Assembly (NCBI GenBank): GCA_963823665.1
Contig: CAWGMQ010000005.1
Location: 1-64,000 of the forward strand
DNA from: an uncultured Planctomycetota bacterium
Lineage (GTDB): Bacteria > Planctomycetota > Planctomycetia > Isosphaerales > Isosphaeraceae
Reading direction: 5' to 3'
Length of the DNA: 64,000 nt
Shown here: positions 1 to 64,000 of the stretch, piece by piece
Layout of the letters: each line of letters opens with the position of its first letter
How positions within the stretch are numbered: the first letter of the stretch is position 1
The notes under the pieces: model-generated
Seen by the model: the letters and a program-made list of their open reading frames with translations, nothing else
Databases searched by the model: none
What the model was told of the DNA's origin: nothing
Translations under genes and position numbers: made by a program

Positions 1-570
1 GGTGCCGCCGAATGCTTTTTCCGCATCACGCACGACGGCGACGGTTTCCTTGATGCGTGCCTTGGCCTCCGGCGTTTTCACGCAGCGTTGGAGCGTCTCC
101 GTCTCCGCGTCATCCAATGGCACAAGGATCGTGACTTCGCCACTGGCGGCGTCAATGCGAGCTTTGCCGGAAAGTGTCGGCACCTGCTTGGCCGTGATTT
201 CAGCGTCGATGTCGGCGGGTGCTAGCTTCAGGGTCTTCGGTTGCACGCCAAGTGGCAGCGATCCCTGCGTCACGGGAATAATGATCCGCTCGGCCTCCGT
301 GGCCGTGAAACCGTTGCTAACCAATGCATCCCGCAACTCGGCAAGAACGTCCGTAAGCGAAGCGGATACAGAAAACGCATAAGCACAATTCAAATCAGGA
401 TGTTTCTTCACCTGGGCGTTCGGCAATCGCAGGATGCGTCCGACGATCTGCTCGATGGCGGTAGCGGATCGCGTTTCTTTCAGGCTGCAAAGCACATAGG
501 CAAACGGGCAATCCCAGCCTTCGCGTAGCTTTTCGACGGTGATGATGAACCGCACCGGGCATTTCTGACT
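1..570 (-). pseudogene. Type III restriction enzyme Res subunit (SF2 helicase) fragment; N-terminal part missing, runs off window
   Basis: Manual translation of the minus strand (not in the ORF track): KCPVRFIITVEKLREGWDCPFAYVLCSLKETRSATAIEQIVGRILRLP..., matching helicase motifs V/VI of Res-type proteins. The Res-like sequence starts abruptly at the repeat element at 571. Confidence 0.8.
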
Positions 571-862
571 GGGATTCCAGACACCCATCCTTTTGTCACG
601 GTCCTCCACATCCATTCATTCGCGGCTCGCACGTTCAGCGCAAAACCACGGCCTCTGGTCATTGGGATTCCAGAGGGATTCCGGGATTCCAGGGGATTCC
701 AGACACCCATGCTTTTCTGACGGCTCTTCGCACCCATTCACTCGCCCTGGCACGTTCAGCGCAAAACCACGGCCTCTGGTCATTTGGAACGCGCCGAAGG
801 CAACGCGCTGCTTGCCAAAAGGTGGGTGTCTTAAATCCGGTGTCTTAAATCCCTAAATCCCC
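571..862 (+). repeat. ~155-bp TIR element family, copy A (partial copy 571-663 plus full copy ~693-862, with stuttered ends)
   Basis: Left end GGGATTCCAGACACCC, right end GGGTGTCTTAAATCCC, shared core GCAAAACCACGGCCTCTGGTCATT. The left motif is reiterated at 664-692 and the right motif at 839-862. Confidence 0.9.
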
Positions 863-973
863 GGCGCAACCTCGGCTGCGCGAACTCGGCATCAAGCTCA
901 CCGATCTCGAAAGACGTCGTCGGGGCCCAACTTAGCGCTATAGAACTAAGCGTCGTCCCGTTTCTTCTTCCGG

Positions 974-1975
974 TCACGCGACAAAATAGGGGGGCAGGTA
1001 GTTGACTTCGCCCGACGCGAGCGTGGCGAACAGGTCGCCGTCGGTGGCGGTTTGCGGCATGTCCTTGCGCGGAGGTGCAAGGGCGCCCGTGATCGGCTGG
1101 TTATCGGCTTGCATCTCTTGGACGTTGTTCCAGAGCGCCTTGGTGAGCTGCTTGAGGTCGTCCACTTCGAACGCTTCCAGGTCCGCTTTCTGATCTTTCT
1201 TCGACAAGTCGTCCCAGGTGGCTTTCACGCGCTCGGCGAAGGGGTCTTTCTTGATCGTCAGGAGGTTGAGGCCGGACACGTCTTCGCGCGGCACCGTGCC
1301 GGTGTCGCCGGCGATGGTAAGCTGCGTCGCTTCCAGGCCGACGATCGGCGTCACCGGCGCCGGTTCCACGGGAAACTCCACATCATTGGATTGGATTTGC
1401 CCGTTCGGATTGCAGATGTATACCTTGGACCAGCGGTGGTGTCCGTCGATGATGTACCGTTGGTTGTCGTAACTCGCCGTCATGACGGCATCGCCTGTCT
1501 CCACGCCGCCGCTCCGGTAGAGCGTGATGGCAGCCGGGTCTTTCAAGATCTTGAGCGTCTTGTCGACGTCAATCTCGTTCTGGGTCGGCAGCAGGTCTTT
1601 GACGTCGAGGTTCCGCAAAACCGACGGTGCCGCTTCATCGATCGTGCCCCCCAGGATCGCATCGTCGCGGAACTGCATGACAAACGCGTCGGAGTAATGC
1701 CTCTGGAAGGTGACACCATCTTCCGCGAGGTTGAGGTCGTATTTCAGGTCGTACACGAATTTGGGGTACGGGGACTCCATCATCTTCTCATACGCCGCCT
1801 TCACATCGGGATCAATCGACGGTTGGTCGGTGACCGTTCCTTGGAAGTGAATATCGACGGCGGGCGGGGTGGTTTGGCTCTCGAGTCGAAATTGCCACTG
1901 ATGCGCAACGCCCGTGACGGTCAACGTCGATGGGACAAGCCGGTGTTCCAGCGCCTCGAAACTCAGTACCGTCAT
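974..1975 (-). CDS. Putative secreted protein: planctomycete LEPRxLL-type N-terminus plus ParB/sulfiredoxin-like domain
   Basis: MTVLSFEALEHRLVPS N-terminus and YIIDGHHRW motif; 333 aa from ATG 1975 within the 424-aa ORF. Confidence 0.75.
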   Translation of the reverse strand: MTVLSFEALEHRLVPSTLTVTGVAHQWQFRLESQTTPPAVDIHFQGTVTDQPSIDPDVKAAYEKMMESPYPKFVYDLKYDLNLAEDGVTFQRHYSDAFVMQFRDDAILGGTIDEAAPSVLRNLDVKDLLPTQNEIDVDKTLKILKDPAAITLYRSGGVETGDAVMTASYDNQRYIIDGHHRWSKVYICNPNGQIQSNDVEFPVEPAPVTPIVGLEATQLTIAGDTGTVPREDVSGLNLLTIKKDPFAERVKATWDDLSKKDQKADLEAFEVDDLKQLTKALWNNVQEMQADNQPITGALAPPRKDMPQTATDGDLFATLASGEVNYLPPYFVA

Positions 1976-2384
1976 GAGAACCTCGAAAGTACGTATCGTG
2001 GATCGAGACTGAACCATTCGCGCCGAAGCCAACGCTGGCATCCCGCGACCGGCTTCCGCGCGCCTCGGGCCTCGACTCGAGCGAAGGCGGTGGCGACGAC
2101 ACGAGCGCTTCCTTGAACCGGCGCGTTCCCTCGCCCGCCGACACGGTTCACACCGCGGAACCACGAGGCTCGCCGTCGCCACCGGGTCATGGCTCGCCGG
2201 TCGCTTCGACTCCACCCAAACGTCGCGGTGAAACAATCTCGAAACCACGATGCACCACGCGAAACGGCGCTGTCAAGAAGATTCGCCAAAGAAAGAAGAT
2301 CGAGGAGAAAGAGCGGTCGGCCAGACACGGGGTGATCAGCTCCGACGTCGCAAACCACTTGCGAACGAGCGCCGGGGCAGCCGG

Positions 2385-2742
2385 CCGTCACGATGGAGAC
2401 GACAAGGTCTCCCAAGTTCCCGGGGAACCCTATTGATCATTCGCCATGTTCTCCGACCCCGGTCTGACCAGGCACGCTAGTGGGTCCAGGTGTCGCTAAT
2501 GCCCGGCACGGCCCCCGCGTCAGACAAGGACGAGGGCTCAGGACAAGAAGAGGAAATTTCGAGGCTCAATCGCACAGCGTTTGATCTCGCTGTCTACGCT
2601 TCGCAGTGAGAGTCGCGTCTCCCCACGCAAGACTTGCTTCCGCCGCTGGCCCGGCTCTGCCGGACGGGATTGGTTACCCGCAGGGTTCCACTAAAAGGTT
2701 TCACATTGGAATGATCCTCCTTTTCCGAGCTTCTTGGCGCAA
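2385..2742 (-). mobile_element. Group II intron remnant 1 (5' end and domain I only)
   Basis: Minus strand starts TTGCGCCAAGAAGCTCGGAAAAGGAGG. It contains GCAAGTCTTGCGTGGGG..GCGAAGCGTAGACAGC..TTGAGCCTCGAAA and GGGAACTTGGGAGACC, typical of IIB-type domain I, and is homologous to 8380-8634. No RT or DV follows. Confidence 0.85.
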
Positions 2743-3113
2743 TGTCTGACATCCCCCGCATCGAATCCGAAAGCGAGTTGCTTGATCAAGCCATGATCTT
2801 GGTCGAAGCCGACCATCGAGCTGCTGCCGCTGTAATTGCTGGCGGCGCGTTGGAGACCCACCTGCGATACTACGTGGACAAGCACAGCGTCGCGATTACC
2901 GGGGACGGGTCGATCTCGAAGTATAACAGCGCCGTCGGACAAGCCCGGAAAGCGAACCCAGCACTCTACTCGGCAAACGACGGGAAACTGGTCGAGAGTC
3001 GGGGCGGTTTGCGCAATGAAGCTGCGCATGAACCCGCGAAATTCAACCGGAGCAAGGATGAAATCAAGCGGACGATTGAAGGAATCCGCGAGTTCATACG
3101 GCGCACAGCGTAG
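2742..3113 (+). pseudogene. 5'-truncated paralogue of the HEPN protein at 4037-4705
   Basis: Aligns with the C-terminal ~120 aa of 4037-4705 (AVIAGGALETHL..SISKYNSAVGQARK..RNEAAH) and begins at the repeat stub. Confidence 0.8.
2743..2757 (+). repeat. Right-terminus stub of the ~155-bp element (5' exon of intron 1)
   Basis: TGTCTGACATCCCCC matches the right ends at 6388-6402 and 7236-7248. Confidence 0.75.
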
Positions 3114-3285
3114 CCAGGGCCGTTCGGACCGATTCGCACCGCGAAGGTAGCTTCCTACGCTAAGCCATCGGGGCCCCCGGTCCGCCAATTTTTCACGCCT
3201 CAAACCACGCGGGCCGCTGATCTTCTCACGAGGATCTTGCGGCCGATTCTTTGCCACGCGCAAATTGCCAGAGGGGGATTCTTCA

Positions 3286-3852
3286 ATGGGCGAGCCGAAA
3301 CCGCAACCGTCAAGGAGTCGGTTTGACGTGTCAATTCACGAAGCCGGACATGTCGTCGCTGCTGTCGTTCTGGGTTTGCAATTTGAGTCAGTCGACCTGG
3401 AGCATCACGCAGACCCGAAAACGGGTGGCACCTCCCTCGGAGGCTTTCGCTTCGGCGAAATTCGCTGGGATCAATTTCGTGGTAAAGGAATCGATGCCAT
3501 ACGGCGTCACCTCATCGTTGCGTATGCTGGCGTCGCCACTAAGCCCAGCGTTGAGGCCGCGCTCGATGCCTTGACGACTGACGGTCTGAAAGACGAGGAA
3601 CGTGCTAAGGAGTTAGTTGCGACGGCTGTTTACAGCGGTCCCGAGAAACACCGCGAAATACAAGCCACGCTGACCTCCAAAGACAAGGGCGCTCTTGCAG
3701 AAGCATTTCAATCCGCTTGGGAATTGATTAACCCCCGGGGCAAAATCGTGAGAGAGGTCGCGAAGGCGCTGCGCATGCGACATCGACTAACTTTCGGCGA
3801 GGCCGTTGCTATCGTCCATGATTGCGAAGCGAATCCGGACTTGAATTCCTAG
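3286..3852 (+). CDS. Small zinc metallopeptidase-like protein (HEAGH; stand-alone M41/FtsH-protease-like)
   Basis: SIHEAGHVVAAVVLG, downstream AYAG and C-terminal VAKAL..LT pattern; GAGGGG RBS upstream. Confidence 0.7.
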   Translation: MGEPKPQPSRSRFDVSIHEAGHVVAAVVLGLQFESVDLEHHADPKTGGTSLGGFRFGEIRWDQFRGKGIDAIRRHLIVAYAGVATKPSVEAALDALTTDGLKDEERAKELVATAVYSGPEKHREIQATLTSKDKGALAEAFQSAWELINPRGKIVREVAKALRMRHRLTFGEAVAIVHDCEANPDLNS

Positions 3853-3890
3853 CTCGTAGGGCGCCTATTAAGAGTCGAGCCATATTAGCC

Positions 3891-3925
3891 GGCCGCGCTG
3901 TCCATAGGGCGCGGCCATTCTTTTC
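3891..3925 (+). terminator. Probable intrinsic terminator
   Basis: GGCCGCGC-N10-GCGCGGCC stem followed by ATTCTTTTC. Confidence 0.55.
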
Positions 3926-4036
3926 ACCCCTTCTTCTTGCTCTGTAGGCTATGCTATCGGGGGTTGCGACCAGCCGACACCGGCATCTGATTAAGACTCC
4001 GATGGCAAGAGTGTAGCACCAGAAAGAGTTTGGTTC

Positions 4037-4705
4037 ATGACGCGACAACAGCTCCAATCCTTCTACGAGCAACTAATCGCGACCGCCGACTCGATGCCAT
4101 TCGAATTGAGCCTGGGAGTTCCAGTCTACAACCAGGCGTCGGCCCACGAATGGGCAACAGAGGCCGAGTCTGCGTTGGCGGCCGTGTTCCCCGAGTCGCA
4201 TCCCACCCGACAGGCTTGGGCTCGTATTCACAAGCATCCAAAAGCGAGATTCGTTGGCGAAGTCTTTGACCAGTTCATGGGAGCGTTTAAGGGGGCATAC
4301 AACCAAATCCGGGATAACAGGCTCGCCTCCCTGATGGACATCATCCGGCTGGAATCGGAGAGCGATTTTCTTGACCAGGCCACCGAACTGGTCGAGGCCG
4401 ACGCCCGCGCTGCTGGCGCTGTGATCGCCGGAGGCGTATTGGAGACTCACTTGAAAAACTACGTGGACAAACATGGCTTATCGTTCGCGGGAAGCGGGTC
4501 GATCTCCAAGTACAACAGCGCCGTCGGGCAAGCCCGAAAATCGAACCCAGGGCAGCTTTATTCGGTTAACGATGGCAAGCTGGTTGAGGCTTGGGGCGGC
4601 GATCGCAATGATGCAGCGCACGAACCGAGTTCGTTCGCGCGAACCAGGGCAGACGTGAAGCGGATGATCGAGGGAATCCGGGAGTTCATTGGGCGAACAG
4701 GATAG
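4037..4705 (+). CDS. HEPN-domain protein (DUF4145-like), putative RNase effector
   Basis: 222 aa; AGAVIAGGVLETHL helix and C-terminal R-x4-H motif (RNDAAH). Confidence 0.75.
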   Translation: MTRQQLQSFYEQLIATADSMPFELSLGVPVYNQASAHEWATEAESALAAVFPESHPTRQAWARIHKHPKARFVGEVFDQFMGAFKGAYNQIRDNRLASLMDIIRLESESDFLDQATELVEADARAAGAVIAGGVLETHLKNYVDKHGLSFAGSGSISKYNSAVGQARKSNPGQLYSVNDGKLVEAWGGDRNDAAHEPSSFARTRADVKRMIEGIREFIGRTG

Positions 4706-5031
4706 AGAGCACCAGCGAGACCGATTCGTCCCTCCGAAGCGCTAGCTTCCTAAGCTAAGACTGAGGGTTGTCGCCGCCAAAAACCAACCGATTGCGACGT
4801 CGCTCCCGCTCGCTGTTTAGGATCGCGTGGACGCGTCGGACTTCGTCGGCTTGAGCCGCTTTCATGCGCCGGAGGTGCTTCGGTCAGGAGTGTCGCGGCT
4901 TTCATCGATTCCGGCTCGGGATCGCAGTCGGATTCTTTTGGTTAGCTTTTACCGATTAACCCATTTATACTGGCTTAGTTAGATTCGCCTCTTCCAGGCG
5001 CCGCCGAAGTCTTCCAACGAAGCAAGATCCA

Positions 5032-6116
5032 ATGATGCAGTCCGTGGCACCCGGCATCCGCGCGGCCCGCTATCACGTCGTCCTATTTCAAGGAGGGGGC
5101 GATGGCCTCGACCGGCAGTCTGTGCGTGCTTTACACCTATTACTACGCAAGCATATTGTGACCGCGCCGAAAAACACCGAAATTGACATATGGATCGACT
5201 CCCCTGGCGGGGATGCGCACGCAACGTACAAGTTGTTTCTGGAGCTCCGGTACCGGTGTGAGAAATTGAGGGCAGTGATTCCCGACTACGCAAAGAGCGC
5301 AGCCACATTGTTGACGCTTGGCGTCGATGAAATCTACATGTCGCCGAGCGCCGAACTCGGACCTCTTGACGCTCAAATTAAGCACCCAGAAAAAGAGCGC
5401 GAAATCGTCTCCGCGCTCGACATTGCAGACTCACTCGACTCGCTGGCACAGGCGTCCTTCGTCATGGCGCAACGATACTGCAATTTCATGGTTGAGGTTC
5501 TGGATCTGCCGCGTTCAGAGGTTCTCGGCTCGGTTCTCGAGTACATGGCACAATTTATGCAGCCAATCGTCTCAAAACTTGACCCACATCGAATTCACCA
5601 GGCCACGAGCCTACTTGAGGTCGCAGGTGACTATGGAGTGCGGATGTTGGCGAGGCGAAATGTCCCTGCTGACAAAAAGCTGGGACCAAGAGGCGCAAGA
5701 GCTTGTGAACAAATTGGTTAAGGATTACAGCACGCACGGTTTCATCATCAGTCGCGAAGAGGCTTCGATAGTGCTAAACTTGCCGGTATCTCCCGCGGAA
5801 GATCACCCGAGATGGTTGAACATTAAGGAGACTCCACGACGAATTTGAAAAGAACCACCGGTCTATCGTGAAAATCTTACAGGATTCGGAGCTAAAATCG
5901 CCCGCCCCGTCCCCGGAGGCCGACCATGAGCGAACACGATCAAACAAACCCCGAGCCGGAAGTGCCGGGCCGTCTGACGGCGCCCCGCAAGTCCGAAGAC
6001 AAAGAGGCAATCGAAATTCTCAGACGTCTAAGGCGGGAGGAGCGGGCGCTGACAAACGCGATCGTTGCCAAGACCGGAAGACTGCTGAAGTATGGAGGGC
6101 CCTCGGCGGTGAATAA
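5032..6116 (+). CDS. SDH-family ClpP-fold serine protease, with two apparent +1 frameshifts (~5683, ~5830)
   Basis: IDSPGGD, VIPDYAKSAATLLTLG, ELGPLDAQ motifs. The C-terminal part LVKDYSTHGFIISREEA continues in the next frame (ORF 5318-5848) and then probably in ORF 5868-6116. Confidence 0.8.
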
Positions 6117-6222
6117 TGCCGATAGTCAAACTCGCTGGCCGCGCGTCCGTTGGAGGCGGACGGCGCTTCAGCACCGAATCCCTATTGTGGCTCCCTTCGC
6201 TTTCTGGACGCCATTGACCTAA
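5926..6222 (+). CDS. Small hypothetical protein overlapping the protease 3' end
   Basis: GGAGG RBS before the ATG; charged helical segment KEAIEILRRLRREERAL. Confidence 0.4.
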   Translation: MSEHDQTNPEPEVPGRLTAPRKSEDKEAIEILRRLRREERALTNAIVAKTGRLLKYGGPSAVNNADSQTRWPRVRWRRTALQHRIPIVAPFAFWTPLT

Positions 6223-6244
6223 ACCGTTCTGATGGCGTTCGTAT

Positions 6245-6402
6245 GGGAATCCAGACACCCACCCGTTTCGTCACGCCCCCCGGCATCCATGCATTGGCGG
6301 CCCACACGTTCGGCAGAGAACCACGGCACGACCGCTGGTCATTTCGACAAAAAGAAGGCGCGAGTCCGACGCTGCGCAGAAGGTGGGTGTCTGACATCCC
6401 CC
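6245..6402 (+). repeat. ~155-bp TIR element, copy B (more diverged)
   Basis: GGGAATCCAGACACCC ... GGTGGGTGTCTGACATCCCCC with a homologous core. Confidence 0.9.
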
Positions 6403-6432
6403 TGGCCAAGTCAGACGAGATCACGCAGTCCA

Positions 6433-6482
6433 CGTGCCATCTGGCACGCACACTTTGACAGCATGGCAGTAGTGACTACGCT
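6433..6482 (+). promoter_or_regulatory. Putative promoter/operator of the antitoxin gene
   Basis: Palindrome CGTGCCA-TC-TGGCACG (6433-6448), TTGACA (6455-6460), then N16 and TACGCT, 7 nt before the ATG. Confidence 0.5.
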
Positions 6483-6489
6483 GAGGATC

Positions 6490-6948
6490 ATGAGTGTGCT
6501 CGACATCCGAAAGCCCGGCCGAAGGCAACGTGTCTCCCTTAATACTTTGGGCTCCAGTTTGGGATTGAAGGTGTCCCGGACTGATCAGCTCATTAACCAG
6601 GTCCAGCACGGTCTGTCGTTCAAGGCCCTGGTCTCTCTCGAGGCAATCAGCGGTATGACCGCCTCGGAAATCGCCTCGATCATCGGGATTCCCGCACGAA
6701 CATTGGCCCGACGTCGGGTCGCCGGCAAGCTGGCGCCCGATGAGTCGGAGCGCCTGCTCCGGATAGCCGCGGTTTTTGAGAAAGCGGTGGGTCTGTTCGA
6801 GGGCGACGTGCCTGCCGCCCTCGCGTGGCTGAGAGCTCCCAAGAAGACCTTGGGCCAGCAGAGCCCCTGGACCTTCGCCCGTAGCGAACTGGGGGCTCGA
6901 GAAGTTCTCGATCTGATTGGCCGCTTGGAGTACGGAGTTTTCACTTGA
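6490..6948 (+). CDS. Xre/MbcA/ParS-family antitoxin (RES-Xre TA system)
   Basis: GIPARTLARR..LAPDESERLLRIA..AWL..P...LG..P..ELGAREVLDLIGRLEYGVF. Confidence 0.9.
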   Translation: MSVLDIRKPGRRQRVSLNTLGSSLGLKVSRTDQLINQVQHGLSFKALVSLEAISGMTASEIASIIGIPARTLARRRVAGKLAPDESERLLRIAAVFEKAVGLFEGDVPAALAWLRAPKKTLGQQSPWTFARSELGAREVLDLIGRLEYGVFT

Positions 6949-7050
6949 TCGTCTAATTACCTCGTGAATCCTCGCCATGCAGACTTTCCTGAGCTTCAGG
7001 TTGGTAAACCATCCCGCTTCCGTTTCGACCCTCGGTTGACCGGCAAATGA
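6945..7050 (+). pseudogene. RES toxin remnant (almost entirely deleted)
   Basis: SNYLVNPRHADFPELQVGKPSRFRFDPRLTGK* is a typical RES-toxin C-terminus and directly follows the antitoxin stop. Confidence 0.8.
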
Positions 7051-7097
7051 TAGACGCGACCGAGGAAGAGGCGTCGCAAACATCGGCGATAGCATCG

Positions 7098-7248
7098 GGG
7101 ATTCCAGACACCCGTCCTATCGGCACGGTCCCCCGCATCCATTCATTCGCGGCTCGCACATTCGGCGCAAAACCACGGCCTCTGGTCATTTCGAACACGC
7201 AGAAGGCCAGCGCCCGACGCTCGGCAAACGATGGGTGTCTGACATCCC
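7098..7248 (+). repeat. ~155-bp TIR element, copy C
   Basis: GGGATTCCAGACACCC ... ACGATGGGTGTCTGACATCCC. Confidence 0.9.
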
Positions 7249-7461
7249 TTACATAAGGTTGCGGAAAGTACAGATATGAGAAAGATAATCCATTACCCTC
7301 ACTAGAGGTGTGCCTCCTGTGCCAGATGAGCTGCTATCTGTCCATGGATGTGAGGAGTTCCAGCCACACGTCTACAATTTGCTACATTGCTTACTGTGAG
7401 CCTTTCCATGATGACTGACACCAACTCGGCAGCGTACGATCGAACGAGGGGATTATGTCTC

Positions 7462-8091
7462 ATGACACCTAGGGTGCGAGATGCGGTGCAGTCGGCCCAA
7501 CCGAGGCGGCTTAATCTCGGCGATGCAATCGTTCTCGTGGCAATGACCGCCATCGGTTTTGGCCTGGCCAAGCCCGTCATCAATCGGTGGGATAACAGAT
7601 ACAATACCCCGGCCAAGATCCTCGCCGACTTGGCCACACGCGGCGTCTTCTTCGCCCCGATCCACATACTTTACTGGCCGATCACGGCCTCGCCTGTCCT
7701 ACTGAGCTGGACTCTCGCCGTCGGCGGCCTCAGCCTCCGACAGCCCCGGCCGCCGCTCCATCGCCTCCTCCGGCGTCCGGGAACTGTGGCCTGTCTAGCG
7801 GCTGCTACAGCATTGGCGTGCGAGATCGTAGTGGCCGTCCTTCTGTACCTGATGGCCGTCGTCGCAGGCATCACCCTGGGTTTCGACCTTCGGAATAATC
7901 ACAGCTACTTGAAAGCATATTACTTATTGATAGCGGCGCTTGGGTTCGCCATAGCAGCGGCTTGGGCGATCCTGATGCTCGCGAGGCGATGGCGAGCCGA
8001 GCCGAGTTGGATTGACCGTAGCGGAAGAGCCCTTGGCCTGTGCTGGATCGCTCTCATTCCGTTCTCATTCTGGATGGCCATGCTCAACTGA
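7462..8091 (+). CDS. Hypothetical multi-pass membrane protein
   Basis: About 5 hydrophobic segments; RRLNLGDAIVLVA N-terminus and WRAEPSWIDRSGRALG C-terminal motif; start uncertain (7408 or 7462). Confidence 0.75.
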   Translation: MTPRVRDAVQSAQPRRLNLGDAIVLVAMTAIGFGLAKPVINRWDNRYNTPAKILADLATRGVFFAPIHILYWPITASPVLLSWTLAVGGLSLRQPRPPLHRLLRRPGTVACLAAATALACEIVVAVLLYLMAVVAGITLGFDLRNNHSYLKAYYLLIAALGFAIAAAWAILMLARRWRAEPSWIDRSGRALGLCWIALIPFSFWMAMLN

Positions 8092-8107
8092 GAGGAGCCG
8101 AGGAGCC

Positions 8108-8634
8108 GCTGGGTAGGTCTGGGTGGTTGACCACCCAGACCCCCCGCAGATCCGTGCTCGCGCAATTAACGCACACGGCTCCTCATTTCAAACCTTCGCT
8201 GCTCGACGGTACACCGAGTGGACAACGATCGCTGCTGGGAGCGGATACCGCTCCAGCAGACGATACATTCGCTCCCAGGCGACTTCGCCGCCGCGGTGGC
8301 GTCGGCCAAGCCATTTCCTCCAGGATGCATAAACCTGGAGTTGGTAAGCCGGAACCTCGGCCGCCAGTCACGCCGGAAATGGCAGGGTCTCTCAGGTTCC
8401 CGAGCGACCCTCATGTCCCTACGCCCTGTTCTCGGACCCAGGTAGGACCGAACACGCCAGGCCGTTGCGGCGTGTCGACGCGGCCCCCGCTTGTGTCTAC
8501 AACGGAGGCTCCCACGATGAGTATTTCGGGGCTCGATAGCATGGCATGGGGACTCGCTGTCTACGCTGCGCAGTGAGGGTCACCCCTCCCCACGCAAGAC
8601 TTGCTTCCGGCTGCCGGCCAGGCTCTGCCGGGCG
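8108..8634 (-). mobile_element. Group II intron remnant 2: partial domain I, last ~50 codons of the maturase, DV and DVI
   Basis: Minus strand DV GAGCCGTGTGCGTTAATTGCGCGAGCACGGATC and DVI GGGGTCTGGGTGGTCAACCACCCAGACCTACCC. These are preceded by WRKWLGRRHRGGEVAWERMYRLLERYPLPAAIVVHSVY (domain X end). RT core deleted. Confidence 0.9.
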
Positions 8635-8740
8635 TCATTCGCGGCACGCAAGTTCGGCGCAAAACCACAGCCTCTGGTCATTTCCAACACGCAGAAGGCG
8701 AGTGCCCGACGCTCGGCAACAGGTCGGTGTCTGACATTTC
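8635..8740 (+). repeat. ~155-bp TIR element, copy D (right two-thirds)
   Basis: TCATTCGCGG..GGCGCAAAACCACAGCCTCTGGTCATTTC..GGTGTCTGACATTTC. A likely left-end variant GAGGAGCC x2 lies at 8092-8107 on the other side of intron 2. Confidence 0.85.
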
Positions 8741-9212
8741 TTTGACGTGCCGTGCCCCCTTTCTTTCATTCGTGGGATTCGTCAGATTCGTGGTTCCGCT
8801 TCCCCGCTCAGCGCCACACAACACGACGATCCGACAGAGCCCCGCACTCCGCTTCGGCCTTTCGCCTTCGGACAGCCACCACTTGGCTCGGCCCATCGTT
8901 CGCGCTCGGTGCTGCGTAATCTCAGCCTCCCCTGTCACGTGACTATCTGGCGGCAGCCGCGCACGCCATGCTACCCGCCGATCATTCCGATTGCCGCCGG
9001 CCGAAGCCAGCCGGACTTTCCGCTGCGAACCGACTGCCGCCGAGCGGAAGTACAGGCGGGCCGAAAACAACGGGCGCGCATGGGCTGTGGGTCTGGTGAA
9101 ATGATGGAAATCCCGATGCGCCACATCGATTGACCGTGCGTCTCGACCCTCAACAGGGACCCGGTTCGGCGTCCTTACGGGTAGAATCGTACACGAAGGG
9201 GGGAGCAAAGCC

Positions 9213-9286
9213 GTGACCACCGTACGTACCGTCATCCACGACCGGCGAATCGAGATTCCCGCACCCGAGGACCTTCCCGACGGTAC
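9213..9286 (+). pseudogene. N-terminal stub of a small antitoxin-like protein, cut by the adjacent element
   Basis: GGGAG RBS, GTG start, MTTVRTVIHDRRIEIPAPEDLPDGT, then the element end. Confidence 0.5.
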
Positions 9287-9567
9287 GGGACGGAAACCGG
9301 GACGCGATTAGTATTTAGCTCGATCGGCCCTGGTATTCCCTGCTATTATACCAAGAACTGCTAGACCGGTTGCGCTTGAGCATGGAGCGAGGACGACCCT
9401 ACGGCGGCGACGACTGGGCACGGCGAACGGTAAAAGAGCTTGGCTTGGAGCACACCGTCCGCCCGGAGGGACGGCCGCGTAAGGTAGGCCAGCCCGGGAC
9501 CGATCCAGCTCGCTAAATTCGCGCAATACTCGAACACAAAACTGTCCCCGTCCCTGTTTCGGTCCCC
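9287..9567 (+). mobile_element. Internally deleted REP-associated tyrosine (Y1/HUH) transposase element
   Basis: Ends GGGACGGAAACCGGGACG and the reverse complement of CGTCCCTGTTTCGGTCCC match at 16/18. 9352-9516 encodes LDRLRLSMERGRPYGGDDWARRTVKELGLEHTVRPEGRPRK, typical of RAYT C-termini. Confidence 0.7.
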
Positions 9568-10005
9568 AAGACCGCATCGCCCGAGATCCAGCTCTATCAG
9601 TATGACTTGAACGACGACGCGTCGAGCAAGACGGCCGTTTCGCTCTCGGCGGTGACTGTCTCGGTCATCGACCACGCGATCGAGCTCGACTTCGGTGCGA
9701 ACGGATTGGGCGCCAACCCCAACACGACGACCGCCGACGGTTATTACGAGATCGATATCACGCTTCCGAATGGAACGACCGCGGTGCACAACTTCTACCG
9801 GATGCTCGGCGACGTGAACGGCGATGGAACGGTGGACGAGAACGACCTGAATGAAATCGCCGCCGAAATCAATCTGTCGAGGCCGAATGGGCTTGCGCCC
9901 CTGGGTGTCGACGTCAACGGCGACGGCACAGTGTCCGCGCTCGACCAGTCGCTGGTGGCCCGGGCGAAGGGACACAAACTGAAGTCGGGACTTTCGCTGG
10001 GGTGA
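9568..10005 (+). pseudogene. Orphan duplicate of the giant protein's C-terminal dockerin region
   Basis: Highly similar to 48592-49029, including ~30 nt past the stop; GDVNGDGTVDENDL..DVNGDGTVSALD. Confidence 0.85.
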
Positions 10006-10050
10006 TGGAAGTCCGGCCACCGATCGCAGGGATTCCGGGAACGACGGGGT

Positions 10051-10248
10051 TTCCTGAGCGGGGGGACTGGCCTGGTGCGATACCAATTCGAGGACCGGAC
10101 GTGGCGCGTGTTTTGGCGGGTCACCGTCGAGGGGCGTTCGACCGCCCAAGTTGTCGCGGAGATGGGCATCACTCCGAGCGCGATCCGCCAGGCGAAGTCC
10201 CGTGTTCTTCGGCGGCTGAAGGAAGAGATCGGCGAGTTGATCGCGTGA
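10051..10248 (+). pseudogene. ECF sigma factor region-4 fragment
   Basis: LVRYQFEDRTWRVFWRVTVEGRSTAQVVAEMGITPSAIRQAKSRVLRRLKEEI resembles the C-termini of the ECFs at 13517 and 50262. Confidence 0.75.
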
Positions 10249-10288
10249 CGTCTCTGATTGCCTGACCTGTTGGCGATTGCTGATGCGA

Positions 10289-11314
10289 TCAGTACGAATC
10301 CGCGCTGATCACCTCAGCCCCGTTGCGCGTCGACAGGGCCTGGTAGACGCCGATACGCGAACCGGGGCCCAGTTGGAACGGAGGCGAACCCGGACCCGCG
10401 CCGGGGATCAGTCCAATCGGCACTCCAGTGGATAGATTCATCGGCCACGTATCGATGGAATTCTTCACAAACCGGACGGAGCCGTCCAGGAACGCGAAAT
10501 TCGCACCCCCGGGATGCTGGCTCGATGCGCCAGCAAGATAGGCCGGGAAATTATTCCCGTCCAGGTTTGGCATCACGAACTGCGGATTCAACGGATAGAA
10601 AGTGGTGACGAGCGAGTCGGACGGCCATCCTGATGACCACAAATGCCAGGAATTGTGAGCGGCTGGGTCGAGGATTGCCATGGTGTGCTCGCCATACGCG
10701 ATCGTCTGGCTCAGTCCATCGGTGACCGAAGCCAGCAAAATAGAACCGTCGGGACCGAAGAGCCCGTTACAGGAGGAGAAGAGGGGGGATGGTTCATTCC
10801 AGGTCCCCGCGTTGCCTCCGTAGCTGGTGAAGCGCATCGTGTAGGTGCCCGGGTTAAAGAAGACCGGCGGAGGGGCGATGAGCGCTTGCTCGACCGTCGG
10901 ATCGCTTGGACACCACAGAGTGCTGATCGCGATCGCCGAGATCGTCCCGTTCGGCGCCGTGAAGAGGTTGATGTTGAAGTTCATCGCATTGTACACCGTT
11001 GCCTGCTCGTAATAAGGCGCCAGGGCCAGGAACACGCCGCTCGAGATGAAGGGGAACTGCACGGGACCTCCCGCCGCGATGCGCTGCATCGGCGTCCCGA
11101 TCGGCAGGCTGCCGGCGGCGGTTACGTAGTTATGCGTCGCCAGGGCGATCTGCTTGAGGTTGTTGGAACATTGCATGCGACGCGCCGCCTCGCGGGCCGC
11201 CTGGACGGCCGGTAACAAAAGCGCGATCAGAACAGCAATGATCGCGATCACGACCAGCAATTCGATCAGCGTGAAGCCGGCTGCGGCGCTCCGGCGGCGG
11301 GTGCTCGAAATCAT
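10289..11314 (-). CDS. DUF1559 (SBP_bac_10) prepilin-type N-terminal cleavage/methylation protein with H-X9-DG motif
   Basis: [71 protein letters not shown]. Confidence 0.95.
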
Positions 11315-11406
11315 GGCTGCGAACTCCTCCGTCATCGTCGAATCGAGGAAACATAGGCTGACGTGTCTTACGCTTCAATGAAGTCAATGTCGTCTTGCAG
11401 CCGGCG

Positions 11407-13383
11407 CTAGTGCGGCGGAGACCACGGGAGCTTGGACGGGGAGCGCTCGGCGGCGGTCGCAACCACGCGACGCAGTAAGCGCTCCGCCTCTTCGCCGCGC
11501 CCGCTCTGCCGCAGCACGCTGGCGAGCTGCACGTGGCACTGTCCAGCGACCCGCTCGTCGGGGTTTGCCTGGCTATCGATCTCCGCGAGGACTTTGCGGA
11601 GGCCTGCCTCGGCCTCCGGCAGCCGGCCGGTGGCCTGTTGCCATTTGGCGATCGTCAAGAGAGCGCTCAAGGTGGATGGGCTGTGGGGCCCGTCCTTTTT
11701 CAGAGAAGCGTGATGGGCCATCTCGGCGAACTTCCCCGCTTCATCGTAGCGGCCGAGCTCGGTGAGAGCACGCGCGAGGCCCTCCCTCGTGCCGCGGACG
11801 CCGAAATGGCCGGCGTTGTGCATCCGCAAGAAGGTGTCATGTGCGGATCGGAGCTGGTGCTCGGCTTTCTCGAACTCGCCCTCTCTCAACAAGACGGTGC
11901 CGATGATCCATCGTTCGCTGGCATCGACCTCGGGCCAGGCGCGGCCTTGCGTCTCGATCCGACGGTCGGCGCGGTCGAAGATCGCCCCGACGGTGACGTT
12001 GCGATTGGCTCGCGACTCAACGGGATCGAGCGCGTCGAGTATCGTCTCGAAGAAGAAATCGTTGACGCGACGGGCGATCTCGCCCTTGTGAGTGGCCCGC
12101 CCGCTCTGCCAGATCAAGCCGCGAATACCCAGAATGATCGACAGCACCAGGCACGCGCCGAGCACGGCCTGAACCGGATGACGACGGCACCAGTACCCCA
12201 GGCGTACGAGCGGACCAACCGGCCGCGCCTGGACCGGGCGTCCGTCGAGCCATCGCTCGAGGTCGTCGGCAAGGGATTCCGCCGAGGAGTACCGCTGCTT
12301 CGGCTCCTTTTCCAGGCATTTCAAGCAGATCCGCTCGAGCGCCCGGCTGACCTTGGGGTTGTGCCGTCTCGGGTGATCCGGGGCGTCGTGGAGCACCCGG
12401 TGGATGACCTGGACGAGCGAGTCGCCCTGGAACGGGGTGCGTCCCGTCAGCATGACGTAGAGGATTGCGCCCAGGCCGTAGACGTCCGAAAGGGTCGTGA
12501 TCGCGTGCCGGCTCCCCGATGCCTGCTCGGGCGCCATATAGGGCGGGCTGCCCACGATTGCTCCCGACGGCGTCAAGTCGGTCGCCTCGCCGACCCACTT
12601 CGCAAGGCCAAAGTCGGTCACGTGCGGCGCACCTCGCTCGTCGATGAGGATGTTCGGCGGTTTGAGGTCCCGGTGAAGGATGCCGCGCTGGTGGGCGTGC
12701 TGTACCGCCCTGGCCACTTCGATCATGAAAACCGCCGCGGACTTCGGATCGGACTGGTACCTCTCGAGATGACCGGTGAGGCTCCCGCCGGAGATCAAAG
12801 GCATGCTGAAATAGCGGCGGCCGTCGAACTCGCCGACCGCGAGGATCGGGACGATGTTCGGGTGGTCGAGCGCGGCGAGCGCCTCGGCCTCGCGCTGGAA
12901 TCGGCGCAGCTCGTCCGGTTCGGCCAGCATCCCCGCCCCCAGGACCTTCAGGGCAACGACGCGATCGAGCTCCTGCTGGCGAGCCTTGTACACCACGCCC
13001 ATCCCGCCGCGACCGAGGACACCAAGGATCTCGAATTCCCCGAACCGATCGACGGGCAACGTTTCGGCCCCGGCTTGTCGGTCGGAAGAGCGATCGTCGT
13101 CGAAGGAGTCCTCGCCCGTTACGGACGACCAATCGTTTCCGTCGAGCGGCATTCCCCCGGCCGGCCACGCGCGGCCTGCCGCTCGGATGTGGAGCAGGGC
13201 CGTTTGGCCCAGCGAGCCGGAGAGCCGCGCATTTCCGACCCTGGAGTCGGCGGTCATCTCGTCAAGTGCACGCTGACAATCCGGACATTCCTGGATATGC
13301 GAATCGAGGCCCGACCGTTCAGTGGGCGCCAGGTCATCGAGGATCAGGCGATGCAATTGCTCCGGTGGGGGGCAGATTCTCAC
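11407..13383 (-). CDS. Hanks-type Ser/Thr protein kinase with N-terminal HxxxCxxC zinc finger, TM helix and C-terminal TPRs
   Basis: GRGGMG, VALK, HRDLKPPN, DFGLAK, YMAPEQ motifs; HIQECPDC. Confidence 0.95.
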   Translation of the reverse strand: MRICPPPEQLHRLILDDLAPTERSGLDSHIQECPDCQRALDEMTADSRVGNARLSGSLGQTALLHIRAAGRAWPAGGMPLDGNDWSSVTGEDSFDDDRSSDRQAGAETLPVDRFGEFEILGVLGRGGMGVVYKARQQELDRVVALKVLGAGMLAEPDELRRFQREAEALAALDHPNIVPILAVGEFDGRRYFSMPLISGGSLTGHLERYQSDPKSAAVFMIEVARAVQHAHQRGILHRDLKPPNILIDERGAPHVTDFGLAKWVGEATDLTPSGAIVGSPPYMAPEQASGSRHAITTLSDVYGLGAILYVMLTGRTPFQGDSLVQVIHRVLHDAPDHPRRHNPKVSRALERICLKCLEKEPKQRYSSAESLADDLERWLDGRPVQARPVGPLVRLGYWCRRHPVQAVLGACLVLSIILGIRGLIWQSGRATHKGEIARRVNDFFFETILDALDPVESRANRNVTVGAIFDRADRRIETQGRAWPEVDASERWIIGTVLLREGEFEKAEHQLRSAHDTFLRMHNAGHFGVRGTREGLARALTELGRYDEAGKFAEMAHHASLKKDGPHSPSTLSALLTIAKWQQATGRLPEAEAGLRKVLAEIDSQANPDERVAGQCHVQLASVLRQSGRGEEAERLLRRVVATAAERSPSKLPWSPPH

Positions 13384-13516
13384 GGCTGATACTCCCGCTG
13401 CGCAGGGCCTGGCGCCGCCCGATCTGTCCGGGAGCTTACACAGTTCCCGACAAATTCAACGGCCTGGTGAGCCCTGGCTGCCAACAACGACGTCGCGCTT
13501 TCGCGCCGCTGCTTTG

Positions 13517-14110
13517 TTACACATCAAGACGGCGGAGTTCTTCGCGAACCAACTTCTGCACTTTGCTCTTCGATGAGTACACCGTACTGACCGGCATTCC
13601 GAGCGCCTGGGAGACATCCGCGCCCGATTTCGATTCCAGTGCCGTCAACCGGAATGCGTTCCATTGCTGGATCGGGACCCGCTGTCGGACCCGCCGCAAA
13701 GCGCCGTCCAGCAGTTCCCGGTCATAAGCCGCTTCAACCGCCTGGACAATTCCCTCCCGCGCCTCGGCGTCTTGCAGCATCCGCTCGACAGCGCCGTCGC
13801 CCGAGCCTTGCCCCCGCTGACGCTTGGCGAGGTCGTTCACCAGGACGCGACGGGTGACGGTCTTGAGCCAAGCTCGGAAGCTCTGCGAAGGATCGTAGCG
13901 GAACCGGCGCATCTTTTCAACCAGCCTAGCCAGGACCGCCTGCGTGACGTCCTCGGCGTCAGCCGGCTGAAGATGCCAGCCCACGCAGAACCCGTGGATC
14001 AACGGTCGGTAACGCCGGACGAACTCCTCCCATGCCGCTTGGTTCTGAGGATCGTCGCGCAACTTTCCGAGTAAGGTCACGCTTGTGGAACCGGTATCGC
14101 GCCGATCCAT
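13517..14110 (-). CDS. ECF sigma-70 factor (kinase-associated planctomycete type)
   Basis: STSVTLL..AWEEFVRRY..DAEDVTQ..SFRAWL..region-4 HTH; directly upstream of the kinase. Confidence 0.95.
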   Translation of the reverse strand: MDRRDTGSTSVTLLGKLRDDPQNQAAWEEFVRRYRPLIHGFCVGWHLQPADAEDVTQAVLARLVEKMRRFRYDPSQSFRAWLKTVTRRVLVNDLAKRQRGQGSGDGAVERMLQDAEAREGIVQAVEAAYDRELLDGALRRVRQRVPIQQWNAFRLTALESKSGADVSQALGMPVSTVYSSKSKVQKLVREELRRLDV

Positions 14111-14303
14111 TGGCGAAACCCCTCGAGAATCGTCGTCGGTCGGAGCACCCGCAAGCCAGCCATCGCGCGAGCCGATTCCAAATCAATTTGCGCTAATTAA
14201 CGTAATGATCCTTTCCGCCGCTTGCAAGTTCTCGGTAGGAAAAAGCGCAGAAAAAAACGGGAAGGTATTCCCTCGTGGCGCTGTACTAAGTGTTGGGTTC
14301 ATC

Positions 14304-14424
14304 TTGAACGACGACGCGTCGAGCAAGACAGCCGTCTCGCTCTCGGGGGTGACTGCGCTGGTGATCGACCTCGCGATCGAGCTCGATTTCGGTGCAAGCG
14401 GCCTGAGCGGCAGCCCCACCACCA
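14304..14424 (+). repeat. Third, ~120-bp copy of the giant gene's pre-dockerin segment
   Basis: Matches 48631-48751 and 9607-9727 with scattered substitutions. Confidence 0.85.
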
Positions 14425-14713
14425 ACCCTTGATTGATTGACTGCGAAAGAACTGGACCGCATCCGGGTGAGCGTCGAACGAGAGAGGCCGGTCTTACGGC
14501 CGGAATTCGCGGACACGCTCTGAGGTCGACTGCTCGCGCGACGGTGAGCTCGCCCGTGCGGTCGCTGTGCGCGCTGGGCGATTCTGGTGGACAAAAAAAG
14601 CTGTCACACATCCGACAAATCTATGGAAGAGAGCGCTCGCCAAGGTGGGGCCACGACGCCGCGCGTCGAATTCGAAGCCGTTTTCAACTCTGTGCCACAG
14701 CAGGAGCTTTCCC

Positions 14714-17700
14714 ATGTCACGCCGCTGGTTTGAACGCTGGCCGAAGAAGAGCGAATTTCGAAAGGCTCGCCGGCGAGGGGAGCTGAAGCCGGGCGCCCCG
14801 AGGCCGCTGCGCTTGGAAGTGCTTGAAGCCCGCGTCCTGCTCACGCTGCCGACGGGTAACGCGAGCACCAACTCGATTTACATCCCTGACACGAATTCTG
14901 ACCAGCTTTACCTGAGGACGGTCCCGGACTCCCAGCACCCGTACGACGATATCCAGGGGAGCATCGACGATTCTACCTGGCAAGACCTGGGCCTGAACAC
15001 CGGCGCCGATGCCACGATCGAGCTTGGGGACATGCAGGTGGCCCATCTGGTCGGGTTCACCGGGATGGGGAACAACATCACCTTCGAGGGCGCCGGAGTC
15101 TCGGGCGGCGCCGGCGGCCAGTCCGGCTCACCCAGCGATTTCAGCATCGACGGAGACGTCGAGACGAATGGGGGGAACTTTACGGTCCAGTTCGTCCAGG
15201 GCATTGACGTGTCGGCCAATGTCGTGATCTCGACGCGAAACGTTGGCACGTCGACAGATCTAATCAGCGGCGCCTCTCTAGGCAGCTCGGGGTACATCGA
15301 CCTGACGTCCACGAACCCGAATATCCTGGACCCCATCGGCGACGTTAACTTGGAGCAGCCGCACGTTACCCTCGATGACGGCAGCGAGCTGCTGGCCCAG
15401 AGCGATAACTCCGCGTACGCATCGGGAAAGGTGACGCTGGACGCCCAGAACACGAATTACGCCCTGGGGGCCCCGGTAGGTTCGTCGCTCGCAATCCTGG
15501 TGCGCGATTCCAACGTCAATTTGAACGGGGCGACCATCGTTGGCGGCGCGGTGACGATCGAGTCCGACGCCGGCGATCAGAGCCTGCTGGGAGACCTTTC
15601 ATCGCTTAACAGCACCGGCGCTGCCGCCGCCAGCATCCTCGCGTCCGTCGCCACGTACCTGGGAACCGAAGTCTCGGCACCGTTCACCATCGCGTACAAG
15701 GCATCCGACGCTTCCGTGACGCTGGGTCAAGGATCAGCCCTGGACTTTGCGCCCTCGGACGTGGGCTCCTCGGGTGCGATCACGTTTTCCTCGTACAACG
15801 CCCTGCGGACCGGCGACGCGGTCACCTATTCGAGCAATGGCGGCACGGCGATCGGCGGACTCACGAGCGGTGCCACGTATTACGTGATCGCCAGTTCGTC
15901 GACGGCCACTTCGTCGACCCAGGTTCAGCTCGCGGCGACGCTGGCCGATGCGCGTGCAGGGACTCCGCTTACTGGCCTGGACACCGAGGGGGCAGGCCTC
16001 AGCCAATCGCTCACCCCAGACACCGCGATCGACAGCTCCGCGACGGTCACCGCGCAATCAACCGCGGCGGAAGATGCCGACGGCGAGGCCGAATACTTCG
16101 GTCAGCTTGGCCTGGGAGAGACGTTCGGGAACTATGGGGCCGCCATCGGGGTCGGCATCGGCGAGCCCACGGCCACGACGACGGTCAACAGCAACACGAT
16201 CATCACGGCCGGGCAGGACGTGAACGTGACATCGTCCGCCACCTCGAACACGCAGACGCAGGCCGAGGTCGAGCAGAATGCGGGGAACGGAACCTTGCTT
16301 CCGAATCCGGATGGTACTGTCACACCCAGGACACAGCTTTCGGTCGCGGTTGGCTTTAGCGAGGTCACGGCGATCACGACCGTCGCGCGATACTCAGAGA
16401 TCGATGCGGCCGGAAGCGTGGCGATCACATCCACCGGCAATAACACCAATGAGAGCACAGCCGAGACAGCTTCCTATTCGGATGGGACAGCGGGAGCGGA
16501 CTTTGCCATCAACGACAGCCACGGTGACGTGGAGACGAGCGTCGACGGGACCGTGATCTCAGGTGCGGCCTCCCCTGCCCCTGGGCAAAGCGGATCGACC
16601 CTCAACTCGGCGAGTTTCAATCCCTTTACGGATGTCAATACATCGTCGGCTTCAAACGATCCGAACACGATCGACCTCGGGAGCACCGACCCCGGGTTCA
16701 CGACCGGCGAGGCCGTGGTTTACGACAGCGGCTCCAACGGCCCGATCAACGGGCTCGTCTCCGGCGATACCTACTACGTGGACCTCGTCGCGACCACGCC
16801 CGACTATCTGATCGAGCTCATGAACTCGGCGGCCGACGCGACAAGCGGCACGAATCCCGTGACGTTCAACCCTTATCCGACCTTGAGCGCAGGCTCGGCG
16901 GCGGCCGCGCCGTTCGACGAAGTCAATCCGGTCAGCGAGACCTTCGCGGCCGGCAGCGCCGTCGCCAACAACGAGATCGACCTGGGCACCGACGACGGCT
17001 TGACGACGGGCGAGCCGGTCATCTACACGACCGACGGCGATGCGATTGGCGGATTGACGTCGAACAACACCTATTACGTGGTGGTCGTGAACTCGACGAC
17101 GATCGAGCTGGCAGCCAGCTATGCCGATGCAATCGCCCCAAATCCGAGCGTCATCGCGCTCGACCCGACGCAGGCCAGCGGCAGCCAGAACATCGGGCCC
17201 ACCGGCACCGAGTTTGGCATTCAGACGGCGCCGACGGTCGAAAACAACCAGATTAGCTTCGGGATCGCCGACGGGTTTTCCACCGGCGACTCGGTCTATT
17301 ACAGCACAACGGGCACGCCGATCGGCGGATTGGCGAACGGCGGCACGTACTATGTGGTCGTCGTCGATTCCGCCACGATCGAGCTGGCCAGCTCGTACGC
17401 GAACGCCACGGCGTCCTCGCCGACGGTGATCGCGCTCGACGGCTCGGTCGCGACGGGCGCGCAGACGATCGAGGCCCGGACGCCGATCGTGTTTCCGTCA
17501 GCTCCGGGATACACGCAGGGAGAGGCGCTGGTTTATCACCAGGCCGCGGGGCAACAGATCAACGGGCTTACCGACGGCGACACGTACTACGCGATCGTCG
17601 ACGGGGGAGAACCTGATAACCTGGGTCTCTCGCTTGCGCCCAACGGCCCGCCGGTCGCGCTGGGGCTCAGCCCGACGCTCACTTCCGGCACGAGCTCGTT

Positions 17701-20700
17701 CGTCGTTGACGAGATCGACAGTGACAGCAGCGTGCTCATGTTCGATCCTTCCGCGAATTACACCTTCACTCCCGGGGAGGCCCTGCAGTACCACGCGGCC
17801 CTGGGCACCGAGCTTTCCGGCTTGACGGACGGCGCGACCTATTACGCCATCACCGACCCCGCGGAGCCTGATGCGATCCAGCTCGCCGCGAATCAAGCGG
17901 ACGCCATCACCGCGAGCGACTACTACGCGGCGCAGTCCAGCCTGGCGAACGAAGGTGTGACGCTTTCCGCCGCGGCCGGGAGCTACCCCGCGACCGTGGC
18001 GGACGTCGACGTGAGCACGAACGAATTGCTTTTCAGCGCTCCGTCGCCGGGATTCACGACGGGCGAGGCCGTGATCTACCAGGCCACGGCGGGCGCGGCC
18101 ATCGGCGGCTTGACGAGCGGCGATACGTATTATGCCATCCCGGTGCCCGACGACCCGAACGCCTTCCAGCTCGCCGCGACGGCGTCTGACGCCGCGGCCG
18201 GGAATGCGATCAGCCTGACCGACTGGTCAACTCTCTCGGGCACGTCACCCGGCGATACCCAGACCCTCGACGTACTCTCGGCCGATACCGCGACCGCGAC
18301 GGACACGCTCAACCTGGTGCCGGGCGTCTTGATCTCCACCGACGGAACGACGAGCGGTGATATCACTTCGGTGGATTCGAACCAGAACGCGATCGTTTTC
18401 GACGACACGCAATCGGCGCCGGGCTTTGGCCTCGGCCAGGCGGTCGTCTACCAGCAGGGGTCGGGGACGGCGATCGCCGGGCTGGTAAACGGGCAGACCT
18501 ATTATGCGATGCCGATCGACGGGAATCCGTACGAATTCCAGCTTGCCGCGTCCCAGAGCAATGCGAGCGGAAATCTGCCGATCACGCTCGGGCAGCTCGC
18601 GTCGACGGTTCAGACGGGTGATGCCTTCACGTACCGGGGTGCCTTCGGCAATGGGATCTTGGGACTGGACGAGGGGACGACCTATTACGCGATCGTGACC
18701 ACCGGCACGGGCGCAGACCCTGAAAACGTGGAACTGGCGTCGAGCCCGGCCAACGCGCAAGCGGGCATCGCCATCGCGCTCTCGCCAACCCTGGGAACCG
18801 CGAGCGGGAACCAGCTCGCGATCGGCTCGTATGACAGTACCGCCGGGGCCTTGACACTCGCGGACCCGCTCTCTTCGCCCCTCCAGACTGGCGATCCCGT
18901 CACGTTGCACGACAACGGCTCGTTGGTCCCCGGGCTGCAAGACGGCTCGACCTATTACGTGGTGAACAATCAGTCTGGCGGAATCAACCCCGTCGCATTC
19001 AGCCCGAATGTGGTCTCGACGACCGCCTCCGGCAGCACGATCAGCCTGCCCGGGCAGCCGTTTCAGAGCGGCGAGCCCGTGGTCTACAACACGACCGGGA
19101 CGGCCATCGCCGGATTGATCCCGGGCAAGACTTACTACGTGATCGACCTGGGCGCCGATGCGATCGGGCTGGCCGCCACGCTGGCCGACGCCAACAACGG
19201 GCTCGGGCTCTCGCTCGGCACAGCCGTCGTCAGCGGCACTCAGACGCTGACCTTGACCAATCCCGGCGCCCGAGCTGTAAGCTTTGATGTCTCGACGCTC
19301 TTCAACACCGGTTCAGTGCCAAACTCGCTTACCCTGCCTCTGCATGGCTTTTCCACCGGCGAGGCCGTCACTTATACGACCGACGGAAACGCGATCGGCG
19401 GGTTGAATCCGAGCTCGACCTATTACGTGGTTGTCGTCGATGACAACACGATCCAACTGGCGACCAGCTTCAGCAATGCCATCGCGACGCCTCCCGTGGT
19501 GATTCCACTCTCCCCCTTGGGTGCCGCTGGGGCGCAGACATTCACGCCGGTTCCCGGTGGCGATCAGACCGCCACGTTCGAGCCGTCGGCCGTCTCCGTC
19601 TCATCGAACCAGATCACGCTGCCGGCCCACGGCTTTGTCACGGGCGAGATGCTCACCTACACCAACCAAGGCTCCGCGGCGATCGGCGGCCTCACGAGCG
19701 GGATCTCTTACTATGCGATCGTCGTGGACGCCAACACCATTCAACTCGCCGCGACTCAGGCCGACGCGTATGCCGGAGCGGCCCTATCGCTCGACGGCTC
19801 GGTGGCCGCGGGGGACCAGACGCTGGCCCCCAGCCCGATCGCGCTGGCCGCGCTGACGGGGTACGCGTCGCCGATCTTCGATCCCGGCAGCACGATCACG
19901 CTGGCGGACGTTGGCTTCGTGACCGGAGAAGCCGTCACGTATTCCACCACCGGGACCGCCATCGGCGGGCTGGCCAGCGGCTCGACCTATTATGTGATCG
20001 CGGTCGATGGAAACACGATCCGCCTGGCGGCGACGTTGATCCAGGCCGAAGAAGGAATGGGGCTCGCGCTCGACGCTAGTCAAGCCACCGGGACGCAGAC
20101 GCTGGCCCCCACCAACCCCGTGATCCAACTGGCGGCGACCGCCGCGGATGCCACGGCCTCGGCACCGGTCGTCCTCGATCTCTCCGCGGAGATCGACTTC
20201 CAGGAGAATGACATCATCCCGACCTCGGGTACGGCTCACACGCTTACCGCCACGACCGTCCAGGGCGTCACTATCACGGCGAAGTACCAGGGCGTGGATC
20301 AGGTCGAGACGGAGAGCCAGCTCGGTGGTGGTGGTGCAATATCAACCGGGATTTCAAAGTTCAAGGCATGGTGCGCGAGCATCGCCGAGAAGAAAGCCCC
20401 ATCGGTACAGTCATCAATAGATGGCCCCGCAGCGGAGGCGCCGCCGGAAGGGGCCGTGGGTCAGGCGCAGGAAGAGGTAGACGCGAAGGCCCAGGTACCA
20501 GACGAGAATGCCGCCGAGCCGGAGCAACCGAGCGAGCCGAGCCCGGCGAGTCAGCAGAACTCCCCTGATCTGAGTGTGGCCGGGGCTCTGGGACTCGTGT
20601 ACACCTACGAGACGGCGAAAGCGGAAGTGGAGCCGGACGCGGTGATCGAGGCGGCATCGGATATCGACGTCGAGGGGACGATCACCGAGAACCAGGTCGC

Positions 20701-22663
20701 GGATGTCGCGACGAATATCACGAAACCTGCCGACAGCAAAACCGAAACCAACGTCGCGCTTGCGTTCGAAGTCGGGATCTTCAACGCCAATGCCTCTGCC
20801 CTGATCGATTCCGGTGCCAGGCTCGATGCGGCGGACACACTGACCGTGAACGCCAACGTGAGTTACCCCTTCGCAACTGAATGGGCGAACCTCAAGAGTT
20901 ACCTCGGGCAGAGCGGTCTCCAGGAGTTGAGCAATCTCTATCACTTCTTTTACGGGGGTTACAGACTCATCGGCGACGTCTCGAGCAGTCAAACCGCGCA
21001 GGGGGCGTCGGAGGCTCAGAGCCAGCTTGGTGTCGCGGGATCGTTCAGCGTCAATGTGTTCGAGAACCACGCGACCGCAACGATCGGGTCCGGCGCCTCG
21101 ATCAACCAGGGCTCGGCCTATCAAACAAGTACCCAGTCGGTCACGGTCAGCGCGACGTCGTCCGTTGACGCCGTCGTGTTGGCCGGGTGGAGCCCACTGG
21201 AATACTCGGAGGATTCCGGAAAGGTCGCGTATGCTGCGAGTTCGCTAGGGAAGAACAATGGGGCTGCGCCAAGGAGTTTATTCCCGAATTCATCAGGCGG
21301 GGGTGCCCTGGGGATTTCGGTCCCGGTCACGGTGATCGACAACACGACGACCGCGCAGATCGCGGGTACGGCGCAAGTTCGGGTTGGCCCGAGCGGATCG
21401 CTCGACGTGACGGCGACGGATACGAACTTCGTCGTCGACGTGGCGATCACCGGGGCCAAGGCAGGGACGTCCGGATTCAGCGGCTCGGTCGCCTACAATC
21501 AGCTCACCGCGCACACGCTGGCACAGATCGGGGCCGGGACGATCGTGACGGGGGGCGGATCGGTCACGGTGAGCGCCAATGACACCACCGATTTCATTAA
21601 CCTGGTTGGTGCGTTGCAGGCGGCCCAGCAGATCGCGGTCGGCGCAACCGCGGCGGTGAACAAGATCAGCCGCTCGACGATTGCGGTCATTGGCGATGAG
21701 CAGCCGACGACGACCTCGACGGCCCCGCCGACCGGCGGGTCGACCTTCGGGACACCCCAGGTGCCGATGGGGACGGTGATGGTGACCTCGACCGTGACCG
21801 GTCTGCTCGTCACGTCGTCGATCGCGGGCTCTGTGACCTCGAGCACCCCGTCGAACGGTCCGGAAGAGCCGGCCGCAGACCTTCCCGGCGGCCAGGCGCT
21901 AGACGCAAACGGCAACGAGGCGCCGGCCGCGGGGGCGGCAGGCGCCGATGCGCAGGCCGATGCAACCGAGGTGGGCCAGGACGATGAGCTTTCCGGCGCG
22001 ACGGCTGGAGCCGGGGCGGGTGCCTTCGGGCTGAATCTCATCACGGAGGATGACGACCAGGCCTACATCAACGATCTGGGGACCTTCCGCGTGGGCAATC
22101 TGACGGTCCAGGCGACCAACTCCACCAAGATCGGAGGGTTCACGGGGGGCGGCGCGTTCAGCATGGCGTCGACCAAGAAGAACATCGGCGTGGCCGGTAC
22201 GTATTCTCAGAACATCGTGGACGGGACCGTCTACGCCTACATCGCGTATGCCACCATCGATGCCGCGGCGGTGACGATCTCCGCGCGTGCAGCAGAGCCA
22301 GGTGGTCATCATCACGGCCGGCGTGGCGGTCGCCAGCGGAACAACCAGCGGCGCCGGCGTTGCCCTGGCGGTCGCGGTCAATACGATGGGGAGCGGTACA
22401 CAAGCCAACGCTACAGAAGCTTACCTGAACAACGTCTCGGCCACGCTTGCCGGCACGCTCGCAGTGACCGCGACGAACGAAGACCAGATCTGGGCGGTCA
22501 ACGGGACCATCGCCTATGGCGGCACGGCCGGGTTCGGAGCGGCCGTCAGCGTGAACCAGGTCAACGACGATGCCGACGCCTACCTGAACGATTCCGATGT
22601 CAGGCAGACCTCGGGCACGCTGGACGTGAATGCCACATCGCAGCCCTATGGGTCGACGACTGA
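14714..22663 (+). CDS. Giant secreted adhesin-like protein, segment 1 (LEPRxLL N-terminus, beta-helix, 14 G(E/D)xVxY..GL..G.TYY repeats); true frame probably switches at ~22287
   Basis: CAGGAG RBS, ATG 14714, basic N-terminus with PLRLEVLEARVLL. Sequence after ~22290 turns Arg-rich (out of frame). Confidence 0.9.
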   Translation: MSRRWFERWPKKSEFRKARRRGELKPGAPRPLRLEVLEARVLLTLPTGNASTNSIYIPDTNSDQLYLRTVPDSQHPYDDIQGSIDDSTWQDLGLNTGADATIELGDMQVAHLVGFTGMGNNITFEGAGVSGGAGGQSGSPSDFSIDGDVETNGGNFTVQFVQGIDVSANVVISTRNVGTSTDLISGASLGSSGYIDLTSTNPNILDPIGDVNLEQPHVTLDDGSELLAQSDNSAYASGKVTLDAQNTNYALGAPVGSSLAILVRDSNVNLNGATIVGGAVTIESDAGDQSLLGDLSSLNSTGAAAASILASVATYLGTEVSAPFTIAYKASDASVTLGQGSALDFAPSDVGSSGAITFSSYNALRTGDAVTYSSNGGTAIGGLTSGATYYVIASSSTATSSTQVQLAATLADARAGTPLTGLDTEGAGLSQSLTPDTAIDSSATVTAQSTAAEDADGEAEYFGQLGLGETFGNYGAAIGVGIGEPTATTTVNSNTIITAGQDVNVTSSATSNTQTQAEVEQNAGNGTLLPNPDGTVTPRTQLSVAVGFSEVTAITTVARYSEIDAAGSVAITSTGNNTNESTAETASYSDGTAGADFAINDSHGDVETSVDGTVISGAASPAPGQSGSTLNSASFNPFTDVNTSSASNDPNTIDLGSTDPGFTTGEAVVYDSGSNGPINGLVSGDTYYVDLVATTPDYLIELMNSAADATSGTNPVTFNPYPTLSAGSAAAAPFDEVNPVSETFAAGSAVANNEIDLGTDDGLTTGEPVIYTTDGDAIGGLTSNNTYYVVVVNSTTIELAASYADAIAPNPSVIALDPTQASGSQNIGPTGTEFGIQTAPTVENNQISFGIADGFSTGDSVYYSTTGTPIGGLANGGTYYVVVVDSATIELASSYANATASSPTVIALDGSVATGAQTIEARTPIVFPSAPGYTQGEALVYHQAAGQQINGLTDGDTYYAIVDGGEPDNLGLSLAPNGPPVALGLSPTLTSGTSSFVVDEIDSDSSVLMFDPSANYTFTPGEALQYHAALGTELSGLTDGATYYAITDPAEPDAIQLAANQADAITASDYYAAQSSLANEGVTLSAAAGSYPATVADVDVSTNELLFSAPSPGFTTGEAVIYQATAGAAIGGLTSGDTYYAIPVPDDPNAFQLAATASDAAAGNAISLTDWSTLSGTSPGDTQTLDVLSADTATATDTLNLVPGVLISTDGTTSGDITSVDSNQNAIVFDDTQSAPGFGLGQAVVYQQGSGTAIAGLVNGQTYYAMPIDGNPYEFQLAASQSNASGNLPITLGQLASTVQTGDAFTYRGAFGNGILGLDEGTTYYAIVTTGTGADPENVELASSPANAQAGIAIALSPTLGTASGNQLAIGSYDSTAGALTLADPLSSPLQTGDPVTLHDNGSLVPGLQDGSTYYVVNNQSGGINPVAFSPNVVSTTASGSTISLPGQPFQSGEPVVYNTTGTAIAGLIPGKTYYVIDLGADAIGLAATLADANNGLGLSLGTAVVSGTQTLTLTNPGARAVSFDVSTLFNTGSVPNSLTLPLHGFSTGEAVTYTTDGNAIGGLNPSSTYYVVVVDDNTIQLATSFSNAIATPPVVIPLSPLGAAGAQTFTPVPGGDQTATFEPSAVSVSSNQITLPAHGFVTGEMLTYTNQGSAAIGGLTSGISYYAIVVDANTIQLAATQADAYAGAALSLDGSVAAGDQTLAPSPIALAALTGYASPIFDPGSTITLADVGFVTGEAVTYSTTGTAIGGLASGSTYYVIAVDGNTIRLAATLIQAEEGMGLALDASQATGTQTLAPTNPVIQLAATAADATASAPVVLDLSAEIDFQENDIIPTSGTAHTLTATTVQGVTITAKYQGVDQVETESQLGGGGAISTGISKFKAWCASIAEKKAPSVQSSIDGPAAEAPPEGAVGQAQEEVDAKAQVPDENAAEPEQPSEPSPASQQNSPDLSVAGALGLVYTYETAKAEVEPDAVIEAASDIDVEGTITENQVADVATNITKPADSKTETNVALAFEVGIFNANASALIDSGARLDAADTLTVNANVSYPFATEWANLKSYLGQSGLQELSNLYHFFYGGYRLIGDVSSSQTAQGASEAQSQLGVAGSFSVNVFENHATATIGSGASINQGSAYQTSTQSVTVSATSSVDAVVLAGWSPLEYSEDSGKVAYAASSLGKNNGAAPRSLFPNSSGGGALGISVPVTVIDNTTTAQIAGTAQVRVGPSGSLDVTATDTNFVVDVAITGAKAGTSGFSGSVAYNQLTAHTLAQIGAGTIVTGGGSVTVSANDTTDFINLVGALQAAQQIAVGATAAVNKISRSTIAVIGDEQPTTTSTAPPTGGSTFGTPQVPMGTVMVTSTVTGLLVTSSIAGSVTSSTPSNGPEEPAADLPGGQALDANGNEAPAAGAAGADAQADATEVGQDDELSGATAGAGAGAFGLNLITEDDDQAYINDLGTFRVGNLTVQATNSTKIGGFTGGGAFSMASTKKNIGVAGTYSQNIVDGTVYAYIAYATIDAAAVTISARAAEPGGHHHGRRGGRQRNNQRRRRCPGGRGQYDGERYTSQRYRSLPEQRLGHACRHARSDRDERRPDLGGQRDHRLWRHGRVRSGRQREPGQRRCRRLPERFRCQADLGHAGRECHIAALWVDD

Positions 22664-25600
22664 TCCCCGGATCGCTGCCGTCGCTGCGTCGCTCGGGACG
22701 GCCAGCCCCAATTCGACTGCGGCGATCGCCGGTACGTTCTCCGTCAACGCCGTCACCGACGACAACGAGGCCTATCTCGACAACACGACCTACACGAACA
22801 CAGGAACCGGCGCGGGGACCGTGGAGACTTCCGACACGTCCAGCATCGTCTCCTTCTCGGGCGCCTTTGGGATCTCAGGCGGGGGCAAGTCCGGGTTCGG
22901 CCTGGCGGGCGCCTACAATGCGATCGACACCACGAACAAGGCCCAGGTCGAAAATCAATCCGACGTGACCATTCCGGGCGGGCTCACGGTCAAGTCGATC
23001 ACCGACTCGACCATCACAGGCGTGGCCGCCGGTGTCGCCGGGGCGAGGAACGCCGCGCTGGCCGGCAGCGTCGAGATCAACACGGTACGGGGCGACACGG
23101 AGGCGCTGATCGTCGGCGGCAGCGTGGTGACGACCTTGATGGGGGGGGTTACTGTCGACGCCGAGGACACTTCCTCAATCACGGCCGGCGCCGGCGTGCT
23201 GGCGTTCACTTTCGGCTCGAGCGGCGCCGCGATCACGGTCGGGGCGTCGATCGCGATCAACCAAATCGGCTCGGACGGCACGAACAACACGGTGAAGGCC
23301 GATATCAATGATTCTACCGTGGATTCGGGCGTTGGCGTCTCGGTGACCGTTACCTCGAAGCCGACAATCCTTTCCGTCACGGTCGCGGCCTCAGCGACAC
23401 TGACCGAACCAGAGAACGAGGAGGCCTCGTTTGATGGCGCCGGCGCGGGCTCCCAGAACGAGATCTTTGTCTCGGCGACGGCCCTGATTGAAAACGGGAG
23501 CACGGTCACGACGGCCAATCAAGGCGACGTGGATGTCTCGGCAACCAGCATTCCGAGTATCACGGCGGATGCCGGCGGTCTCTCGGTCGACGCGAGCTTC
23601 GACGGGGGAGCCGCCGGTTCGCTCGGTGCGGCCGCGGCCACCAATCAGATCGGCTCAAGCGACGACCACGACCAGATCGAGGCGACGATCTGCGATTCCG
23701 AGGTCGATTCCGACGGAGCAGTCAACGTCACCACGCTGGCCGGAGCGGCGGGCGCCATGCAGATCCTGGCCGTGGCGGTCGGTGTGGCTGGGGCGCTCAC
23801 CGCCGGAGAAGAGTCGGGCGTCTCCGTCGCGGGGGCGGGGTCCGGCTCCGGCAACACGATGGATGAGGACGTCGCGTCGTCGATCGAGAACACCAAGAAG
23901 AATGGCAAGAAGGTCACCACCGCCAATGGCAAGGGGGTGAATGTGACGGCCACCGATAATTCCTCGATCGTGAGCGGCTCGGGCTCAGGCGCCTTTGCGG
24001 TGGGCCTGGTCAAGGGTTCCACGGAGGTCGGAGTCGGCGTCGCGATTGCGTCGAACCAGATCGGCAACTCCACCTCGGCGACGATCTGCGACTCCGAGGT
24101 CGATTCCAGCGGCGCGGTCGAGCTTCAAGCGACCTCAAATGAGTTCGTCAAATCGATCGCGACGGCCGGGGGTATCTCGGGGACCGTCGGGGGTGTTTCA
24201 CTCAATGGGGAGGGGGCCGGCTCGTACAACACGATCGACAACTCGGTGAAGGCGCGGATCTCGGGCGACAGCACGGTCACGACGGCGCGGGCCTACGGCG
24301 GCAACGTTTGCCTGATGGCCAAAGACACCTCCACCATCACCGCGGACGGCGGCGGGGCCAGCATCGCCGGCACACTCTCGGGCGGCTTGAATGTCGCGAT
24401 CGGGGCGGGGTACGCGTCCAACACGATCGGCAGCTCGAAGACCCCGCAATACGTCACGGCGGAGATCGATGATTCGACGGTGATTGCAGCAGGGAAGGTC
24501 ACGGTCTGCGCGATCTCTGATCCGACGATCACGAGCCGTGGCTGGGGGGTGGGCTTGGCGGCCACGGCGAGCGGGCTCTCGGGGGCCGGATCGGGCGCTT
24601 CCGCCTTTGACACCATCGACACCAAGGTCCAAGCCGACATCACCGACAATAGCACAGTCACGGCCGCGTCGACGGCGGCAGACGCCGTCAAGGTCTCGGC
24701 TTGCGACACACCCAGCATCGACGCCAGGAGCGGCGCCGGAAGTCTCGCGGTGGGCAGTCTTGGGACCCTGGCCGCCGGCGTTGTACTGGCCCAGAACACG
24801 ATCGACGACTCCGCAGACGCGTACATCGGTCAAACGATGGGGACGAACGACGACACGATTGTGACTTCTTCGGGCGGGGTTGAGGTCATGGCCACCGAGA
24901 CGGCGACCATCACGGCCCTGGGCGTGGCCGTCGCGGCGTCGGCAAGCACCTACACTGCCAATCTCGCGCTGGCATCCGCCATCAACAACACCGGCAACAT
25001 GGTGACCGCCGCGATTGCGGGGGGCGCCATCGTCCACGCCGAGGGGACGAATTCGGACGACCAGGTGCAAGTGGTTGCGGAGGATACGCCGAACGTCGTG
25101 GCCCACCTGGGCAGCGGCGCCGGCAGCATCGGCGAATATGGTCTTTCGGTCGGCCTGTCTGAGTCACAGGACACGATCAACGATACCGTGAGCGCCTACG
25201 TCGCCAGCGCGACGGTCACGACCCAGGGCGAGGCGGTCACGGTCGAGGCCGAATCTCCGAACACGACCATCACCTCATTCGCGGTCTCGACGGCGCTTGC
25301 GATCTCGGTGGGGGCAGCGTTTGCGGGCGCGGAAGCGGACGCAACCAACACCAGCACGACGCAGGCCTACATCGGCGCGGCTGCGGTGATCAACACGCAA
25401 GGAGTGAATCAGCCGTCAGACGCCCCGTACGGGGACCTTGCCGTCACGGCGACCTCAGCCGACACGATGATGGCGCAAGCCTATAGTGGAAGCGGCGCGA
25501 TCGTCGGCATCGGCGTGACTTACACTGACGGGGAAGACAAAAGCTCCACGCTCGCCTCGGTGCAGGAAGGGGCCACGATTCATGCGGGCAAGCTGACCGT

Positions 25601-28600
25601 GACGGCCCAGTCGACGCCCTCGGTGCAGACGCCCAGCATCAACGCGGCCCTTGGCCTGGGGGCGTTCAATGGCATCAACGCGAAGGCCGTGATCAATACG
25701 CACGTGGAAGCCTGGATCGGGGCGAGGAACGGAACGACGCCGTCCGGAGCCGTGACGACGATCGACCTGACCGGCGACGCCATGATCGAGGCGACCTCGA
25801 CAGACTTCGCGCTTTCGAAGGCCAACTCCTACACGATCGGCGGCATCACCGGCAATGGAACGCTGGCTTACTGCTACGACACGCCGACCGTGACGGGGAC
25901 CATCGGCGACAATGTCACGATCACGGCGCCGGGCGTGACGGTCGACGCCACGGCCACCACGACCAAACCGAGCGATTCGTCGGTGAAGTCGGCGGAGAGC
26001 GACGCCGACGACGTGGCAGTAAGCGGGGTCGGGGTTGCCGTCGTCTATGCCGCCACGAAAGCCGCCCCGACAGTGACGGCCTCGGTCGGAAAGTCGATTC
26101 TCAATGCCGGCGCGGACGGCATCACGATCGAGGGGAACAGCACCGAGATTTCGTACGCCAATGCCAGCACCGAGGGGGGAAGCATCCTCTTCGGCTACAA
26201 CGGGGCCTTTTCGCAAGACAGCGCCGGCGGCGTGGCCAATACGACGTTCGACGGCAAAGCCGACGTCGTCGGCCCTTCGGCCACCGGCAACGTGAGCGTG
26301 ACCAGCACGGTTGTCAATAACGCGGACGCGGATGCCTCCGGCGTTTCGATCGGCCTGGGCGGCGCCGGCGGCAACATCGAGGCCGATGCCGCCGCCGGCG
26401 CCACGACCGTCGGCGGGTCGTCGGCGGTGAGCTCGAGCACCCTGGGAAGCGACGCGCAGGTGACCACACCCGGCGATTTGACTGTCCTGACGACGTTGAC
26501 CAACACAGCCAACGGCACCGCCAAGCCATCTCCCTTCGTCTCGCCGCTGGGCGTGGCCAACGTGACCACGACGAGCGACGCCCAAGCCTCGGGCGATGCC
26601 GACACCTCGGTCGCCAACTCGAACCCGAACCTTCAATCAGCGGGCGGCAACATTGAGATCGAGGCCAACACGACCCGCGTGGCTACGGCCAGCTCGCCGA
26701 GCCCGATTGTCGGCGGCCTGATCGTGGGAATCGGGAACACCGACGCGAGCGCGACGACAAGCGGGGCGACGAGCGCCACCGTCGGCACCGGTGACCAGCT
26801 CCAGAGCGGCTCGGACATGAATGTCGAATCGCTCTCCTCCGAATCCGCGAACGCCACCACCAAGGACACCGGCGGCGGTACTTTCGGCGCAAACTCCGGC
26901 ACCGCGACGGCCAGTGTGCTTGGAACCACCACCACGCTCGTCGGCGCGATCTCGGCACACGACGCCAATGCCGCGCTGGCGTCGCTTGCGGCCGGGACGG
27001 CAGGCGCCGGGAACCTGACGGTGGAAGCATCTCGCAATGCCGCGGCCTATGCCAGCGCACAGGGAGATTCGGGCGGTCTGGTCGCCGACGGGGCCGCATA
27101 CGCCACGTCCAACGACGGCGGCGACGTGCAGACTCAGGTCGGGAAGGCCGACCTCACTGCCAGCGGCGACGTGACGATCGAGGCCTTGCGGAACCAGGGA
27201 ACCGCTGTCGGCGCGACCTCGGGCGTGGACAATGTCTATGCGTACGCCAAATCGGGGTCGAAGGGAGTGTTCCCGGTATCCGGCATGGATTCCGCCAGTG
27301 CCGAGATCGCGCATGAAGGCCCGATCCTCGACCCGTCGGTCTCGCCCGATCTGACCACGGTTGAACTGGGCTCCGACAGCACGGTCAACGCCGTTGGCGG
27401 CGACGTGACCATCGCGGCGAACGAAGCCCGCTCGGCCCACTCGGAGGTGACGAACAGCGAGGGAGGGTTGGGAACGAGCATCGAGGCGGACGGCGGGACC
27501 GACATCGAGTCGACCGTTACCGTCTCCCTCGACCCCTACACCGCGGTGACGGGCAACAATGTGACGGTCGACGCCAACGCGACGCAGAGCGATGGCAGTT
27601 CACTTGCCACGACGACCGGCGAGGGCGTGTTTGGCTTCACCCCGACTGCCAACGCGACCACGACGGTCAACGAGACGCTCCGCGTGACCCTGAACGGTGC
27701 CGACGTGACGGCTCGATTGACGACTACCGGGTTGGTCAACGTCGATGCCTACACCTCGTCGCAGTCGATGAGCAATGCGTCGAGCACAGCCGGCAGCATC
27801 GGAGCGGGCGTGGTCGCCACCGGGACGACCACGGTTGACTCGGCCCCGACGGTGCTCATCAAGGGCGACGCGACGCTCACGGGCCGGGTGATCGACGCCG
27901 AGGCAGGCACCCCGGCGTTGGGCGCGTTCTCGGCCGACGCCGAGAGTTACTCCACCTTCAGCGGTGTGGGCGCCAGCAACTCGGCGACATCGAACGTGAG
28001 TCCGACTTACAAGCCCCTGGTCGAAATCGACGCGGGGGCGAACCTCACTGGGTATGACTCGATCATGCTGAACGCCGAGGCCAACCCGGTCACGGCCACG
28101 GCCCATTCCGACGCCCAGACCAGTGCGCTGGGCGCCGATACGTATTCCACCGCGATCAACAACCTCGACGCGGAGGCGCAGGTGACGGCCGTCTCGGGCG
28201 CGACGCTCGAGACGAGCAAGCTCACCGTCTCGGCCCAGTCGAACGACGCGTCCTTGACGACGAACCCGGAGCGCCACACCACGGCCATCGACGGGGGTTC
28301 TGCCCCATCAGGGGGCTCGCCAACGCAGAACGGCACGGTGAGTTTCAATGCCACTGTCACGATCTTCGGCCAGGGACCGGTGCTCCAGATCGGGCCGGAC
28401 GGCAACGTTCTCGAGGATAGCGGCGTATCATATGGTTACAACGCGGCGGGCAACGAGCTTTTGGTGAACAGCATCACGAGCTCGACCGCAGGCGCAGTCA
28501 CGCTGACGGCCACGGGCACGAACGTCCAGACCGTCACCGGAAGCGCGACGATCACGTACGATTCCGGGTTTGACACTGTCACTCTGGTGAATCAGCAACC

Positions 28601-31600
28601 CGGCGTGAACCTGGAAGTTAGCCCGATCAATTTATCCAATACCATCACGGATGGTGATGTCGAAGTCAGTCCATCGATCCCGGCGTCGAACCCGCCGTCG
28701 CCGTTTACTCACACCACTTACTACGGTCTGGCCGTCAACCCACTTGTATCGATCGAGAACACCGGCGGCGCTGTGATCTTGAACGGGTCGATCGACAACC
28801 CGAGCGGCATGACGACCATCCAGGCGACGGGCCAGGCCGGCGCGATTGAGTACGCGTCGACGAGCGCCTCGCCGCCAATCATTTCAAACACGCTGGAACT
28901 GGACAGCAGCGGGGCGATCGGATCGTCGAGCCAGTATCTCGACGTCGAGCTTCACGACGCGGCCGGCGCACCCTCGATCACCGCACTGACGGCCGGAAGC
29001 GCCGCCTACCTGAACCTTGCCGGCGTCCACGACAGTACGTCGACAACGGGATTGACGGTCGACGGCGGCAACTGGACGGCGGGCAGCTTCTTCCTCAATC
29101 TGAGCGGGCAGGGCGCAGGTGACCTGCCTTTGGCGAGCCTGTTCGACATCGAGTCGCTTGTGACCACCGCGGCTGCCGCCGGAAACATTCAGGTGCAAGA
29201 CCCGGACGGCATGGCATCGCTCATGGCGGGCGTCACGCTGGCCGCCGGAGGGGCCCTCGATATCGCGGCGGGCGGAAACGTTTCGCTGACTTCCGCCGGC
29301 GACCTCGACGTCGACTCGATCAGCGCGGAGGACGGCAACCTCTCGCTCACGACCACCGGAGGCTCGATCCTCGACACAAACGCGATTGCGACGACACCGG
29401 TCCTTTCCGGCAACTCCATCACGCTGGCAGCGGGGGGCGAAATCGGCTCGAGCACGAACCACCTCGAGATCGATTCCTCGACGCTCCAGAGCGGCACTGT
29501 CTCGGCCAGTGGCACGGACGGCGTTTACATCGATCAAGTGGCCGGGTCTCTGGTCGTCGGCACCATCTCGTCGAACGACGACGTCGAGCTATCCGCGCCG
29601 GCGTCGATCGTCGAATCGGCCGGCGATTCCGGACAGACAGCGATCAGCGCCTCGCAGCTTGTGCTCTCGGCCGGCCTTGGAATCGGGACTGCGGCGACGC
29701 CGCTGGCGACAGATGCCGGTCAGCTCACTGCGGCCCAGGCCCAGGGCGGCGGTTTCTATCTCGACGATTCCGAAGGCCTCTCTATCGAGAGCGTGCAGGC
29801 GAGCACCGCGATCGTCCTGAACGCGACTGGCCAGATCAACTTCTCGGGGGCGGTCACGGCCGGCGGTGCGATCACAATAAGCGGGCAGGCGATCGACGTG
29901 CTGGGATCCGGCAAGCTTGTCAGCACGGGCGGCGGCATCACCCTGCTAGCCAGCGGCGACGTCACCGAAGCGACGGGGAGCCTGATCGAGGCGGCCGGCA
30001 AGGTGACCCTGACCGCGGACTACGGCAACACGTCAGGCCAGGGCGATCCGGACCTCAACGTCGACGGCAGCGTGATAGGCGCGTTGCTCTTGACGTCGGT
30101 CACCGGCGACGGCGACCACATTAATTTCGGCTCATGGCCCACCGTGCCGACCAACATCTCCGGCGCCGGAACGAGCTATCTTGACGTCGCCGGCACGTCG
30201 TCGGCGGACACCTTCGTGGTCAACAATTCCGAAGTGATACGCAACGGCGTTCCCATCGCTTACAGCGGCATCGGCACCGTCGAGCTGGACGGCGAAGGGG
30301 GCATCAACACTTTCACGATCGATGCGGCGACGCTTGCGCGTGTTCAGATCAACACGAACGGCGACATCGGCGACCAGATCACGATCAATCAGACGGGGAC
30401 ATCGGGCGACACGCTGCTCGAGCACGACCTGGCGGACCCGAGTCTTCCCCAGTACTCCGGCGAGCTGACCGGCCGGACGTTGTGGGTTCAATTTGGCGCC
30501 AATGTCGCGGGACTGACCTATAACGGCGGTGGAGGCGCCGACCATTTCTATATTCAGGCCACTTCGGTGCCGACCACGCTGAATCTCGGAAGCGGCAACA
30601 ACGCCGTATTCCTGGGGGAGGTGCCTCCGGCCGCGACGCCCCTGGCTTCGAACGAGACGGTGCCCGCCAGCGAGCTAGACCAGCTTGGCTTGATCAACGC
30701 CCCGCTGACACTGACGGGCGGCGCCGGGGCCAACAGCCTCACCGTCGACGACTCCGGCGACTCACAGCCCCACTCCGCGGTGGAGATCGAGCCGACGACG
30801 TTTACCGGTCTGACGCCGGTTGCCGTCGATTTCACCGGCTTCGGAAGCGAGACGCTCGACCTGGGAACAGGCCTGAACAAAGTCACGGTCGATGGGACCA
30901 TTTCGGGGTCTGGCTCGGCGGTCACCCTGGAGCTCGGCGGAAAAGATACCGTGTCGGTTCTCGCCGCCAGCGCCGCCAATCTGAACATCGACGGCGTGAG
31001 CGACACCCTCCCGAACAACAACTATGTGACCCTCGACACATCGGGCGCGGCGGCGGCGATCGCCGCGAGCCTGTTCGACGCGGCGCCGGCGGCGGGCAGC
31101 TCGACGCCCGCGGGCACGTCGGTGAGCGGCCTCGACGCGGCGATTTCCTCGACCGTCACCCTGAGCAACCTGAACACGGCCGAATTGTTGCTACCGGGCT
31201 CGAGCAGTACCGCGACGGTCGACACCACCTATTCCGGGCTAGGGCTTTTGAGCATCCAGGGTGGCGTCGGCAATGATACGGTTCATCTGAACAACCTCGG
31301 CGGCCTGGCTGCCGTCGATGGAGGCGGCGGGTCGAATACGGTGATCGTGGACCTGCAAGGCGAGGATCCCGCGGTCGCGCCGTTGACCAAATGGTCGAGC
31401 AGCCTGTCGGTGGCGAATGTCGCCACGCTCGATGTCAACGACAGCGGCTACAGCGGAAACGTGGCATGGGAGGCGTCCAATGGCGAGCTGAGCGGCAACG
31501 ATAATGCCGTGGTGTCGCTTGACGGGGCGAACCAGGTGGAGATCACCGGAGGGACGGGCTCCAACACTCTGTCCGTCAATGAGACCGCTGCTCCGGTGAC

Positions 31601-34600
31601 GGCCACCCTGGGCTCGAATCAGGTGGCCGTTGCGACCGGGAAGGTGGTGCTCTTGCCGGCGGTGGCGGCCACCTATTCCGACCCGGGCGAGGCGATGAAC
31701 TTCAACGGATTGGTAAGCGGCTGGACGTCGTACGTCGAGAACGGCGTGGAGGTGGCGTCCTCGAGCGGGCTGACGCGGTCCGATACGTTCGGGCCGGCGC
31801 TTGAAATCTCGCCCGGCGAGAGCGTGACGGTCGGATCCAGTGGCGGGTCCGGAATCGATCTTTACGCTCTCGACCTGGCCTCCTCGGGCACGACGGCCGC
31901 CTCGGTCACCATCACGGGCACTCCGCTTAACGGCACGGCGCCGGTGTCGGTCAAAGAGAATGTGAGCGGCTCCCTCGCGACCTACGACCTTGGAATCAGC
32001 TTGGACTCGCTGCAATCCGCGACGATCACCACGAGCGGCGGAGGGGTTCTGGTCGACAACATTGTGGCCGCCCTGCCGGCGGCGCAAGCGACGAACGCGC
32101 CGGCTGTGATGACATTCTACGGGCTTGGCACCCCCGGTCCACTGTCTTACAGCGACGACGGAATCGCGGTGACAAACTTCACGACCAGCGATGGCCAACA
32201 GATGGCGTCGACCCTGACCGAGTCACCGGGCGTCTCGGGAGCGGCGCTCTCGATTGCAGTTGGCGACACCGTGAAGATCAAGCCGGGCGGCACGACGGGA
32301 ATCGATCTGGACTCGCTCGACCTGTATGCCGCGAGCTCGGCGACGGTCACCGTCACGGGGTATCCCTCAAGTGGTGGCAGCCCGGTCAGCTTCACTCAGG
32401 CGCTCACCGGAGAGCCCGCGATCTACGACCTTCCGACCGGCTTCCAATCGTTGTCGGAGGCGGACGTCACCACCACTGGTCTGGTGCTGGTGGAGAATAT
32501 CGTGGCGGCTCTGCCAGCGGGGTCGGCCGCGGCACCGGCCCGATCCAGTGGACCGCTCGACATTGCCTTCAACGCCAGTACCGACATGGTGTCGGCCAGC
32601 CCGACGGTGGCCCCGCTCGCCCAGCTCGAAGGCTATTACAACCGGATCGGGATCGTCGTGGACGGCAGCACGTTCGCCGCCAATGGAGGTTTCGATGGCG
32701 ACGGCGATGCCCTCTCGGCCGCTCAGCTCGGTAACTACCTGCCCTGGAATGGGGCCCTGTTTGCGTTCGGGCCGCCGGGCTCAAACAATGTGATCAGCGC
32801 CCAAGGGCAGACGATCCCCTTGAGCAACCTCAGTCTTTCCTCGCTCGACATACTCGGGGCCGCCGTCAACGGCAACCAGGCCAGCCAGGTATTCACCGTC
32901 ACGTACACCGACGGCACGACAGCGCAATTTACGCAGAGCATCAGCGACTGGGCCACGCCGCAGAATTACTCGGGCGAATCCGAAGCCGTCCCGATGTCCT
33001 ACCGAGATAAATCGAACGGTTCGCAACAGAGCCCCATTAACTCCAATTACATTTTATATGGCTACACGTTCTCGCTGAATCCAGCGAAAACCGTGGCGAG
33101 CATCACGTTACCGAACAACTCAGACGTCAACATCGTGGGCATCAGTGGCGGCAACGTAATTACCAGCCCCGTCGTCGCCCAACTCGCGGGTCAGTACAAC
33201 CGGATCGGGATCGTCGACAACGGCAGCAAGTTTGCCGCCAACGGAGGCTTCGACGGCAGCGGCAACGCCCTCTCGGCCGAGCTGCTCGGTACCACCTTGA
33301 CCTGGAATGGGACCGTGTTTGCGTTCGGACCCGCGGGCTCGAACGACGTGATCGAGGCCCAGGGGCAGACGATTCCCTTGACCAACATCAATCTGTACTC
33401 GCTGGTCCTGCTCGGCGCCGCCGTCAACGGCAACCAGCTCAACCAGACATTTACGGTGACCTACACCGACGGCATATCCACCACGATCACCCAGAGCCTG
33501 AGCGACTGGGCCACGCCGCAGAATTACTCCAACGAGTCCACCGCGGTGACGTTGTCCTACCGCGACCTGTCGAATGGCGGACAGCAGCAAGGGAGCTACC
33601 ATCTCTATGCCTATACATTGCCCCTGGATCCGACCAAGACCGTGGCCAGCATCACATTGCCAGACAACTCAAAAGTCAACATCCTCGCCATGAGCGTCAG
33701 CGCCAGCGATGCAAGTGACGCTCCCATCACCCCCCAAGTCGCGGGCAACTACAACCGGAGCGGGATCGTCGACGACGGCAGTTCGATTCCGGCCAACGGA
33801 GGCTTCGACGGCTTCGGCACCGCCCTCTCGGCTGATCTGCTCGGTACAGTCGTGGTCTCGAATGGGACCGTGTTCCCGCTCGGGCCGGCGGGCTCGAGCG
33901 ATGTGATCGAAGGCCAAGGACAGACGATCCCCTTGATCAACCAAAATCTTTCCTCGCTGGTCCTACTCGGCGCCGCCGTCGAGGGCAACCAGCCCAACCA
34001 GAAATTTACAGTGAACTACACCGATGGCACATCCACCACGATCACCCAGAGCGTGAGCGACTGGGCCACGCCGCAGACTTACACCAACCAGTCCACCGCC
34101 GTGACGTTGTCCTACCGCGGCCTGGCGGATGGCGGCGAGGAGCAAGGGAGCTACAATCTCTATGCCTATACGTTGCCCCTGGATACGACCAAGACCGTGG
34201 CCAGCATCACATTGCCAGACAACTCAGACGTCAACATCCTGTCGATCGGCGCACCTGGGACCTCGTCGTCCACGACATTCAATGGGACGCCGTTCTTCGC
34301 CTACACGCAGGAAGGCATCAGCTACTTCCAGTTCCAGGGCGACCTGGTGATCCCGGCCGATTCAACCGTGTTAGCGACAACAAGTCCGAATGGGTTGTCG
34401 CTCGACGCCGCCAACGACGTGCTCATCGGGGCGGGCGTGAGCTTCAACGTTTCGGCCGTGGGGACGACGAGCGGACCGGGAGGCGGGGCGGGCGGCTCAT
34501 CCGGAGGAGGCGGTGTGGGAGGCAGCGCTGGTGCTACTGGGGGACCAGGAGGAGGAGGAACAGGAGGGTCTGGAGGCACGGGCGGAACAGACCCAGAAAC

Positions 34601-37600
34601 GACTTATATCCCTACCGCCGGGACAAGCGGATCAAGCGGCAATAACGGAACTGCAGGTAAGAACGGTGTTCAAGGAGTCATAGGCGGGACGGGACAGTCT
34701 GGAATCAACAACCCCAGCGGAGGCGGTTCTGGCGGGACAGCCGGTGCGCTAGGTGACGCCGGCAGCACCCCCCCTGCCACGGGAGGAACGCCCGGAGCCG
34801 GAGGCAGCGCGGGCGATAACAACTTTACCGGCAATCCGGGAAGCGGAAACTCGGGCAAGGCGGGAAATAGTGGGAGTTCCGGAAGCAACGGCAGTCCAGG
34901 CTCCGCGGGCGGATCGGGCGTGACCGGAACGAATGCGGCGACAGGTCTGGCACTCACAGGAGGAGCTGGAGGAGGAGGAGGAGCTGGAGGAGGAGGGGGA
35001 GGCAGCGGGTCCGGAGGAGGAGGTGGTGGTGGTGGCGGCGGCGGTGGTGCAGAGGCAACGTACCAAGATTACGTAACTAGTCCCTATGACTACGCAGGAG
35101 TAAACGGAGGCTCGGGAGGATCCGGCGGCGCCGGCGGCATTGGCCAGGCCGGTGGGGCCGGAGGGCAAGGCGGGGCTGGCGGGGCTGGCGCAGGAGCCAT
35201 CGCGATCCGTGCCGATGGACAGATCATCGTGGGAGATACTTCCGGCTTCTACGCCGAAGGTGCCGCGGCGATTCCGGGATCCAGTGTCTCCTTCTCCGCC
35301 TCGAACGCCTCGGGCGGTAAAGGCAGCAGTGCCGGCAGCGTGTCCAACGGGGGCGGAGCCGGCGGAACGGGGGGATCGGGCGGTGCGGGCGGCGCGGGCG
35401 GCGCCGGCGGTGCAGGTGGAGCCGGCGCGGGCGGTGCAGGCGGCACAGTCGAGCTGATCGGGACGTCGGTCAGCGCGTCTGGAGCCAGCGTCAATACCAG
35501 TGGGGGCGCGGCAGCCACGGATGGCGCGGGCGGCGGCGACGGCCGACTCGTCGTCGGCTCGAATACGACCGCGAGCGCACTGCCGACAACGATAGTCGGC
35601 GCCAGCGTCCAGACCTACGCGGGCTCGACTGCGCCCAACCCCTACCTTTACCAGCAGCCGACGGCCGGAGCCCAGAGCGGCCTATTTGGAACATATTATT
35701 CTGACAGCTATGATTTCGCCGGCTCGGCGACGACCACGGAAGTTGACCCCAGCATCAACTTCCAATGGAAGGGTTCAGACCCGGCCTCGGGGATCTCGGC
35801 CACTGATTTCAATGCCCGCTGGACCGGCCAGATCCTCGCGCCGGAGACCGGGACGTACACATTTGAGACGAGCACCGACTCGAGCGGAGGCGCCCGGCTC
35901 TACGTCAACGGGCAGCTTGTTGTCAACGGCTGGAACGAACAGTCGGGAAACACGACCTCGACCGGAACGATTTCCCTGGTAGCTGGACAGTGGTATGACA
36001 TCCAACTCGATTACTACGAGGGGAGCGGAACCGCCGCTTCCGTGGCGCTGCAATGGAGCGCCGTGGGGACCAATGGCCAGGAGCTCGTTGGCCAGGAGGT
36101 CGTTCCCAGCTCGAACCTGCGGCCGGATACCGTGCAGCAGGACACACCGATCCTTCCGGATCTGGAAAATGGGGCCGCCGACTACGGCTTTATTAGCGAC
36201 GGCTACAGCGCCATCGCCTCTTTCCTCACCGACCAACCGGCGAATGCCGCGGCAGCGGTCATCCGGATTCCGGCTGCCGATGTGCCGGCTGGCCTTACCA
36301 CCAGCTTCCCCGGGTACGACCTGGTCGTTGTCGTCAATCTTTCCGGCACCACTCTCGCCGATCCGGCGCTGGGGATCGGCCTGGGCTCGGCGGTCGGCTC
36401 GTTTGCAACCCCGCTGCTTCTGGGCGGGGCCCTGACCAACCCTGACTTCGGCGGGAGTGGCCCCACGGTTGCGAGCGGGTTGGCCGCACAGTCTGTCTGG
36501 GCGACCTGGGTGCCGGCCGGCTCGACCTACTACGTCAACGCCAATGTGGGTGGAAGCGCGGCTGCCTTGAGCGGCGCCGTCATGCCGTCAAAAAGCGTAT
36601 CCGTGCAATACATCCACGGCCTGTCTCCCTCGGCCATCCCGACGAGCCCGCTCTCCGGACTCCAGTCCCTGGCGGTGTCGCCGGATGGGAAGACGGTTTA
36701 CGGCCTGAATACCGCCGACAACACGCTGGTGGTGGCCGCCGCGGGGACGATGACCGAGCTGCAATCGTTCAAGCAGGGGCTTGACCCGCTGGGCCAGGAC
36801 TACGGACTTGAGGGTGCGACGTCGGTGACCGTTTCGCCCAATGGTCTGTTCGTGTATGTGGCCGGGGCGGGCGAATCGAAGATCGGGATCTTCAGCCGCG
36901 ACCCGAGCACGGGTTACCTGAGCTTCCTGGGGGTAACGACCCCTCTGTCGGGCACCACGCCGGTGACCGCCTCGGTCGTGCACACCAGCGGCGACGGAGA
37001 ACGGCTCTACGCGCTCACAGAGTCGCAGGGAATCGCCGTCGCCTCACTGGATCCTTCCGGTGGCACGATCGGCAGCTTCACCCTTGCCGAGCCCGGCGGA
37101 ATCAGTCAGTTCACGGGGCTGGCCGAGAGCAGTGACGGGACCACTCTGTTCGCGACGGGCGGCGATACGCTGGTGGCGCTTGATTCCACTTCCACGTCGC
37201 TGTCGCAGGAGGCGAGCCTGAACGGGAACGCCTATGGACTGGCGACGATGACCGAGGTCGCCGTCAGCGCATCGAGCATCTATGTCGCCGGCACGAATAG
37301 CGCGGGCGCGGGCGTGCTGGGACTGTTTACCTTCGATGCGGTCCTTCAGGCGTTTTCATTCGTGAGCCTGTTGACCGAGGGCGTCAACGGCACGCGCGGA
37401 TTGCAAGGGGTCACGGGACTCGCCGCATCGGCCGACGGTGCTTACGTGTTCGTGACGAGCGCGACGGAGAACGCGGTGACCTCCTTCACACGCGACCCCG
37501 CGACCGGCAAGCTTACGCTCGCGCAGGTCTTGCGAAACCAGCCGGGCCTGTACAGTCCATCGGGCCTGGCGGTTGCGCCGCTCTCCGCGGCCACCGATCC

Positions 37601-40508
37601 CGGAGAAGTGTACGTCGCCTCGCAGACGGGCTTTGCCGGGAACGACGGCGGTCTAGCCTCCTTTGCCCTCGCGACCGGCAGCGCCGCGGCGCCCAGAAAC
37701 TACACGGTCACTTTCTCCGGCGTCCAGACGCTGGACCTTACCACCGGGGCCGACGGCGCCACGATCACTCAAACCAGCCGATCGGTCGCCACGACCGTGA
37801 CGATCAATACTCCGGTCGGGGACAACGACATCACCCTTGACGACATTTCGAGCAATACCACGGTCAATGCGGGCAGCGGCTCGAACACCATCACCGCGCG
37901 ACTCGGGTACCCGGGTGAATCGCTGACGATCAATGGCGGAAACGGAGTCGACGACCTCTCGATCGACGTGGAGGCCGGCGAAAGCACGGTCACGGCCAAC
38001 CTCGGCTCCGGCGCTGACGCGCTCTATCTCTCGGACGTCGTGGCGACCAGCGCGGTGAGCGTCTACTTCGGAAATGGATCCAACACGGCGACGGTGCTGG
38101 GGCAATACATTGCGCCCGGCTCCTCGGTCAACCTCAATGGCGGCACGGGCGCCAACACGCTCATGTTCGACGCAGGCGGCAGCGCGGTCACGCCGCCATT
38201 GCCTGCCACACCATCGGGGATGATCGGGGTGGCGAACCCCGCCAATCAAACCGTGTACGGAAGCGTTGCCTACAACGGATTCAATAAAGTTTCGGTTGTC
38301 GACGCCGCTCCGACGGTCCAGATCGGCGAGCCGGACTACACGATCGACCAGGGACAGAGCCTGGGCCTCTCGGTCTCGGTCGTTCTCCCGAACGGCGGGA
38401 GTATCCCGGCGAGCGACGTGAACTGGGACTTGAGCGGCGATGGCACCTTCAGTGATGCTCAAGGGCTTGCTCCCACGGTGAGCTGGGATTCGCTGACCGC
38501 GCTGGGACTGGCCGCCGCCGGCAACTACACGATCGCCGTGCAGGTGGACTATGAGTCTTCGGTGGTGACTCGTTATGCCACTCTGACGATTGTGTACGTG
38601 CCGCCCTCCATCAACCTTCCGAACCCGCTGCCGACGGCGTTCGCGGCCGTGCCCTACACTCTCAGCTTCACGCCCTCGGAGTACGGCCCGGAGCCGATCA
38701 GCGGGTTCACGGTCGACTGGGGCGACGGCACGGCGGAGGACCAGGGCGACAGCACTGTCACGTCGTATACACACACCTATACTCTTGGGGGCGTCTACAC
38801 AGTCACGGTGACCACGGTCAACCGCGGCATCACCTCATCGGCGGCGGAAACCCTGAACGTCGGTGTCAACAGCTCGTCGATCGGCGTAGGCGGCTCCCAG
38901 ACAATCGCGCAGGGGGATGGCCTGGACCTGACCGCCACCGCCCCGAGCGTTATCATCGGAAACGCAACCGAGACGCCAGAGAGCTATACCTGGATCATCA
39001 ACGGCCAGATGCATCCCACGAGCGCGTCGCCCACGATCGACCTGACCTGGGCCGACCTCGAAGCCGACTCAATCGAGGCGCCTTCGAGCAGCATCGCGAA
39101 TCCTTATCTGTTCCAGGTCGAGGTCGCCTACCCACCGCCGGTCGGAAATGTGAGGTCGGAACCGGCCACCCTGACGGTGCTCGACACGCCGCCGAGTGCG
39201 ACGCTCTCCGCGCCGGCACAGGTGTCCGAAGGCGGCAACGCCACCGTATCATTCCGCACGCCGGTCGATCCCGCGGCCGAAGCCGTCTTCTCGTACAGCT
39301 TCGACTTTGCCAACACGGGCCAGTTCGACGTCACGGACAGCGCGAGCTCCGAGGCAGCGATCCCGGCGCAACTGCTGGCCAACCCCGGCACATTCACGAT
39401 CCGCGGCCGCGTCACGGATCAATGGGGCGGATTTGGGCCGGATCAATTCTTCACTGTCCAGGTTGTGAATGTCGCGCCCAGTCTGTCGGCGCTGGCCAAT
39501 CAGAGCGCGACCGAGGGCCAAGTGCTCACGCTCCCGGCGACCGCGTTCACCGACCCTGGATACAACACCACTTACGGCACGGACACGATCAGCGGAACGA
39601 TTTCGTGGGGAGATGGCACGTCGAGCCCGCTCTCGGTCACCCCGACGGCAGCAGGTGCCGGCACCGTGACCGGAAGCCACATCTACACGCGGTCCGGGCC
39701 ATTTAGCGCGTCGGTCACGATCGAGGACAGCGAGGGTGTCAATTCGACCCAGAACTTTGGCGTGACGGTGGCGCACGTGGCGCCGATAGTTGTGCCCGGG
39801 CCCGGTGTAACGCTCGATGAAGGAGAGACCCTGACACTCGGCACGGCGGCGGGCGACCGAGTGCCCATCATCTTCAGCGGCGCCGAGTCGGACAGCACGT
39901 ACACGGCGACGGTTGACTGGGGCGACGGAACGGGTGCGCAAGCTATTCCCGCGAGTGAGATCCAGCAGCCGGCCGAGGCTGGCGCGTTCGGTCAGATTCT
40001 CTCCAGCCATGCCTACGGAGTGCCGGGGGATTACACCGCCACGGTGACTGTGAGCGACGGCAAGAGCTCGACCTCGGCCACCCTCACGGTCGACGTGCTC
40101 AGCGTCGCCGCGACGCTGACCTTGTCGGCGACGGCCAGTGGGGTCGAGGGGACTCCGTTCACACTCCATGGTCAGGTGACGAACCCCGGATTTCAGTTCG
40201 GCACGGGGGCCGAAGCACTGCAATCGGCGAGCATACTCTGGGGCGACGGCACCACGACGCCGCTTTCACTTTCGTGGACGCCCGGGAGTCGCAGGCACAC
40301 CCTCGCTGGCCATCGTCGCGGCGGGGCACACCTACGCCGACGTCGGCACTTACGACGCCGAGCTCGAGATAGTCGAGGCCGATGGCACGTCGCTCTCAGC
40401 GGAATGCGCGGTGACGGTCGCCAACGCGCCGCCGACGTTCGTGGCCGTGCCACCGGCCAGCCAGCAGATCGACCAGGGTGGCACGGTCACTCTGAGCGCC
40501 ACGTTTGA
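22287..40508 (+). CDS. Giant protein segment 2 (long filamentous-haemagglutinin/leukotoxin-like beta-helix, triple ~185-aa domain, Gly-rich tract, PA14, beta-propeller, PKD repeats); frame switches at ~40288
   Basis: 6073-codon ORF with continuous Ala/Gly/Thr/Ser/Val-rich composition. PA14 (FNARWTGQILAPETGTYTF), propeller (LAVSPDGKTVY) and PKD (VDWGDGT) motifs. Confidence 0.9.
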   Translation: MQQSQVVIITAGVAVASGTTSGAGVALAVAVNTMGSGTQANATEAYLNNVSATLAGTLAVTATNEDQIWAVNGTIAYGGTAGFGAAVSVNQVNDDADAYLNDSDVRQTSGTLDVNATSQPYGSTTDPRIAAVAASLGTASPNSTAAIAGTFSVNAVTDDNEAYLDNTTYTNTGTGAGTVETSDTSSIVSFSGAFGISGGGKSGFGLAGAYNAIDTTNKAQVENQSDVTIPGGLTVKSITDSTITGVAAGVAGARNAALAGSVEINTVRGDTEALIVGGSVVTTLMGGVTVDAEDTSSITAGAGVLAFTFGSSGAAITVGASIAINQIGSDGTNNTVKADINDSTVDSGVGVSVTVTSKPTILSVTVAASATLTEPENEEASFDGAGAGSQNEIFVSATALIENGSTVTTANQGDVDVSATSIPSITADAGGLSVDASFDGGAAGSLGAAAATNQIGSSDDHDQIEATICDSEVDSDGAVNVTTLAGAAGAMQILAVAVGVAGALTAGEESGVSVAGAGSGSGNTMDEDVASSIENTKKNGKKVTTANGKGVNVTATDNSSIVSGSGSGAFAVGLVKGSTEVGVGVAIASNQIGNSTSATICDSEVDSSGAVELQATSNEFVKSIATAGGISGTVGGVSLNGEGAGSYNTIDNSVKARISGDSTVTTARAYGGNVCLMAKDTSTITADGGGASIAGTLSGGLNVAIGAGYASNTIGSSKTPQYVTAEIDDSTVIAAGKVTVCAISDPTITSRGWGVGLAATASGLSGAGSGASAFDTIDTKVQADITDNSTVTAASTAADAVKVSACDTPSIDARSGAGSLAVGSLGTLAAGVVLAQNTIDDSADAYIGQTMGTNDDTIVTSSGGVEVMATETATITALGVAVAASASTYTANLALASAINNTGNMVTAAIAGGAIVHAEGTNSDDQVQVVAEDTPNVVAHLGSGAGSIGEYGLSVGLSESQDTINDTVSAYVASATVTTQGEAVTVEAESPNTTITSFAVSTALAISVGAAFAGAEADATNTSTTQAYIGAAAVINTQGVNQPSDAPYGDLAVTATSADTMMAQAYSGSGAIVGIGVTYTDGEDKSSTLASVQEGATIHAGKLTVTAQSTPSVQTPSINAALGLGAFNGINAKAVINTHVEAWIGARNGTTPSGAVTTIDLTGDAMIEATSTDFALSKANSYTIGGITGNGTLAYCYDTPTVTGTIGDNVTITAPGVTVDATATTTKPSDSSVKSAESDADDVAVSGVGVAVVYAATKAAPTVTASVGKSILNAGADGITIEGNSTEISYANASTEGGSILFGYNGAFSQDSAGGVANTTFDGKADVVGPSATGNVSVTSTVVNNADADASGVSIGLGGAGGNIEADAAAGATTVGGSSAVSSSTLGSDAQVTTPGDLTVLTTLTNTANGTAKPSPFVSPLGVANVTTTSDAQASGDADTSVANSNPNLQSAGGNIEIEANTTRVATASSPSPIVGGLIVGIGNTDASATTSGATSATVGTGDQLQSGSDMNVESLSSESANATTKDTGGGTFGANSGTATASVLGTTTTLVGAISAHDANAALASLAAGTAGAGNLTVEASRNAAAYASAQGDSGGLVADGAAYATSNDGGDVQTQVGKADLTASGDVTIEALRNQGTAVGATSGVDNVYAYAKSGSKGVFPVSGMDSASAEIAHEGPILDPSVSPDLTTVELGSDSTVNAVGGDVTIAANEARSAHSEVTNSEGGLGTSIEADGGTDIESTVTVSLDPYTAVTGNNVTVDANATQSDGSSLATTTGEGVFGFTPTANATTTVNETLRVTLNGADVTARLTTTGLVNVDAYTSSQSMSNASSTAGSIGAGVVATGTTTVDSAPTVLIKGDATLTGRVIDAEAGTPALGAFSADAESYSTFSGVGASNSATSNVSPTYKPLVEIDAGANLTGYDSIMLNAEANPVTATAHSDAQTSALGADTYSTAINNLDAEAQVTAVSGATLETSKLTVSAQSNDASLTTNPERHTTAIDGGSAPSGGSPTQNGTVSFNATVTIFGQGPVLQIGPDGNVLEDSGVSYGYNAAGNELLVNSITSSTAGAVTLTATGTNVQTVTGSATITYDSGFDTVTLVNQQPGVNLEVSPINLSNTITDGDVEVSPSIPASNPPSPFTHTTYYGLAVNPLVSIENTGGAVILNGSIDNPSGMTTIQATGQAGAIEYASTSASPPIISNTLELDSSGAIGSSSQYLDVELHDAAGAPSITALTAGSAAYLNLAGVHDSTSTTGLTVDGGNWTAGSFFLNLSGQGAGDLPLASLFDIESLVTTAAAAGNIQVQDPDGMASLMAGVTLAAGGALDIAAGGNVSLTSAGDLDVDSISAEDGNLSLTTTGGSILDTNAIATTPVLSGNSITLAAGGEIGSSTNHLEIDSSTLQSGTVSASGTDGVYIDQVAGSLVVGTISSNDDVELSAPASIVESAGDSGQTAISASQLVLSAGLGIGTAATPLATDAGQLTAAQAQGGGFYLDDSEGLSIESVQASTAIVLNATGQINFSGAVTAGGAITISGQAIDVLGSGKLVSTGGGITLLASGDVTEATGSLIEAAGKVTLTADYGNTSGQGDPDLNVDGSVIGALLLTSVTGDGDHINFGSWPTVPTNISGAGTSYLDVAGTSSADTFVVNNSEVIRNGVPIAYSGIGTVELDGEGGINTFTIDAATLARVQINTNGDIGDQITINQTGTSGDTLLEHDLADPSLPQYSGELTGRTLWVQFGANVAGLTYNGGGGADHFYIQATSVPTTLNLGSGNNAVFLGEVPPAATPLASNETVPASELDQLGLINAPLTLTGGAGANSLTVDDSGDSQPHSAVEIEPTTFTGLTPVAVDFTGFGSETLDLGTGLNKVTVDGTISGSGSAVTLELGGKDTVSVLAASAANLNIDGVSDTLPNNNYVTLDTSGAAAAIAASLFDAAPAAGSSTPAGTSVSGLDAAISSTVTLSNLNTAELLLPGSSSTATVDTTYSGLGLLSIQGGVGNDTVHLNNLGGLAAVDGGGGSNTVIVDLQGEDPAVAPLTKWSSSLSVANVATLDVNDSGYSGNVAWEASNGELSGNDNAVVSLDGANQVEITGGTGSNTLSVNETAAPVTATLGSNQVAVATGKVVLLPAVAATYSDPGEAMNFNGLVSGWTSYVENGVEVASSSGLTRSDTFGPALEISPGESVTVGSSGGSGIDLYALDLASSGTTAASVTITGTPLNGTAPVSVKENVSGSLATYDLGISLDSLQSATITTSGGGVLVDNIVAALPAAQATNAPAVMTFYGLGTPGPLSYSDDGIAVTNFTTSDGQQMASTLTESPGVSGAALSIAVGDTVKIKPGGTTGIDLDSLDLYAASSATVTVTGYPSSGGSPVSFTQALTGEPAIYDLPTGFQSLSEADVTTTGLVLVENIVAALPAGSAAAPARSSGPLDIAFNASTDMVSASPTVAPLAQLEGYYNRIGIVVDGSTFAANGGFDGDGDALSAAQLGNYLPWNGALFAFGPPGSNNVISAQGQTIPLSNLSLSSLDILGAAVNGNQASQVFTVTYTDGTTAQFTQSISDWATPQNYSGESEAVPMSYRDKSNGSQQSPINSNYILYGYTFSLNPAKTVASITLPNNSDVNIVGISGGNVITSPVVAQLAGQYNRIGIVDNGSKFAANGGFDGSGNALSAELLGTTLTWNGTVFAFGPAGSNDVIEAQGQTIPLTNINLYSLVLLGAAVNGNQLNQTFTVTYTDGISTTITQSLSDWATPQNYSNESTAVTLSYRDLSNGGQQQGSYHLYAYTLPLDPTKTVASITLPDNSKVNILAMSVSASDASDAPITPQVAGNYNRSGIVDDGSSIPANGGFDGFGTALSADLLGTVVVSNGTVFPLGPAGSSDVIEGQGQTIPLINQNLSSLVLLGAAVEGNQPNQKFTVNYTDGTSTTITQSVSDWATPQTYTNQSTAVTLSYRGLADGGEEQGSYNLYAYTLPLDTTKTVASITLPDNSDVNILSIGAPGTSSSTTFNGTPFFAYTQEGISYFQFQGDLVIPADSTVLATTSPNGLSLDAANDVLIGAGVSFNVSAVGTTSGPGGGAGGSSGGGGVGGSAGATGGPGGGGTGGSGGTGGTDPETTYIPTAGTSGSSGNNGTAGKNGVQGVIGGTGQSGINNPSGGGSGGTAGALGDAGSTPPATGGTPGAGGSAGDNNFTGNPGSGNSGKAGNSGSSGSNGSPGSAGGSGVTGTNAATGLALTGGAGGGGGAGGGGGGSGSGGGGGGGGGGGGAEATYQDYVTSPYDYAGVNGGSGGSGGAGGIGQAGGAGGQGGAGGAGAGAIAIRADGQIIVGDTSGFYAEGAAAIPGSSVSFSASNASGGKGSSAGSVSNGGGAGGTGGSGGAGGAGGAGGAGGAGAGGAGGTVELIGTSVSASGASVNTSGGAAATDGAGGGDGRLVVGSNTTASALPTTIVGASVQTYAGSTAPNPYLYQQPTAGAQSGLFGTYYSDSYDFAGSATTTEVDPSINFQWKGSDPASGISATDFNARWTGQILAPETGTYTFETSTDSSGGARLYVNGQLVVNGWNEQSGNTTSTGTISLVAGQWYDIQLDYYEGSGTAASVALQWSAVGTNGQELVGQEVVPSSNLRPDTVQQDTPILPDLENGAADYGFISDGYSAIASFLTDQPANAAAAVIRIPAADVPAGLTTSFPGYDLVVVVNLSGTTLADPALGIGLGSAVGSFATPLLLGGALTNPDFGGSGPTVASGLAAQSVWATWVPAGSTYYVNANVGGSAAALSGAVMPSKSVSVQYIHGLSPSAIPTSPLSGLQSLAVSPDGKTVYGLNTADNTLVVAAAGTMTELQSFKQGLDPLGQDYGLEGATSVTVSPNGLFVYVAGAGESKIGIFSRDPSTGYLSFLGVTTPLSGTTPVTASVVHTSGDGERLYALTESQGIAVASLDPSGGTIGSFTLAEPGGISQFTGLAESSDGTTLFATGGDTLVALDSTSTSLSQEASLNGNAYGLATMTEVAVSASSIYVAGTNSAGAGVLGLFTFDAVLQAFSFVSLLTEGVNGTRGLQGVTGLAASADGAYVFVTSATENAVTSFTRDPATGKLTLAQVLRNQPGLYSPSGLAVAPLSAATDPGEVYVASQTGFAGNDGGLASFALATGSAAAPRNYTVTFSGVQTLDLTTGADGATITQTSRSVATTVTINTPVGDNDITLDDISSNTTVNAGSGSNTITARLGYPGESLTINGGNGVDDLSIDVEAGESTVTANLGSGADALYLSDVVATSAVSVYFGNGSNTATVLGQYIAPGSSVNLNGGTGANTLMFDAGGSAVTPPLPATPSGMIGVANPANQTVYGSVAYNGFNKVSVVDAAPTVQIGEPDYTIDQGQSLGLSVSVVLPNGGSIPASDVNWDLSGDGTFSDAQGLAPTVSWDSLTALGLAAAGNYTIAVQVDYESSVVTRYATLTIVYVPPSINLPNPLPTAFAAVPYTLSFTPSEYGPEPISGFTVDWGDGTAEDQGDSTVTSYTHTYTLGGVYTVTVTTVNRGITSSAAETLNVGVNSSSIGVGGSQTIAQGDGLDLTATAPSVIIGNATETPESYTWIINGQMHPTSASPTIDLTWADLEADSIEAPSSSIANPYLFQVEVAYPPPVGNVRSEPATLTVLDTPPSATLSAPAQVSEGGNATVSFRTPVDPAAEAVFSYSFDFANTGQFDVTDSASSEAAIPAQLLANPGTFTIRGRVTDQWGGFGPDQFFTVQVVNVAPSLSALANQSATEGQVLTLPATAFTDPGYNTTYGTDTISGTISWGDGTSSPLSVTPTAAGAGTVTGSHIYTRSGPFSASVTIEDSEGVNSTQNFGVTVAHVAPIVVPGPGVTLDEGETLTLGTAAGDRVPIIFSGAESDSTYTATVDWGDGTGAQAIPASEIQQPAEAGAFGQILSSHAYGVPGDYTATVTVSDGKSSTSATLTVDVLSVAATLTLSATASGVEGTPFTLHGQVTNPGFQFGTGAEALQSASILWGDGTTTPLSLSWTPGSRRHTLAGHRRGGAHLRRRRHLRRRARDSRGRWHVALSGMRGDGRQRAADVRGRATGQPADRPGWHGHSERHV
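32610..34255 (+). repeat. Three tandem ~555-bp intragenic repeats (putative carbohydrate-binding beta-sandwich)
   Basis: YNRIGIV.DGS.F.ANGGFDG.G.ALSA..LGAAVNGNQ..YTDGT..QS.SDWATPQ occurs three times. Confidence 0.85.
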
Positions 40509-43500
40509 AGACCTCGGCTTGCTTGACACGCATACCGCCACGATCGACTGGGGCGATGGGACGTCGGTCACTATCAACGACTCGTCGACGTTCGTGAACG
40601 CCCAGGGCCAAACGGTTCCGGACCTCACCGAACCGACGGCAAGCTCACCCGGAACGATCACCATTGCACATCTCTACGACGATTCGAGTGCGTATTCCCA
40701 GGATCAGCCGATCCCGCTGCAGGCGACCCTGACCGTGGCCGACGATCACGGCGGGACGGTCTCCGACGCGTTCCAGGTGACCGTGCTGGACCTGACTGCG
40801 CCGTCGAGCAGCGTCGCTTCCTTGCCGCAGTATACGACGACGCCGGATTTCACGGTGAGCTGGTCCGGAACTGACAATGCGGGCGGCTCGGGAATCGCGT
40901 CGTACGACGTCTACGCCTCGGTCAACGGGGGCGCGTACACGCTGTGGCAGGCAAATACGACGGCGACCTCCGCGACTTACCCGGGCCAGCCAAACAGCAG
41001 CTACGCTTTTTACAGCGTGGCGACGGACGAGGCCGGGAACATGCAGGCAACGCCCGCGGCGGCCCAGTCGAGCACTACGGTGGTCCTCTCGCCGCCGACG
41101 AGCAGCGTTGCCGCTCTGCCGGCGACGACGATCAACACGACATTCCCGGTGAGCTGGTCCGGCTCCGGCAGCCCTGGCCTGGCCCACTTCGATGTCTACG
41201 TCTCCGACAACGGCGGTCCGTTTGCCCCGTTTGTTACCGACACCACGGCGACCTCGGCCGAGTTCACGGGCCAGGTCGGGCATACTTACGGCTTCTACAG
41301 CCTGGCCACGGACACCCTGGGACACACCCAGACGACCCCGGCGGGCGCCCAGGCCAGCACTGCGGTGGTCGCGCCCGTCGCAATCACGGCGAACGATCCC
41401 AGCGTGCCGCTGGGTCAACCCATATCGTTCCAGGTGACGGTGACGGGGGGCGCGGGCCAGGTAACGCCGACGGGCGAGGTGACGCTCGAGGCCGACGGCT
41501 TGGTCCTTTCTGATACCGGACTGAGCGACGGAGTTGCAAACTTCGCGGACATCTCGAGCCTGGAGCTTGGTGTCGGCACCACAACCGTGACCGTGCTGTA
41601 CGCCGGCGACGGTGTTTACCCGGCCGCATCCGCGAGCACGATCCAGATCGTGACCGAGGCGGTCACGAAAACGACGCTTGCGAGTTCCGACTCCACGGTG
41701 GCGTACGGTTCGAGTATCGTCTTCACGGCCACCGTCTCGACGGGCATCGCCGGGCTCAACGCGACCGGCTCGGTCACGTTCTTCGATGACGGCGTGAGCT
41801 TTGGCACCAGTGCAGTGGTCGACGGCGTGGCAACAGTCTGGGTAGGGTGCCTGACCGCCGGCGGCCATTCGATCACGGCCGCTTTCAACGACCCAAGCGG
41901 CACGTTCCAGGGAAGCACCGCGGCGGCGGTGACGCAGCTTGTGACGTTCCCGGGCACTCCGGCGGACGGCGACGTCTCGCTCTACGTGCCGACCGACTTC
42001 CTGGCGCAGCCGGGCTCGACCGTCACGATCCCCGTCGACCTGATGGTGACTGACCCGAATGCACTCGCCGCCGGACTGGGCGGCTTCACCGTGCCGATCG
42101 CGTATGATCCCACGATTCTCTCGAACCCAACGGTCACGCTCGGCTCCTACCTGAGCACTCCACTGAACGTGACGGCCGACAGCGCACCTTTCGTGCTGAC
42201 GGCCGACACGAGCACGGCCGGCGAGGTGATCTTGAGCGCCGCGTCGAATCTGGGGACCTTGCCGATTCCGGCCGATACCCTGGTGGAGATCGGCGAGATC
42301 ACGTTCACCGTCAGTTCCGGAGCTCCGAAAAATCCGACGGTCCTCAACGTGCAGCAATCATCCGGCTCGACCGAGCTGGAAGTTTGGGACGCCAAAGGTG
42401 ATTCCGTTGCACTGGCACCGTCGGTCACGAATCTCCCGACCGATGCAATCGACGGTGTGCTGTGGATCGGCCAGGAGACACCGCTCGTCGTGTGGCCTGC
42501 CCCCACGGCCATCACGTATGGCACGGCGCTCGGCGCCGCAGAGCTCGATGCGCTGGCCAGCGTGGCCGGTACCTTCACTTACACGCCGGCTCTGGGCACA
42601 GTTCTCTCGCCCGGGAACGATCAGAGCCTGTCGGTGAGCTTCACGCCGGACGACACCACCGACTACACGACGGCGTCGATGACTGTCCCGCTCGACGTGT
42701 TGCAGGCGAATACCGCGCTGGGCGGCCTCACAGCGTCACAAGCGATCTGGAACGGCACCGCATCGATCAACCTGGGCGGCACGATCACGAGCAACAGCGA
42801 TCTGACCGCTCCCGGCGACGTCTCGGTCACCGTCGACGGCATCACCCAGACGGCCGCCATCGAGCCCGGTGGCTCGTTCAGCACCACGTTCAATACGCAG
42901 GCGATCCCCGCGTCGGCGGCGCCGTATACCATCACATACACTTACGCCGGAAACACGGATTTCACGGCGGTGTCTGACGAATCAACTTCTCTGACGGTCA
43001 TCGCGGCCGCGATCACGCCTGTTTCGCCCAATCCGACAAACACGCCGGTTTCGAGCGTGACGGTGACGCTGGCTGACTCGATCACGACGACCGCGCTCAC
43101 CGCGGCCGATCTGAGCCTGACCGATGACGGCGGGCCCAATCTTGTCAACGGCGTGATCTCGTTGTATTCGACTTCGAGCGACACTTACGTGATCACCAGC
43201 CTGTCTGGCCTGAATCCGAGCGACGGACTCTACACGCTGACCTTGAACGGGGCCGGACTGACGGACCAGGCAGGCACCCCGATCTCCGGGACGCTCTCGA
43301 CCTCGTGGCTCCTGGACACGACCCCGCCAACCAGCACGGTCAGCTCGCTGCCGGAGCAGACCACGTCCACGAGCTTCACCGTACCGGTGACCAGCAATGA
43401 CCCAACCGGGCCGAATGGGAGCACACCGTCAGGCGTCGCTTCGATCGCGATCTACGACTCGGAGGACAGCGGACCGTACACGCTCTTCGCGACCGTGACA

Positions 43501-46500
43501 CCCGCAAATCCCTCTGCTCTCTTCACGGGCCAGGCCGGCCACATTTACGGGTTCTATAGCATCGCAACCGACAACGCGGGCAACGTCCAGGCCACGCCGC
43601 CCGGAGCCGAACAGACGATCGCGATCTTGCAGCCGCTTTCCGTGACTTCGATTTCGGCGGTCGTGCCTGACCCCCGGAATTTAGATGTTTCGAGCTTGAA
43701 TGTCGACCTGAGCCTTGCCGTGGCCCCAGGCGGTTTCGACTGGCAAGCTCTGACCCTCACCGATAACGGTGGGCCCAACCTGATCACGAGCGCGGTCGGC
43801 AGCAAAGAACTTGCGATGGGCAATACCTACGTGATAACCGAACTGTCAGGACTGACTCAAGCGGAGGGTGAGTACACGCTGACAGTCAACGCCGCCGACA
43901 TCACGGATCAGTATGGCAATCCCGGAAGTGGCACGATGTCCGTGATGTGGCTGATGGACACGACGACGCCCACAAGCACGGTCAATTCGTTGCCGGCGCA
44001 GACCGCGTCCACGAGCTTTAACGTATCGGTGACCAGCAGCGACCCGACCGGGTCGAACGGGAGCACACCCTCGGGCGTCGCTTCCATCGCGATCTACGAC
44101 TCGGAAGACGGCGGGGCGTACTCACTGTTCACGACCGTGACGCCCGCAAGTTCTTCTGCTCTCTTCACTGGCCAGGCCGGCCACAGCTACGGGTTCTACA
44201 GCGTTGCAACCGACAACGCAGGCAACGTCCAGGCCACGCCGACCGCGGCCCAGCAAACCGTCCAGATCCTTTCAAATGTGTTCGTAACCTCGATCGCCGC
44301 GGTCAGCCCCAACCCACGAAACACACCGGTCTCGACCGTCGCCGTCACGTTCAGCACACCGGTCAATCCCAGTACCTTCAGCGCCAGCACACTCACCCTG
44401 ACCGACAACGGCAACGCAGTTGCGATCACCAGCGCCGTAAGTCTCAGCCTCGTCTCGGGCAACACGTATGACATCGATGGCCTGGCTGGGTTCACGACGG
44501 CCGAAGGGGCCTACAACCTGACCGTCAACGCATCGGCGATCAACGACACATACGGCAACGCCGGCACCGGCTCGCTGTCGACCTCATGGCTGATGGACAT
44601 TACGCCGCCCACAAGCACGGTCAGCTCGCTGCCGGCCGAGACCACATCCACGAGCTTTAACGTGGCGGTGACCAGCAATGACCCGACCGGGTCGAACGGG
44701 AGCACACCCTCGGGCGTCGCTTCCATCGCGATCTACGACTCGGAAGACGGCGGGGCGTACACTCGGTTTGCAACCGTCACGCAGGCAAGTCCTGCTGCTC
44801 TCTTCACCGGCCAGGCCGGCCACACTTACGGGTTCTACAGCATCGCGACTGACAGCGCAGGGAACGTCCAGGCCACGCCGGCCACGGCACAGGAAACCGT
44901 CCAGATCCTCCAACCTGTGTTCGTAACCTCGATCGCCGCGGTCACACCCAACCCGCGAAACAGGCCCGTGTCGACTGTCGCCGTCACGTTCAGCATACCC
45001 GTCAATCCCAGCACTTTCAGTGCCAGCGCGCTCACCCTGACCGACAACAGCAACCCGGTCGCGATCACCAGCCCCGTCTCTCTCAGCCTCGTCTCGGGCA
45101 ACACGTATGACATCGATGGCCTGGCTGGGTTCACGACGGCCGAAGGGGCCTACAACCTGACCGTCAACGCATCGGGCATCGAGGACACATACGGCAACGC
45201 CGGCACCGGCTCGCTGTCGACCTCTTGGCTGATGGATACGACACCACCCACAAGCACGGTCAGCTCGCTGCCGGCCGAGACCACGTCCACGAACTTTAAC
45301 GTGTCGGTGACCAGCAATGACCCAACTGGGTCGAACGCGAGCACACCCTCGGGCGTCGCTTCCATCGCGATCTACGACTCGGACGACGGCGGGGTGTACA
45401 CGCGGTTTGCAACGGTCACGCAGGCAAGTTCCGCTGCTCTCTTCACGGGCCAGGCCGGCCACACCTACGGCTTCTACAGCGTTGCGACCGACGGCGCAGG
45501 CAACAGGCAGGCCACGCCGGCCACGGCACAGGAAACCGTCCAGATCCTCCAACCTGTGGCCGTGACTTCGATCGCCGCGGTCTCTCCCAACACGCGGAAT
45601 ACACCGGTCTCGACCGTCGCTGTCACGTTCAGCATACCGGTCAATCCCAGCACGTTCAGTGCCAGCACGCTCACCCTGACCGACAACGGCAACGCAGTTG
45701 CGATCACCAGCGCCGTAAGTCTCAGCCTCGTCTCGGGCAACGCGTATGACATCAATGGCCTCGTTGGGCTGACAACGGCCGAAGGGAACTACAGCCTGAC
45801 GGTCAATGCATCGGCGATCGACGACACATACGGCAACGCCGGCACCGGCTCGATGTCGACCTCTTGGCTGATGGACACGACTCCGCCCACAAGCACGGTC
45901 ACCTCGCTGCCGCCCGAGACCACATCCACGAGCTTTAACGTGTCGGTGACCAGCAGTGACCCAACCGGCTCGAACGAGAGCACACCCTCTGGCGTCGCTT
46001 CCATCTCGATCTTCGACTCCGAGGACGGCGGCGCGTACACTCGGTTTGCAACCGTTACGCAGGCAAGTTCCGCTGCTTTCTTCACGGGCCAGGCCGGCCA
46101 CACGTACGGGTTCTACAGCATCGCGACCGACAACGCGGGCAACGTCCAGGCCACGCCGGTGACGGCACAGGAAACCGTGCAGATCCTCCAACCTGTGGCC
46201 GTAACCTCGATCGCCGCGGTCTCTCCCAACATGCGGAATACACCGGTCTCGACCGTCGCTGTCACGTTCAGCATACCGGTCAATCCCAGCACGTTCAGTG
46301 CCAGCACGCTCACCCTGACCGACAACGGCAACGCAGTTGCGATCACCAGCGCCGTAAGTCTCAGCCTCGTCTCGGGCAGCACGTACGACATCAATGGCCT
46401 GGCTGGGTTGACCACGGCCGAAGGGACCTACAACCTGACCGTCAACGCATCGGGCATCGAGGACACATACGGCAACCTCGGCACCGGCTCGGTGTCGACC

Positions 46501-49029
46501 TCCTGGCTGATGGACACGACCCCGCCCACAAGCATGGTCAACTCGCTACCGGCCGAGACCACATCCACGAGCTTTAACGTGTCGGTGACCAGCAATGACC
46601 CGACCGGGTCGAACGCGAGCACACCCTCGGGCGTCGCTTCCATCGCGATCTACGACTCGGAAGACGGCAGGGCGTACACGCGGTTTGCAACGGTCACGCA
46701 GGCAAGTTCCGCTGCTCTCTTCACGGGCCAGGCCGGCCACACTTACGCGTTCTACAGCATCGCGACCGACAACGCGGGCAACGTCCAGGCCACGCCGGTG
46801 ACGGCACAGGAAACCGTGCAGATCCTCCAACCTGTGGCCGCAACCTCGATCGCCGCGGTCTCTCCCAACACGCGGAATACACCGGTCTCGACCGTCGCTG
46901 TCACGTTCAGCATACCGGTCAATCCCAGCACGTTCAGTGCCAGCACGCTCACCCTGACCGACAACGGCAACGCAGTTGCGATCACCAGCGCCGTAAGTCT
47001 CAGCCTCGTCTCGGGCAGCACATATGACATCAATGGCCTGGCTGGGCTGACCGCGGCCGAAGGGTCCTACAGACTGACGGTCAATGCATCGGCGATCGAC
47101 GACACATACGGCAACGCCGGCACTGGCTCGCTGTCGAACTCTTGGCTGATGGACACGACCTCGCCCACAAGCACGGTCAACTCGCTGCCGCCCGAGACCA
47201 CATCCACGAGCTTTAACGTGTCGGTGACCAGCAATGACCCAACTGGGTCGAACGCGAGCACACCCTCGGGCGTCGCTTCCATCGCGATCTACGACTCGGA
47301 GGACGGCGGGTCGTACTCACTGTTCACGACCGTGACACCCGCAAGTCCCTCCGCTCTCTTCACCGGCCAGGCCGGCCACACCTACGGGTTCTTCAGCATC
47401 GCGACCGACAACGCGGGCAACGTCCAACCGACGCCGACCGCAGCCGAGCAAACCGTCCAGATCATCTCGCCGCTGAGTATCACGTCGATCGCGTCAGTCT
47501 CACCCAATCCCAGGAACACCGCCGTATCCAGCATCGACGTCACGTTCAGCGAACCGATCAAGCTCAGCACATTTACTGATTCCAGCGTCACGCTCACCGA
47601 CAACAGCGGCGGAAACCTCATCACGAGCGTGGTCACGTTTGCGTCCGTCTCGGGCTCGACCTACCAGATCAACGGCCTCAGCAGCCTCACCGCGAACAAT
47701 GGTAATTACACCTTAAGCGTGAACGCCGCGGGCATCGACGACCAGAACGGTAACCCGGGCTCGGGCAGCCTGTCGACCTCGTGGCTGATGGACACAACGC
47801 CCCCCACAAGCACGGTCAATTTGCTCCCGAAACAGGGCACGAGCCTCACGTTCGCGGTCACCGTCACTGGCTCGGACGACGGCTCGCCCGCTTCGGGCGT
47901 GAAGTCGTATAACATCTACTCAAGCACCAACGCCGGCGCCTGGTCCCTGTGGACGACCGTTCCGGCCTCCAACCCAACGGCCAACTTCACGGGCCAGAGC
48001 AGCACGACCTATGCCTTTTACAGCACGGCGACTGACAACGCCGGAAATACCCAGGCTTACAATCCGCTGATTGAGGCCAGTACCTATCTGCCAGACCTGA
48101 TCCCGCCGGTCACCGTGGTCGACGGCACGACCGGCACCAACCCGAGCACGGTCTGTACCGCGACCGGCACGTTCACGCTCAACCTCACCGGGACCGATCC
48201 CGGCGGCGGTGTCTTGACCTATTTCGAGGTCTTCGCGTCCGTCGATTCTGGACCTTATGAAATCGTCGGACCGGCGATTCCCGCGGGACCGGCCAATAGC
48301 GCGGGGATTGTCCAGGCGACCATTCCGTACCAGGGCATCACGGACGGCGCCCAGCACACCTACGCGTTTTACAGCATCGGGCTGGACAGCGGGGGCCATC
48401 CGCAAGCGGCACCAGCGACTGCCAATCTGACGCTTACAGAGACATTCGCGACGCCGACGCAGCTCCAGACGACGGCCTTGATCGTCGAGGACGGAGCGGT
48501 CGAGCGGTCGTTTATCCGTTACCTGCAAGTCGACTTCAACGAGTCAGACAGCCAGTCCGGCGGCGAGCTCACCCAGATCGTCAATTCACTGAAGACCGCA
48601 TCGCCCGAGATCCAACTCTATCAGTATGACTTGAACGACGACGCGTCGAGCAAGACAGCCGTCTCGCTCTCGGGAGTCACTGCCCTGGTGATCGACCACG
48701 CGATCGAGCTCGACTTCGGTGCGAACGGCCTGGGCGGCAGCCCCACGACCACGGCCGCCGACGGCTATTACGAGATCGATATCAAGCTTCCGAGTGGCAC
48801 GACCGACGTGCACAACTTCTACCGGCTGCTCGGCGACGTCACCGGTGATGGAACGGTGGACGAGAACGACCTGAATGAAATCGCCGCTGAAATCAATCTG
48901 TCAAACGCGGCAGGGTTCGCGCCCCTGGGCGCGGACGTGACCGGCGAGGGCACCATAACAGCGCTCGACCTGACGCTGGCGACCAGGGCGAAGGGGCACA
49001 AACTGAAGTCGGACCTCTCGCTTGGGTGA
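40411..49029 (+). CDS. Giant protein segment 3 (PKD, Fn3/Ig-like, Big_3-type, cohesin-like, 213-aa tandem repeats, C-terminal dockerin)
   Basis: In-frame sequence extends upstream to ~40289 (VAGTPSLAIVAAGHTYADVGTY). Dockerin GDVTGDGTVDENDL..ADVTGEGTITALD. Confidence 0.9.
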   Translation: MTVANAPPTFVAVPPASQQIDQGGTVTLSATFEDLGLLDTHTATIDWGDGTSVTINDSSTFVNAQGQTVPDLTEPTASSPGTITIAHLYDDSSAYSQDQPIPLQATLTVADDHGGTVSDAFQVTVLDLTAPSSSVASLPQYTTTPDFTVSWSGTDNAGGSGIASYDVYASVNGGAYTLWQANTTATSATYPGQPNSSYAFYSVATDEAGNMQATPAAAQSSTTVVLSPPTSSVAALPATTINTTFPVSWSGSGSPGLAHFDVYVSDNGGPFAPFVTDTTATSAEFTGQVGHTYGFYSLATDTLGHTQTTPAGAQASTAVVAPVAITANDPSVPLGQPISFQVTVTGGAGQVTPTGEVTLEADGLVLSDTGLSDGVANFADISSLELGVGTTTVTVLYAGDGVYPAASASTIQIVTEAVTKTTLASSDSTVAYGSSIVFTATVSTGIAGLNATGSVTFFDDGVSFGTSAVVDGVATVWVGCLTAGGHSITAAFNDPSGTFQGSTAAAVTQLVTFPGTPADGDVSLYVPTDFLAQPGSTVTIPVDLMVTDPNALAAGLGGFTVPIAYDPTILSNPTVTLGSYLSTPLNVTADSAPFVLTADTSTAGEVILSAASNLGTLPIPADTLVEIGEITFTVSSGAPKNPTVLNVQQSSGSTELEVWDAKGDSVALAPSVTNLPTDAIDGVLWIGQETPLVVWPAPTAITYGTALGAAELDALASVAGTFTYTPALGTVLSPGNDQSLSVSFTPDDTTDYTTASMTVPLDVLQANTALGGLTASQAIWNGTASINLGGTITSNSDLTAPGDVSVTVDGITQTAAIEPGGSFSTTFNTQAIPASAAPYTITYTYAGNTDFTAVSDESTSLTVIAAAITPVSPNPTNTPVSSVTVTLADSITTTALTAADLSLTDDGGPNLVNGVISLYSTSSDTYVITSLSGLNPSDGLYTLTLNGAGLTDQAGTPISGTLSTSWLLDTTPPTSTVSSLPEQTTSTSFTVPVTSNDPTGPNGSTPSGVASIAIYDSEDSGPYTLFATVTPANPSALFTGQAGHIYGFYSIATDNAGNVQATPPGAEQTIAILQPLSVTSISAVVPDPRNLDVSSLNVDLSLAVAPGGFDWQALTLTDNGGPNLITSAVGSKELAMGNTYVITELSGLTQAEGEYTLTVNAADITDQYGNPGSGTMSVMWLMDTTTPTSTVNSLPAQTASTSFNVSVTSSDPTGSNGSTPSGVASIAIYDSEDGGAYSLFTTVTPASSSALFTGQAGHSYGFYSVATDNAGNVQATPTAAQQTVQILSNVFVTSIAAVSPNPRNTPVSTVAVTFSTPVNPSTFSASTLTLTDNGNAVAITSAVSLSLVSGNTYDIDGLAGFTTAEGAYNLTVNASAINDTYGNAGTGSLSTSWLMDITPPTSTVSSLPAETTSTSFNVAVTSNDPTGSNGSTPSGVASIAIYDSEDGGAYTRFATVTQASPAALFTGQAGHTYGFYSIATDSAGNVQATPATAQETVQILQPVFVTSIAAVTPNPRNRPVSTVAVTFSIPVNPSTFSASALTLTDNSNPVAITSPVSLSLVSGNTYDIDGLAGFTTAEGAYNLTVNASGIEDTYGNAGTGSLSTSWLMDTTPPTSTVSSLPAETTSTNFNVSVTSNDPTGSNASTPSGVASIAIYDSDDGGVYTRFATVTQASSAALFTGQAGHTYGFYSVATDGAGNRQATPATAQETVQILQPVAVTSIAAVSPNTRNTPVSTVAVTFSIPVNPSTFSASTLTLTDNGNAVAITSAVSLSLVSGNAYDINGLVGLTTAEGNYSLTVNASAIDDTYGNAGTGSMSTSWLMDTTPPTSTVTSLPPETTSTSFNVSVTSSDPTGSNESTPSGVASISIFDSEDGGAYTRFATVTQASSAAFFTGQAGHTYGFYSIATDNAGNVQATPVTAQETVQILQPVAVTSIAAVSPNMRNTPVSTVAVTFSIPVNPSTFSASTLTLTDNGNAVAITSAVSLSLVSGSTYDINGLAGLTTAEGTYNLTVNASGIEDTYGNLGTGSVSTSWLMDTTPPTSMVNSLPAETTSTSFNVSVTSNDPTGSNASTPSGVASIAIYDSEDGRAYTRFATVTQASSAALFTGQAGHTYAFYSIATDNAGNVQATPVTAQETVQILQPVAATSIAAVSPNTRNTPVSTVAVTFSIPVNPSTFSASTLTLTDNGNAVAITSAVSLSLVSGSTYDINGLAGLTAAEGSYRLTVNASAIDDTYGNAGTGSLSNSWLMDTTSPTSTVNSLPPETTSTSFNVSVTSNDPTGSNASTPSGVASIAIYDSEDGGSYSLFTTVTPASPSALFTGQAGHTYGFFSIATDNAGNVQPTPTAAEQTVQIISPLSITSIASVSPNPRNTAVSSIDVTFSEPIKLSTFTDSSVTLTDNSGGNLITSVVTFASVSGSTYQINGLSSLTANNGNYTLSVNAAGIDDQNGNPGSGSLSTSWLMDTTPPTSTVNLLPKQGTSLTFAVTVTGSDDGSPASGVKSYNIYSSTNAGAWSLWTTVPASNPTANFTGQSSTTYAFYSTATDNAGNTQAYNPLIEASTYLPDLIPPVTVVDGTTGTNPSTVCTATGTFTLNLTGTDPGGGVLTYFEVFASVDSGPYEIVGPAIPAGPANSAGIVQATIPYQGITDGAQHTYAFYSIGLDSGGHPQAAPATANLTLTETFATPTQLQTTALIVEDGAVERSFIRYLQVDFNESDSQSGGELTQIVNSLKTASPEIQLYQYDLNDDASSKTAVSLSGVTALVIDHAIELDFGANGLGGSPTTTAADGYYEIDIKLPSGTTDVHNFYRLLGDVTGDGTVDENDLNEIAAEINLSNAAGFAPLGADVTGEGTITALDLTLATRAKGHKLKSDLSLG
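43000..48050 (+). repeat. Tandem array of ~639-bp (213-aa) repeats, about 8 units
   Basis: WL(M/L)DTTPPTSTV recurs at ~43310, 43950, 44590, 45230, 45870, 46505, 47145 and 47785. The shadow ORFs recur with an exact 639-nt period. Confidence 0.95.
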
Positions 49030-49154
49030 TCGAAGTCAGGGCGCGATCGCAGGGATTTCTGCATGACTGAGGAGCCTCAGGGCGAATTAGCGGCCCAGCA
49101 GGCGGCCTCTAACTCAGTTGCCGGGGATCTGCGCTACCTCGATCACGTCGTAGA

Positions 49155-49412
49155 CTACAAAGTAGCCGGCGCCTTCGTCGTTTTCCGGCAATCGGATCGC
49201 GTGGATGCGAACGCGGAATAATCCCTTCCACCGATTGGTTGCGGGTAGATTGCTATTACTTTCCGCTTCAGTTCATCGGACCAACCGGGAAGATGAACGC
49301 TGTAGACGATGTGGCGGATCGCTTTCAAAAGGACCGGTTCGTAGTGCTGGTCAAACGGTTCGCCAATTGGCGCGATCACAAAACAACGTGACCGATCGTT
49401 ATCGTCCGACAT
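49155..49412 (-). pseudogene. Probable remnant of a nucleoside-2-deoxyribosyltransferase-like protein
   Basis: N-terminus RCFVIAPIGEPFDQHYEPVLLKAI is typical of that family; the remainder degenerates. Confidence 0.45.
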
Positions 49413-49629
49413 ATGGTGATACTCTGCGATATTTCGCGGTGTGGTTCCTGGAACGCTAAATCACCGACGCCCCCACCGGCGCCTCGATGCGGGGCGGACG
49501 GACCTCAAGCTTTGGGTTCTCGATCGTACGACGCCCGCGGTCGGTTTAACGCTCACGTGATTCCCAATCATAATCTGGACTCTTGCAACAATCACCTTAT
49601 GGCCATCCTCCGGTCAGTAAGCTTTGACC

Positions 49630-49659
49630 TTGACAAGGATAGTGTACTTTTTTACACTA
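49630..49659 (+). promoter_or_regulatory. Sigma-70-like promoter with overlapping palindromic operator
   Basis: TTGACA-N17-TACACT; inverted repeat TAGTGTA-N6-TACACTA (49640-49659). Confidence 0.65.
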
Positions 49660-49719
49660 CAACTGAAAGCGGAGGTTCATCGGCAAGGTTTGCGGCGGAG
49701 AAATCAGGAGATTTGAGAA

Positions 49720-50070
49720 ATGAATGACTGTGCCACTCTTTTGATGCGTCGGTTCAATCCGGGGGTATACGAAATTCGAACGCTCGCCGACGCACCCGTT
49801 TGGGCGGGGCTTGTGAAGACAGAAGAGGCGATCTTCGGCCGTGTTCACGCACTACCAGCGGGCGTCTACCGGGCTTATCGCGAGGATCCCCGAGTCAACG
49901 GCGAGCGTGACTCCGAGTTGTGGGGCGAATTGGTAAACGACGGGAACGGGTGCGTGACGAAGGCCGAGCTTGAACCTTCCGACGTGATGGAAAGGACGGT
50001 CCAGACTCCCGGCTGGCCGTCGACCCGCAATTTTTTTTGCAAGGTTTCCGAACGACGTGCGTACCGTTAA
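49720..50070 (+). CDS. Hypothetical protein
   Basis: CAGGAG RBS and promoter upstream; 116 aa with no recognised motif. Confidence 0.55.
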   Translation: MNDCATLLMRRFNPGVYEIRTLADAPVWAGLVKTEEAIFGRVHALPAGVYRAYREDPRVNGERDSELWGELVNDGNGCVTKAELEPSDVMERTVQTPGWPSTRNFFCKVSERRAYR

Positions 50071-50261
50071 TCAGGAAGCGGGTAGGAGCGCGATGAGATT
50101 GCGGCGTCGCTACCGTGAAGGGCCGAGGGGAACCAAACGCGGGAACACCCATGGTGAAACGAGTTAGCTGCTGGCCCCGCTCCACGGGGCCGGATATCCT
50201 GCGGCGGGAACGAGCAACCGGGGGCGGTCATCAGCCGCCCGTCAACGCCGGACAGCATCAC

Positions 50262-50876
50262 ATGACAAGCGCTGACACCCGAGTTTCGCTGATCGTCGGG
50301 GTTTGCCAGCAGGACCCCGATCGGTGGCGTGAATTCGACGCCATCTATCGGCCGATGCTCCTGGCCTATCTGAACAAGCGAGGCGTGGCCCAGTCTGATG
50401 CTGGGGATATCGTCCAGGACATCTTCGTGAAACTTCTCACCAAGATCCACACCTACGACCGAAGCCGGCAAAAGTTCCGGAGCTGGCTCTTCAGCGTGGC
50501 TCAAAACACCCTGATCGACCGGGCCCGCCGTCGGGCCGCGTACCAGAGGGCCCTTGATGGATGGGTCGTCCATGTGCTGAGGGCCACCCCTTCGGATAGC
50601 CACCAGATGGCCGAGGATTGGGTCAAGATCCACCGCGAAAAGATCCTCGAGCACGCCCTCAAGACAGTGCGCGCTCATGTTAGCTCCAAGTCATGGGCCT
50701 GCTTCGAGCAGCGTCTGCTCAAAAATCGCTCCGCGGTCGACATCGGCGCGGAGTTGAAGATCGCGCCCAGCGCTGTCCACGTGAACGCCTGCCGCGTCCT
50801 GAAGCAAGTTCGCGTTGTCTGCAATGAATTTGACGAGGATATCGGCCATGCTTTCGACGGCGACGTGTCCGGATGA
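50262..50876 (+). CDS. ECF sigma-70 factor (kinase-associated type)
   Basis: DTRVSLI..WREFDAIY..DIVQDIF..KFRSWL..region 4. Confidence 0.9.
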   Translation: MTSADTRVSLIVGVCQQDPDRWREFDAIYRPMLLAYLNKRGVAQSDAGDIVQDIFVKLLTKIHTYDRSRQKFRSWLFSVAQNTLIDRARRRAAYQRALDGWVVHVLRATPSDSHQMAEDWVKIHREKILEHALKTVRAHVSSKSWACFEQRLLKNRSAVDIGAELKIAPSAVHVNACRVLKQVRVVCNEFDEDIGHAFDGDVSG

Positions 50877-50945
50877 ATCGGAGATGCTAGCGGTCGCCGC
50901 CGGTGAGCCCGCCTCGGCGGAGCTGCAACTGCACCTCGCCGATTG
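50848..50945 (+). pseudogene. N-terminal stub of a deleted Ser/Thr kinase partner
   Basis: MLSTATCPDESEMLAVAAGEPASAELQLHLAD overlaps the ECF stop and resembles kinase zinc-finger N-termini (compare 13383), then breaks off. Confidence 0.6.
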
Positions 50946-51164
50946 GAGTGTTCGAGGGGACTTCGGCGCGTTTGGATGCCCGTGTGTTACTGCGATGCGC
51001 AACAAAAGCCACCGCGAGAGGGACGTTGATTGCGCGTGCCGTGTCGGACGTGGTCGCTGGCCAGCGGGGTGTCTCGGCGATTATCATCGTTTCGATCACA
51101 CGACAAGTACAATAAACCCGTCTGGACACCGACGATTAACTCCTCGCGTTGGTGGAGTCGCCGT

Positions 51165-52355
51165 ATGCAGGGAACATTTCTCGCCGAATGGATATCGCTG
51201 TTCTTGCTCTTCCAGGGCGGCGCCGATCCCGCGCCGTCGCAAGTGGCCAACGAGTCTCTCGTTCGTCAGGCGGAACAGGCCATTCGACGCGGCTACTGGG
51301 TTTCTGTCGAAAAGCTGCCGTTTGAAGCGTTTCTGCAGGGGCGGCGGTACAAGAACAAGGCGGTCGCCTATGACGCGATTCGAGGGTTGTTGAGCCTTTT
51401 GAATGATCCCACGACGCGGCTGCTCACGGCTGCGCAAGCCGAGGCACTGCTTGCGGACCTGGGCAGCGAAGGAGCCTCGACCCTCGGCCTCACGGAGGTG
51501 TTGCGACTCGACGTTGACCTGCGCTCGCACGCGATCACTGTGATCTCGCCGGTGCCCGGCTCGCCCGCCGCCGAAGCGGGGTTGCGATCGGGCGACGTCC
51601 TCGAGGCCGTCGACGGCATCTCGACCGACGGGCTGATGATCCACGAAGTGACCTCGCTGTTTCGCCGAAGTTCGAACGACACGGTCGCGCTCCGAATCAA
51701 ACGAGGGCACGCGCTTTTCCACTTGAAACTCGACCGCAAGATGAAGTGGTCGCCGCCGGCTGCGGCGAGCTACCGCAGGATCGACACGAAAGACGGGCCG
51801 GCCGGACTGCTGGCGATCACGAGCTTCACCGGAGACGCGGCCGAACAGACTCGCTTGGCGGCAGAGAAGTTCAAGGAGTGGGGCATTCGCGCGCTGGTGA
51901 TCGATCTTCGAGGCAACCCACGCGGACGGCTCGATGTTCTGGCGCGCATCTTGGGGCTGTTCCTGGGAGAGGTCGAGGCCGCGAAGATTGTCGACGCACA
52001 AGGGAAGGAGCGGATGGTCGTGAAGTCGACCGGAGAGCGAATCGTCCCGAAGGTTCCGCTTGCTGTTCTCGTCGACCATGGAACGGCGAGCGCGGCCGAG
52101 GTGTTTGCCGCGATCCTCAAGGAGCAAGCCGGCGCCACGATCGTCGGAAGCCAAACTCTGGGCAAAACCCTCGCCCATAACCTCGAACTGCTCGCCGATC
52201 GATCGGGCGTCTTTTTCACGATGGGCGAGCTGACAACGAGCCACGGCACCTCGCTCCTTCGCGTGGGTTTGCCGCCCGATGAGGCGACGGATGAGAACGC
52301 CGCTCCCGATCGCACAGTCGAGAAGGCGATCGAGATCATCCGGCGCAGGTCATGA
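51165..52355 (+). CDS. S41-family C-terminal processing protease (PDZ + protease)
   Basis: SPVPGSPAAEAGLRSGD (PDZ), IDLRGNP, VLVDHGTASAAE, QTLGK. Confidence 0.85.
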   Translation: MQGTFLAEWISLFLLFQGGADPAPSQVANESLVRQAEQAIRRGYWVSVEKLPFEAFLQGRRYKNKAVAYDAIRGLLSLLNDPTTRLLTAAQAEALLADLGSEGASTLGLTEVLRLDVDLRSHAITVISPVPGSPAAEAGLRSGDVLEAVDGISTDGLMIHEVTSLFRRSSNDTVALRIKRGHALFHLKLDRKMKWSPPAAASYRRIDTKDGPAGLLAITSFTGDAAEQTRLAAEKFKEWGIRALVIDLRGNPRGRLDVLARILGLFLGEVEAAKIVDAQGKERMVVKSTGERIVPKVPLAVLVDHGTASAAEVFAAILKEQAGATIVGSQTLGKTLAHNLELLADRSGVFFTMGELTTSHGTSLLRVGLPPDEATDENAAPDRTVEKAIEIIRRRS

Positions 52356-52419
52356 CATGACAGCATATGAGAGCCCACCAGGTTTGACCCCGCCAGACGC
52401 CGAGATGATGCGAGGCGCC

Positions 52420-55400
52420 ATGAAAAGACCAAATCCGTCGTGGCTGATCTTGATCGTTCTGGTCGTGATGCGTGCGCAGCAGAAAACGGCCGCGGCGGAT
52501 GACTTTCCCCTGCCGCGGAATACCGAGGCCGCTGCCGGCGCACCAATGTCGGCCCGCGACGCGGCTGCGGGATTTCGCGTGCCGAAGGGATTTCATGTTT
52601 CTGTCTTCGCCGCCGAGCCCGACGTGCGCAATCCGATCGCCATGGCCTGGGACGGGCGCGGGCGGCTGTGGATCGCCGAGAATTACACGTATGCCGAGCG
52701 CGCGCAGCGATTTGATCTCAGGCAGCGCGACCGCGTGCTGATCTTCGAAGACGCGGACGCCGACGGACGGTTTGACCGGCGCACCGTGTTCACTGACGAC
52801 GTGCAGATGCTTGCCAGTGTCGAGCTTGGCCTGGGAGGCGTCTGGTTGTTGTGCCCGCCGCGATTGTTGTTCGTGCCCGACCGCAATCGCGACGATCGAC
52901 CTGACGGACCGGCCGAGGTTGTGCTTGACGGTTTCTCCGTTCCGGCCGAGAACTATCACACATTCGCCAACGGACTGAAGTGGGGGCCGGACGGGTGGCT
53001 TTACGGGCGCTGCGGTGCATCGTCGGCGGGGCAGATTGGGCCGCCGGGCACTCCGGAGGATTTGCGCGTCCCCATTCGCGGCGGTCTGTGGCGGTATCAT
53101 CCGCACCACAAGCGGTTCGAGGCACTCGCCCACGGCACGACCAACCCTTGGGGGCACGACTGGAACGCACTTGGCGAGCTTTTCTTCATCAATACGGTCA
53201 ACGGGCATCTCTGGCACATGGTTCCCGGGGCGCACTTCGTTCGGCCGCACACGGTGGATCCCAATCCGCGAGCGTATGCACAGATCGATCAGCATGCCGA
53301 TCACTGGCACTGGGACCATTCGAAGGAATTGATCCTGGGGGCGCCGGGGGCCGGTGACAGCGAGCGAGGCGGCGGCCACGCGCACAGCGGCGTTTCGATC
53401 TACCTGGGCGACCAGTGGCCGGCGGCTTATCGCGGGCGGCTGTTGACGCTGAATTTCCACGGGCGGCGTGTGAACGTGGAGCGGCTTGAACGCTCGGGCA
53501 GCGGATATGTCGGGCGGCATGAACCGGATATGCTGCTGGCCGAGGATCGATGGTTTCGCGGCATCGACTTGAGCTACGGCCCCGACGGGGGCGTGTTCAT
53601 CCTTGACTGGAGCGACACCGGCGATTGCCACGACCACGACGGCGTGCACCGCGACTCGGGCAGGATTTACAAGGTTACCTTTGGTGATCCGGCGCGAAAG
53701 GCGGCGGTCGATGTGTCGAAGCTCGCCGAAAGCGAGCTCGCCGCCCTGCACCGCCATTCGAATGAGTGGTTCGTTCGCCAGGCCCGACGCGAGTTGGCCG
53801 CGCGATCGGCACGCGGCGAGGCGCTGGTTGATGCGCGAGCGGGGCTCGCGGAGCTGCTCCGCAGCGGGGCCGACCCGGTTCTGAAGCTTCGGGCACTTTG
53901 GTCCCTCTACGTGATCGGGGACGTCGACCGCGATGTCCTCTTTACTTTGCTCGATCACGAGCACGAGTCGATTCGTGCGTGGGCCATCCGCTTGCTCACT
54001 GACCGGTTTCCGATCGACAGCATTTTCAGCCGCAGAATCGGAGCGGACGTGGAAACACCGGCGGATCTGCTTGCGAAGCTCACGCGGATGGCTCGCGATG
54101 ATGGATCAGGCCTGGTGCGGCTGGTGCTGGCCTCGACGATGCAACGATTGCCCGTGAAGCGCCGGGGCGATCTCGCTCGCGCGCTGCTGTCGCACGCCGA
54201 GGACAATTCCGACCATAACCTGCCGCCGCTCATCTGGACGGGGCTAATTCCGATGGCCGACTCCGACGCGGATGCGGGCGAGCTTGCCTCGCTGGCATCT
54301 GATTGCCGGCAGAGTGCTGTGGTCCGGTTGATTGCTCGACGGCTGGGGGAGGAAATCGATTCGCGTCCCGCGCCTCTGGACGCGCTGCTGGAGGCGACCG
54401 CCAACCGACCGCGTGAATTTCGTTCCGAGGTGGTTGGTGGGCTTGTCGACGCCCTGGCTGGAATTCGCAAGGCCAAGAAGCCTGCGGGCTGGGATGGGTT
54501 TCAAGCCAGGCTGGACACGAAGGGCGACTCGCGCCTGGCAGAGCGCGTGCGGGAGCTCAATGTGCTCTTTGGCGATGGGCGGGCGCTGAGCGAAGTCAAA
54601 CGGCTGGCGCTTGATAAGCACGCCGATCTCGAGACCCGAAGAACGGCGCTTCGCACACTAATCGACAACCGGCCCGGCGACTTGCGGGCGATCTGTGAGC
54701 GGCTCGTCGCGGAGCGCTATTTGAACGTCGTGGCGGTCCGTGGACTCGCCCTCTTTGACGATCCGGAGATCGGCAAGTCACTGGCGAGGAACTACCGCGC
54801 GTTCCATCCCAGTGATCGGCCGGTCGCGCTCGAGGTGCTGGTTTCGCGTCCGAGCTTTGCGCGGGCATTGCTAGAGCAGATCGCGACGGGGCGAATTCCG
54901 CGGAGCGATCTGACTGCGTTCCATGCCCGCCAGATTCAGAGCCTGGGTGATAACGCATTGAGCGCGCTGCTCGGGTCAGTGTGGGGCGAGATCCGCAATT
55001 CGGAATCGGCCCGGCGGGTGCGGATCAATCAGCTCAAGCAGGCGCTCGATCAACGCGCGCTTGGCCAGGCTGATCTCGGCCGCGGGCGGGCGGTCTATGA
55101 GCGGGTCTGCGCCACGTGCCACAAGCTGCATGGCGGCGGGGGCGAGATCGGACCTGATCTGACTGGCTCGGGCCGTGACAATCTGGATTACCTGCTCGAG
55201 AACATCGTGGATCCGGGTGCGACGGTGAGCGCCGATTTCCGGATGGTGGTTGCGGCGATGCGCGACGGCCGCGTCTTGAATGGTCTTGTCCGGGCGCAGA
55301 CTCCACGCACGGTCACGCTGCAAACGCAGAGCGAAGCGCTGATCCTGGAGCGTTCCGAGATCGAGGCTCTGCGGCCGTCGTCCGCGTCGCTCATGCCGGA

Positions 55401-55515
55401 TGGTCTACTCGAGACGCTGAACTCTGCGGAGATTCGCGACTTGATCGCGTATCTCGCGCACCCGACGCAGGTGCCGCTGCCGCGGCTGCAGGAGGGTGCG
55501 GTGGCGCCCGATTGA
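52420..55515 (+). CDS. PVC-type membrane-bound dehydrogenase-like / heme-binding CxxCH protein
   Basis: Signal peptide, FAAEPDVRNPIAMAWDGRGRLW propeller, HEAT-like middle, CATCH and IGPDLT..SLMPDGL cytochrome c domain. Confidence 0.92.
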   Translation: MKRPNPSWLILIVLVVMRAQQKTAAADDFPLPRNTEAAAGAPMSARDAAAGFRVPKGFHVSVFAAEPDVRNPIAMAWDGRGRLWIAENYTYAERAQRFDLRQRDRVLIFEDADADGRFDRRTVFTDDVQMLASVELGLGGVWLLCPPRLLFVPDRNRDDRPDGPAEVVLDGFSVPAENYHTFANGLKWGPDGWLYGRCGASSAGQIGPPGTPEDLRVPIRGGLWRYHPHHKRFEALAHGTTNPWGHDWNALGELFFINTVNGHLWHMVPGAHFVRPHTVDPNPRAYAQIDQHADHWHWDHSKELILGAPGAGDSERGGGHAHSGVSIYLGDQWPAAYRGRLLTLNFHGRRVNVERLERSGSGYVGRHEPDMLLAEDRWFRGIDLSYGPDGGVFILDWSDTGDCHDHDGVHRDSGRIYKVTFGDPARKAAVDVSKLAESELAALHRHSNEWFVRQARRELAARSARGEALVDARAGLAELLRSGADPVLKLRALWSLYVIGDVDRDVLFTLLDHEHESIRAWAIRLLTDRFPIDSIFSRRIGADVETPADLLAKLTRMARDDGSGLVRLVLASTMQRLPVKRRGDLARALLSHAEDNSDHNLPPLIWTGLIPMADSDADAGELASLASDCRQSAVVRLIARRLGEEIDSRPAPLDALLEATANRPREFRSEVVGGLVDALAGIRKAKKPAGWDGFQARLDTKGDSRLAERVRELNVLFGDGRALSEVKRLALDKHADLETRRTALRTLIDNRPGDLRAICERLVAERYLNVVAVRGLALFDDPEIGKSLARNYRAFHPSDRPVALEVLVSRPSFARALLEQIATGRIPRSDLTAFHARQIQSLGDNALSALLGSVWGEIRNSESARRVRINQLKQALDQRALGQADLGRGRAVYERVCATCHKLHGGGGEIGPDLTGSGRDNLDYLLENIVDPGATVSADFRMVVAAMRDGRVLNGLVRAQTPRTVTLQTQSEALILERSEIEALRPSSASLMPDGLLETLNSAEIRDLIAYLAHPTQVPLPRLQEGAVAPD

Positions 55516-55516
55516 T

Positions 55517-56641
55517 TCAGCAGTCCTCGACGGCCGTCAGGGTCTTTTCCCGTCCGACCGTCCGAGCTTCTCCGCACCTCATAACAAATCCATCGAGATA
55601 TTTAGCGACTTCTGGACGAGTGCCGCCGAAGACCGATTGCTCGAGCCTCCTGATCTGCTTCTCCATCCACGCCCAGTGTTGCGAAGGGATGGCATCGATG
55701 TGCAGCGGTTTTCCAAGGAGGCGAATCCTGTTTGTCATCGGGTTGTCGACCTCGCGGGTGACGGCCCTGAGCATCGCCGGGTCGCCGCCGAGATGAAAGA
55801 AGTAGGGCAGCATCAGCAGATTGTGGCTGGCTCCTTTGAAGGCCGTGCGTCCGGCGACGAGATCGGTATACTGCCAGATCACGCCGGTAGGGTGCACGAG
55901 CTGGGTTTCAAATTCACGGGATAGCTTGCACCGGCGCGACTGCATCTGCACGTGAAGCATCGTATCGAAGTCGACCAACCTGCCATCAACCATTTTCAGC
56001 TTGTTGAACAAATCGAAAGGACGGAATCGCTCTCGGAGATATGCCGCATCGACCGTCAACTCGCACGTTTTCAAGAGTTTCATATCCGAGGTGACGCCAT
56101 TTCCGCCGTACGCCGAGATGCCGCAGAACTCCGCATGCTCATTGAGCCAGTTTTCATAGAGCGAGTCGAAGAGCAGCGGGTGGATCGGCAGGGCGTCGAG
56201 ATCGTGAATGATCACGGCGCGTGTGATTGAGTGGGCGATCGCGACGCTCCAGGACAGCCAGCTATAGACCCAGCCCCAGTTGATCCGGTGTGCCACGAGG
56301 TCCTGCCAGGGGTTGTAGCCGAGAACGCGGATGCTGATTGACTCGGAGCATTCGCGAGCGGCCTCCCTGATTGCTTGCGGGATACGTTCGTCGGGGCGGT
56401 CAATTACCAGGATGAGCTCGCGCATCCGCGCAGCCGACTGCCGGGCGGCCAGACGGAGATTGGCGACGGCCAGCGGGGCGAGCGCTCCCATGGCGGCGAT
56501 GACGACGGTATATCCCGGTTCCGGGTCCGTAAGGGGCTTCCATGAGACAAGGTTGCGGAGCAGCAGATGCATCGGCAACCGCTTGTATTCTTTTCTTTTG
56601 AGACGAATCAAGGTGGAGACACGGTCGTGCGCTCGAAGCAT
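55517..56641 (-). CDS. Hypothetical protein, possibly GT-A-fold glycosyltransferase-like
   Basis: GYTVVIA N-terminal strand and IIHDLDA (DxD) motif; overlaps the upstream gene. Confidence 0.65.
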   Translation of the reverse strand: MLRAHDRVSTLIRLKRKEYKRLPMHLLLRNLVSWKPLTDPEPGYTVVIAAMGALAPLAVANLRLAARQSAARMRELILVIDRPDERIPQAIREAARECSESISIRVLGYNPWQDLVAHRINWGWVYSWLSWSVAIAHSITRAVIIHDLDALPIHPLLFDSLYENWLNEHAEFCGISAYGGNGVTSDMKLLKTCELTVDAAYLRERFRPFDLFNKLKMVDGRLVDFDTMLHVQMQSRRCKLSREFETQLVHPTGVIWQYTDLVAGRTAFKGASHNLLMLPYFFHLGGDPAMLRAVTREVDNPMTNRIRLLGKPLHIDAIPSQHWAWMEKQIRRLEQSVFGGTRPEVAKYLDGFVMRCGEARTVGREKTLTAVEDC

Positions 56642-58008
56642 GGATTTCCTCGCCGGCTAATTACGAACAAGTGAATCGCATCCAAGCCCCAGATCTCGAA
56701 CATCACTTGCAATCCCAGGAGAGGCAAAGCATAGCGCCTGTAATACGCCACCAGCACATAAGGCGTGAGGTAAGTTACGAACACGACGAGGGCAATGCGG
56801 GGGAGAGGATCGCGCAGCCACCGGCCCGAGAGGACCATCGCCAGGAGCCCGAGAAACGGCAGCGTGTAAAGCAGTGAGCGGACCAGGACGCGGCCTCGGC
56901 CTTCGCCGACGACGAATGAGTAATAGACGCACGTCGCCGCCAGCAGCCGGTTCTTGACCCGAATGAGATACGCCACGGGGTCTCTGCGGATCGCTTCGGC
57001 CGCTCTGGTCCGGTACTCATCGAGGTAGGCCATCTCTCCGAGCTTGGCGTAGCGAGACCGTTCCGTCCCGGCGGTTTGAAAAGGGTGCGTGTGCCACGTT
57101 TCGTCACGGAGCACTCCGGTGGGCTCGAGGGTATTTGACTGATAGAATTCGAACGGCAGGTTGGACTTCACCGGGATGAAACGCCCAAAGACGATGGCGT
57201 TGCGGACAATCCAGGGAGTCATGACGGTGCCGGCGACGAGAATCGAAGCGAACACGGGTCGAATCTGTCGCGATGATCGGCCGAGCAGAACGGAGAGTGC
57301 GAGCCAGGGCAGGCCGAGCGCGGGGCTGGCCGAGGCCGCAATCCCTCCGAGCAATCCCCAGCCGACTGAACTGCGCCAGCCGATCGGACGGGCCCAGAGA
57401 CGATCGGCAACGTAGACCAGCATCCCCACCAGCAACATGACAAGCCAGGCGTCGTGGGTGAACTGATAGCAGCTCGAGAAGTACGACCATGTTGTTGCGA
57501 AGTAGAGGATGCACGCGACGGCAGGCGCGCGCGGCGAACGGCACCGCGCCGCGGCGCGCATCACGAGCCATCCTGTGAAAACCAGGGCCAAGTTCTGCAG
57601 GAAGGCGACCATGATGACGGTGAGCTTGATTCCGCCTAGCGCCAGGAGGAATGCCTGAAGCGAGGGAAGAACCGGCGCCATCCATGCCGTCGGCCCGGTG
57701 CGATCGTGAAAAGGATCGGCAAACCCACGGCCGGCGACCAGTGCTTCTGCAATCGAGCGGTGCTCGCCGCCCAGATGGTCGAGTAGGCTCAGGTCCTGGC
57801 CATTAAATGGAGGTACATATCTGTAAAGGCGATTCAAACCCAGAGCGTGGGGAAGGCTTGCGTAGAGCGATGTGCCAAAAACAGCGACCGCGAGGAGGAC
57901 GGTCAAGCGCGTGAGCAGGCGTTGCGTGCTCGACCAAGACGGGACACTTGAATGAGGGGCATCGGTTCTGAGCATCGCACAGAGCCTTTCGGTCCTGTCT
58001 TGTTCCAC
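56608..58008 (-). CDS. Polytopic membrane protein, ArnT/PMT-like (GT-C) glycosyltransferase
   Basis: IAEALVAGRGFADPF..GPTAWMAP, many TM helices, PWIVRNAIVFGRFIPVKSN; start may be 57975. Confidence 0.75.
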   Translation of the reverse strand: MEQDRTERLCAMLRTDAPHSSVPSWSSTQRLLTRLTVLLAVAVFGTSLYASLPHALGLNRLYRYVPPFNGQDLSLLDHLGGEHRSIAEALVAGRGFADPFHDRTGPTAWMAPVLPSLQAFLLALGGIKLTVIMVAFLQNLALVFTGWLVMRAAARCRSPRAPAVACILYFATTWSYFSSCYQFTHDAWLVMLLVGMLVYVADRLWARPIGWRSSVGWGLLGGIAASASPALGLPWLALSVLLGRSSRQIRPVFASILVAGTVMTPWIVRNAIVFGRFIPVKSNLPFEFYQSNTLEPTGVLRDETWHTHPFQTAGTERSRYAKLGEMAYLDEYRTRAAEAIRRDPVAYLIRVKNRLLAATCVYYSFVVGEGRGRVLVRSLLYTLPFLGLLAMVLSGRWLRDPLPRIALVVFVTYLTPYVLVAYYRRYALPLLGLQVMFEIWGLDAIHLFVISRRGNPCFERTTVSPP

Positions 58009-58449
58009 CTCCTTGGATTAGCGTGTGGCCAGATTGATCCCGCAGATTCGCCGGCGGATCTCCGAGGGATACCGATGAATCCATCCGAGACCCCGAGGTG
58101 CGGCGGCTGAGCCCGCAATGAGCAACCCGGAGGCGCATCCGGTCGACGTGAGCGCTCGATCGCATGCTGAACCCCTGGTATCGTCACCGGCAGTTTGCGA
58201 GAGTCTATTATGACAGCCTAATTTAACGAGTACAAGATTCTTGCGCGGGCATGTTGTGTGAAGTCAACGTAGATGACCCAAGGTGGCCGCCATTCCTGGC
58301 AGAACGGTGCGGTCCACCGCCAGGTTCGGCATCGAATTCCGGCGGCGTCATCCCGTAAATGGCACGACCCTTTTTCCACCGGCGAACGCGCGATCTCGCT
58401 CGCTGAGCAGCCGCTTTTTCTGTCCCGCAGGATCTCGACGCATTCCACT

Positions 58450-60051
58450 TTACAGCTCCCAGCCCGGGCGGTAGTCGCGGGTGAGAAGTTTGTTCGCCTC
58501 TGAGATATTCGTGATCTTCACGCTCGAGGAATCAAACAGGAGTCTGCGGCCGCCGAGCCGCAGTGAGATACCGGCCAGGTTGACGGCGTCGGATATCGGA
58601 CCGGCGAGCTGGAAATCGCCAAAGCTCGCTGGGCCTCCCTTGAAGGCGGTGATCCATGCGGCGTTGCGACCCGCGGGGTTGCCGCCCTGGCGAGCCCCGC
58701 GCTGGCGTGGAGCCGGCTCGGGCAAGTTATGCATCTTTCGATAGGCGCGCATGTTCGATTCGGGAATGAGCTGCGGGTTTTCGCTGCGGAAGCCGCCCAG
58801 GATTTTCCCCTTGTCGCCGACGAACATCATGCCCTCTTCGGCGAGTTCCTGGTTCACCGCCATGAGCTCTTCGGGCACGGGCGGTTTGATGCCGCCGTCG
58901 TACCAGAAGATGTCCAGGGCGGGGCGATCGCCGTTGGGTGCGAAGCGCATGCGAACCGTGCAGGCGGCGGGAAACGAGTAGTCGTTCTTGATGCGGTCGC
59001 AGATACCGTCAGAAACCGTGCAGATGTGGCTGGGAGTTGATTCGACGCTCATTGGAGAATCCAGGTCAAGAAGCTGAAAGATCGGCCAGAGGCTGTAATG
59101 ACCCATGTCGGCGAGCGAGCCGCCGCCGAACTCAAACCAGCCGCGAAAATTGGTGTGGGTGTAATTCGGGTGATAGGGGCGGTCTAGCGACGGCCCGAGC
59201 CAGAGAGTCCAGTCGAATCCTGCGGGGACGGGAGGCGCGTCGGCGGGCAAGGTCGGGAACTGGGGCCACATCGGGCGCATCGACCAGTTGTGGATCTCGC
59301 GAAGCGTTCCGATGGCGCCGTTCTTCACCATCTCGAGCGCCTGTTTCTGACCGGCGCCTTCACTGGCCGGCAGGAAATGGGTGGCGATTTTTTTTGCGCG
59401 GGCGGCCTCGATGACTTTTCTTGCCTCGAGCAGACGATTCGCGAGAGGTTTGTGGACGATCACATTCTTTCCCTTGTTGAGGGCGGCGATCGAAATGGTG
59501 GCGTGGGTGTGGTCGGGGGTCATGACTTTGACCGCCGTGACATCCTTCTCTTTATCGAGGAGCTCGCGAAAGTCGGCGTATGTGGCACAACTTTTATAGT
59601 GATCTTTGCCGCGCTCTTTGGCGTAGTAGGTCTCGACGATCTCCTTGCCGACGTCACGGCCGCCGGGGGTGCGGCTCGTTCCTTCGCGCCAGGATGGGTT
59701 ACCGATCAAACGCCGGATTCCGTTGCGGATGTCGTTCTTGGCCCATTCGAGGTAATTGACGCCGTCTTTCTCGACGTCGCACACGGCGACGATCTGGACG
59801 TCGGGGCTGGCGAGGATTCCGCCGACTTCACGGATGGCCTGAGTTCCGAAGCCGATGCAGGCGAGGGTGATCTTCTCGCTGGGCGGGATGAATCCGGCGC
59901 CGCCCAGGACGTGGCGGGGGACGATGGTGAACGTGGCGGCCGCTGCAGCCGCGCCGCCGGCGAGCATCAACTGGCGGCGGGAGAGGCTGGGGGAAGAAGT
60001 GGGATTGGTGGTGATTTCTGTGTTGGTGGACACGGAATCTTTGGTGTTCAT
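58450..60051 (-). CDS. Gfo/Idh/MocA-family oxidoreductase with Tat-like signal
   Basis: SRRQLM, IGFGTQ, VAVCDV, TPDHTHA, VHKPL, LADMGHY. Confidence 0.93.
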   Translation of the reverse strand: MNTKDSVSTNTEITTNPTSSPSLSRRQLMLAGGAAAAAATFTIVPRHVLGGAGFIPPSEKITLACIGFGTQAIREVGGILASPDVQIVAVCDVEKDGVNYLEWAKNDIRNGIRRLIGNPSWREGTSRTPGGRDVGKEIVETYYAKERGKDHYKSCATYADFRELLDKEKDVTAVKVMTPDHTHATISIAALNKGKNVIVHKPLANRLLEARKVIEAARAKKIATHFLPASEGAGQKQALEMVKNGAIGTLREIHNWSMRPMWPQFPTLPADAPPVPAGFDWTLWLGPSLDRPYHPNYTHTNFRGWFEFGGGSLADMGHYSLWPIFQLLDLDSPMSVESTPSHICTVSDGICDRIKNDYSFPAACTVRMRFAPNGDRPALDIFWYDGGIKPPVPEELMAVNQELAEEGMMFVGDKGKILGGFRSENPQLIPESNMRAYRKMHNLPEPAPRQRGARQGGNPAGRNAAWITAFKGGPASFGDFQLAGPISDAVNLAGISLRLGGRRLLFDSSSVKITNISEANKLLTRDYRPGWEL

Positions 60052-60281
60052 GGGGAAGACCTCGGACTTTTCGTGGGGAGGTGGTGTGGCAAGAGTGTGT
60101 CCGGGCGCGGTTCCGGTTCTTTCTCGATGCTGTTGTCGAGATATCTGGCTATGCTCATTTCCAGCCGGTCCTGGAGCTGGCGCTCACGGCGAGACGCCCG
60201 CTCCTGTTGCACGACCAAGGCAATGCACAGGGCCGCGATCACGATCAAGAGCATGAGGGTGCTCAACCGCAGTCGTTTCAT
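60048..60281 (-). CDS. Small membrane-anchored hypothetical protein
   Basis: MKRLRLSTLMLLIVIAALCIAL, a common planctomycete N-terminus; sits between co-oriented genes. Confidence 0.6.
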   Translation of the reverse strand: MKRLRLSTLMLLIVIAALCIALVVQQERASRRERQLQDRLEMSIARYLDNSIEKEPEPRPDTLLPHHLPTKSPRSSP

Positions 60282-60285
60282 GGCA

Positions 60286-61796
60286 TCACCCCGATTGGTT
60301 CTCGGCGGCAACTGCGGAGACCTCCTGGTTCCAGTACGATGGCAAGGCGTCATACGGGTTGGCGCCTGTCAGGTCGGTGATGTAAATCGAGCCGACGTCG
60401 AGCTGTACCGCCATGCTCAAGTCGGCCAGCATCACTGAGCTTTGGTTGGGATCGCCGGTATTCGCCGCGGCATCATAGATCGTGTTCCAGAACCGATTGC
60501 TCGGGGAGCTCTCGTACCAGGTCTGGCCCGTGGGATACGCGGCGTACGCTCCACTGGTGCCCTCGAACAAGTTGAAGACATCCGCCGTCCCCAGATAATC
60601 CTGTGGCGATACGCCGTTCAAGTAAGGCTGACCGGGGTTGGCAAGCACGGTGTACGATGGGCTCAAACCCTTGATGTAACTATGAAGAGCCACGTAATAG
60701 GAAATCGTGCTCGGAGTAATCAGCGTACCATCGAGAAGGAAACCGCTCAACAAGCTTCCATATTGCGAGATATACGTGGAAATCTCGCCTTCGACCGTGT
60801 TCAAGGGGGCAGTACCGTCGGCATTTCCGTTCTCCGTGTAAACATAAGCGACGACCTTGCCGCCGGCGGCCTCGAGCTGCGTGAAGGCGGCGGTGTAGGC
60901 GGAGTTTGCGGGGCCAGCAGCCGGGCCGCTGTTCGGGTTGAAGATCGCCGTGATCGGGACCTTCGCGGCCGCGACGGCCATCGCGGCCCAGCCGTCACCC
61001 ACACCGCCAGGACCTCCCGTGCCCGGGGCGAAATACGATGGGACGATGATGCCCACCGAACTTTCCCTGGCGCCTGCGCCGTGACGTTGATGAAAACCGC
61101 CTCTGTCACGGCGGGATAGTCGGCCGTGTCGGCCGGGGTGAAGATCACCGAGAGCTTCTGACCGTTTCCCGCGGCAAGCACGGTGCCCTGCCCCGGGTTA
61201 TAGCTGAAGGTGCCGGGCACGGTGGCCGTCGCATCCAACTGGGCAGGTCCCAGCGCCGTGCCCACCGTGATACTCGCCGGGTCGGACCACGTTACCGCCG
61301 GTGGCGGCACGAGACCATTCGACGCTGTGAACCGCTGCCGGACCTGCTGGCGAGCGTTGCCTGCAGCGAGCAGCCCCTGCCAGTATGCGACGCCGACGGA
61401 AGTTTGCGACCGTCCGGCGATCGTCACGTAAAGCGCCGTCACGAACGTCTGGCCCGTGATGTCCTTGCCCTTCTTCGAAGTGACGGCCTTGAAATCGGCC
61501 GTGAGCGTCTTGTGGCTCGTGCCCATTGCCAGTTGCTCGAGCAGGTAGCTCGACTCCTGCGCATCCGGAGGGCGGTGGAAATAGGTCTTGTACAGAGAAT
61601 TGACGAACTTGAGCTGCTTGTTGACCCTCGCTGCCTCTGGCAAATGCGACTGGATCTCGCCGCCTTTTGGCTCGGGCCGAACCCAGTCCATGACCGGGGC
61701 AGCGACACCCTTCAGGGAAAGCAACACGCGGTGCTCGAGCCCGATCACAGACAGTGCGAATCGACGTGTCGTGCGGCGATCAAGAGATTGCAACAT
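60286..61796 (-). CDS. Secreted spherulin-4 (GH135-like) protein with LEPRxLL-type N-terminus, DUF4214-like helical region and Ig-like domain; one apparent frameshift at ~61062
   Basis: LEHRVLLS N-terminus (ORF 60801-61796). IIVPSY..AIFNPNSGP..VVAYV..ANPG..YITD..NPYDALPSYW (ORF 60286-61056). Confidence 0.8.
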
Positions 61797-62031
61797 GGTA
61801 GCCTCACTTACTTTCGATGATGATCGCGCCGTGCCACTGGACGGCGGGAGACTTCATGCTATCATGGGGCCATTATACTCGGGTGCAGAATCGGATGCTC
61901 CCGAGTGAATGGCCGAGGTGCTCGTCCGGAGGCCCGGTGCCTCCGCAGGCGATCGAGCGCCCTGGCTCGTTGGCGGCGTGGTTGCATCCTGGCCAGGGAA
62001 GGCTGTCTCATCTTTGCGGAGAATCCCGTCG

Positions 62032-63671
62032 ATGATTTTGACATTCCTGGCCTTGGCGGCGCTGTTGCAGACACCGAAGGACGACGACGCACCGAAATGG
62101 GAAACTTATACATCGGCGGCCGGGTTCTCGGTGGCCGTGCCGGGGGTTCCGGTCGAGCAGAAGAAGAAAGTTGGTGCTTCGAACGAGAGCGTCACACTGA
62201 TTTCGAAGGGGGGCGACTCGGTCTATATGGTGATCAGGATCGACAACGAAAAACCGGTCCCCAAGGCGATGGAGAGCCAGTTCTTCAAGGAAGTGCGGCA
62301 GGGGTTGGATACTACCGCAAAAGTATCAAGCGAGAAGAAGATTGCGCACGCCGGCCGTGCCGGCGGCGAGTACGTCTACGAGATTAAAGGGCAAGGCGGC
62401 GAGACCCTGGTGGTGAACTCTCGATACATCCTGATGAGTCCGGAAGTCACGTACAACATGCAGATCATCCGGGCCAAGGACAAGCCCGCCGCGGGCGCCA
62501 AGGAGATGGCAGCTTTCTTCGATTCGCTCAAGATCGTCGACCTGGCAACCGCGGCCAAGATGGCCAACTCGAAACTGGCGTTCAAGGCATTCGCGCCCAA
62601 GGGTATGGGCTTCTCGATTCTGATGCCCGGCAAGCCCGAAGAGACGACCAAAGAGAACAAGACGGAAAAAGGCTCATTCAACCTCCGCACGTATGAATGC
62701 GCGGCGCTGCCGGTTCGTATTCCGTTTCGGTGCTGGAGTACGGCCCGGAGGTGGGCAACGCGGCCGCCGCAACCAAGACCGAGATGCTGCTGCGAATGTG
62801 CGACGCCCTGGTGACCCAGGACAAAGGTGAGACCGCCCAGCAGCAATCGACTGAGTTCCAGGGCTTCCCGGCGCGGATGATCCGTTGGAAATTCTCGGTT
62901 CCGGGCGTGAACGCGGTGCGCGTGGCCGAATGCCGGGCCGTGATGGCGGGCGCCAAGGTGTTCCTCGTCATGGTCAAGTGTCCGCAAGATCTGGTTGACC
63001 CGGCGGACCCTGACAAGTTCTTCGAGTCGTTCAAGCTGACAGACGCCAAGGCCACGGCAGTTGCGTCGGCTGATCCGGCACCAGCGGCTGCGGCTAATCG
63101 AGGCCGGCCGGCGACCGCGCCCAGGCTGGCCGGCCGCATGCCGGCCAAGGGTGCCGCGGCAAATCGTGCGGGCCGTGTGGCCGCAGCCCCTCGGCCTCCT
63201 CGGCCGGAACGGATCTCGTGGAAGCGCTATAACTCGGCCGCCGGAGGCTTCAACATCAACATGCCGGGCGAGCCGACGCCCAGCCACGAGGACGACGGCC
63301 TGCTTGGCTCGAAGGGGGTGGAGATTCTCACCGCGGAGCACGAGGAGAGCCGGTTCATCGTGCAGTATCAGGATCTCAGCCGCACGGCACAGAAGAAGGG
63401 ATCCTCGGGGGTCCTCAAGGCGGCCCGCGCCAGTGACGAGAAGGTGATCAGCGGCAAGGTGGTGGGCGAAAAAGAGGCGATGCTCAAGGGAGCGGTGGGT
63501 TGGTCCTACCAGATCGAATCGCCTGAGCCGGACGGCCCCATGGCGCGGATACGGTCCTATGTGGTCGGGACCCGGCTTTATCAGATCATCGTCGTTGCGC
63601 CCAAGACCAAGTTCCCGACCGACGACAGCGAGCGGTTCCTCAGCTCCTTCAAACTTCAGGCTCGCAACTGA
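62032..63671 (+). CDS. Secreted hypothetical protein with three PsbP/Mog1p-like repeats; one apparent frameshift at ~62700
   Basis: Three units W/F..(Y/F)....GF(S/N)(V/I).(V/M)PG.P ... FF(L).S(L/F)K spread over ORFs 61909-62814 and 62697-63671. Confidence 0.75.
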
Positions 63672-63687
63672 CAACCGAGCAGGCACG

Positions 63688-64000
63688 ATGATGACTTTCA
63701 CACGCTCTATCGGCTGGGCCGGCTTCTTCGCCGGCCTTGCTCTTTCGTGGGGCTCTGCGGCGCGGGCCCAGGACAGAACTCCTTTCCCCGCGCTCTCCGA
63801 CAAGCACGTGTATGTTTCCGGAGTGCCCGATCGCTATCGGGCGCTCGAATCACAAATCAACCAGCTCGAGCGATCCTCGCCCCAGACGTACTACGTCGCC
63901 GTGGTCAAGAAAGCCGGCTCCGGACCGAAAGCCGCGACGCACTACGCCGAAGAGCTGTTCGATCTCTGGCGCAGCCAGGCTGCCAAGAGCGGGCGAGATT
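63688..64000 (+). CDS. Partial secreted protein (possibly TPM-like domain), runs off window
   Basis: MMTFTRSIGWAGFFAGLALSWGSAARA signal peptide; open frame to the window end; YAEELFDLW. Confidence 0.65.
   Translation, partial: MMTFTRSIGWAGFFAGLALSWGSAARAQDRTPFPALSDKHVYVSGVPDRYRALESQINQLERSSPQTYYVAVVKKAGSGPKAATHYAEELFDLWRSQAAKSGRD

Follow-up and report, generated by a model that had tools for sequence, protein, structure and literature searches.

The window, that is, the whole 64,000-nt stretch of an uncultured Isosphaeraceae (Planctomycetota) genome that was analysed, contains within positions 571-8740 five whole or partial copies of a repeat, all on the plus strand, and BLASTN of the window identified no further copies in its other 55 kb, in agreement with a previous sequence-only reading, which had reported at least five co-oriented copies within 8.2 kb, none elsewhere, and the same ends. 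The repeat is a non-coding, gene-less 151-bp miniature with inverted ends that share the core CAGACACCC, the end profile being N-G-G-A-T-(T/G)-(C/T)-CAGACACCC. Copy C (7098-7248, 151 nt) is the full reference copy, to which the full 156-nt variant, copy B (6245-6400), and the full, diverged copy A2 (693-838) are each 77% identical. By BLASTN, the outermost copy, A1 (571-663), is a left-end fragment comprising element bases 1-93, and copy D (8635-8740, element bases 46-151) has a worn right end, so that the match covers 8635-8737, or bases 46-148. The remaining pieces, also on the plus strand, are three tandem left-tip fragments of 11, 8 and 10 nt (664-692), two tandem right-tip fragments of 14 and 9 nt (839-861), a right-end stub consisting of the outer 13 nt (2743-2755), and two 8-nt left-tip fragments of the GAGGAGCC variant (8092-8107), the outer limit of copy D.

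The tip of copy A1 adjoins an internal segment of a type III restriction Res gene on the minus strand (1-570; PADLOC REase_III, E 1e-30). As previously claimed, Res is cut at an element end: the break lies at 570/571, and the match to an intact, 79%-identical Res (888 aa, genome G093) ends at 561, three variable codons short of the tip. The C-terminal third of Res continues in the source genome (G000) at positions 1739-2732 of contig C7, beyond a long-Y1 element described below, whereas searches of G000 yielded neither the N-terminal ~365 aa nor Mod. A 5'-truncated HEPN-like gene (2756-3113, plus strand) begins at the right-end stub and lacks the first ~100 aa relative to a full 222-aa HEPN/DUF4145-like paralogue (4037-4705, plus; 69% amino acid identity over residues 95-221), which bears out the cut placed earlier at ~2757. 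The HEPN identity of this cargo draws its support from the ESM Atlas (first match, 0.96) and from none of Pfam, NCBIfam or PADLOC. Other genes in the region are a 333-aa ORF without a family match (974-1975, minus, opposite to the element strand), a peptidase-like ORF with an HEAGH motif and a weak M50B match below cut-off (3265-3852, plus), an SDH/ClpP-like protease whose coding sequence changes frame near 5700 (5032-5848, plus; PF01972, E 4e-13), an intact Xre/MbcA antitoxin with a RES toxin remnant (6490-7050, plus), and a 234-aa hydrophobic ORF of no confident family (7387-8091, plus). At least five lesions in 1-9600 lie away from the repeat ends (2378, ~5700, 6953, 8634/8635 and 9288). 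A second candidate site type, TAG..CTA..TAAG, was observed behind four window genes; one pattern of it had no match in five genomes, and the other matched only two HEPN-like 3' flanks and was missing behind six homologues.

Group II introns in the end core

Two minus-strand group II intron remnants lie inside the ends (2378-2742 and 8108-8634) and, together with the tandem terminal fragments and the occurrence of the repeat beyond the window, add to the first reading. Both score above the gathering threshold of Rfam RF02005. The first (96.5 bits) is the 5' 365 nt of a lineage-A intron, starting with TTGCG, that is inserted after CAGACA of the right end, with the stub at 2743-2755 as its 5' exon; it is cut at 2378, not an element end, and is 95% identical to a 733-nt ORF-less copy at another locus (L048). 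The second (122.7 bits; RF00029, 32.6 bits, below gathering) joins domain I of lineage B (90%) to a different 3' part with domains V-VI; the two left-tip fragments at 8092-8107 form its 3' exon, and its 5' ~80 nt are gone along with element bases 9-45.

Lineage-B 5' ends follow TGGGTGTCY in all 21 cases, and those of lineage A follow CAGACA in six of nine, with two more after a worn end, so that insertion occurs at two fixed core positions, 5 nt apart, with each lineage pairing with a different strand. The 5' exons are matched by complementary EBS1 loops, and the intron-encoded protein is a member of TIGR04416. The introns act as parasites, pairing with the core via EBS1 and, likely, EBS2.

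Genome-wide distribution and the long-Y1 partner family

The source genome, a 12-contig assembly with frameshifts (in SDH and in the C7 Y1 gene), contains at least 52 repeat sites grouped in same-strand clusters; of 106 candidates, 40 were scored and gave 45 matches, and the genome-wide counts accordingly refer to stretches around the best-scoring copies. The clustering and co-orientation seen in the window extend genome-wide: neighbours up to 15 kb apart are on the same strand in 27/29 cases in G000 and 16/17 in a second genome, G029, compared with 8/14 and 4/9 for more distant neighbours. Local GC skew agrees with the element strand in about two-thirds of the loci, and both strands are represented on contigs. 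The sequencing runs comprise 12 DNA runs with shares of at most 0.09, with none of RNA listed.

The proposal that the repeat is REP/REPIN-like and driven by a Y1/HUH transposase holds in part. Classical REP/REPIN was rejected: the ends have no GTAG foot and fold no better than shuffled sequences (z-scores -0.04 to -1.19). What the sequence evidence does support is that the element is non-autonomous and has a Y1/HUH family as its partner. In a set of 25 near-full long-Y1 genes hand-picked from the search results, inward-facing end cores bound the gene upstream in 18 and downstream in 23, with none in the wrong orientation, and four of the four other genomes that carry the repeat also carry this Y1 family. 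The core is common to the miniature and the Y1 elements, and the outer 7 nt differ by subfamily. In an autonomous copy from a named Isosphaeraceae MAG (L164), right-end fragments are identical to the 16-nt left end of the miniature, although no autonomous element with both exact miniature ends was found, and the 110-nt interior matched no autonomous subterminal region. Two long-Y1 genes of G000 (L062 and L063) have other ends, without the core, and GGGGWSAS-type ends are a property of separate subclass 2.1 elements.

The Y1 protein (350-404 aa) has a long C-terminal tail and two core insertions, at both of which a subclass 2.1-type protein (L032) is gapped, and contains the NHLH, YVDLNP and TS motifs in an alignment against Table 1 of PMC6006769. 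By these motifs, insertions and tail, the predicted partner is a TnpA-Y1 of subclass 2.3. Its predicted model best matches TnpA-REP in the PDB (4ER8, E 1.7e-4), and a PDB sequence search gave only weak IS200-type matches (E 0.02-0.4). Among 13 plasmid records with Y1 relatives, 10 are from Pseudoalteromonas, Catenovulum, Saccharobesus or Shewanella, and related cores are present in Pseudoalteromonas and Shewanella isolates; among distant relatives, the strict core was found upstream in 8/30 loci (one counted in error) and downstream in 3/28, with 2 in the control. In the source genome, a decayed long-Y1 element that fills C7:1-1738 splits Res exactly at window base 1, with zero bases lost.

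Junctions, proposed mechanism and alternatives

The ends mark breakpoints, as previously suspected: of 26 informative tips, 12 coincide with the point where homology to a native copy breaks off, compared with 6 of 311 control positions. On its own, this count does not discriminate between explanations because every insertion creates a break at its tip. Behind the far end, the native continuation resumed in 0/11 cases, with one additional join inside an element; 'native' here denotes paralogues, not orthologous empty alleles, and searches for orthologous empty sites in G029, one of them with the window itself, found paralogues only. Five native copies lie in the same locus and on the same strand, four of them 3.8-10 kb inward and one outward. 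Among 51 full copies, flanking repeats of at least 3 nt are as frequent as in shuffled pairs, that is, no target-site duplication is detected. Position +2 of the target is G in 12/12 joins, and for tandem fragments in 29 of 87 distinct contexts (background 24%).

The terminal bases of the tips are also repeated in tandem on the outward side, with end-like fragments outside 24/70 left and 19/62 right ends. We catalogued 98 fragments of 10-134 nt; fragments of 8-30 nt all start at the tip and stop at variable inner positions, one locus (L149) has a triple unit at 100% identity, and local duplications terminate within a few nucleotides of a tip.

The explanation we favor, with a probability of roughly 70%, is that the repeat is a gene-less miniature that shares ends with long HUH/Y1 elements of subclass 2.3, is likely mobilised by them in trans, and joins new sites by one tip. 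The predicted action of the Y1 enzyme is a nick in single-stranded DNA ~7 nt outside the core, after which a single tip would be linked to a new site in each event. A join within the element's own end would add a terminal fragment; one past the far end would duplicate the element with its neighbours and so build same-direction arrays; and one in the outer flank would delete the intervening DNA, such as the N-termini of Res and the HEPN-like gene. Two-ended insertion also occurs, to judge from the long-Y1 element that splits Res at base 1. The tips sit where unrelated sequences meet, probably as a result of the enzyme joining single ends, and the inward position of four of the five local native copies is as the duplication model predicts. 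The element probably scrambles accessory genes, and it hosts self-splicing introns; both the activity of the enzyme and one-ended joining are inferences.

An unlikely competing explanation is that Y1 elements insert by both ends in the ordinary manner, with the flanks, deletions and clusters produced later by RecA recombination among the ~100 copies and by decay of accessory regions. The long-Y1 element in Res indeed resembles a clean two-ended insertion, several window lesions are away from ends, recombination among dispersed copies would likewise yield unrelated flanks, and the similarity between neighbouring copies barely exceeds that between distant ones (0.859 vs 0.825). However, homologous recombination cannot yield tip-starting fragments of 8-30 nt with variable inner limits, the local duplications stop too close to a tip, and none of the 11 cases is a clean insertion.

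An integron-like cassette platform, in which the repeat would be a recombination site that moves defence and toxin-antitoxin (TA) genes as units, is very improbable and already largely refuted, despite the strong local co-orientation, the defence-like cargo of the window, the placement of copies B and C around Xre-RES, and a single 500-nt flank found again behind another copy. As noted earlier, the attC consensus is missing, with no RYYYAAC or GTTRRRY cores on either strand of copy C; the integrase IntI (TIGR02249) was over cut-off in neither G000 nor G029 (92% and 84% complete; best segment 112.6 bits vs 265), and genes are cut rather than framed. The cargo of eight other clusters is mixed: 22 of 84 ORFs had a Pfam match, five of these being TA or defence-like and one ribosomal protein L19, and multi-gene intervals contain cargo both with (9) and against (8) the element strand. 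Copies B and C do flank Xre-RES, but the ~360-nt internal deletion in RES at 6953 is not at any element end, and an intact, 92%-identical Xre-RES paralogue (G000, C5:1593645-1594622) is free of end motifs over 12 kb, and the limits of its homology (6435 and 7050) miss copies B and C by 34 and 47 nt. Similarly, the end core is absent near four of six loci with HEPN-like homologues. Because there are no attC cores and no IntI over cut-off, the cargo is mixed and on both strands, and the Xre-RES paralogue lacks ends, the proposed cassette capture and excision is not supported, and the repeat is a TIRtron/REPIN-like variant rather than an integron cassette array.

Slightly less credible still is a MITE that causes adjacent deletions and derives from a DDE insertion sequence with GGG-starting inverted ends (IS256- or ISKra4-like): the size, inverted ends and non-coding interior fit, but there is no target duplication, and in transposase searches that covered Y1 families, the core goes together with Y1 genes in more than one phylum. 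Least probable of all is that the tandem fragments and broken genes are long-read assembly errors, for which the frameshifted 12-contig assembly might speak, or by-products of the intron reverse transcriptase, given the introns in many ends, as an identical tandem left fragment occurs in a short-read contig from an independent run (X5; one contig, depth 2.5), and complete isolate replicons contain end duplications of 38, 57 and 131 nt with no intron seen at those ends.

Returning to one-tip joining by subclass 2.3 enzymes, we tentatively propose, at somewhat less than even odds, that these drive a HUH transposon of a separate type, whose symmetric ends, lacking hairpins, would be processed singly and form telomere-like tip arrays by self-joining, with nearby joins that would duplicate, delete or fuse accessory genes from planctomycetes to Alteromonadales, and with two intron lineages specialised on the two strands of the core. 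A Y1/HUH subclass without a reported DNA substrate thereby gains an end sequence, natural miniatures, junction rules and intact copies, which extend to cultured Gammaproteobacteria. The family described here appears active and leaves readable products, so that the unsettled question of how non-autonomous repeats are mobilised by RAYT-type enzymes becomes testable. In very large planctomycete genomes, the repeat also accounts for a false 'integron-like array' signal that keeps recurring, and its ends are exploited by introns as a renewable landing site.

Comparison with known systems

Integrons and CALINs combine same-direction repeats among accessory genes with attC cores, IntI and single-gene cassettes; only the first of these features is found here. 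Group IIC-attC introns insert at a site that belongs to a different mobile system, as do the introns described here. Class E/F introns likewise land in such sites, in the consulted parts of their descriptions (PMC3753933, PMC3552965), whereas here two lineages occupy opposite strands of a Y1 end core, 5 nt apart, using EBS1 and likely EBS2.

The literature search, the scope of which left out most subscription journals and ISfinder, found the term 'TIRtron' in one paper only and no papers on subclass 2.3 ends, tip arrays or intron homing, although the supplements of PMC3733652 and PMC6006769 and Figure 9 of the former could list such ends. The following comparisons refer to the consulted portions of each source. 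With REPIN-RAYT systems (Bertels and Rainey 2011, PMC3116915; Bertels et al. 2017, PMC5581495), the repeat has in common a short non-autonomous element with two inverted ends and a Y1 enzyme in trans, as well as tandem clusters that include flanking DNA; it differs in having no GTAG foot or stable hairpin, in breaking genes, whereas REPINs stay extragenic, and in a transposase that is multi-copy, decaying and itself mobile. TIRtrons, or TIRYTs (Di Nocera et al. 2013, PMC3733652), likewise comprise a Y1 gene bounded by terminal inverted repeats, and free repeats in dimers and clusters, but are mostly of subclass 2.1 with a GGGGWSAS motif, in contrast to subclass 2.3 and the CAGACAYCC core here; gene breakage, tip arrays of variable length and intron homing are seen here and not in that description. 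Closest is TnpA-Y1 subclass 2.3 (Quentin et al. 2018, PMC6006769), with which the partner shares the NH-u-H, YVDLNP and TS motifs, both core insertions, the long tail, Alteromonadales homologues, and multiple copies with many fragments. For that subclass, the authors looked in vain for flanking structures of the REP type, and the consulted text gives neither ends nor miniatures nor a mechanism, whereas the genes described here are bounded by inverted ends that share a conserved core and come with miniatures, tandem tip arrays and homing introns.

Distribution of the element and the orientation of its copies

The source genome (G000) comprises 16.46 Mb in 12 contigs; the window is contig C5 from its start to 64 kb. 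As the sequence-only reading had it, several copies of the element lie on the same strand and the rest of the window is empty: a BLASTN search with copy C (7098-7248) as the query recovers only five copies, all on the plus strand (571-663, 693-838, 6245-6400, 7098-7248, and 8635-8737), in addition to a 13-nt stub of the right end at 2743-2755. The element is present throughout G000, with at least 45 matches, a lower bound given that 40 of 106 candidates were scored; the fetched stretches contain 52 distinct sites, 26 per strand. Among 120 other genomes of the family, it was detected in four, and strongly only in the congener G029. When neighboring copies are no more than 15 kb apart, they are co-oriented in 27 of 29 cases in G000 and 16 of 17 in G029; at longer range, the counts are 8 of 14 and 4 of 9, respectively, so that the co-orientation suspected from the window is both real and local.

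Outward of the ends, the window copies are accompanied by tandem fragments that start at the tip and stop at variable inner positions; those on the left of the copy at 693-838 are 93, 11, 8, and 10 nt long, and those on the right, 14 and 9 nt. That the fragments are a long-read artefact was rejected because a short-read contig (run X5) also jumps back to 572 after 642. Other miniature families, ~120-180 nt long, share the end core of this element and have different interiors; they are found at L052:8136-8300 and 10496-10677, L157:4101-4297 and 5415-5580, and L152:3238-3359.

Cut genes and joins at the tips

The observation that genes are cut at element ends held up: the type III restriction gene Res meets the tip of a miniature at 571, and a HEPN-like gene at 2756 lacks its N-terminus, which was not found anywhere in G000. 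An intact Res gene in another genome (G093) is 79% identical to window positions 1-570, and the C-terminal third of Res in G000 is located at C7:1739-2732. Positions 1-1738 of contig C7 are a frameshifted element carrying a long HUH/Y1 transposase gene (hereafter long-Y1), with three tandem left ends and 97% identity to a copy in another MAG. C7 stops inside the right end of this element, and Res resumes at base 1 of C5 with no base missing; if the starts of C7 and C5 adjoin, as we infer, the long-Y1 element would be a clean insertion in Res. The N-terminal ~365 aa of Res and the accompanying Mod gene were not found in G000, which is 92% complete.

For 26 of 118 distinct outer tips, the loci fetched include a homologue of the flank, and homology ends at the tip in 12 of these 26, compared with 6 of 311 control positions. 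Because any insertion yields such a break, we checked for resumption behind the far end; native sequence resumed in none of 11 cases (1.5-6 kb available), the twelfth being a join inside an element. Five native copies were located in one locus with the tip, on the same strand, four of them inward of the tip by 3.8-10 kb and one outward. Tips are the end points of local duplications of 0.1-2 kb, and a triple unit of 100% identity is present in L149; no target duplication was found. At the tip, the outer 1-3 nt are variable and often match the bases that they replace, and G occupies target position +2 in all 12 joins but in only 29 of 87 fragment contexts. At least five lesions in the window (2378, ~5700, 6953, 8634/8635, and 9288) lie away from the ends of this element family.

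HUH enzymes are established (PMC6006769) as nicking single-stranded DNA; the 5' end stays bound to a tyrosine and is then passed to a 3' OH. Were this reaction to act on each inward-reading tip, one join at a time, a join inside the element's own end would produce a terminal fragment; a join beyond the far end, a duplication plus a second copy in the same direction; and a join in the outer flank, a deletion. The main rival to this reading is RecA recombination between copies, which would produce unrelated flanks. Judging from the products, the single joining rule would cover the fragments, the clusters, and the cut genes.

The probable transposase partner and introns in the ends

The long-Y1 family has 53 matches in G000, several of them complete, and named relatives encoding the partner protein come mostly from Isosphaeraceae and other Planctomycetota MAGs. 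Two elements of ~1.85 kb (L067 and L065) carry the CAGACAYCC core of the miniature inward at both ends, along with tandem fragments like those of the miniature; the Y1 protein of L067 is intact at 404 aa. We picked 25 near-full long-Y1 genes from G000, G029, G037, G039, and named MAGs; 18 of their upstream ends and 23 of their downstream ends have inward cores, none facing the wrong way, and multiple cores are present at 10 and 12 ends, respectively. One autonomous copy (L164) has 18 right-end cores in tandem, many of them with a perfect reverse complement of the left end of the miniature. The proposal of a non-autonomous element with a Y1/HUH partner is supported by the core that the miniature has in common with long-Y1 gene ends, but the interior of the miniature matches no autonomous element compared.

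The aligned motifs of the partner protein (NHLH, YVDLNP, and TS) and its two core insertions agree with the entry for subclass 2.3 in PMC6006769 (Table 1); the predicted structure of the protein (pTM 0.70) is closest to TnpA-REP 4ER8. Homologues are encoded on Alteromonadales replicons. In four of seven complete isolate records examined, GACACCCA lies upstream of the gene at a distance of 73-80 nt, and in four, a TGGGTGTC-like core is found on the downstream side; these records also contain end duplications of 38, 57, and 131 nt. Across 35 more distant loci, the strict core was less frequent, being found upstream in 8 of 30 (one via a slicing error) and downstream in 3 of 28, with a control count of 2. 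Two long-Y1 genes in G000 bear other ends.

One long-Y1 gene (L062; G000:C10:187433-191515), whose ends are of another type, directly borders a CRISPR array, where it abuts a partial repeat. On Shewanella decolorationis plasmid pNi1-3 (L310), a subclass 2.3 element lies between an N-terminal fragment, SDR-like by eye, and a C-terminal LysR fragment, so that the genes flanking the element appear to be cut in an isolate as well. In two subclass 2.1 Y1 genes (L036:1470 and L039:1820), an interruption falls at almost the same codon, immediately ahead of that for the catalytic tyrosine; the interrupting DNA is the miniature in one gene and a different palindromic repeat in the other. A long tandem hairpin-repeat array (L031:1-1500) precedes an IS200-like Y1 gene.

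Rfam detects two minus-strand group II intron remnants in the window that the first reading missed. One, from 2742 to 2378, is inserted directly after CAGACA of a right end, hence the 13-nt stub; the other fills 8108-8634, within the left end of copy D (the copy at 8635-8737), which extends outward to 8092. The intron 5' pattern has 40 matches, of which 38 were examined: 8 are chance, 21 belong to lineage B, and 9 to lineage A. All 21 lineage B 5' ends follow TGGGTGTCY; in lineage A, six follow CAGACA, two a worn end, and one an unrelated site. The two insertion sites are on opposite strands, 5 nt apart, and EBS1 loops are complementary to the 5' exons of both. Both ORF-less and RT-encoding copies occur. 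A third intron type, its RT with an HNH domain, occupies the left end of some copies (L050:9217-11121; L046:14141-16045).

Cargo, neighboring features, and known systems

Capture and excision of cassettes, as initially envisaged, found no support: copy C contains no attC core, no IntI exceeded the cut-off in G000 or G029, and the Xre-RES paralogue is intact without element ends. In eight other element clusters, 22 of 84 ORFs scored (from 112 chosen by a rough script) have Pfam matches, 5 of these being TA or methyltransferase, while the others comprise enzymes, repeat proteins, and ribosomal protein L19; with the mixed cluster left out, nine ORFs are oriented with the element and eight against. 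The defence flavor of the window is real, yet it is not a property of the element.

At 9288, a small antitoxin-like ORF is cut by the remnant of another, subclass 2.1-type TIRtron (9285-9565), which has C-terminal codons between GGGGACAG-like ends and is 85% identical to part of L057. The 500-nt flank of copy D (8764-9288) recurs at 80% behind another element (G000:C11:552202) and in G029, leading there into a likely antitoxin-PIN pair (by eye). Four loosely dif-like TAG..CTA..TAAG sites lie 5-45 nt after stop codons (931-950, minus strand; 3148-3164; ~3857-3873; 4743-4759); the exact pattern has only two occurrences in G000 and none in four other genomes. A 333-aa ORF (974-1975, minus strand) without a family match has an LEHR-LVP motif of planctomycete type at its N-terminus, together with an IIDGHHRW motif, which we take to be ParB/sulfiredoxin-like; four soil runs contain pieces of this ORF. 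A very large surface protein gene contains seven to eight coding repeats of 639 nt (43170-47830), and a multi-copy dockerin-like C-terminal module (9568-10034, 14303, and 48592) is widespread in G000 and G029.

Subclass 2.3 and the TIRtron and REPIN-RAYT kinds of system are known; in the text of the literature searched, we found no account of these subclass 2.3 ends, the tip arrays, or the intron homing. The closest systems, going by the text of the respective papers, are TIRtrons with their TIR repeat families (PMC3733652), REPIN-RAYT systems (PMC3116915, PMC5581495), and subclass 2.3 itself, which was published as being without REP-like flanks (PMC6006769).

Follow-up and report, generated by a model that had tools for sequence, protein, structure and literature searches.

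Specialisation of mobile elements on repeated DNA is already known, both for the group II intron RmInt2, which homes into the inverted repeats of an IS, and for IIC introns and several ISs that use repeated motifs. RmInt2 is an endonuclease-minus (En-minus) class D intron of Sinorhizobium meliloti GR4, and its targets are both inverted repeats of ISRm17 (PMC4615759). IIC and IIC-attC introns recognize a repeated, mostly intergenic DNA motif through a short EBS1 and a DNA hairpin (PMC4424553, PMC7923331). IS621, ISPa11, ISPpu9/10 and IS1397 are DNA transposons or recombinases with a fixed insertion point in canonical REPs, small repeats linked to Y1 transposases (PMC1525189). In TIRtrons, GGGGWSAS and its variants flank the genes of TIRYT (TIR-associated Y1 tyrosine transposase), and dimers and clusters occur as well (PMC3733652; subclass 2.1, PMC6006769). 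The phrase "group II intron" is absent from the accessible text of PMC3733652 and PMC6006769, and our literature search, with subscription papers largely outside its scope, turned up no report of TIRYT repeats as targets of group II introns.

We analyzed a window of 64,000 nt from contig CAWGMQ010000005.1 (GCA_963823665.1) of an uncultured Isosphaeraceae bacterium (source genome G000). It carries part of a group II intron, here called family A, joined to the end of a repeat of about 150 nt. With RmInt2 this system would share homing by IIB-type EBS1/2/3 pairing into the inverted repeats of a mobile element, a relaxed EBS2, several copies and head-to-tail insertions; unlike RmInt2, described as one intron in one strain on one IS, the lineage is present in 61/121 genomes of the host's order, appears retargeted among variants of a transposase end, and comprises two sister families (A and B) on one repeat end from opposite strands (PMC4615759). 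As in class E/IIE introns, the endonuclease is missing, EBS1 dominates, the ribozyme is compact (733 nt without the ORF), a candidate alpha-prime may lie in a terminal loop and the D5 loop of family B, though not that predicted for family A, has 5 nt; unlike them, the intron has the boundaries UUGCG...CCCGGC rather than GUGYG...AY, a D5 loop of 7 nt in family A (predicted by folding) and many ORF-less copies (PMC3753933). The preference for a repeated, mostly intergenic motif recalls IIC and IIC-attC introns, whereas a full EBS1/EBS2/EBS3 set, and no hairpin upstream of family-A sites, takes the place of short EBS1 and hairpin (PMC4424553, PMC7923331). The fixed insertion point in a small Y1-transposase-linked repeat is likewise that of IS621 and the other ISs named above, but here a retroelement would use TIR motifs (PMC1525189). 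Many of the intron's relatives target exactly such TIRYT terminal motifs, whereas the repeat end in the window, GGTGTCTG, has two mismatches to the published GGGGWSAS, and no transposase was found flanked by it (PMC3733652, PMC6006769).

On the minus strand the junction of 5' exon and intron reads GGGGGATGTCAGACA|TTGCGCC (2757-2743|2742), as a sequence-only reading of the window had proposed. That reading counted the intron from 2385; alignment to a complete 733-nt copy (G000:C11:703037) instead runs through intron nt 365 and stops at 2378. Contigs of related introns from four public sequencing runs span 2378-2742 and then continue as intact intron past 2378; the runs contained at most 0.11 of the words, and the contigs, which represent introns of relatives and stop short of the host flanks, contain no spliced joint. 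The window copy is a dead 5' fragment and cannot home. It holds neither an ORF or reverse transcriptase (RT) nor D5/D6, both of which domains, catalytic D5 and branch-point D6, are present in the complete copy. An Rfam search gave two D1-D4 matches within the window, one in this fragment (group-II-D1D4-6, RF02005, 2447-2673, minus strand, 96.5 bits, E 6e-26, gathering threshold 49) and one in the domain I of a second intron (8427-8641, 122.7 bits), and no RF00029 (D5/D6) match anywhere in it. Folded alone, the fragment gave a z of 0.56.

The window intron is a class-E-like group II intron with IIB-like EBS pairing. We use the label "class E" provisionally, on the basis of sequence motifs together with the endonuclease-minus RT, the compactness and the putative alpha-prime and D5 features. 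The UUGCG...CCCGGC boundaries hold throughout the sub-lineage, and the GUGYG...AY of IIB-like introns was not found in it; a UUGCG start has been reported for another intron (PMC7923331). The features of the window are collected in Table 1.

Table 1. Positions of the intron, repeat and neighbouring features within the 64,000-nt window.
Feature	Position	Strand	Basis or remark
5' fragment of a family-A group II intron, 365 nt (D1, D2, start of D3)	2378..2742	-	alignment, Rfam, related contigs
EBS3 G; first base of the 3' exon predicted to be C	2454..2454	-	covariation
Probable alpha-prime, loop of the stem following the hairpin of EBS1; alpha, its partner, at about 2645-2652	2483..2490	-	weak covariation
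EBS1 UGUCUG, Id3 terminal loop (about 2519-2529)	2521..2526	-	Rfam placement and covariation
EBS2 UUUCCU	2551..2556	-	register test z 8.5, 65 types
5' exon, outer 15 nt of repeat terminus	2743..2757	-	identical to 6388-6402
IBS1 (2743-2748) and IBS2 (2750-2755), in 5' exon	2743..2757	-	registers from covariation
Hypothetical gene, 3' half, truncated on its 5' side where it meets the repeat end; paralogous to 4037-4705	2758..3113	+	identity, direct repeat D15
Two more repeat copies, one partial, one divergent	571..853	+	
Empty repeat of about 150 nt, inverted ends (target family)	6245..6402	+	
Empty repeat of about 150 nt, reference copy	7098..7249	+	
Second intron, 5'-truncated, with a domain I of family-B type (EBS1 AGACAC) and its own D5/D6 end	8108..8641	-	
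Internally deleted TIRYT element: terminal motif, transposase C-terminal remnant (9355-9504), inward-facing second motif	9292..9560	+	

For the pairing between intron and exon, searches of the source genome, across the order and by RT yielded 100 intron 5' ends, which were reduced to 65 types (55 UUGCG-type and 10 GUGCG-type). The EBS1 columns (intron nt 217-222, window 2526-2521) form Watson-Crick pairs with exon positions -1 to -6 in 62/65, 65/65, 60/65, 64/64, 59/65 and 58/65 types, and all four Watson-Crick pair types occur in each column (89-100% of types paired). Mean EBS1 pairing was 5.72/6 against 4.0 after shuffling, with 0/1000 shuffles as high; because the types are mutually related, the z values given here are not probabilities. 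The sequence-only reading had paired UGUCUG(A) with (T)CAGACA. Six of these pairs are borne out by covariation, the seventh (A with the T at exon -7) shows none, and the group-II-D1D4 model, proposed there as a check, assigns UGUCUG to the loop at the tip of the Id3 hairpin.

The segment AUUUCCU (2557-2551) had been proposed as EBS2, which is right as to location but shifted by two bases: one of seven registers stands out, with the first base after CGAAA opposite exon -8 (z 8.5), and the register originally proposed (exon -10) scores z 1.7. In the favoured register the window copy forms three Watson-Crick pairs, two G-U pairs and one mismatch. EBS2 pairing is weak across the types, averaging 2.75/6 Watson-Crick pairs, and EBS2 is described as dispensable for in vitro self-splicing of IIE/IIF introns (PMC3753933). 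EBS3 (intron nt 289), absent from the sequence-only reading, pairs with exon +1 in 34/38 types. A loop complementary to the putative alpha was present in 38 variants (5.07 versus 4.91 when shuffled, 6/500 shuffles as high), and the column test for alpha/alpha-prime failed. The EBS positions, target preference and fragment boundaries given here are assignments by sequence comparison.

The target repeat has inverted ends and is able to fold end to end. Four empty copies and one fused to the second intron lie in the first 9 kb of the window, where the end motif has 8 matches versus 0.28 expected. Genome-wide, the end core CAGACACCCA occurs 194 times versus 8 times for a reversed control, and the repeat body was found in 5/121 genomes of the host's order. 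An identity with integron attC sites was rejected: the ends are without RYYYAAC...GTTRRRY cores, and TIGR02249 stayed below the cut-off in G000 and its congener G029. Tandem duplications of repeat ends are common, with units of about 15-30 nt. Neighbouring repeats up to 6 kb apart are co-oriented in 28/29 pairs (window 571-8745; L088, L089, L104, L521), and the end motif faces outward from the repeat and so inward on the DNA between repeats, like that of the complete TIRtron at G000:C10:639991. Genes adjoining the repeats show no orientation bias (28 co-oriented, 25 opposed, from crude gene calls). The co-oriented repeats may possibly form cassette-like arrays. An Xre/ParS-type antitoxin gene (6232-6948, plus strand) lies between two repeats, an SDH/ClpP-like protease is encoded at 5032-5721 (plus strand), and 43170-48072 holds a large protein gene with seven to ten tandem 639-nt coding repeats.

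All 15 bases of the exon match a terminus (6388-6402) of an empty repeat. At the intron nothing of the repeat survives beyond these outer 15 nt, and the window copy has no 3' exon left, so for this locus we infer both the remainder of the repeat and an insertion into a complete one. With no repeat body left there, a family that targets the repeat could also have left this one copy ectopically, at a look-alike site in the coding gene 2758-3113. This gene has 70% identity to its paralogue over 55% of the latter, and the exon is in codon register with the paralogue at GAC ATC (Asp-Ile), with Asp in 34/39 homologues. However, Ser and Pro, the residues that the exon specifies if read as coding sequence, occur in none of the homologues (0/39 Ser, 0/39 Pro), which have Ile, Val, Leu or Ala there, so the exon is better explained as repeat DNA than as coding DNA. 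The 15/15 match to a repeat end and a repeat copy interrupting another gene of G000, a TIRYT gene (G000:C8:1768807, L113), which marks the repeat as mobile, also speak against an ectopic event, which we regard as highly unlikely. The proposal that the intron sits in the right terminus of the element thus stands as regards the repeat end, though not as regards the right side only, since the family uses both termini.

Insertion into a repeat end is the rule for family A. Copies were counted through pattern and BLAST searches and 31 regions, and the copy numbers are lower bounds; four short hits without a 5' end (C4:1830018, C4:802077, C3:487777, C5:1532444) and the L073 match, which is not an intron, were left out of the tally. 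In G000, 10/15 family-A 5' ends follow CAGACA in repeat-end context; three of the other five differ by 1-2 bases, one is rearranged, and one has changed in both EBS1 and exon (GGACGC/GCGTCC). In the congener G029, with 18 family-A hits, CAGACA in the same context precedes 10 of the 12 parsed 5' ends. At the other side, the 3' ends at C11:703770 and C6:916235 (G000) continue into the repeat and that at G029 C5:3425733 enters its right terminus, while one A-type 3' end that carries an RT remnant (C5:1646676) leads into another sequence. Empty EBS-compatible sites number 163 versus 18 for the reversed control. Specialised homing into the repeat family, as the sequence-only reading had suggested, is supported by these counts, and both termini are used.

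The repeat folds end to end, and its inverted-repeat ends are of a kind handled by single-strand transposases, so the intron might read a folded single-stranded hairpin, as class C and IIC-attC introns do, with EBS pairing secondary. Against this, EBS1 (the full 6 bp) and EBS2 covary in an IIB-like manner, insertions are found at isolated ends too, and the repeat contributes no more than its outermost 13-15 nt to the 5' exon of family A, which leaves no upstream hairpin. We consider hairpin recognition most improbable and retain recognition through EBS pairing.

Family-A copies long enough for judgement are ORF-less, and no intact A-type RT ORF was found in G000. Many remnants break at about intron nt 110, right after one and the same short motif (G000:C3:915433, C5:1516721, C10:1134203, C10:1212078; G029:C5:3423275). 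At G000:C8:520311 (L067/L078) a domain I with EBS1 GGACGC lies in a TIRYT terminal motif and the 3' end leads into the repeat, a chimera that suggests recombination between copies.

The sister family B shares 498 identical positions with family A between the ORF-less 732- and 733-nt forms, in which domain 4 is similarly short. Its EBS1 is AGACAC, and 20/21 of its 5' ends follow TGGGTGTCT, that is, the same repeat end on the strand opposite to that of family A; insertions at isolated repeat ends occur as well. The second intron of the window is fused to a partial repeat (8635-8745). Many family-B copies are ORF-less, and full-length RTs are found at C6:911608 and C6:1320046. The RT matches TIGR04416 (326.7 bits) and has the RVT_1 domain only, with no HNH or endonuclease domain; in a quick RT tree, family B falls within a group of introns with the target CTGACA|C (support 97). 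Six other genomes contain complete introns of 739-750 nt that lack an ORF (L121, L128, L133, L135, L137, L142).

Tandem family-B introns with a 24-34 nt target duplicate between them were observed (G000:C10:1458546-1460036; C3:193892-194658), and in one public contig an intron 3' end is joined straight to a 5' end. In addition, an HNH-encoding intron, which we take to be CL-like, is nested in domain 6 of family-A and family-B introns at one fixed site. It was seen at G000:C6:913775-916201 (L088) and seven more places, with eight identical-scoring 3' ends in G000, and one copy (C8:1396090) has a rearranged context.

The sequence-only reading had proposed to list the 5' exons of full-length relatives. 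Distant relatives do insert at other sequences, an outcome which that reading had named as refuting; EBS1 nevertheless changes in step with the exon and the targets are mostly variants of one transposase-end motif, which extends the homing idea rather than opposing it. The closest named RT relatives are from planctomycetes, many of them Isosphaeraceae. The 29 relative loci, three of them (L122-L124) unparsed, gave 26 parsed best hits, one per genome, 21 of which target a TIR-like hexamer. A relaxed TIR hexamer class, defined post hoc and including the window's own hexamer, covers 34/55 UUGCG types and 0/10 GUGCG types against a background of 0.7%; it leaves out 21/55, some clearly unrelated, and the published strict consensus fits 14/55. 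Six different hexamers, all variants of the one motif, are used in the same register, and the 3' exon continues with CC in 14/17 matching types with a known 3' exon. As the types are related, these counts overstate independence; on a quick, unfinished tree the TIR-target label requires six changes.

In 22/29 loci a terminal motif precedes the TIRYT-like gene by about 53 nt. The 13-mer target of L006, L126, L128 and L129 is the exact reverse complement of this upstream motif and is found at 10/69 TIRYT loci, and 8/100 intron 5' ends, a figure without a background control, lie within 1.2 kb of a TIRYT homologue. Natural TIRYT flanks include GGTGTCAG and GGGGTCTG. The window itself holds a TIRYT remnant (tblastn E 9e-16) whose flanking motifs match TIRYT flanks elsewhere. 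None of 30 TIRYT loci (2 unparsed) in G000 and G029, genomes that are 92% and 84% complete, has the end of this repeat as its terminal motif, none of 11 Y1_Tnp loci is flanked by the same repeat ends, and an order-wide Y1_Tnp search yielded mostly short IS200-type genes, apparently. The 120 metagenome loci with the 17-mer end, mostly chance matches, included one with an RT and one with a weak match to the repeat; none had a TIRYT. As no TIRYT was found flanked by this repeat's end, we link the two through the likeness of their motifs, and lean towards the view that the repeat ends are a variant of the TIRYT terminal motif and the repeat of TIRYT origin.

Alternatively, EBS sequences may drift without selection, with lineages that happen to match an abundant repeat multiplying and dominating the sample, and the repeat may be an independent MITE. 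Several members of the clade have unrelated targets, no cognate TIRYT turned up at the G000 and G029 loci, and the repeat body is confined to so few genomes of the order, all of which would fit. It is harder to reconcile with six hexamers that are variants of one motif in one register, mostly with CC next, and with family B, L189 and L209, which reached such motifs in other registers. We find drift rather unlikely; it would alter the evolutionary reading and leaves the homing mechanism as it is. The distant introns L189 and L209 lie in or just after GGGGTCAG on the other strand, possibly by independent retargeting; downstream of each, no more than 1.2 kb away, is a TIRYT homologue. A subclade (L187, L188, L190, L192) has EBS1 CUUUUU and an A-run target.

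In the history that we favour, a repeat end would first have been joined to the gene, an order that we infer, and an endonuclease-minus family-A intron would then have reverse-spliced into the terminus of the repeat, between CAGACA and CCC. The site would be recognized by six EBS1-IBS1 pairs, a relaxed EBS2-IBS2 pairing and EBS3-IBS3, with a homing chemistry that presumably follows RmInt1 and RmInt2. By analogy with class D En-minus introns, priming may take place at the replication fork and the use of both inverted ends may be an advantage (PMC4615759). With two similar ends and more than 100 end motifs in the genome, the repeat offers the intron, on either strand, a target that is renewable and lies mostly between genes. 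Because the judgeable family-A copies are ORF-less, they most likely move with a protein acting in trans, for which the intact family-B RT is the probable candidate; use of a related protein in trans by ORF-less copies has a basis in PMC4424553. Everything of the intron past nt 365 would later have been deleted, together with the remaining repeat sequence and the 5' half of the adjoining gene; family B would have been retargeted onto this repeat end from the other strand. We assign a probability of about 0.85 to the explanation as a whole, namely insertion of a family-A intron into a repeat terminus through EBS pairing, later deletion and a protein in trans.

A wider reading, which we offer tentatively and at slightly less than even odds, is that the sub-lineage is a hyperparasite of TIRYT. 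Repeated EBS changes would track terminal motifs, ORF-less mini-introns of about 740 nt would have moved largely in trans, two families would share one end from opposite strands here, and the HNH intron would home into their domain 6; the introns may exploit cassette arrays built by the transposase, with the clusters of co-oriented repeats as their junctions.

Transposase-end repeats of this kind would add a new target class for specialised group II introns, beside terminators, attC sites and IS repeats. Introns without an ORF are described as rare in bacteria (PMC4424553), in contrast to the many ORF-less copies found here. With its naturally varied EBS/target pairs, this single ribozyme scaffold forms a test set for the evolution of retargeting, and also for the need for EBS2 in IIE homing, a question left open in PMC3753933. 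Within the genome, the introns mark the used sites of a little-studied repeat family to the base.

Follow-up and report, generated by a model that had tools for sequence, protein, structure and literature searches.

A decayed group II intron from a clade that probably specialises in the terminal repeats of HUH/Y1 elements

The accessible sections of a review of bacterial group II introns list three target classes (PMC4424553). The closest known system to the one described here, judging from the available part of its description, is RmInt2 of Sinorhizobium meliloti (class D, IIB3), which homes into the inverted repeats of ISRm17; En-minus introns such as RmInt1 and RmInt2 reverse-splice into the lagging-strand template (PMC4615759). 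Group IIC-attC introns, according to the accessible text of PMC4424553 and PMC7923331, have an EBS1 of 3-4 bp and no EBS2, and use a DNA hairpin and a TTGT/T site in attC. The end consensus given in the available parts of the TIRtron/TIRYT literature for subclass 2.1 is GGGGWSAS (PMC3733652; 10.1101/279083), and the word "intron" does not occur in PMC3733652. PMC12584367, in its accessible part, concerns a stop-codon specialist intron, which has no bearing on a Y1-end target. Titles and abstract openings of papers outside subscription made no mention of introns inserted in TIRYT ends, nor of two introns targeting opposite strands as a pair. Here, we describe an intron remnant, intron 2, which on sequence comparison is probably a decayed member of an En-less, IIE/IIF-type clade whose specialised targets are the terminal repeats of HUH/Y1 (TIRYT-type) elements. 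The observation made in a preliminary description of this DNA is confirmed with corrections, and its interpretation is partly supported.

The window, by which we mean the whole stretch of 64,000 nucleotides analysed, contains two different group II intron remnants, as had been claimed (Table 1). The Rfam model group-II-D1D4-6 (RF02005) matched domain I of intron 2 with 122.7 bits at 8427-8641 on the minus strand and intron 1 with 96.5 bits at 2447-2673. The hexamers AGACAC and CAUCGU, previously assigned to a domain I stem-loop and to the EBS2 position, indeed occupy the Id3 hairpin loop and EBS2, respectively. Intron 2 is inactive, being 5′-truncated and internally deleted, and has no function of its own. 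Missing from it, in comparison with intact relatives, are ~83 nt at the 5′ end, D3, most of D4 and most of the RT gene: the sequence jumps from D2 to the last 43 RT codons, a point at which the closer relative L022 retains 340 further bases. Its make-up is mosaic, with a domain I near family A (92%) and L093 and a 3′ half near L022 (94%). The 3′ end of the intron (D5-D6) lies at 8108, and GGCTCCTC follows it in two copies; this junction is precise, and the next base is G, as EBS3 = C demands. On the truncated 5′ side lie the right 108 nt of copy D, in agreement with the earlier statement that the remainder of copy D is found there, and the fusion point (8634/8635) coincides with a CGAAT microhomology. 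Because the first ~83 nt are missing, the intron's own 5′ exon is not visible.

Table 1. Intron remnants, their functional parts and copies of the 150-bp element in the window (coordinates are window positions).
Feature	Position	Strand	Remarks
Intron 2, group II remnant	8108-8634	-	Domain I from ~nt 84, D2 5′ part, RT C-terminus, D5, D6
EBS2 CAUCGU (DNA CATCGT)	8514-8519	-	18/20 listed family-A sites pair at 5-6 positions
EBS1 AGACAC, Id3 hairpin loop	8493-8498	-	6/6 pairing with 5′ exon in 19/20 listed family-A copies
EBS3 (C), partner first 3′ exon base G	8434	-	Covariation with 3′ exon in 39/44 junctions
RT/maturase ORF, last 43 codons	8188-8325	-	53% to family-A IEP residues 380-422
Domains V + VI	8108-8181	-	D5 loop 5 nt; fold z = -6.1
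Intron 2 3′ exon, GAGGAGCC x2	8092-8107	+	Outer half of end-motif satellite; intact doubled motif precedes AGACACCC at L251
Intron 1 remnant (family B)	2375-2742	-	3′-truncated; lower boundary approximate; EBS1 UGUCUG 2521-2526, EBS3 G 2454
Intron 1 5′ exon	2743-2757	+	Outer part of right end; minus-strand reading GGGATGTCAGACA|
150-bp element copy A	571-852	+	Left half duplicated, plus right end
150-bp element copy B	6246-6400	+	Diverged
150-bp element copy C	7098-7247	+	Intact; empty family-A site 7240|7241, family-B sites at both ends
150-bp element copy D, right 108 nt	8635-8742	+	Fused to intron 2 at CGAAT microhomology

Several further features share the window. A 3′ fragment of a TIRYT-type gene lies between GGGAC-type ends at 9283-9560, 550 bp to the right of copy D, and is comparable to L087 and L090. 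Between copies B and C (6490-7050) there is an Xre/MbcA-type antitoxin gene, followed apparently by just the tail of its RES toxin. Two copies of a gene of unknown nature (2748-3113 and 4337-4705) are 76% alike over 214 nt; the first is 5′-truncated and begins directly behind the 5′ exon of intron 1.

Both introns have relatives in the host genome (G000, 16.5 Mb), for which all counts are lower bounds, the best 40 of 91 and the best 40 of 106 candidates having been scored. At least 20 family-A copies are present, 88-89% alike over domain I. Among the 20 listed, 14 are ORF-less and six carry the RT gene. Thirteen of the ORF-less copies are complete, 732-733 nt long and 96.6-100% alike (mean 98.9%), and the remaining one carries a nested intron. 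The RT gene is uninterrupted in two of the six, and its product is an RT plus maturase of 424 aa that matched Pfam RVT_1 only; no HNH (En) domain was found in this IEP by Pfam search. One gene for the 424-aa IEP lies at G000:C6:911683-912954. Positions -9 to -2 read as the invariant TGGGTGTC before all 20 listed copies and position -1 is T in 19, so that the junction is exactly GTGTCT| in 19/20, as EBS1 AGACAC predicts. The 3′ exon begins with G in 11 of the 13 junctions read.

The full target foreseen in the preliminary description, ACGATG-N-GTGTCT, is present a single time in the 64 kb, at 7228-7240 in copy C (0.005 occurrences predicted from base composition), and the bottom strand of the left end of copy A carries the announced one-mismatch version, AGGATG-G-GTGTCT. 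Genome-wide, the EBS1 half of this prediction held at the junctions and the EBS2 half proved too strict: exact IBS2 ACGATG precedes just 2/20 listed family-A insertions, and the commonest form is ACGGTG (7/20), which involves one G.U pair. EBS2 nevertheless pairs at 5-6 of 6 positions in 18/20 filled sites versus 73/150 empty motif copies (Fisher p 5e-4, the copies not being independent).

Family B, with EBS1 UGUCUG and EBS3 G, has the junction CAGACA|CCC. The cuts of families A and B fall on opposite strands of the quasi-palindromic core GGG^TGTCT^G, 5 nt apart; together with their placement on separate branches (see below), this bears out the proposal that two lineages with different EBS sets use one GTGTCT/AGACAC core. 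On the top strand family B occupies left ends (L025, L026, L027, L030, L245) and on the bottom strand a right end (window 2742). Of the 20 listed family-A copies, 11 occupy right ends and two occupy left ends of whole elements; a site resembling a left end holds one, the left end of a Y1 gene holds another, 244 bp ahead of that gene, and five are elsewhere. On contigs C11 and C6 all introns lie on the plus strand, A at right ends and B at left ends, and at the reversed elements C11:579484 and C6:1327217 a family-A intron sits in the left end, on the same strand as its neighbours. Because both families occupy both ends, the earlier statement that the two introns target opposite termini is true strand by strand, but not overall, where family A is found at right (11/20) and left (2-3/20) ends and family B at both. 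Public sequencing runs (best share 0.49) yielded contigs of relatives only, and no joint skipping the intron was among them, which is uninformative.

Other observations on the host genome concern the behaviour of these and further introns. Two pairs of family-A copies (L003/L008 and L015/L016) are arranged head to tail with 24-34 nt of regenerated target between them. At L064:5170 and 6452 and L065:10255 and 12632, an end motif leads into the initial 8 nt of family A, beyond which the sequence is unrelated, possibly an insertion scar that itself spread. A third intron, encoding a 564-aa RT-maturase-HNH protein (L061:13706-16127, L063:8782, L067:9443; seven copies in the host genome), nests at one fixed spot, the D5-D6 border, in family A and family B alike, and is a twintron-forming hyperparasite. 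Introns with EBS1 GGACGC (L028, G000:C8:519918-520234; L524, L529, L530), a third specificity in this genome, are inserted in ends of the GGGACGCA type that belong to a different Y1 family.

The target of intron 2's family is the end motif CAGACACCC/GGGTGTCTG of an element with a HUH/Y1 transposase of ~405 aa. CAGACACCC occurs 257 times in the genome versus 52 times for the reversed control. The enzyme escaped a Pfam Y1_Tnp search and was located via one metagenome locus (L359), where the inverted end motif flanks a HUH-Y1 gene, and then by protein search. Of 120 pattern loci, 80 were examined and three gave a Y1 match (L359, L334 and, marginally, L312); L334 was rejected as a cognate locus, its gene being unrelated and IS200-like. 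Among the 18 closest long-Y1 loci, from four genomes, 15 show an end, CAGACACCC or GGGTGTCT, at a distance of 150-350 bp and five have both ends, with the polarity seen in the 150-bp repeat; CAGACACC was present at none of four more distant long-Y1 loci. The protein, one gene for which lies on the minus strand at G000:C3:449019-450236, contains HLH and YVDLNP motifs, matched the RAYT model NF047646 with E 3e-8 and 33.7 bits, below the cut-off of 80, and had no PDB match. The 150-bp repeat, whose interior is present in 5/121 genomes of the order, is a probable non-autonomous partner of this element: its ends alone are shared, and nothing in its interior matched the sequences flanking the Y1 copies examined. 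A probable enzyme is thereby assigned to a repeat that carried no annotation. Other Y1 loci have inverted ends in 13/39 cases, with the cores GGTGTCAG, GGGGACAT, GGGGTCAT/G, GGGGACAC and GGGACGCA. These cores are the sites of homologous introns, the matches spanning 9-13 nt and extending beyond IBS1 (for example GTATGGTGTCC| and ACTAGCTGCGTCC|), and at L287 an intron lies within the end repeat on the 5′ side of a Y1 gene.

Domain I homologues were found in 60/121 genomes of the order. Of 65 distinct Id3 sequences, 54 have an EBS1 that pairs 6/6 with the 5′ exon of the same intron (over 2000 permutations the mean was 6.0 and the maximum 15), and EBS3 is the Watson-Crick match to the first 3′ exon base in 39/44 junctions. 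The sites fall into two polarities of one core, GGTGTCA|G, GGGGTCA|G, GGGGACA| and GGGTGTCT|G on the one hand and CTGACA|CC, CTGACC|CC, ATGTCC|CC, GTGTCC|CC and CAGACA|CC on the other. Class 1 (intron 2, family A and the TAGCG introns) inserts after GG(G/T)G(T/A)C(A/T)| and has EBS3 = C, whereas class 2, to which intron 1's family and others belong, has EBS3 = G and enters the opposite strand at a distance of 5 nt. Both polarities on one core were seen in 6/26 other genomes with a readable junction, at most five copies being scored per genome (G031, G054, G061, G070, G071 and G115). A TIR-type core, defined by a regular expression composed after the sites had been seen, is present at the junction in 35/43 ingroup rows versus 0/21 outgroup rows; eight ingroup rows set apart for a differing EBS1 have non-TIR targets (0/8 in a TIR-type core). 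A Y1 gene lies within 1.4 kb in only 3/43 ingroup rows, plus L287, and most sites are solo repeats.

Some members of the clade depart from the common form. Introns at L151, L156-L159, L165 and L210 have EBS1 CUUCGU, GCUUUG or CGUUUU and lie at purine-rich sites away from Y1 ends. ORF-less forms of 729-746 nt (L105, L109, L113, L120, L025) recur across branches and genomes. At L108 (G108) and L287 (G037), other RT-bearing introns are nested in the IEP frame near the YADD motif.

The insertion site of intron 2 itself was assessed from its 3′ exon, which had been read as a variant of the element's left end. The motif GAGGAGCC-AG(A/G)C(A/G)CC does exist, with 10 occurrences in the genome and none for the control, but in 0/10 is it the element's own left end, and it never stands directly before the element body. 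Six of the 10 are satellite copies of the end, placed 41-63 bp outward of the true left end, and one such satellite, L251, has the doubled GAGGAGCC found behind intron 2. The site of intron 2 was therefore most likely such a satellite, ~41 bp outside the element's left end, where, by inspection, its EBS2 would pair at only 3/6. The intron would have inserted on the minus strand at the satellite end left of copy D and would afterwards have lost ~170 bp across its 5′ junction (120 bp if seated in D's own left end).

Two other accounts bear on this locus. Instead of being a separate insertion, intron 2 could have arisen by recombination or as a 5′-incomplete cDNA that became joined to copy D through microhomology, its exact original site being unknowable; the CGAAT at the fusion point and the mosaic make-up of the remnant both fit such an origin, which we regard as unlikely yet deserving of some weight, given a precise 3′ junction followed by the G that EBS3 = C calls for, within a motif that elsewhere precedes AGACACCC. 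Were it correct, it would alter the history of this one copy and not the targeting rule. The preliminary description further drew a parallel with attC-targeting introns in integrons. On an integron reading, the 150-bp repeats would be attC-like cassette sites of an integron-type array and the introns hairpin-reading analogues of IIC-attC introns. The repeats do recur every 1-3 kb, with TA genes and genes of unknown nature in between, and their ends are able to pair. Yet no RYYYAAC/GTTRRRY box is present on either strand of copies A, B and C, and the repeat forms no significant hairpin (fold z -0.9 to -1.0). No integron integrase exceeded the cut-off in the host genome (best IntI match 112.6 bits vs 265), the genes between repeats run in both orientations, the same ends flank Y1 genes, and insertions are found at lone ends too. 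With no R boxes, no significant hairpin and no IntI above the cut-off, the attC reading of the repeat was rejected; we consider it very improbable, and the analogy is a loose one, an EBS2 and a 6-bp EBS1 being unlike IIC-attC introns.

A third account is true convergence, in which unrelated lineages independently found an abundant intergenic repeat and there is no clade-wide specialisation on Y1 ends. We built a domain I (RNA) tree with the EBS columns masked and an IEP tree, both without near-identical copies (25 loci skipped), the RNA tree also without 15-17 distant or truncated rows and the IEP tree without L108, in whose ORF a foreign RT is nested. A single clade of AGACAC and UGUCUG introns was rejected (p-AU 9e-6), and domain I of the two groups is only 69% alike, both as convergence would have it. 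So is the support for the joint clade in the IEP tree, where 37 ingroup rows separate from 17 outgroup rows at 90/96, below star level, and the outgroup was drawn from the 78 loci listed. In the domain I tree, however, both introns fall among 48 ingroup rows that split from five outgroup rows at 100/99, and the TIR-type core is confined to the ingroup in the comparison given above. Moreover, introns with UGUCAG, GGACA(U/C) or GGUCAG are present in both main branches; end-targeting is therefore older than their split. We consider convergence improbable. Within the clade, the top-polarity class, window intron 2 included, forms one group (98/90, domain I tree), and intron 1's branch has 100/100 in the IEP tree. 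Introns 1 and 2 thus lie on separate branches of one mostly end-targeting clade, which speaks for parallel retargeting rather than convergence of unrelated introns: judged from these trees, they would have reached the same end variant separately, from ancestors already aimed at Y1 ends. "Converged", as the preliminary description put it, is right as to separate branches and too strong in that both introns belong to one clade that mainly targets the end motifs of Y1 transposases. The IEP of family A groups with the opposite-polarity UGUCAG group (98/85), which suggests that domain I may have been exchanged between the polarity classes.

From these data, we infer the mobility and strand bias of the introns. 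With an IEP that has no En domain, a lariat RNP would reverse-splice into single-stranded DNA at the replication fork; only one strand would therefore be open per locus, and two classes that find opposite termini on it would not compete for the same end. Insertion of either class would split the IBS1 of the other, and the ORF-less 732-nt copies would move in trans, using RT-bearing copies. We lean slightly towards a strand partition in which the two families, on a given strand, each encounter a different terminus. The window agrees with it, both introns being on the minus strand, B at a right end and the A-type intron at a left end, and so does the arrangement on C11 and C6. Family-A clusters lie on the locally G-richer strand in 9/10 cases, although the skew is noisy, flips along contigs and counts the introns' own ORFs; neither the window remnants nor several family-B remnants match this pattern.

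A broader reading, which we offer tentatively and would put slightly below an even balance, is that two standing polarity classes of one long-lived clade divide every Y1 element between them, with EBS1 retuned in parallel for each end variant and domain I swappable. Since only a single replication strand is open to reverse splicing, the left end would go to one class and the right end to the other. Retuning would proceed in parallel by one or two bases of EBS1, as in the pairs UGACAC/UGUCAG on GGTGTCAG, AGACAC/UGUCUG on GGGTGTCTG, UGACCC/GGUCAG on GGGGTCAG and UGUCCC/GGACAU on GGGGACAT. If this is true, RNA-guided parasites partition their niche at single-base resolution, and the history of the host's Y1 ends is recorded in the EBS1 set. 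In any case, the clade offers a natural series of retargeted EBS sets, among them a strand switch that takes no more than two EBS1 changes plus EBS3, and on this series the way in which RNA-guided target choice evolves can be tested directly.

From its RGHYAYYG maturase motif, the IEP may be of class E. The available text on IIE/IIF introns describes features that are also found here, namely an extra Id3 stem-loop, a 5-nt D5 loop, an IIB-like EBS set and an RT-X protein without En (PMC3753933, PMC3552965). Two IEP groups, both formerly class F, were excluded: g2, which is characterised by FADD in the accessible part of PMC3552965, since the family IEP has YADD, and g3, the IEP being 36% identical to Ni.ha.I1 and branching outside g3 in the tree.

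The system shares with TIRtrons/TIRYT (subclass 2.1 TnpA-Y1), as far as the accessible descriptions go, Y1 genes between inverted ends and ends that spread also as solo, dimer and cluster repeats (PMC3733652; 10.1101/279083). Several homologue intron targets are GGGGWSAS exactly (GGGGTCAG, GGGGACAC), whereas the window core GGGTGTCTG differs from that consensus at two positions and points outward from its gene, and the enzyme here is longer, at ~405 aa (33.7 bits vs an 80-bit cut-off). Like group IIC-attC introns, the clade is specialised on a repeated intergenic site of another system (PMC4424553, PMC7923331, accessible text); unlike them, it combines a 6-bp EBS1 with EBS2 and EBS3, at a GTGTCT|G site that is not attC. 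ORF-less introns are the majority form (14/20 listed), though the accessible part of the review deems them rare in bacteria, and the ends of TIRYT-type HUH elements would add a target class to the three that it lists (PMC4424553). The likeness to RmInt2, as presented in the available part of PMC4615759, is the closest: both systems are En-minus, use the inverted ends of another mobile element with both ends usable, and have a relaxed EBS2, a lagging-strand bias (which for the present introns we infer) and head-to-tail copies. They differ in that the target here is a HUH/Y1 end motif together with solo repeats, that EBS1 has been retuned across a whole clade to match several variants of the end, that a single core serves two polarity classes staggered by 5 nt, and that the majority of copies carry no ORF (PMC4615759).
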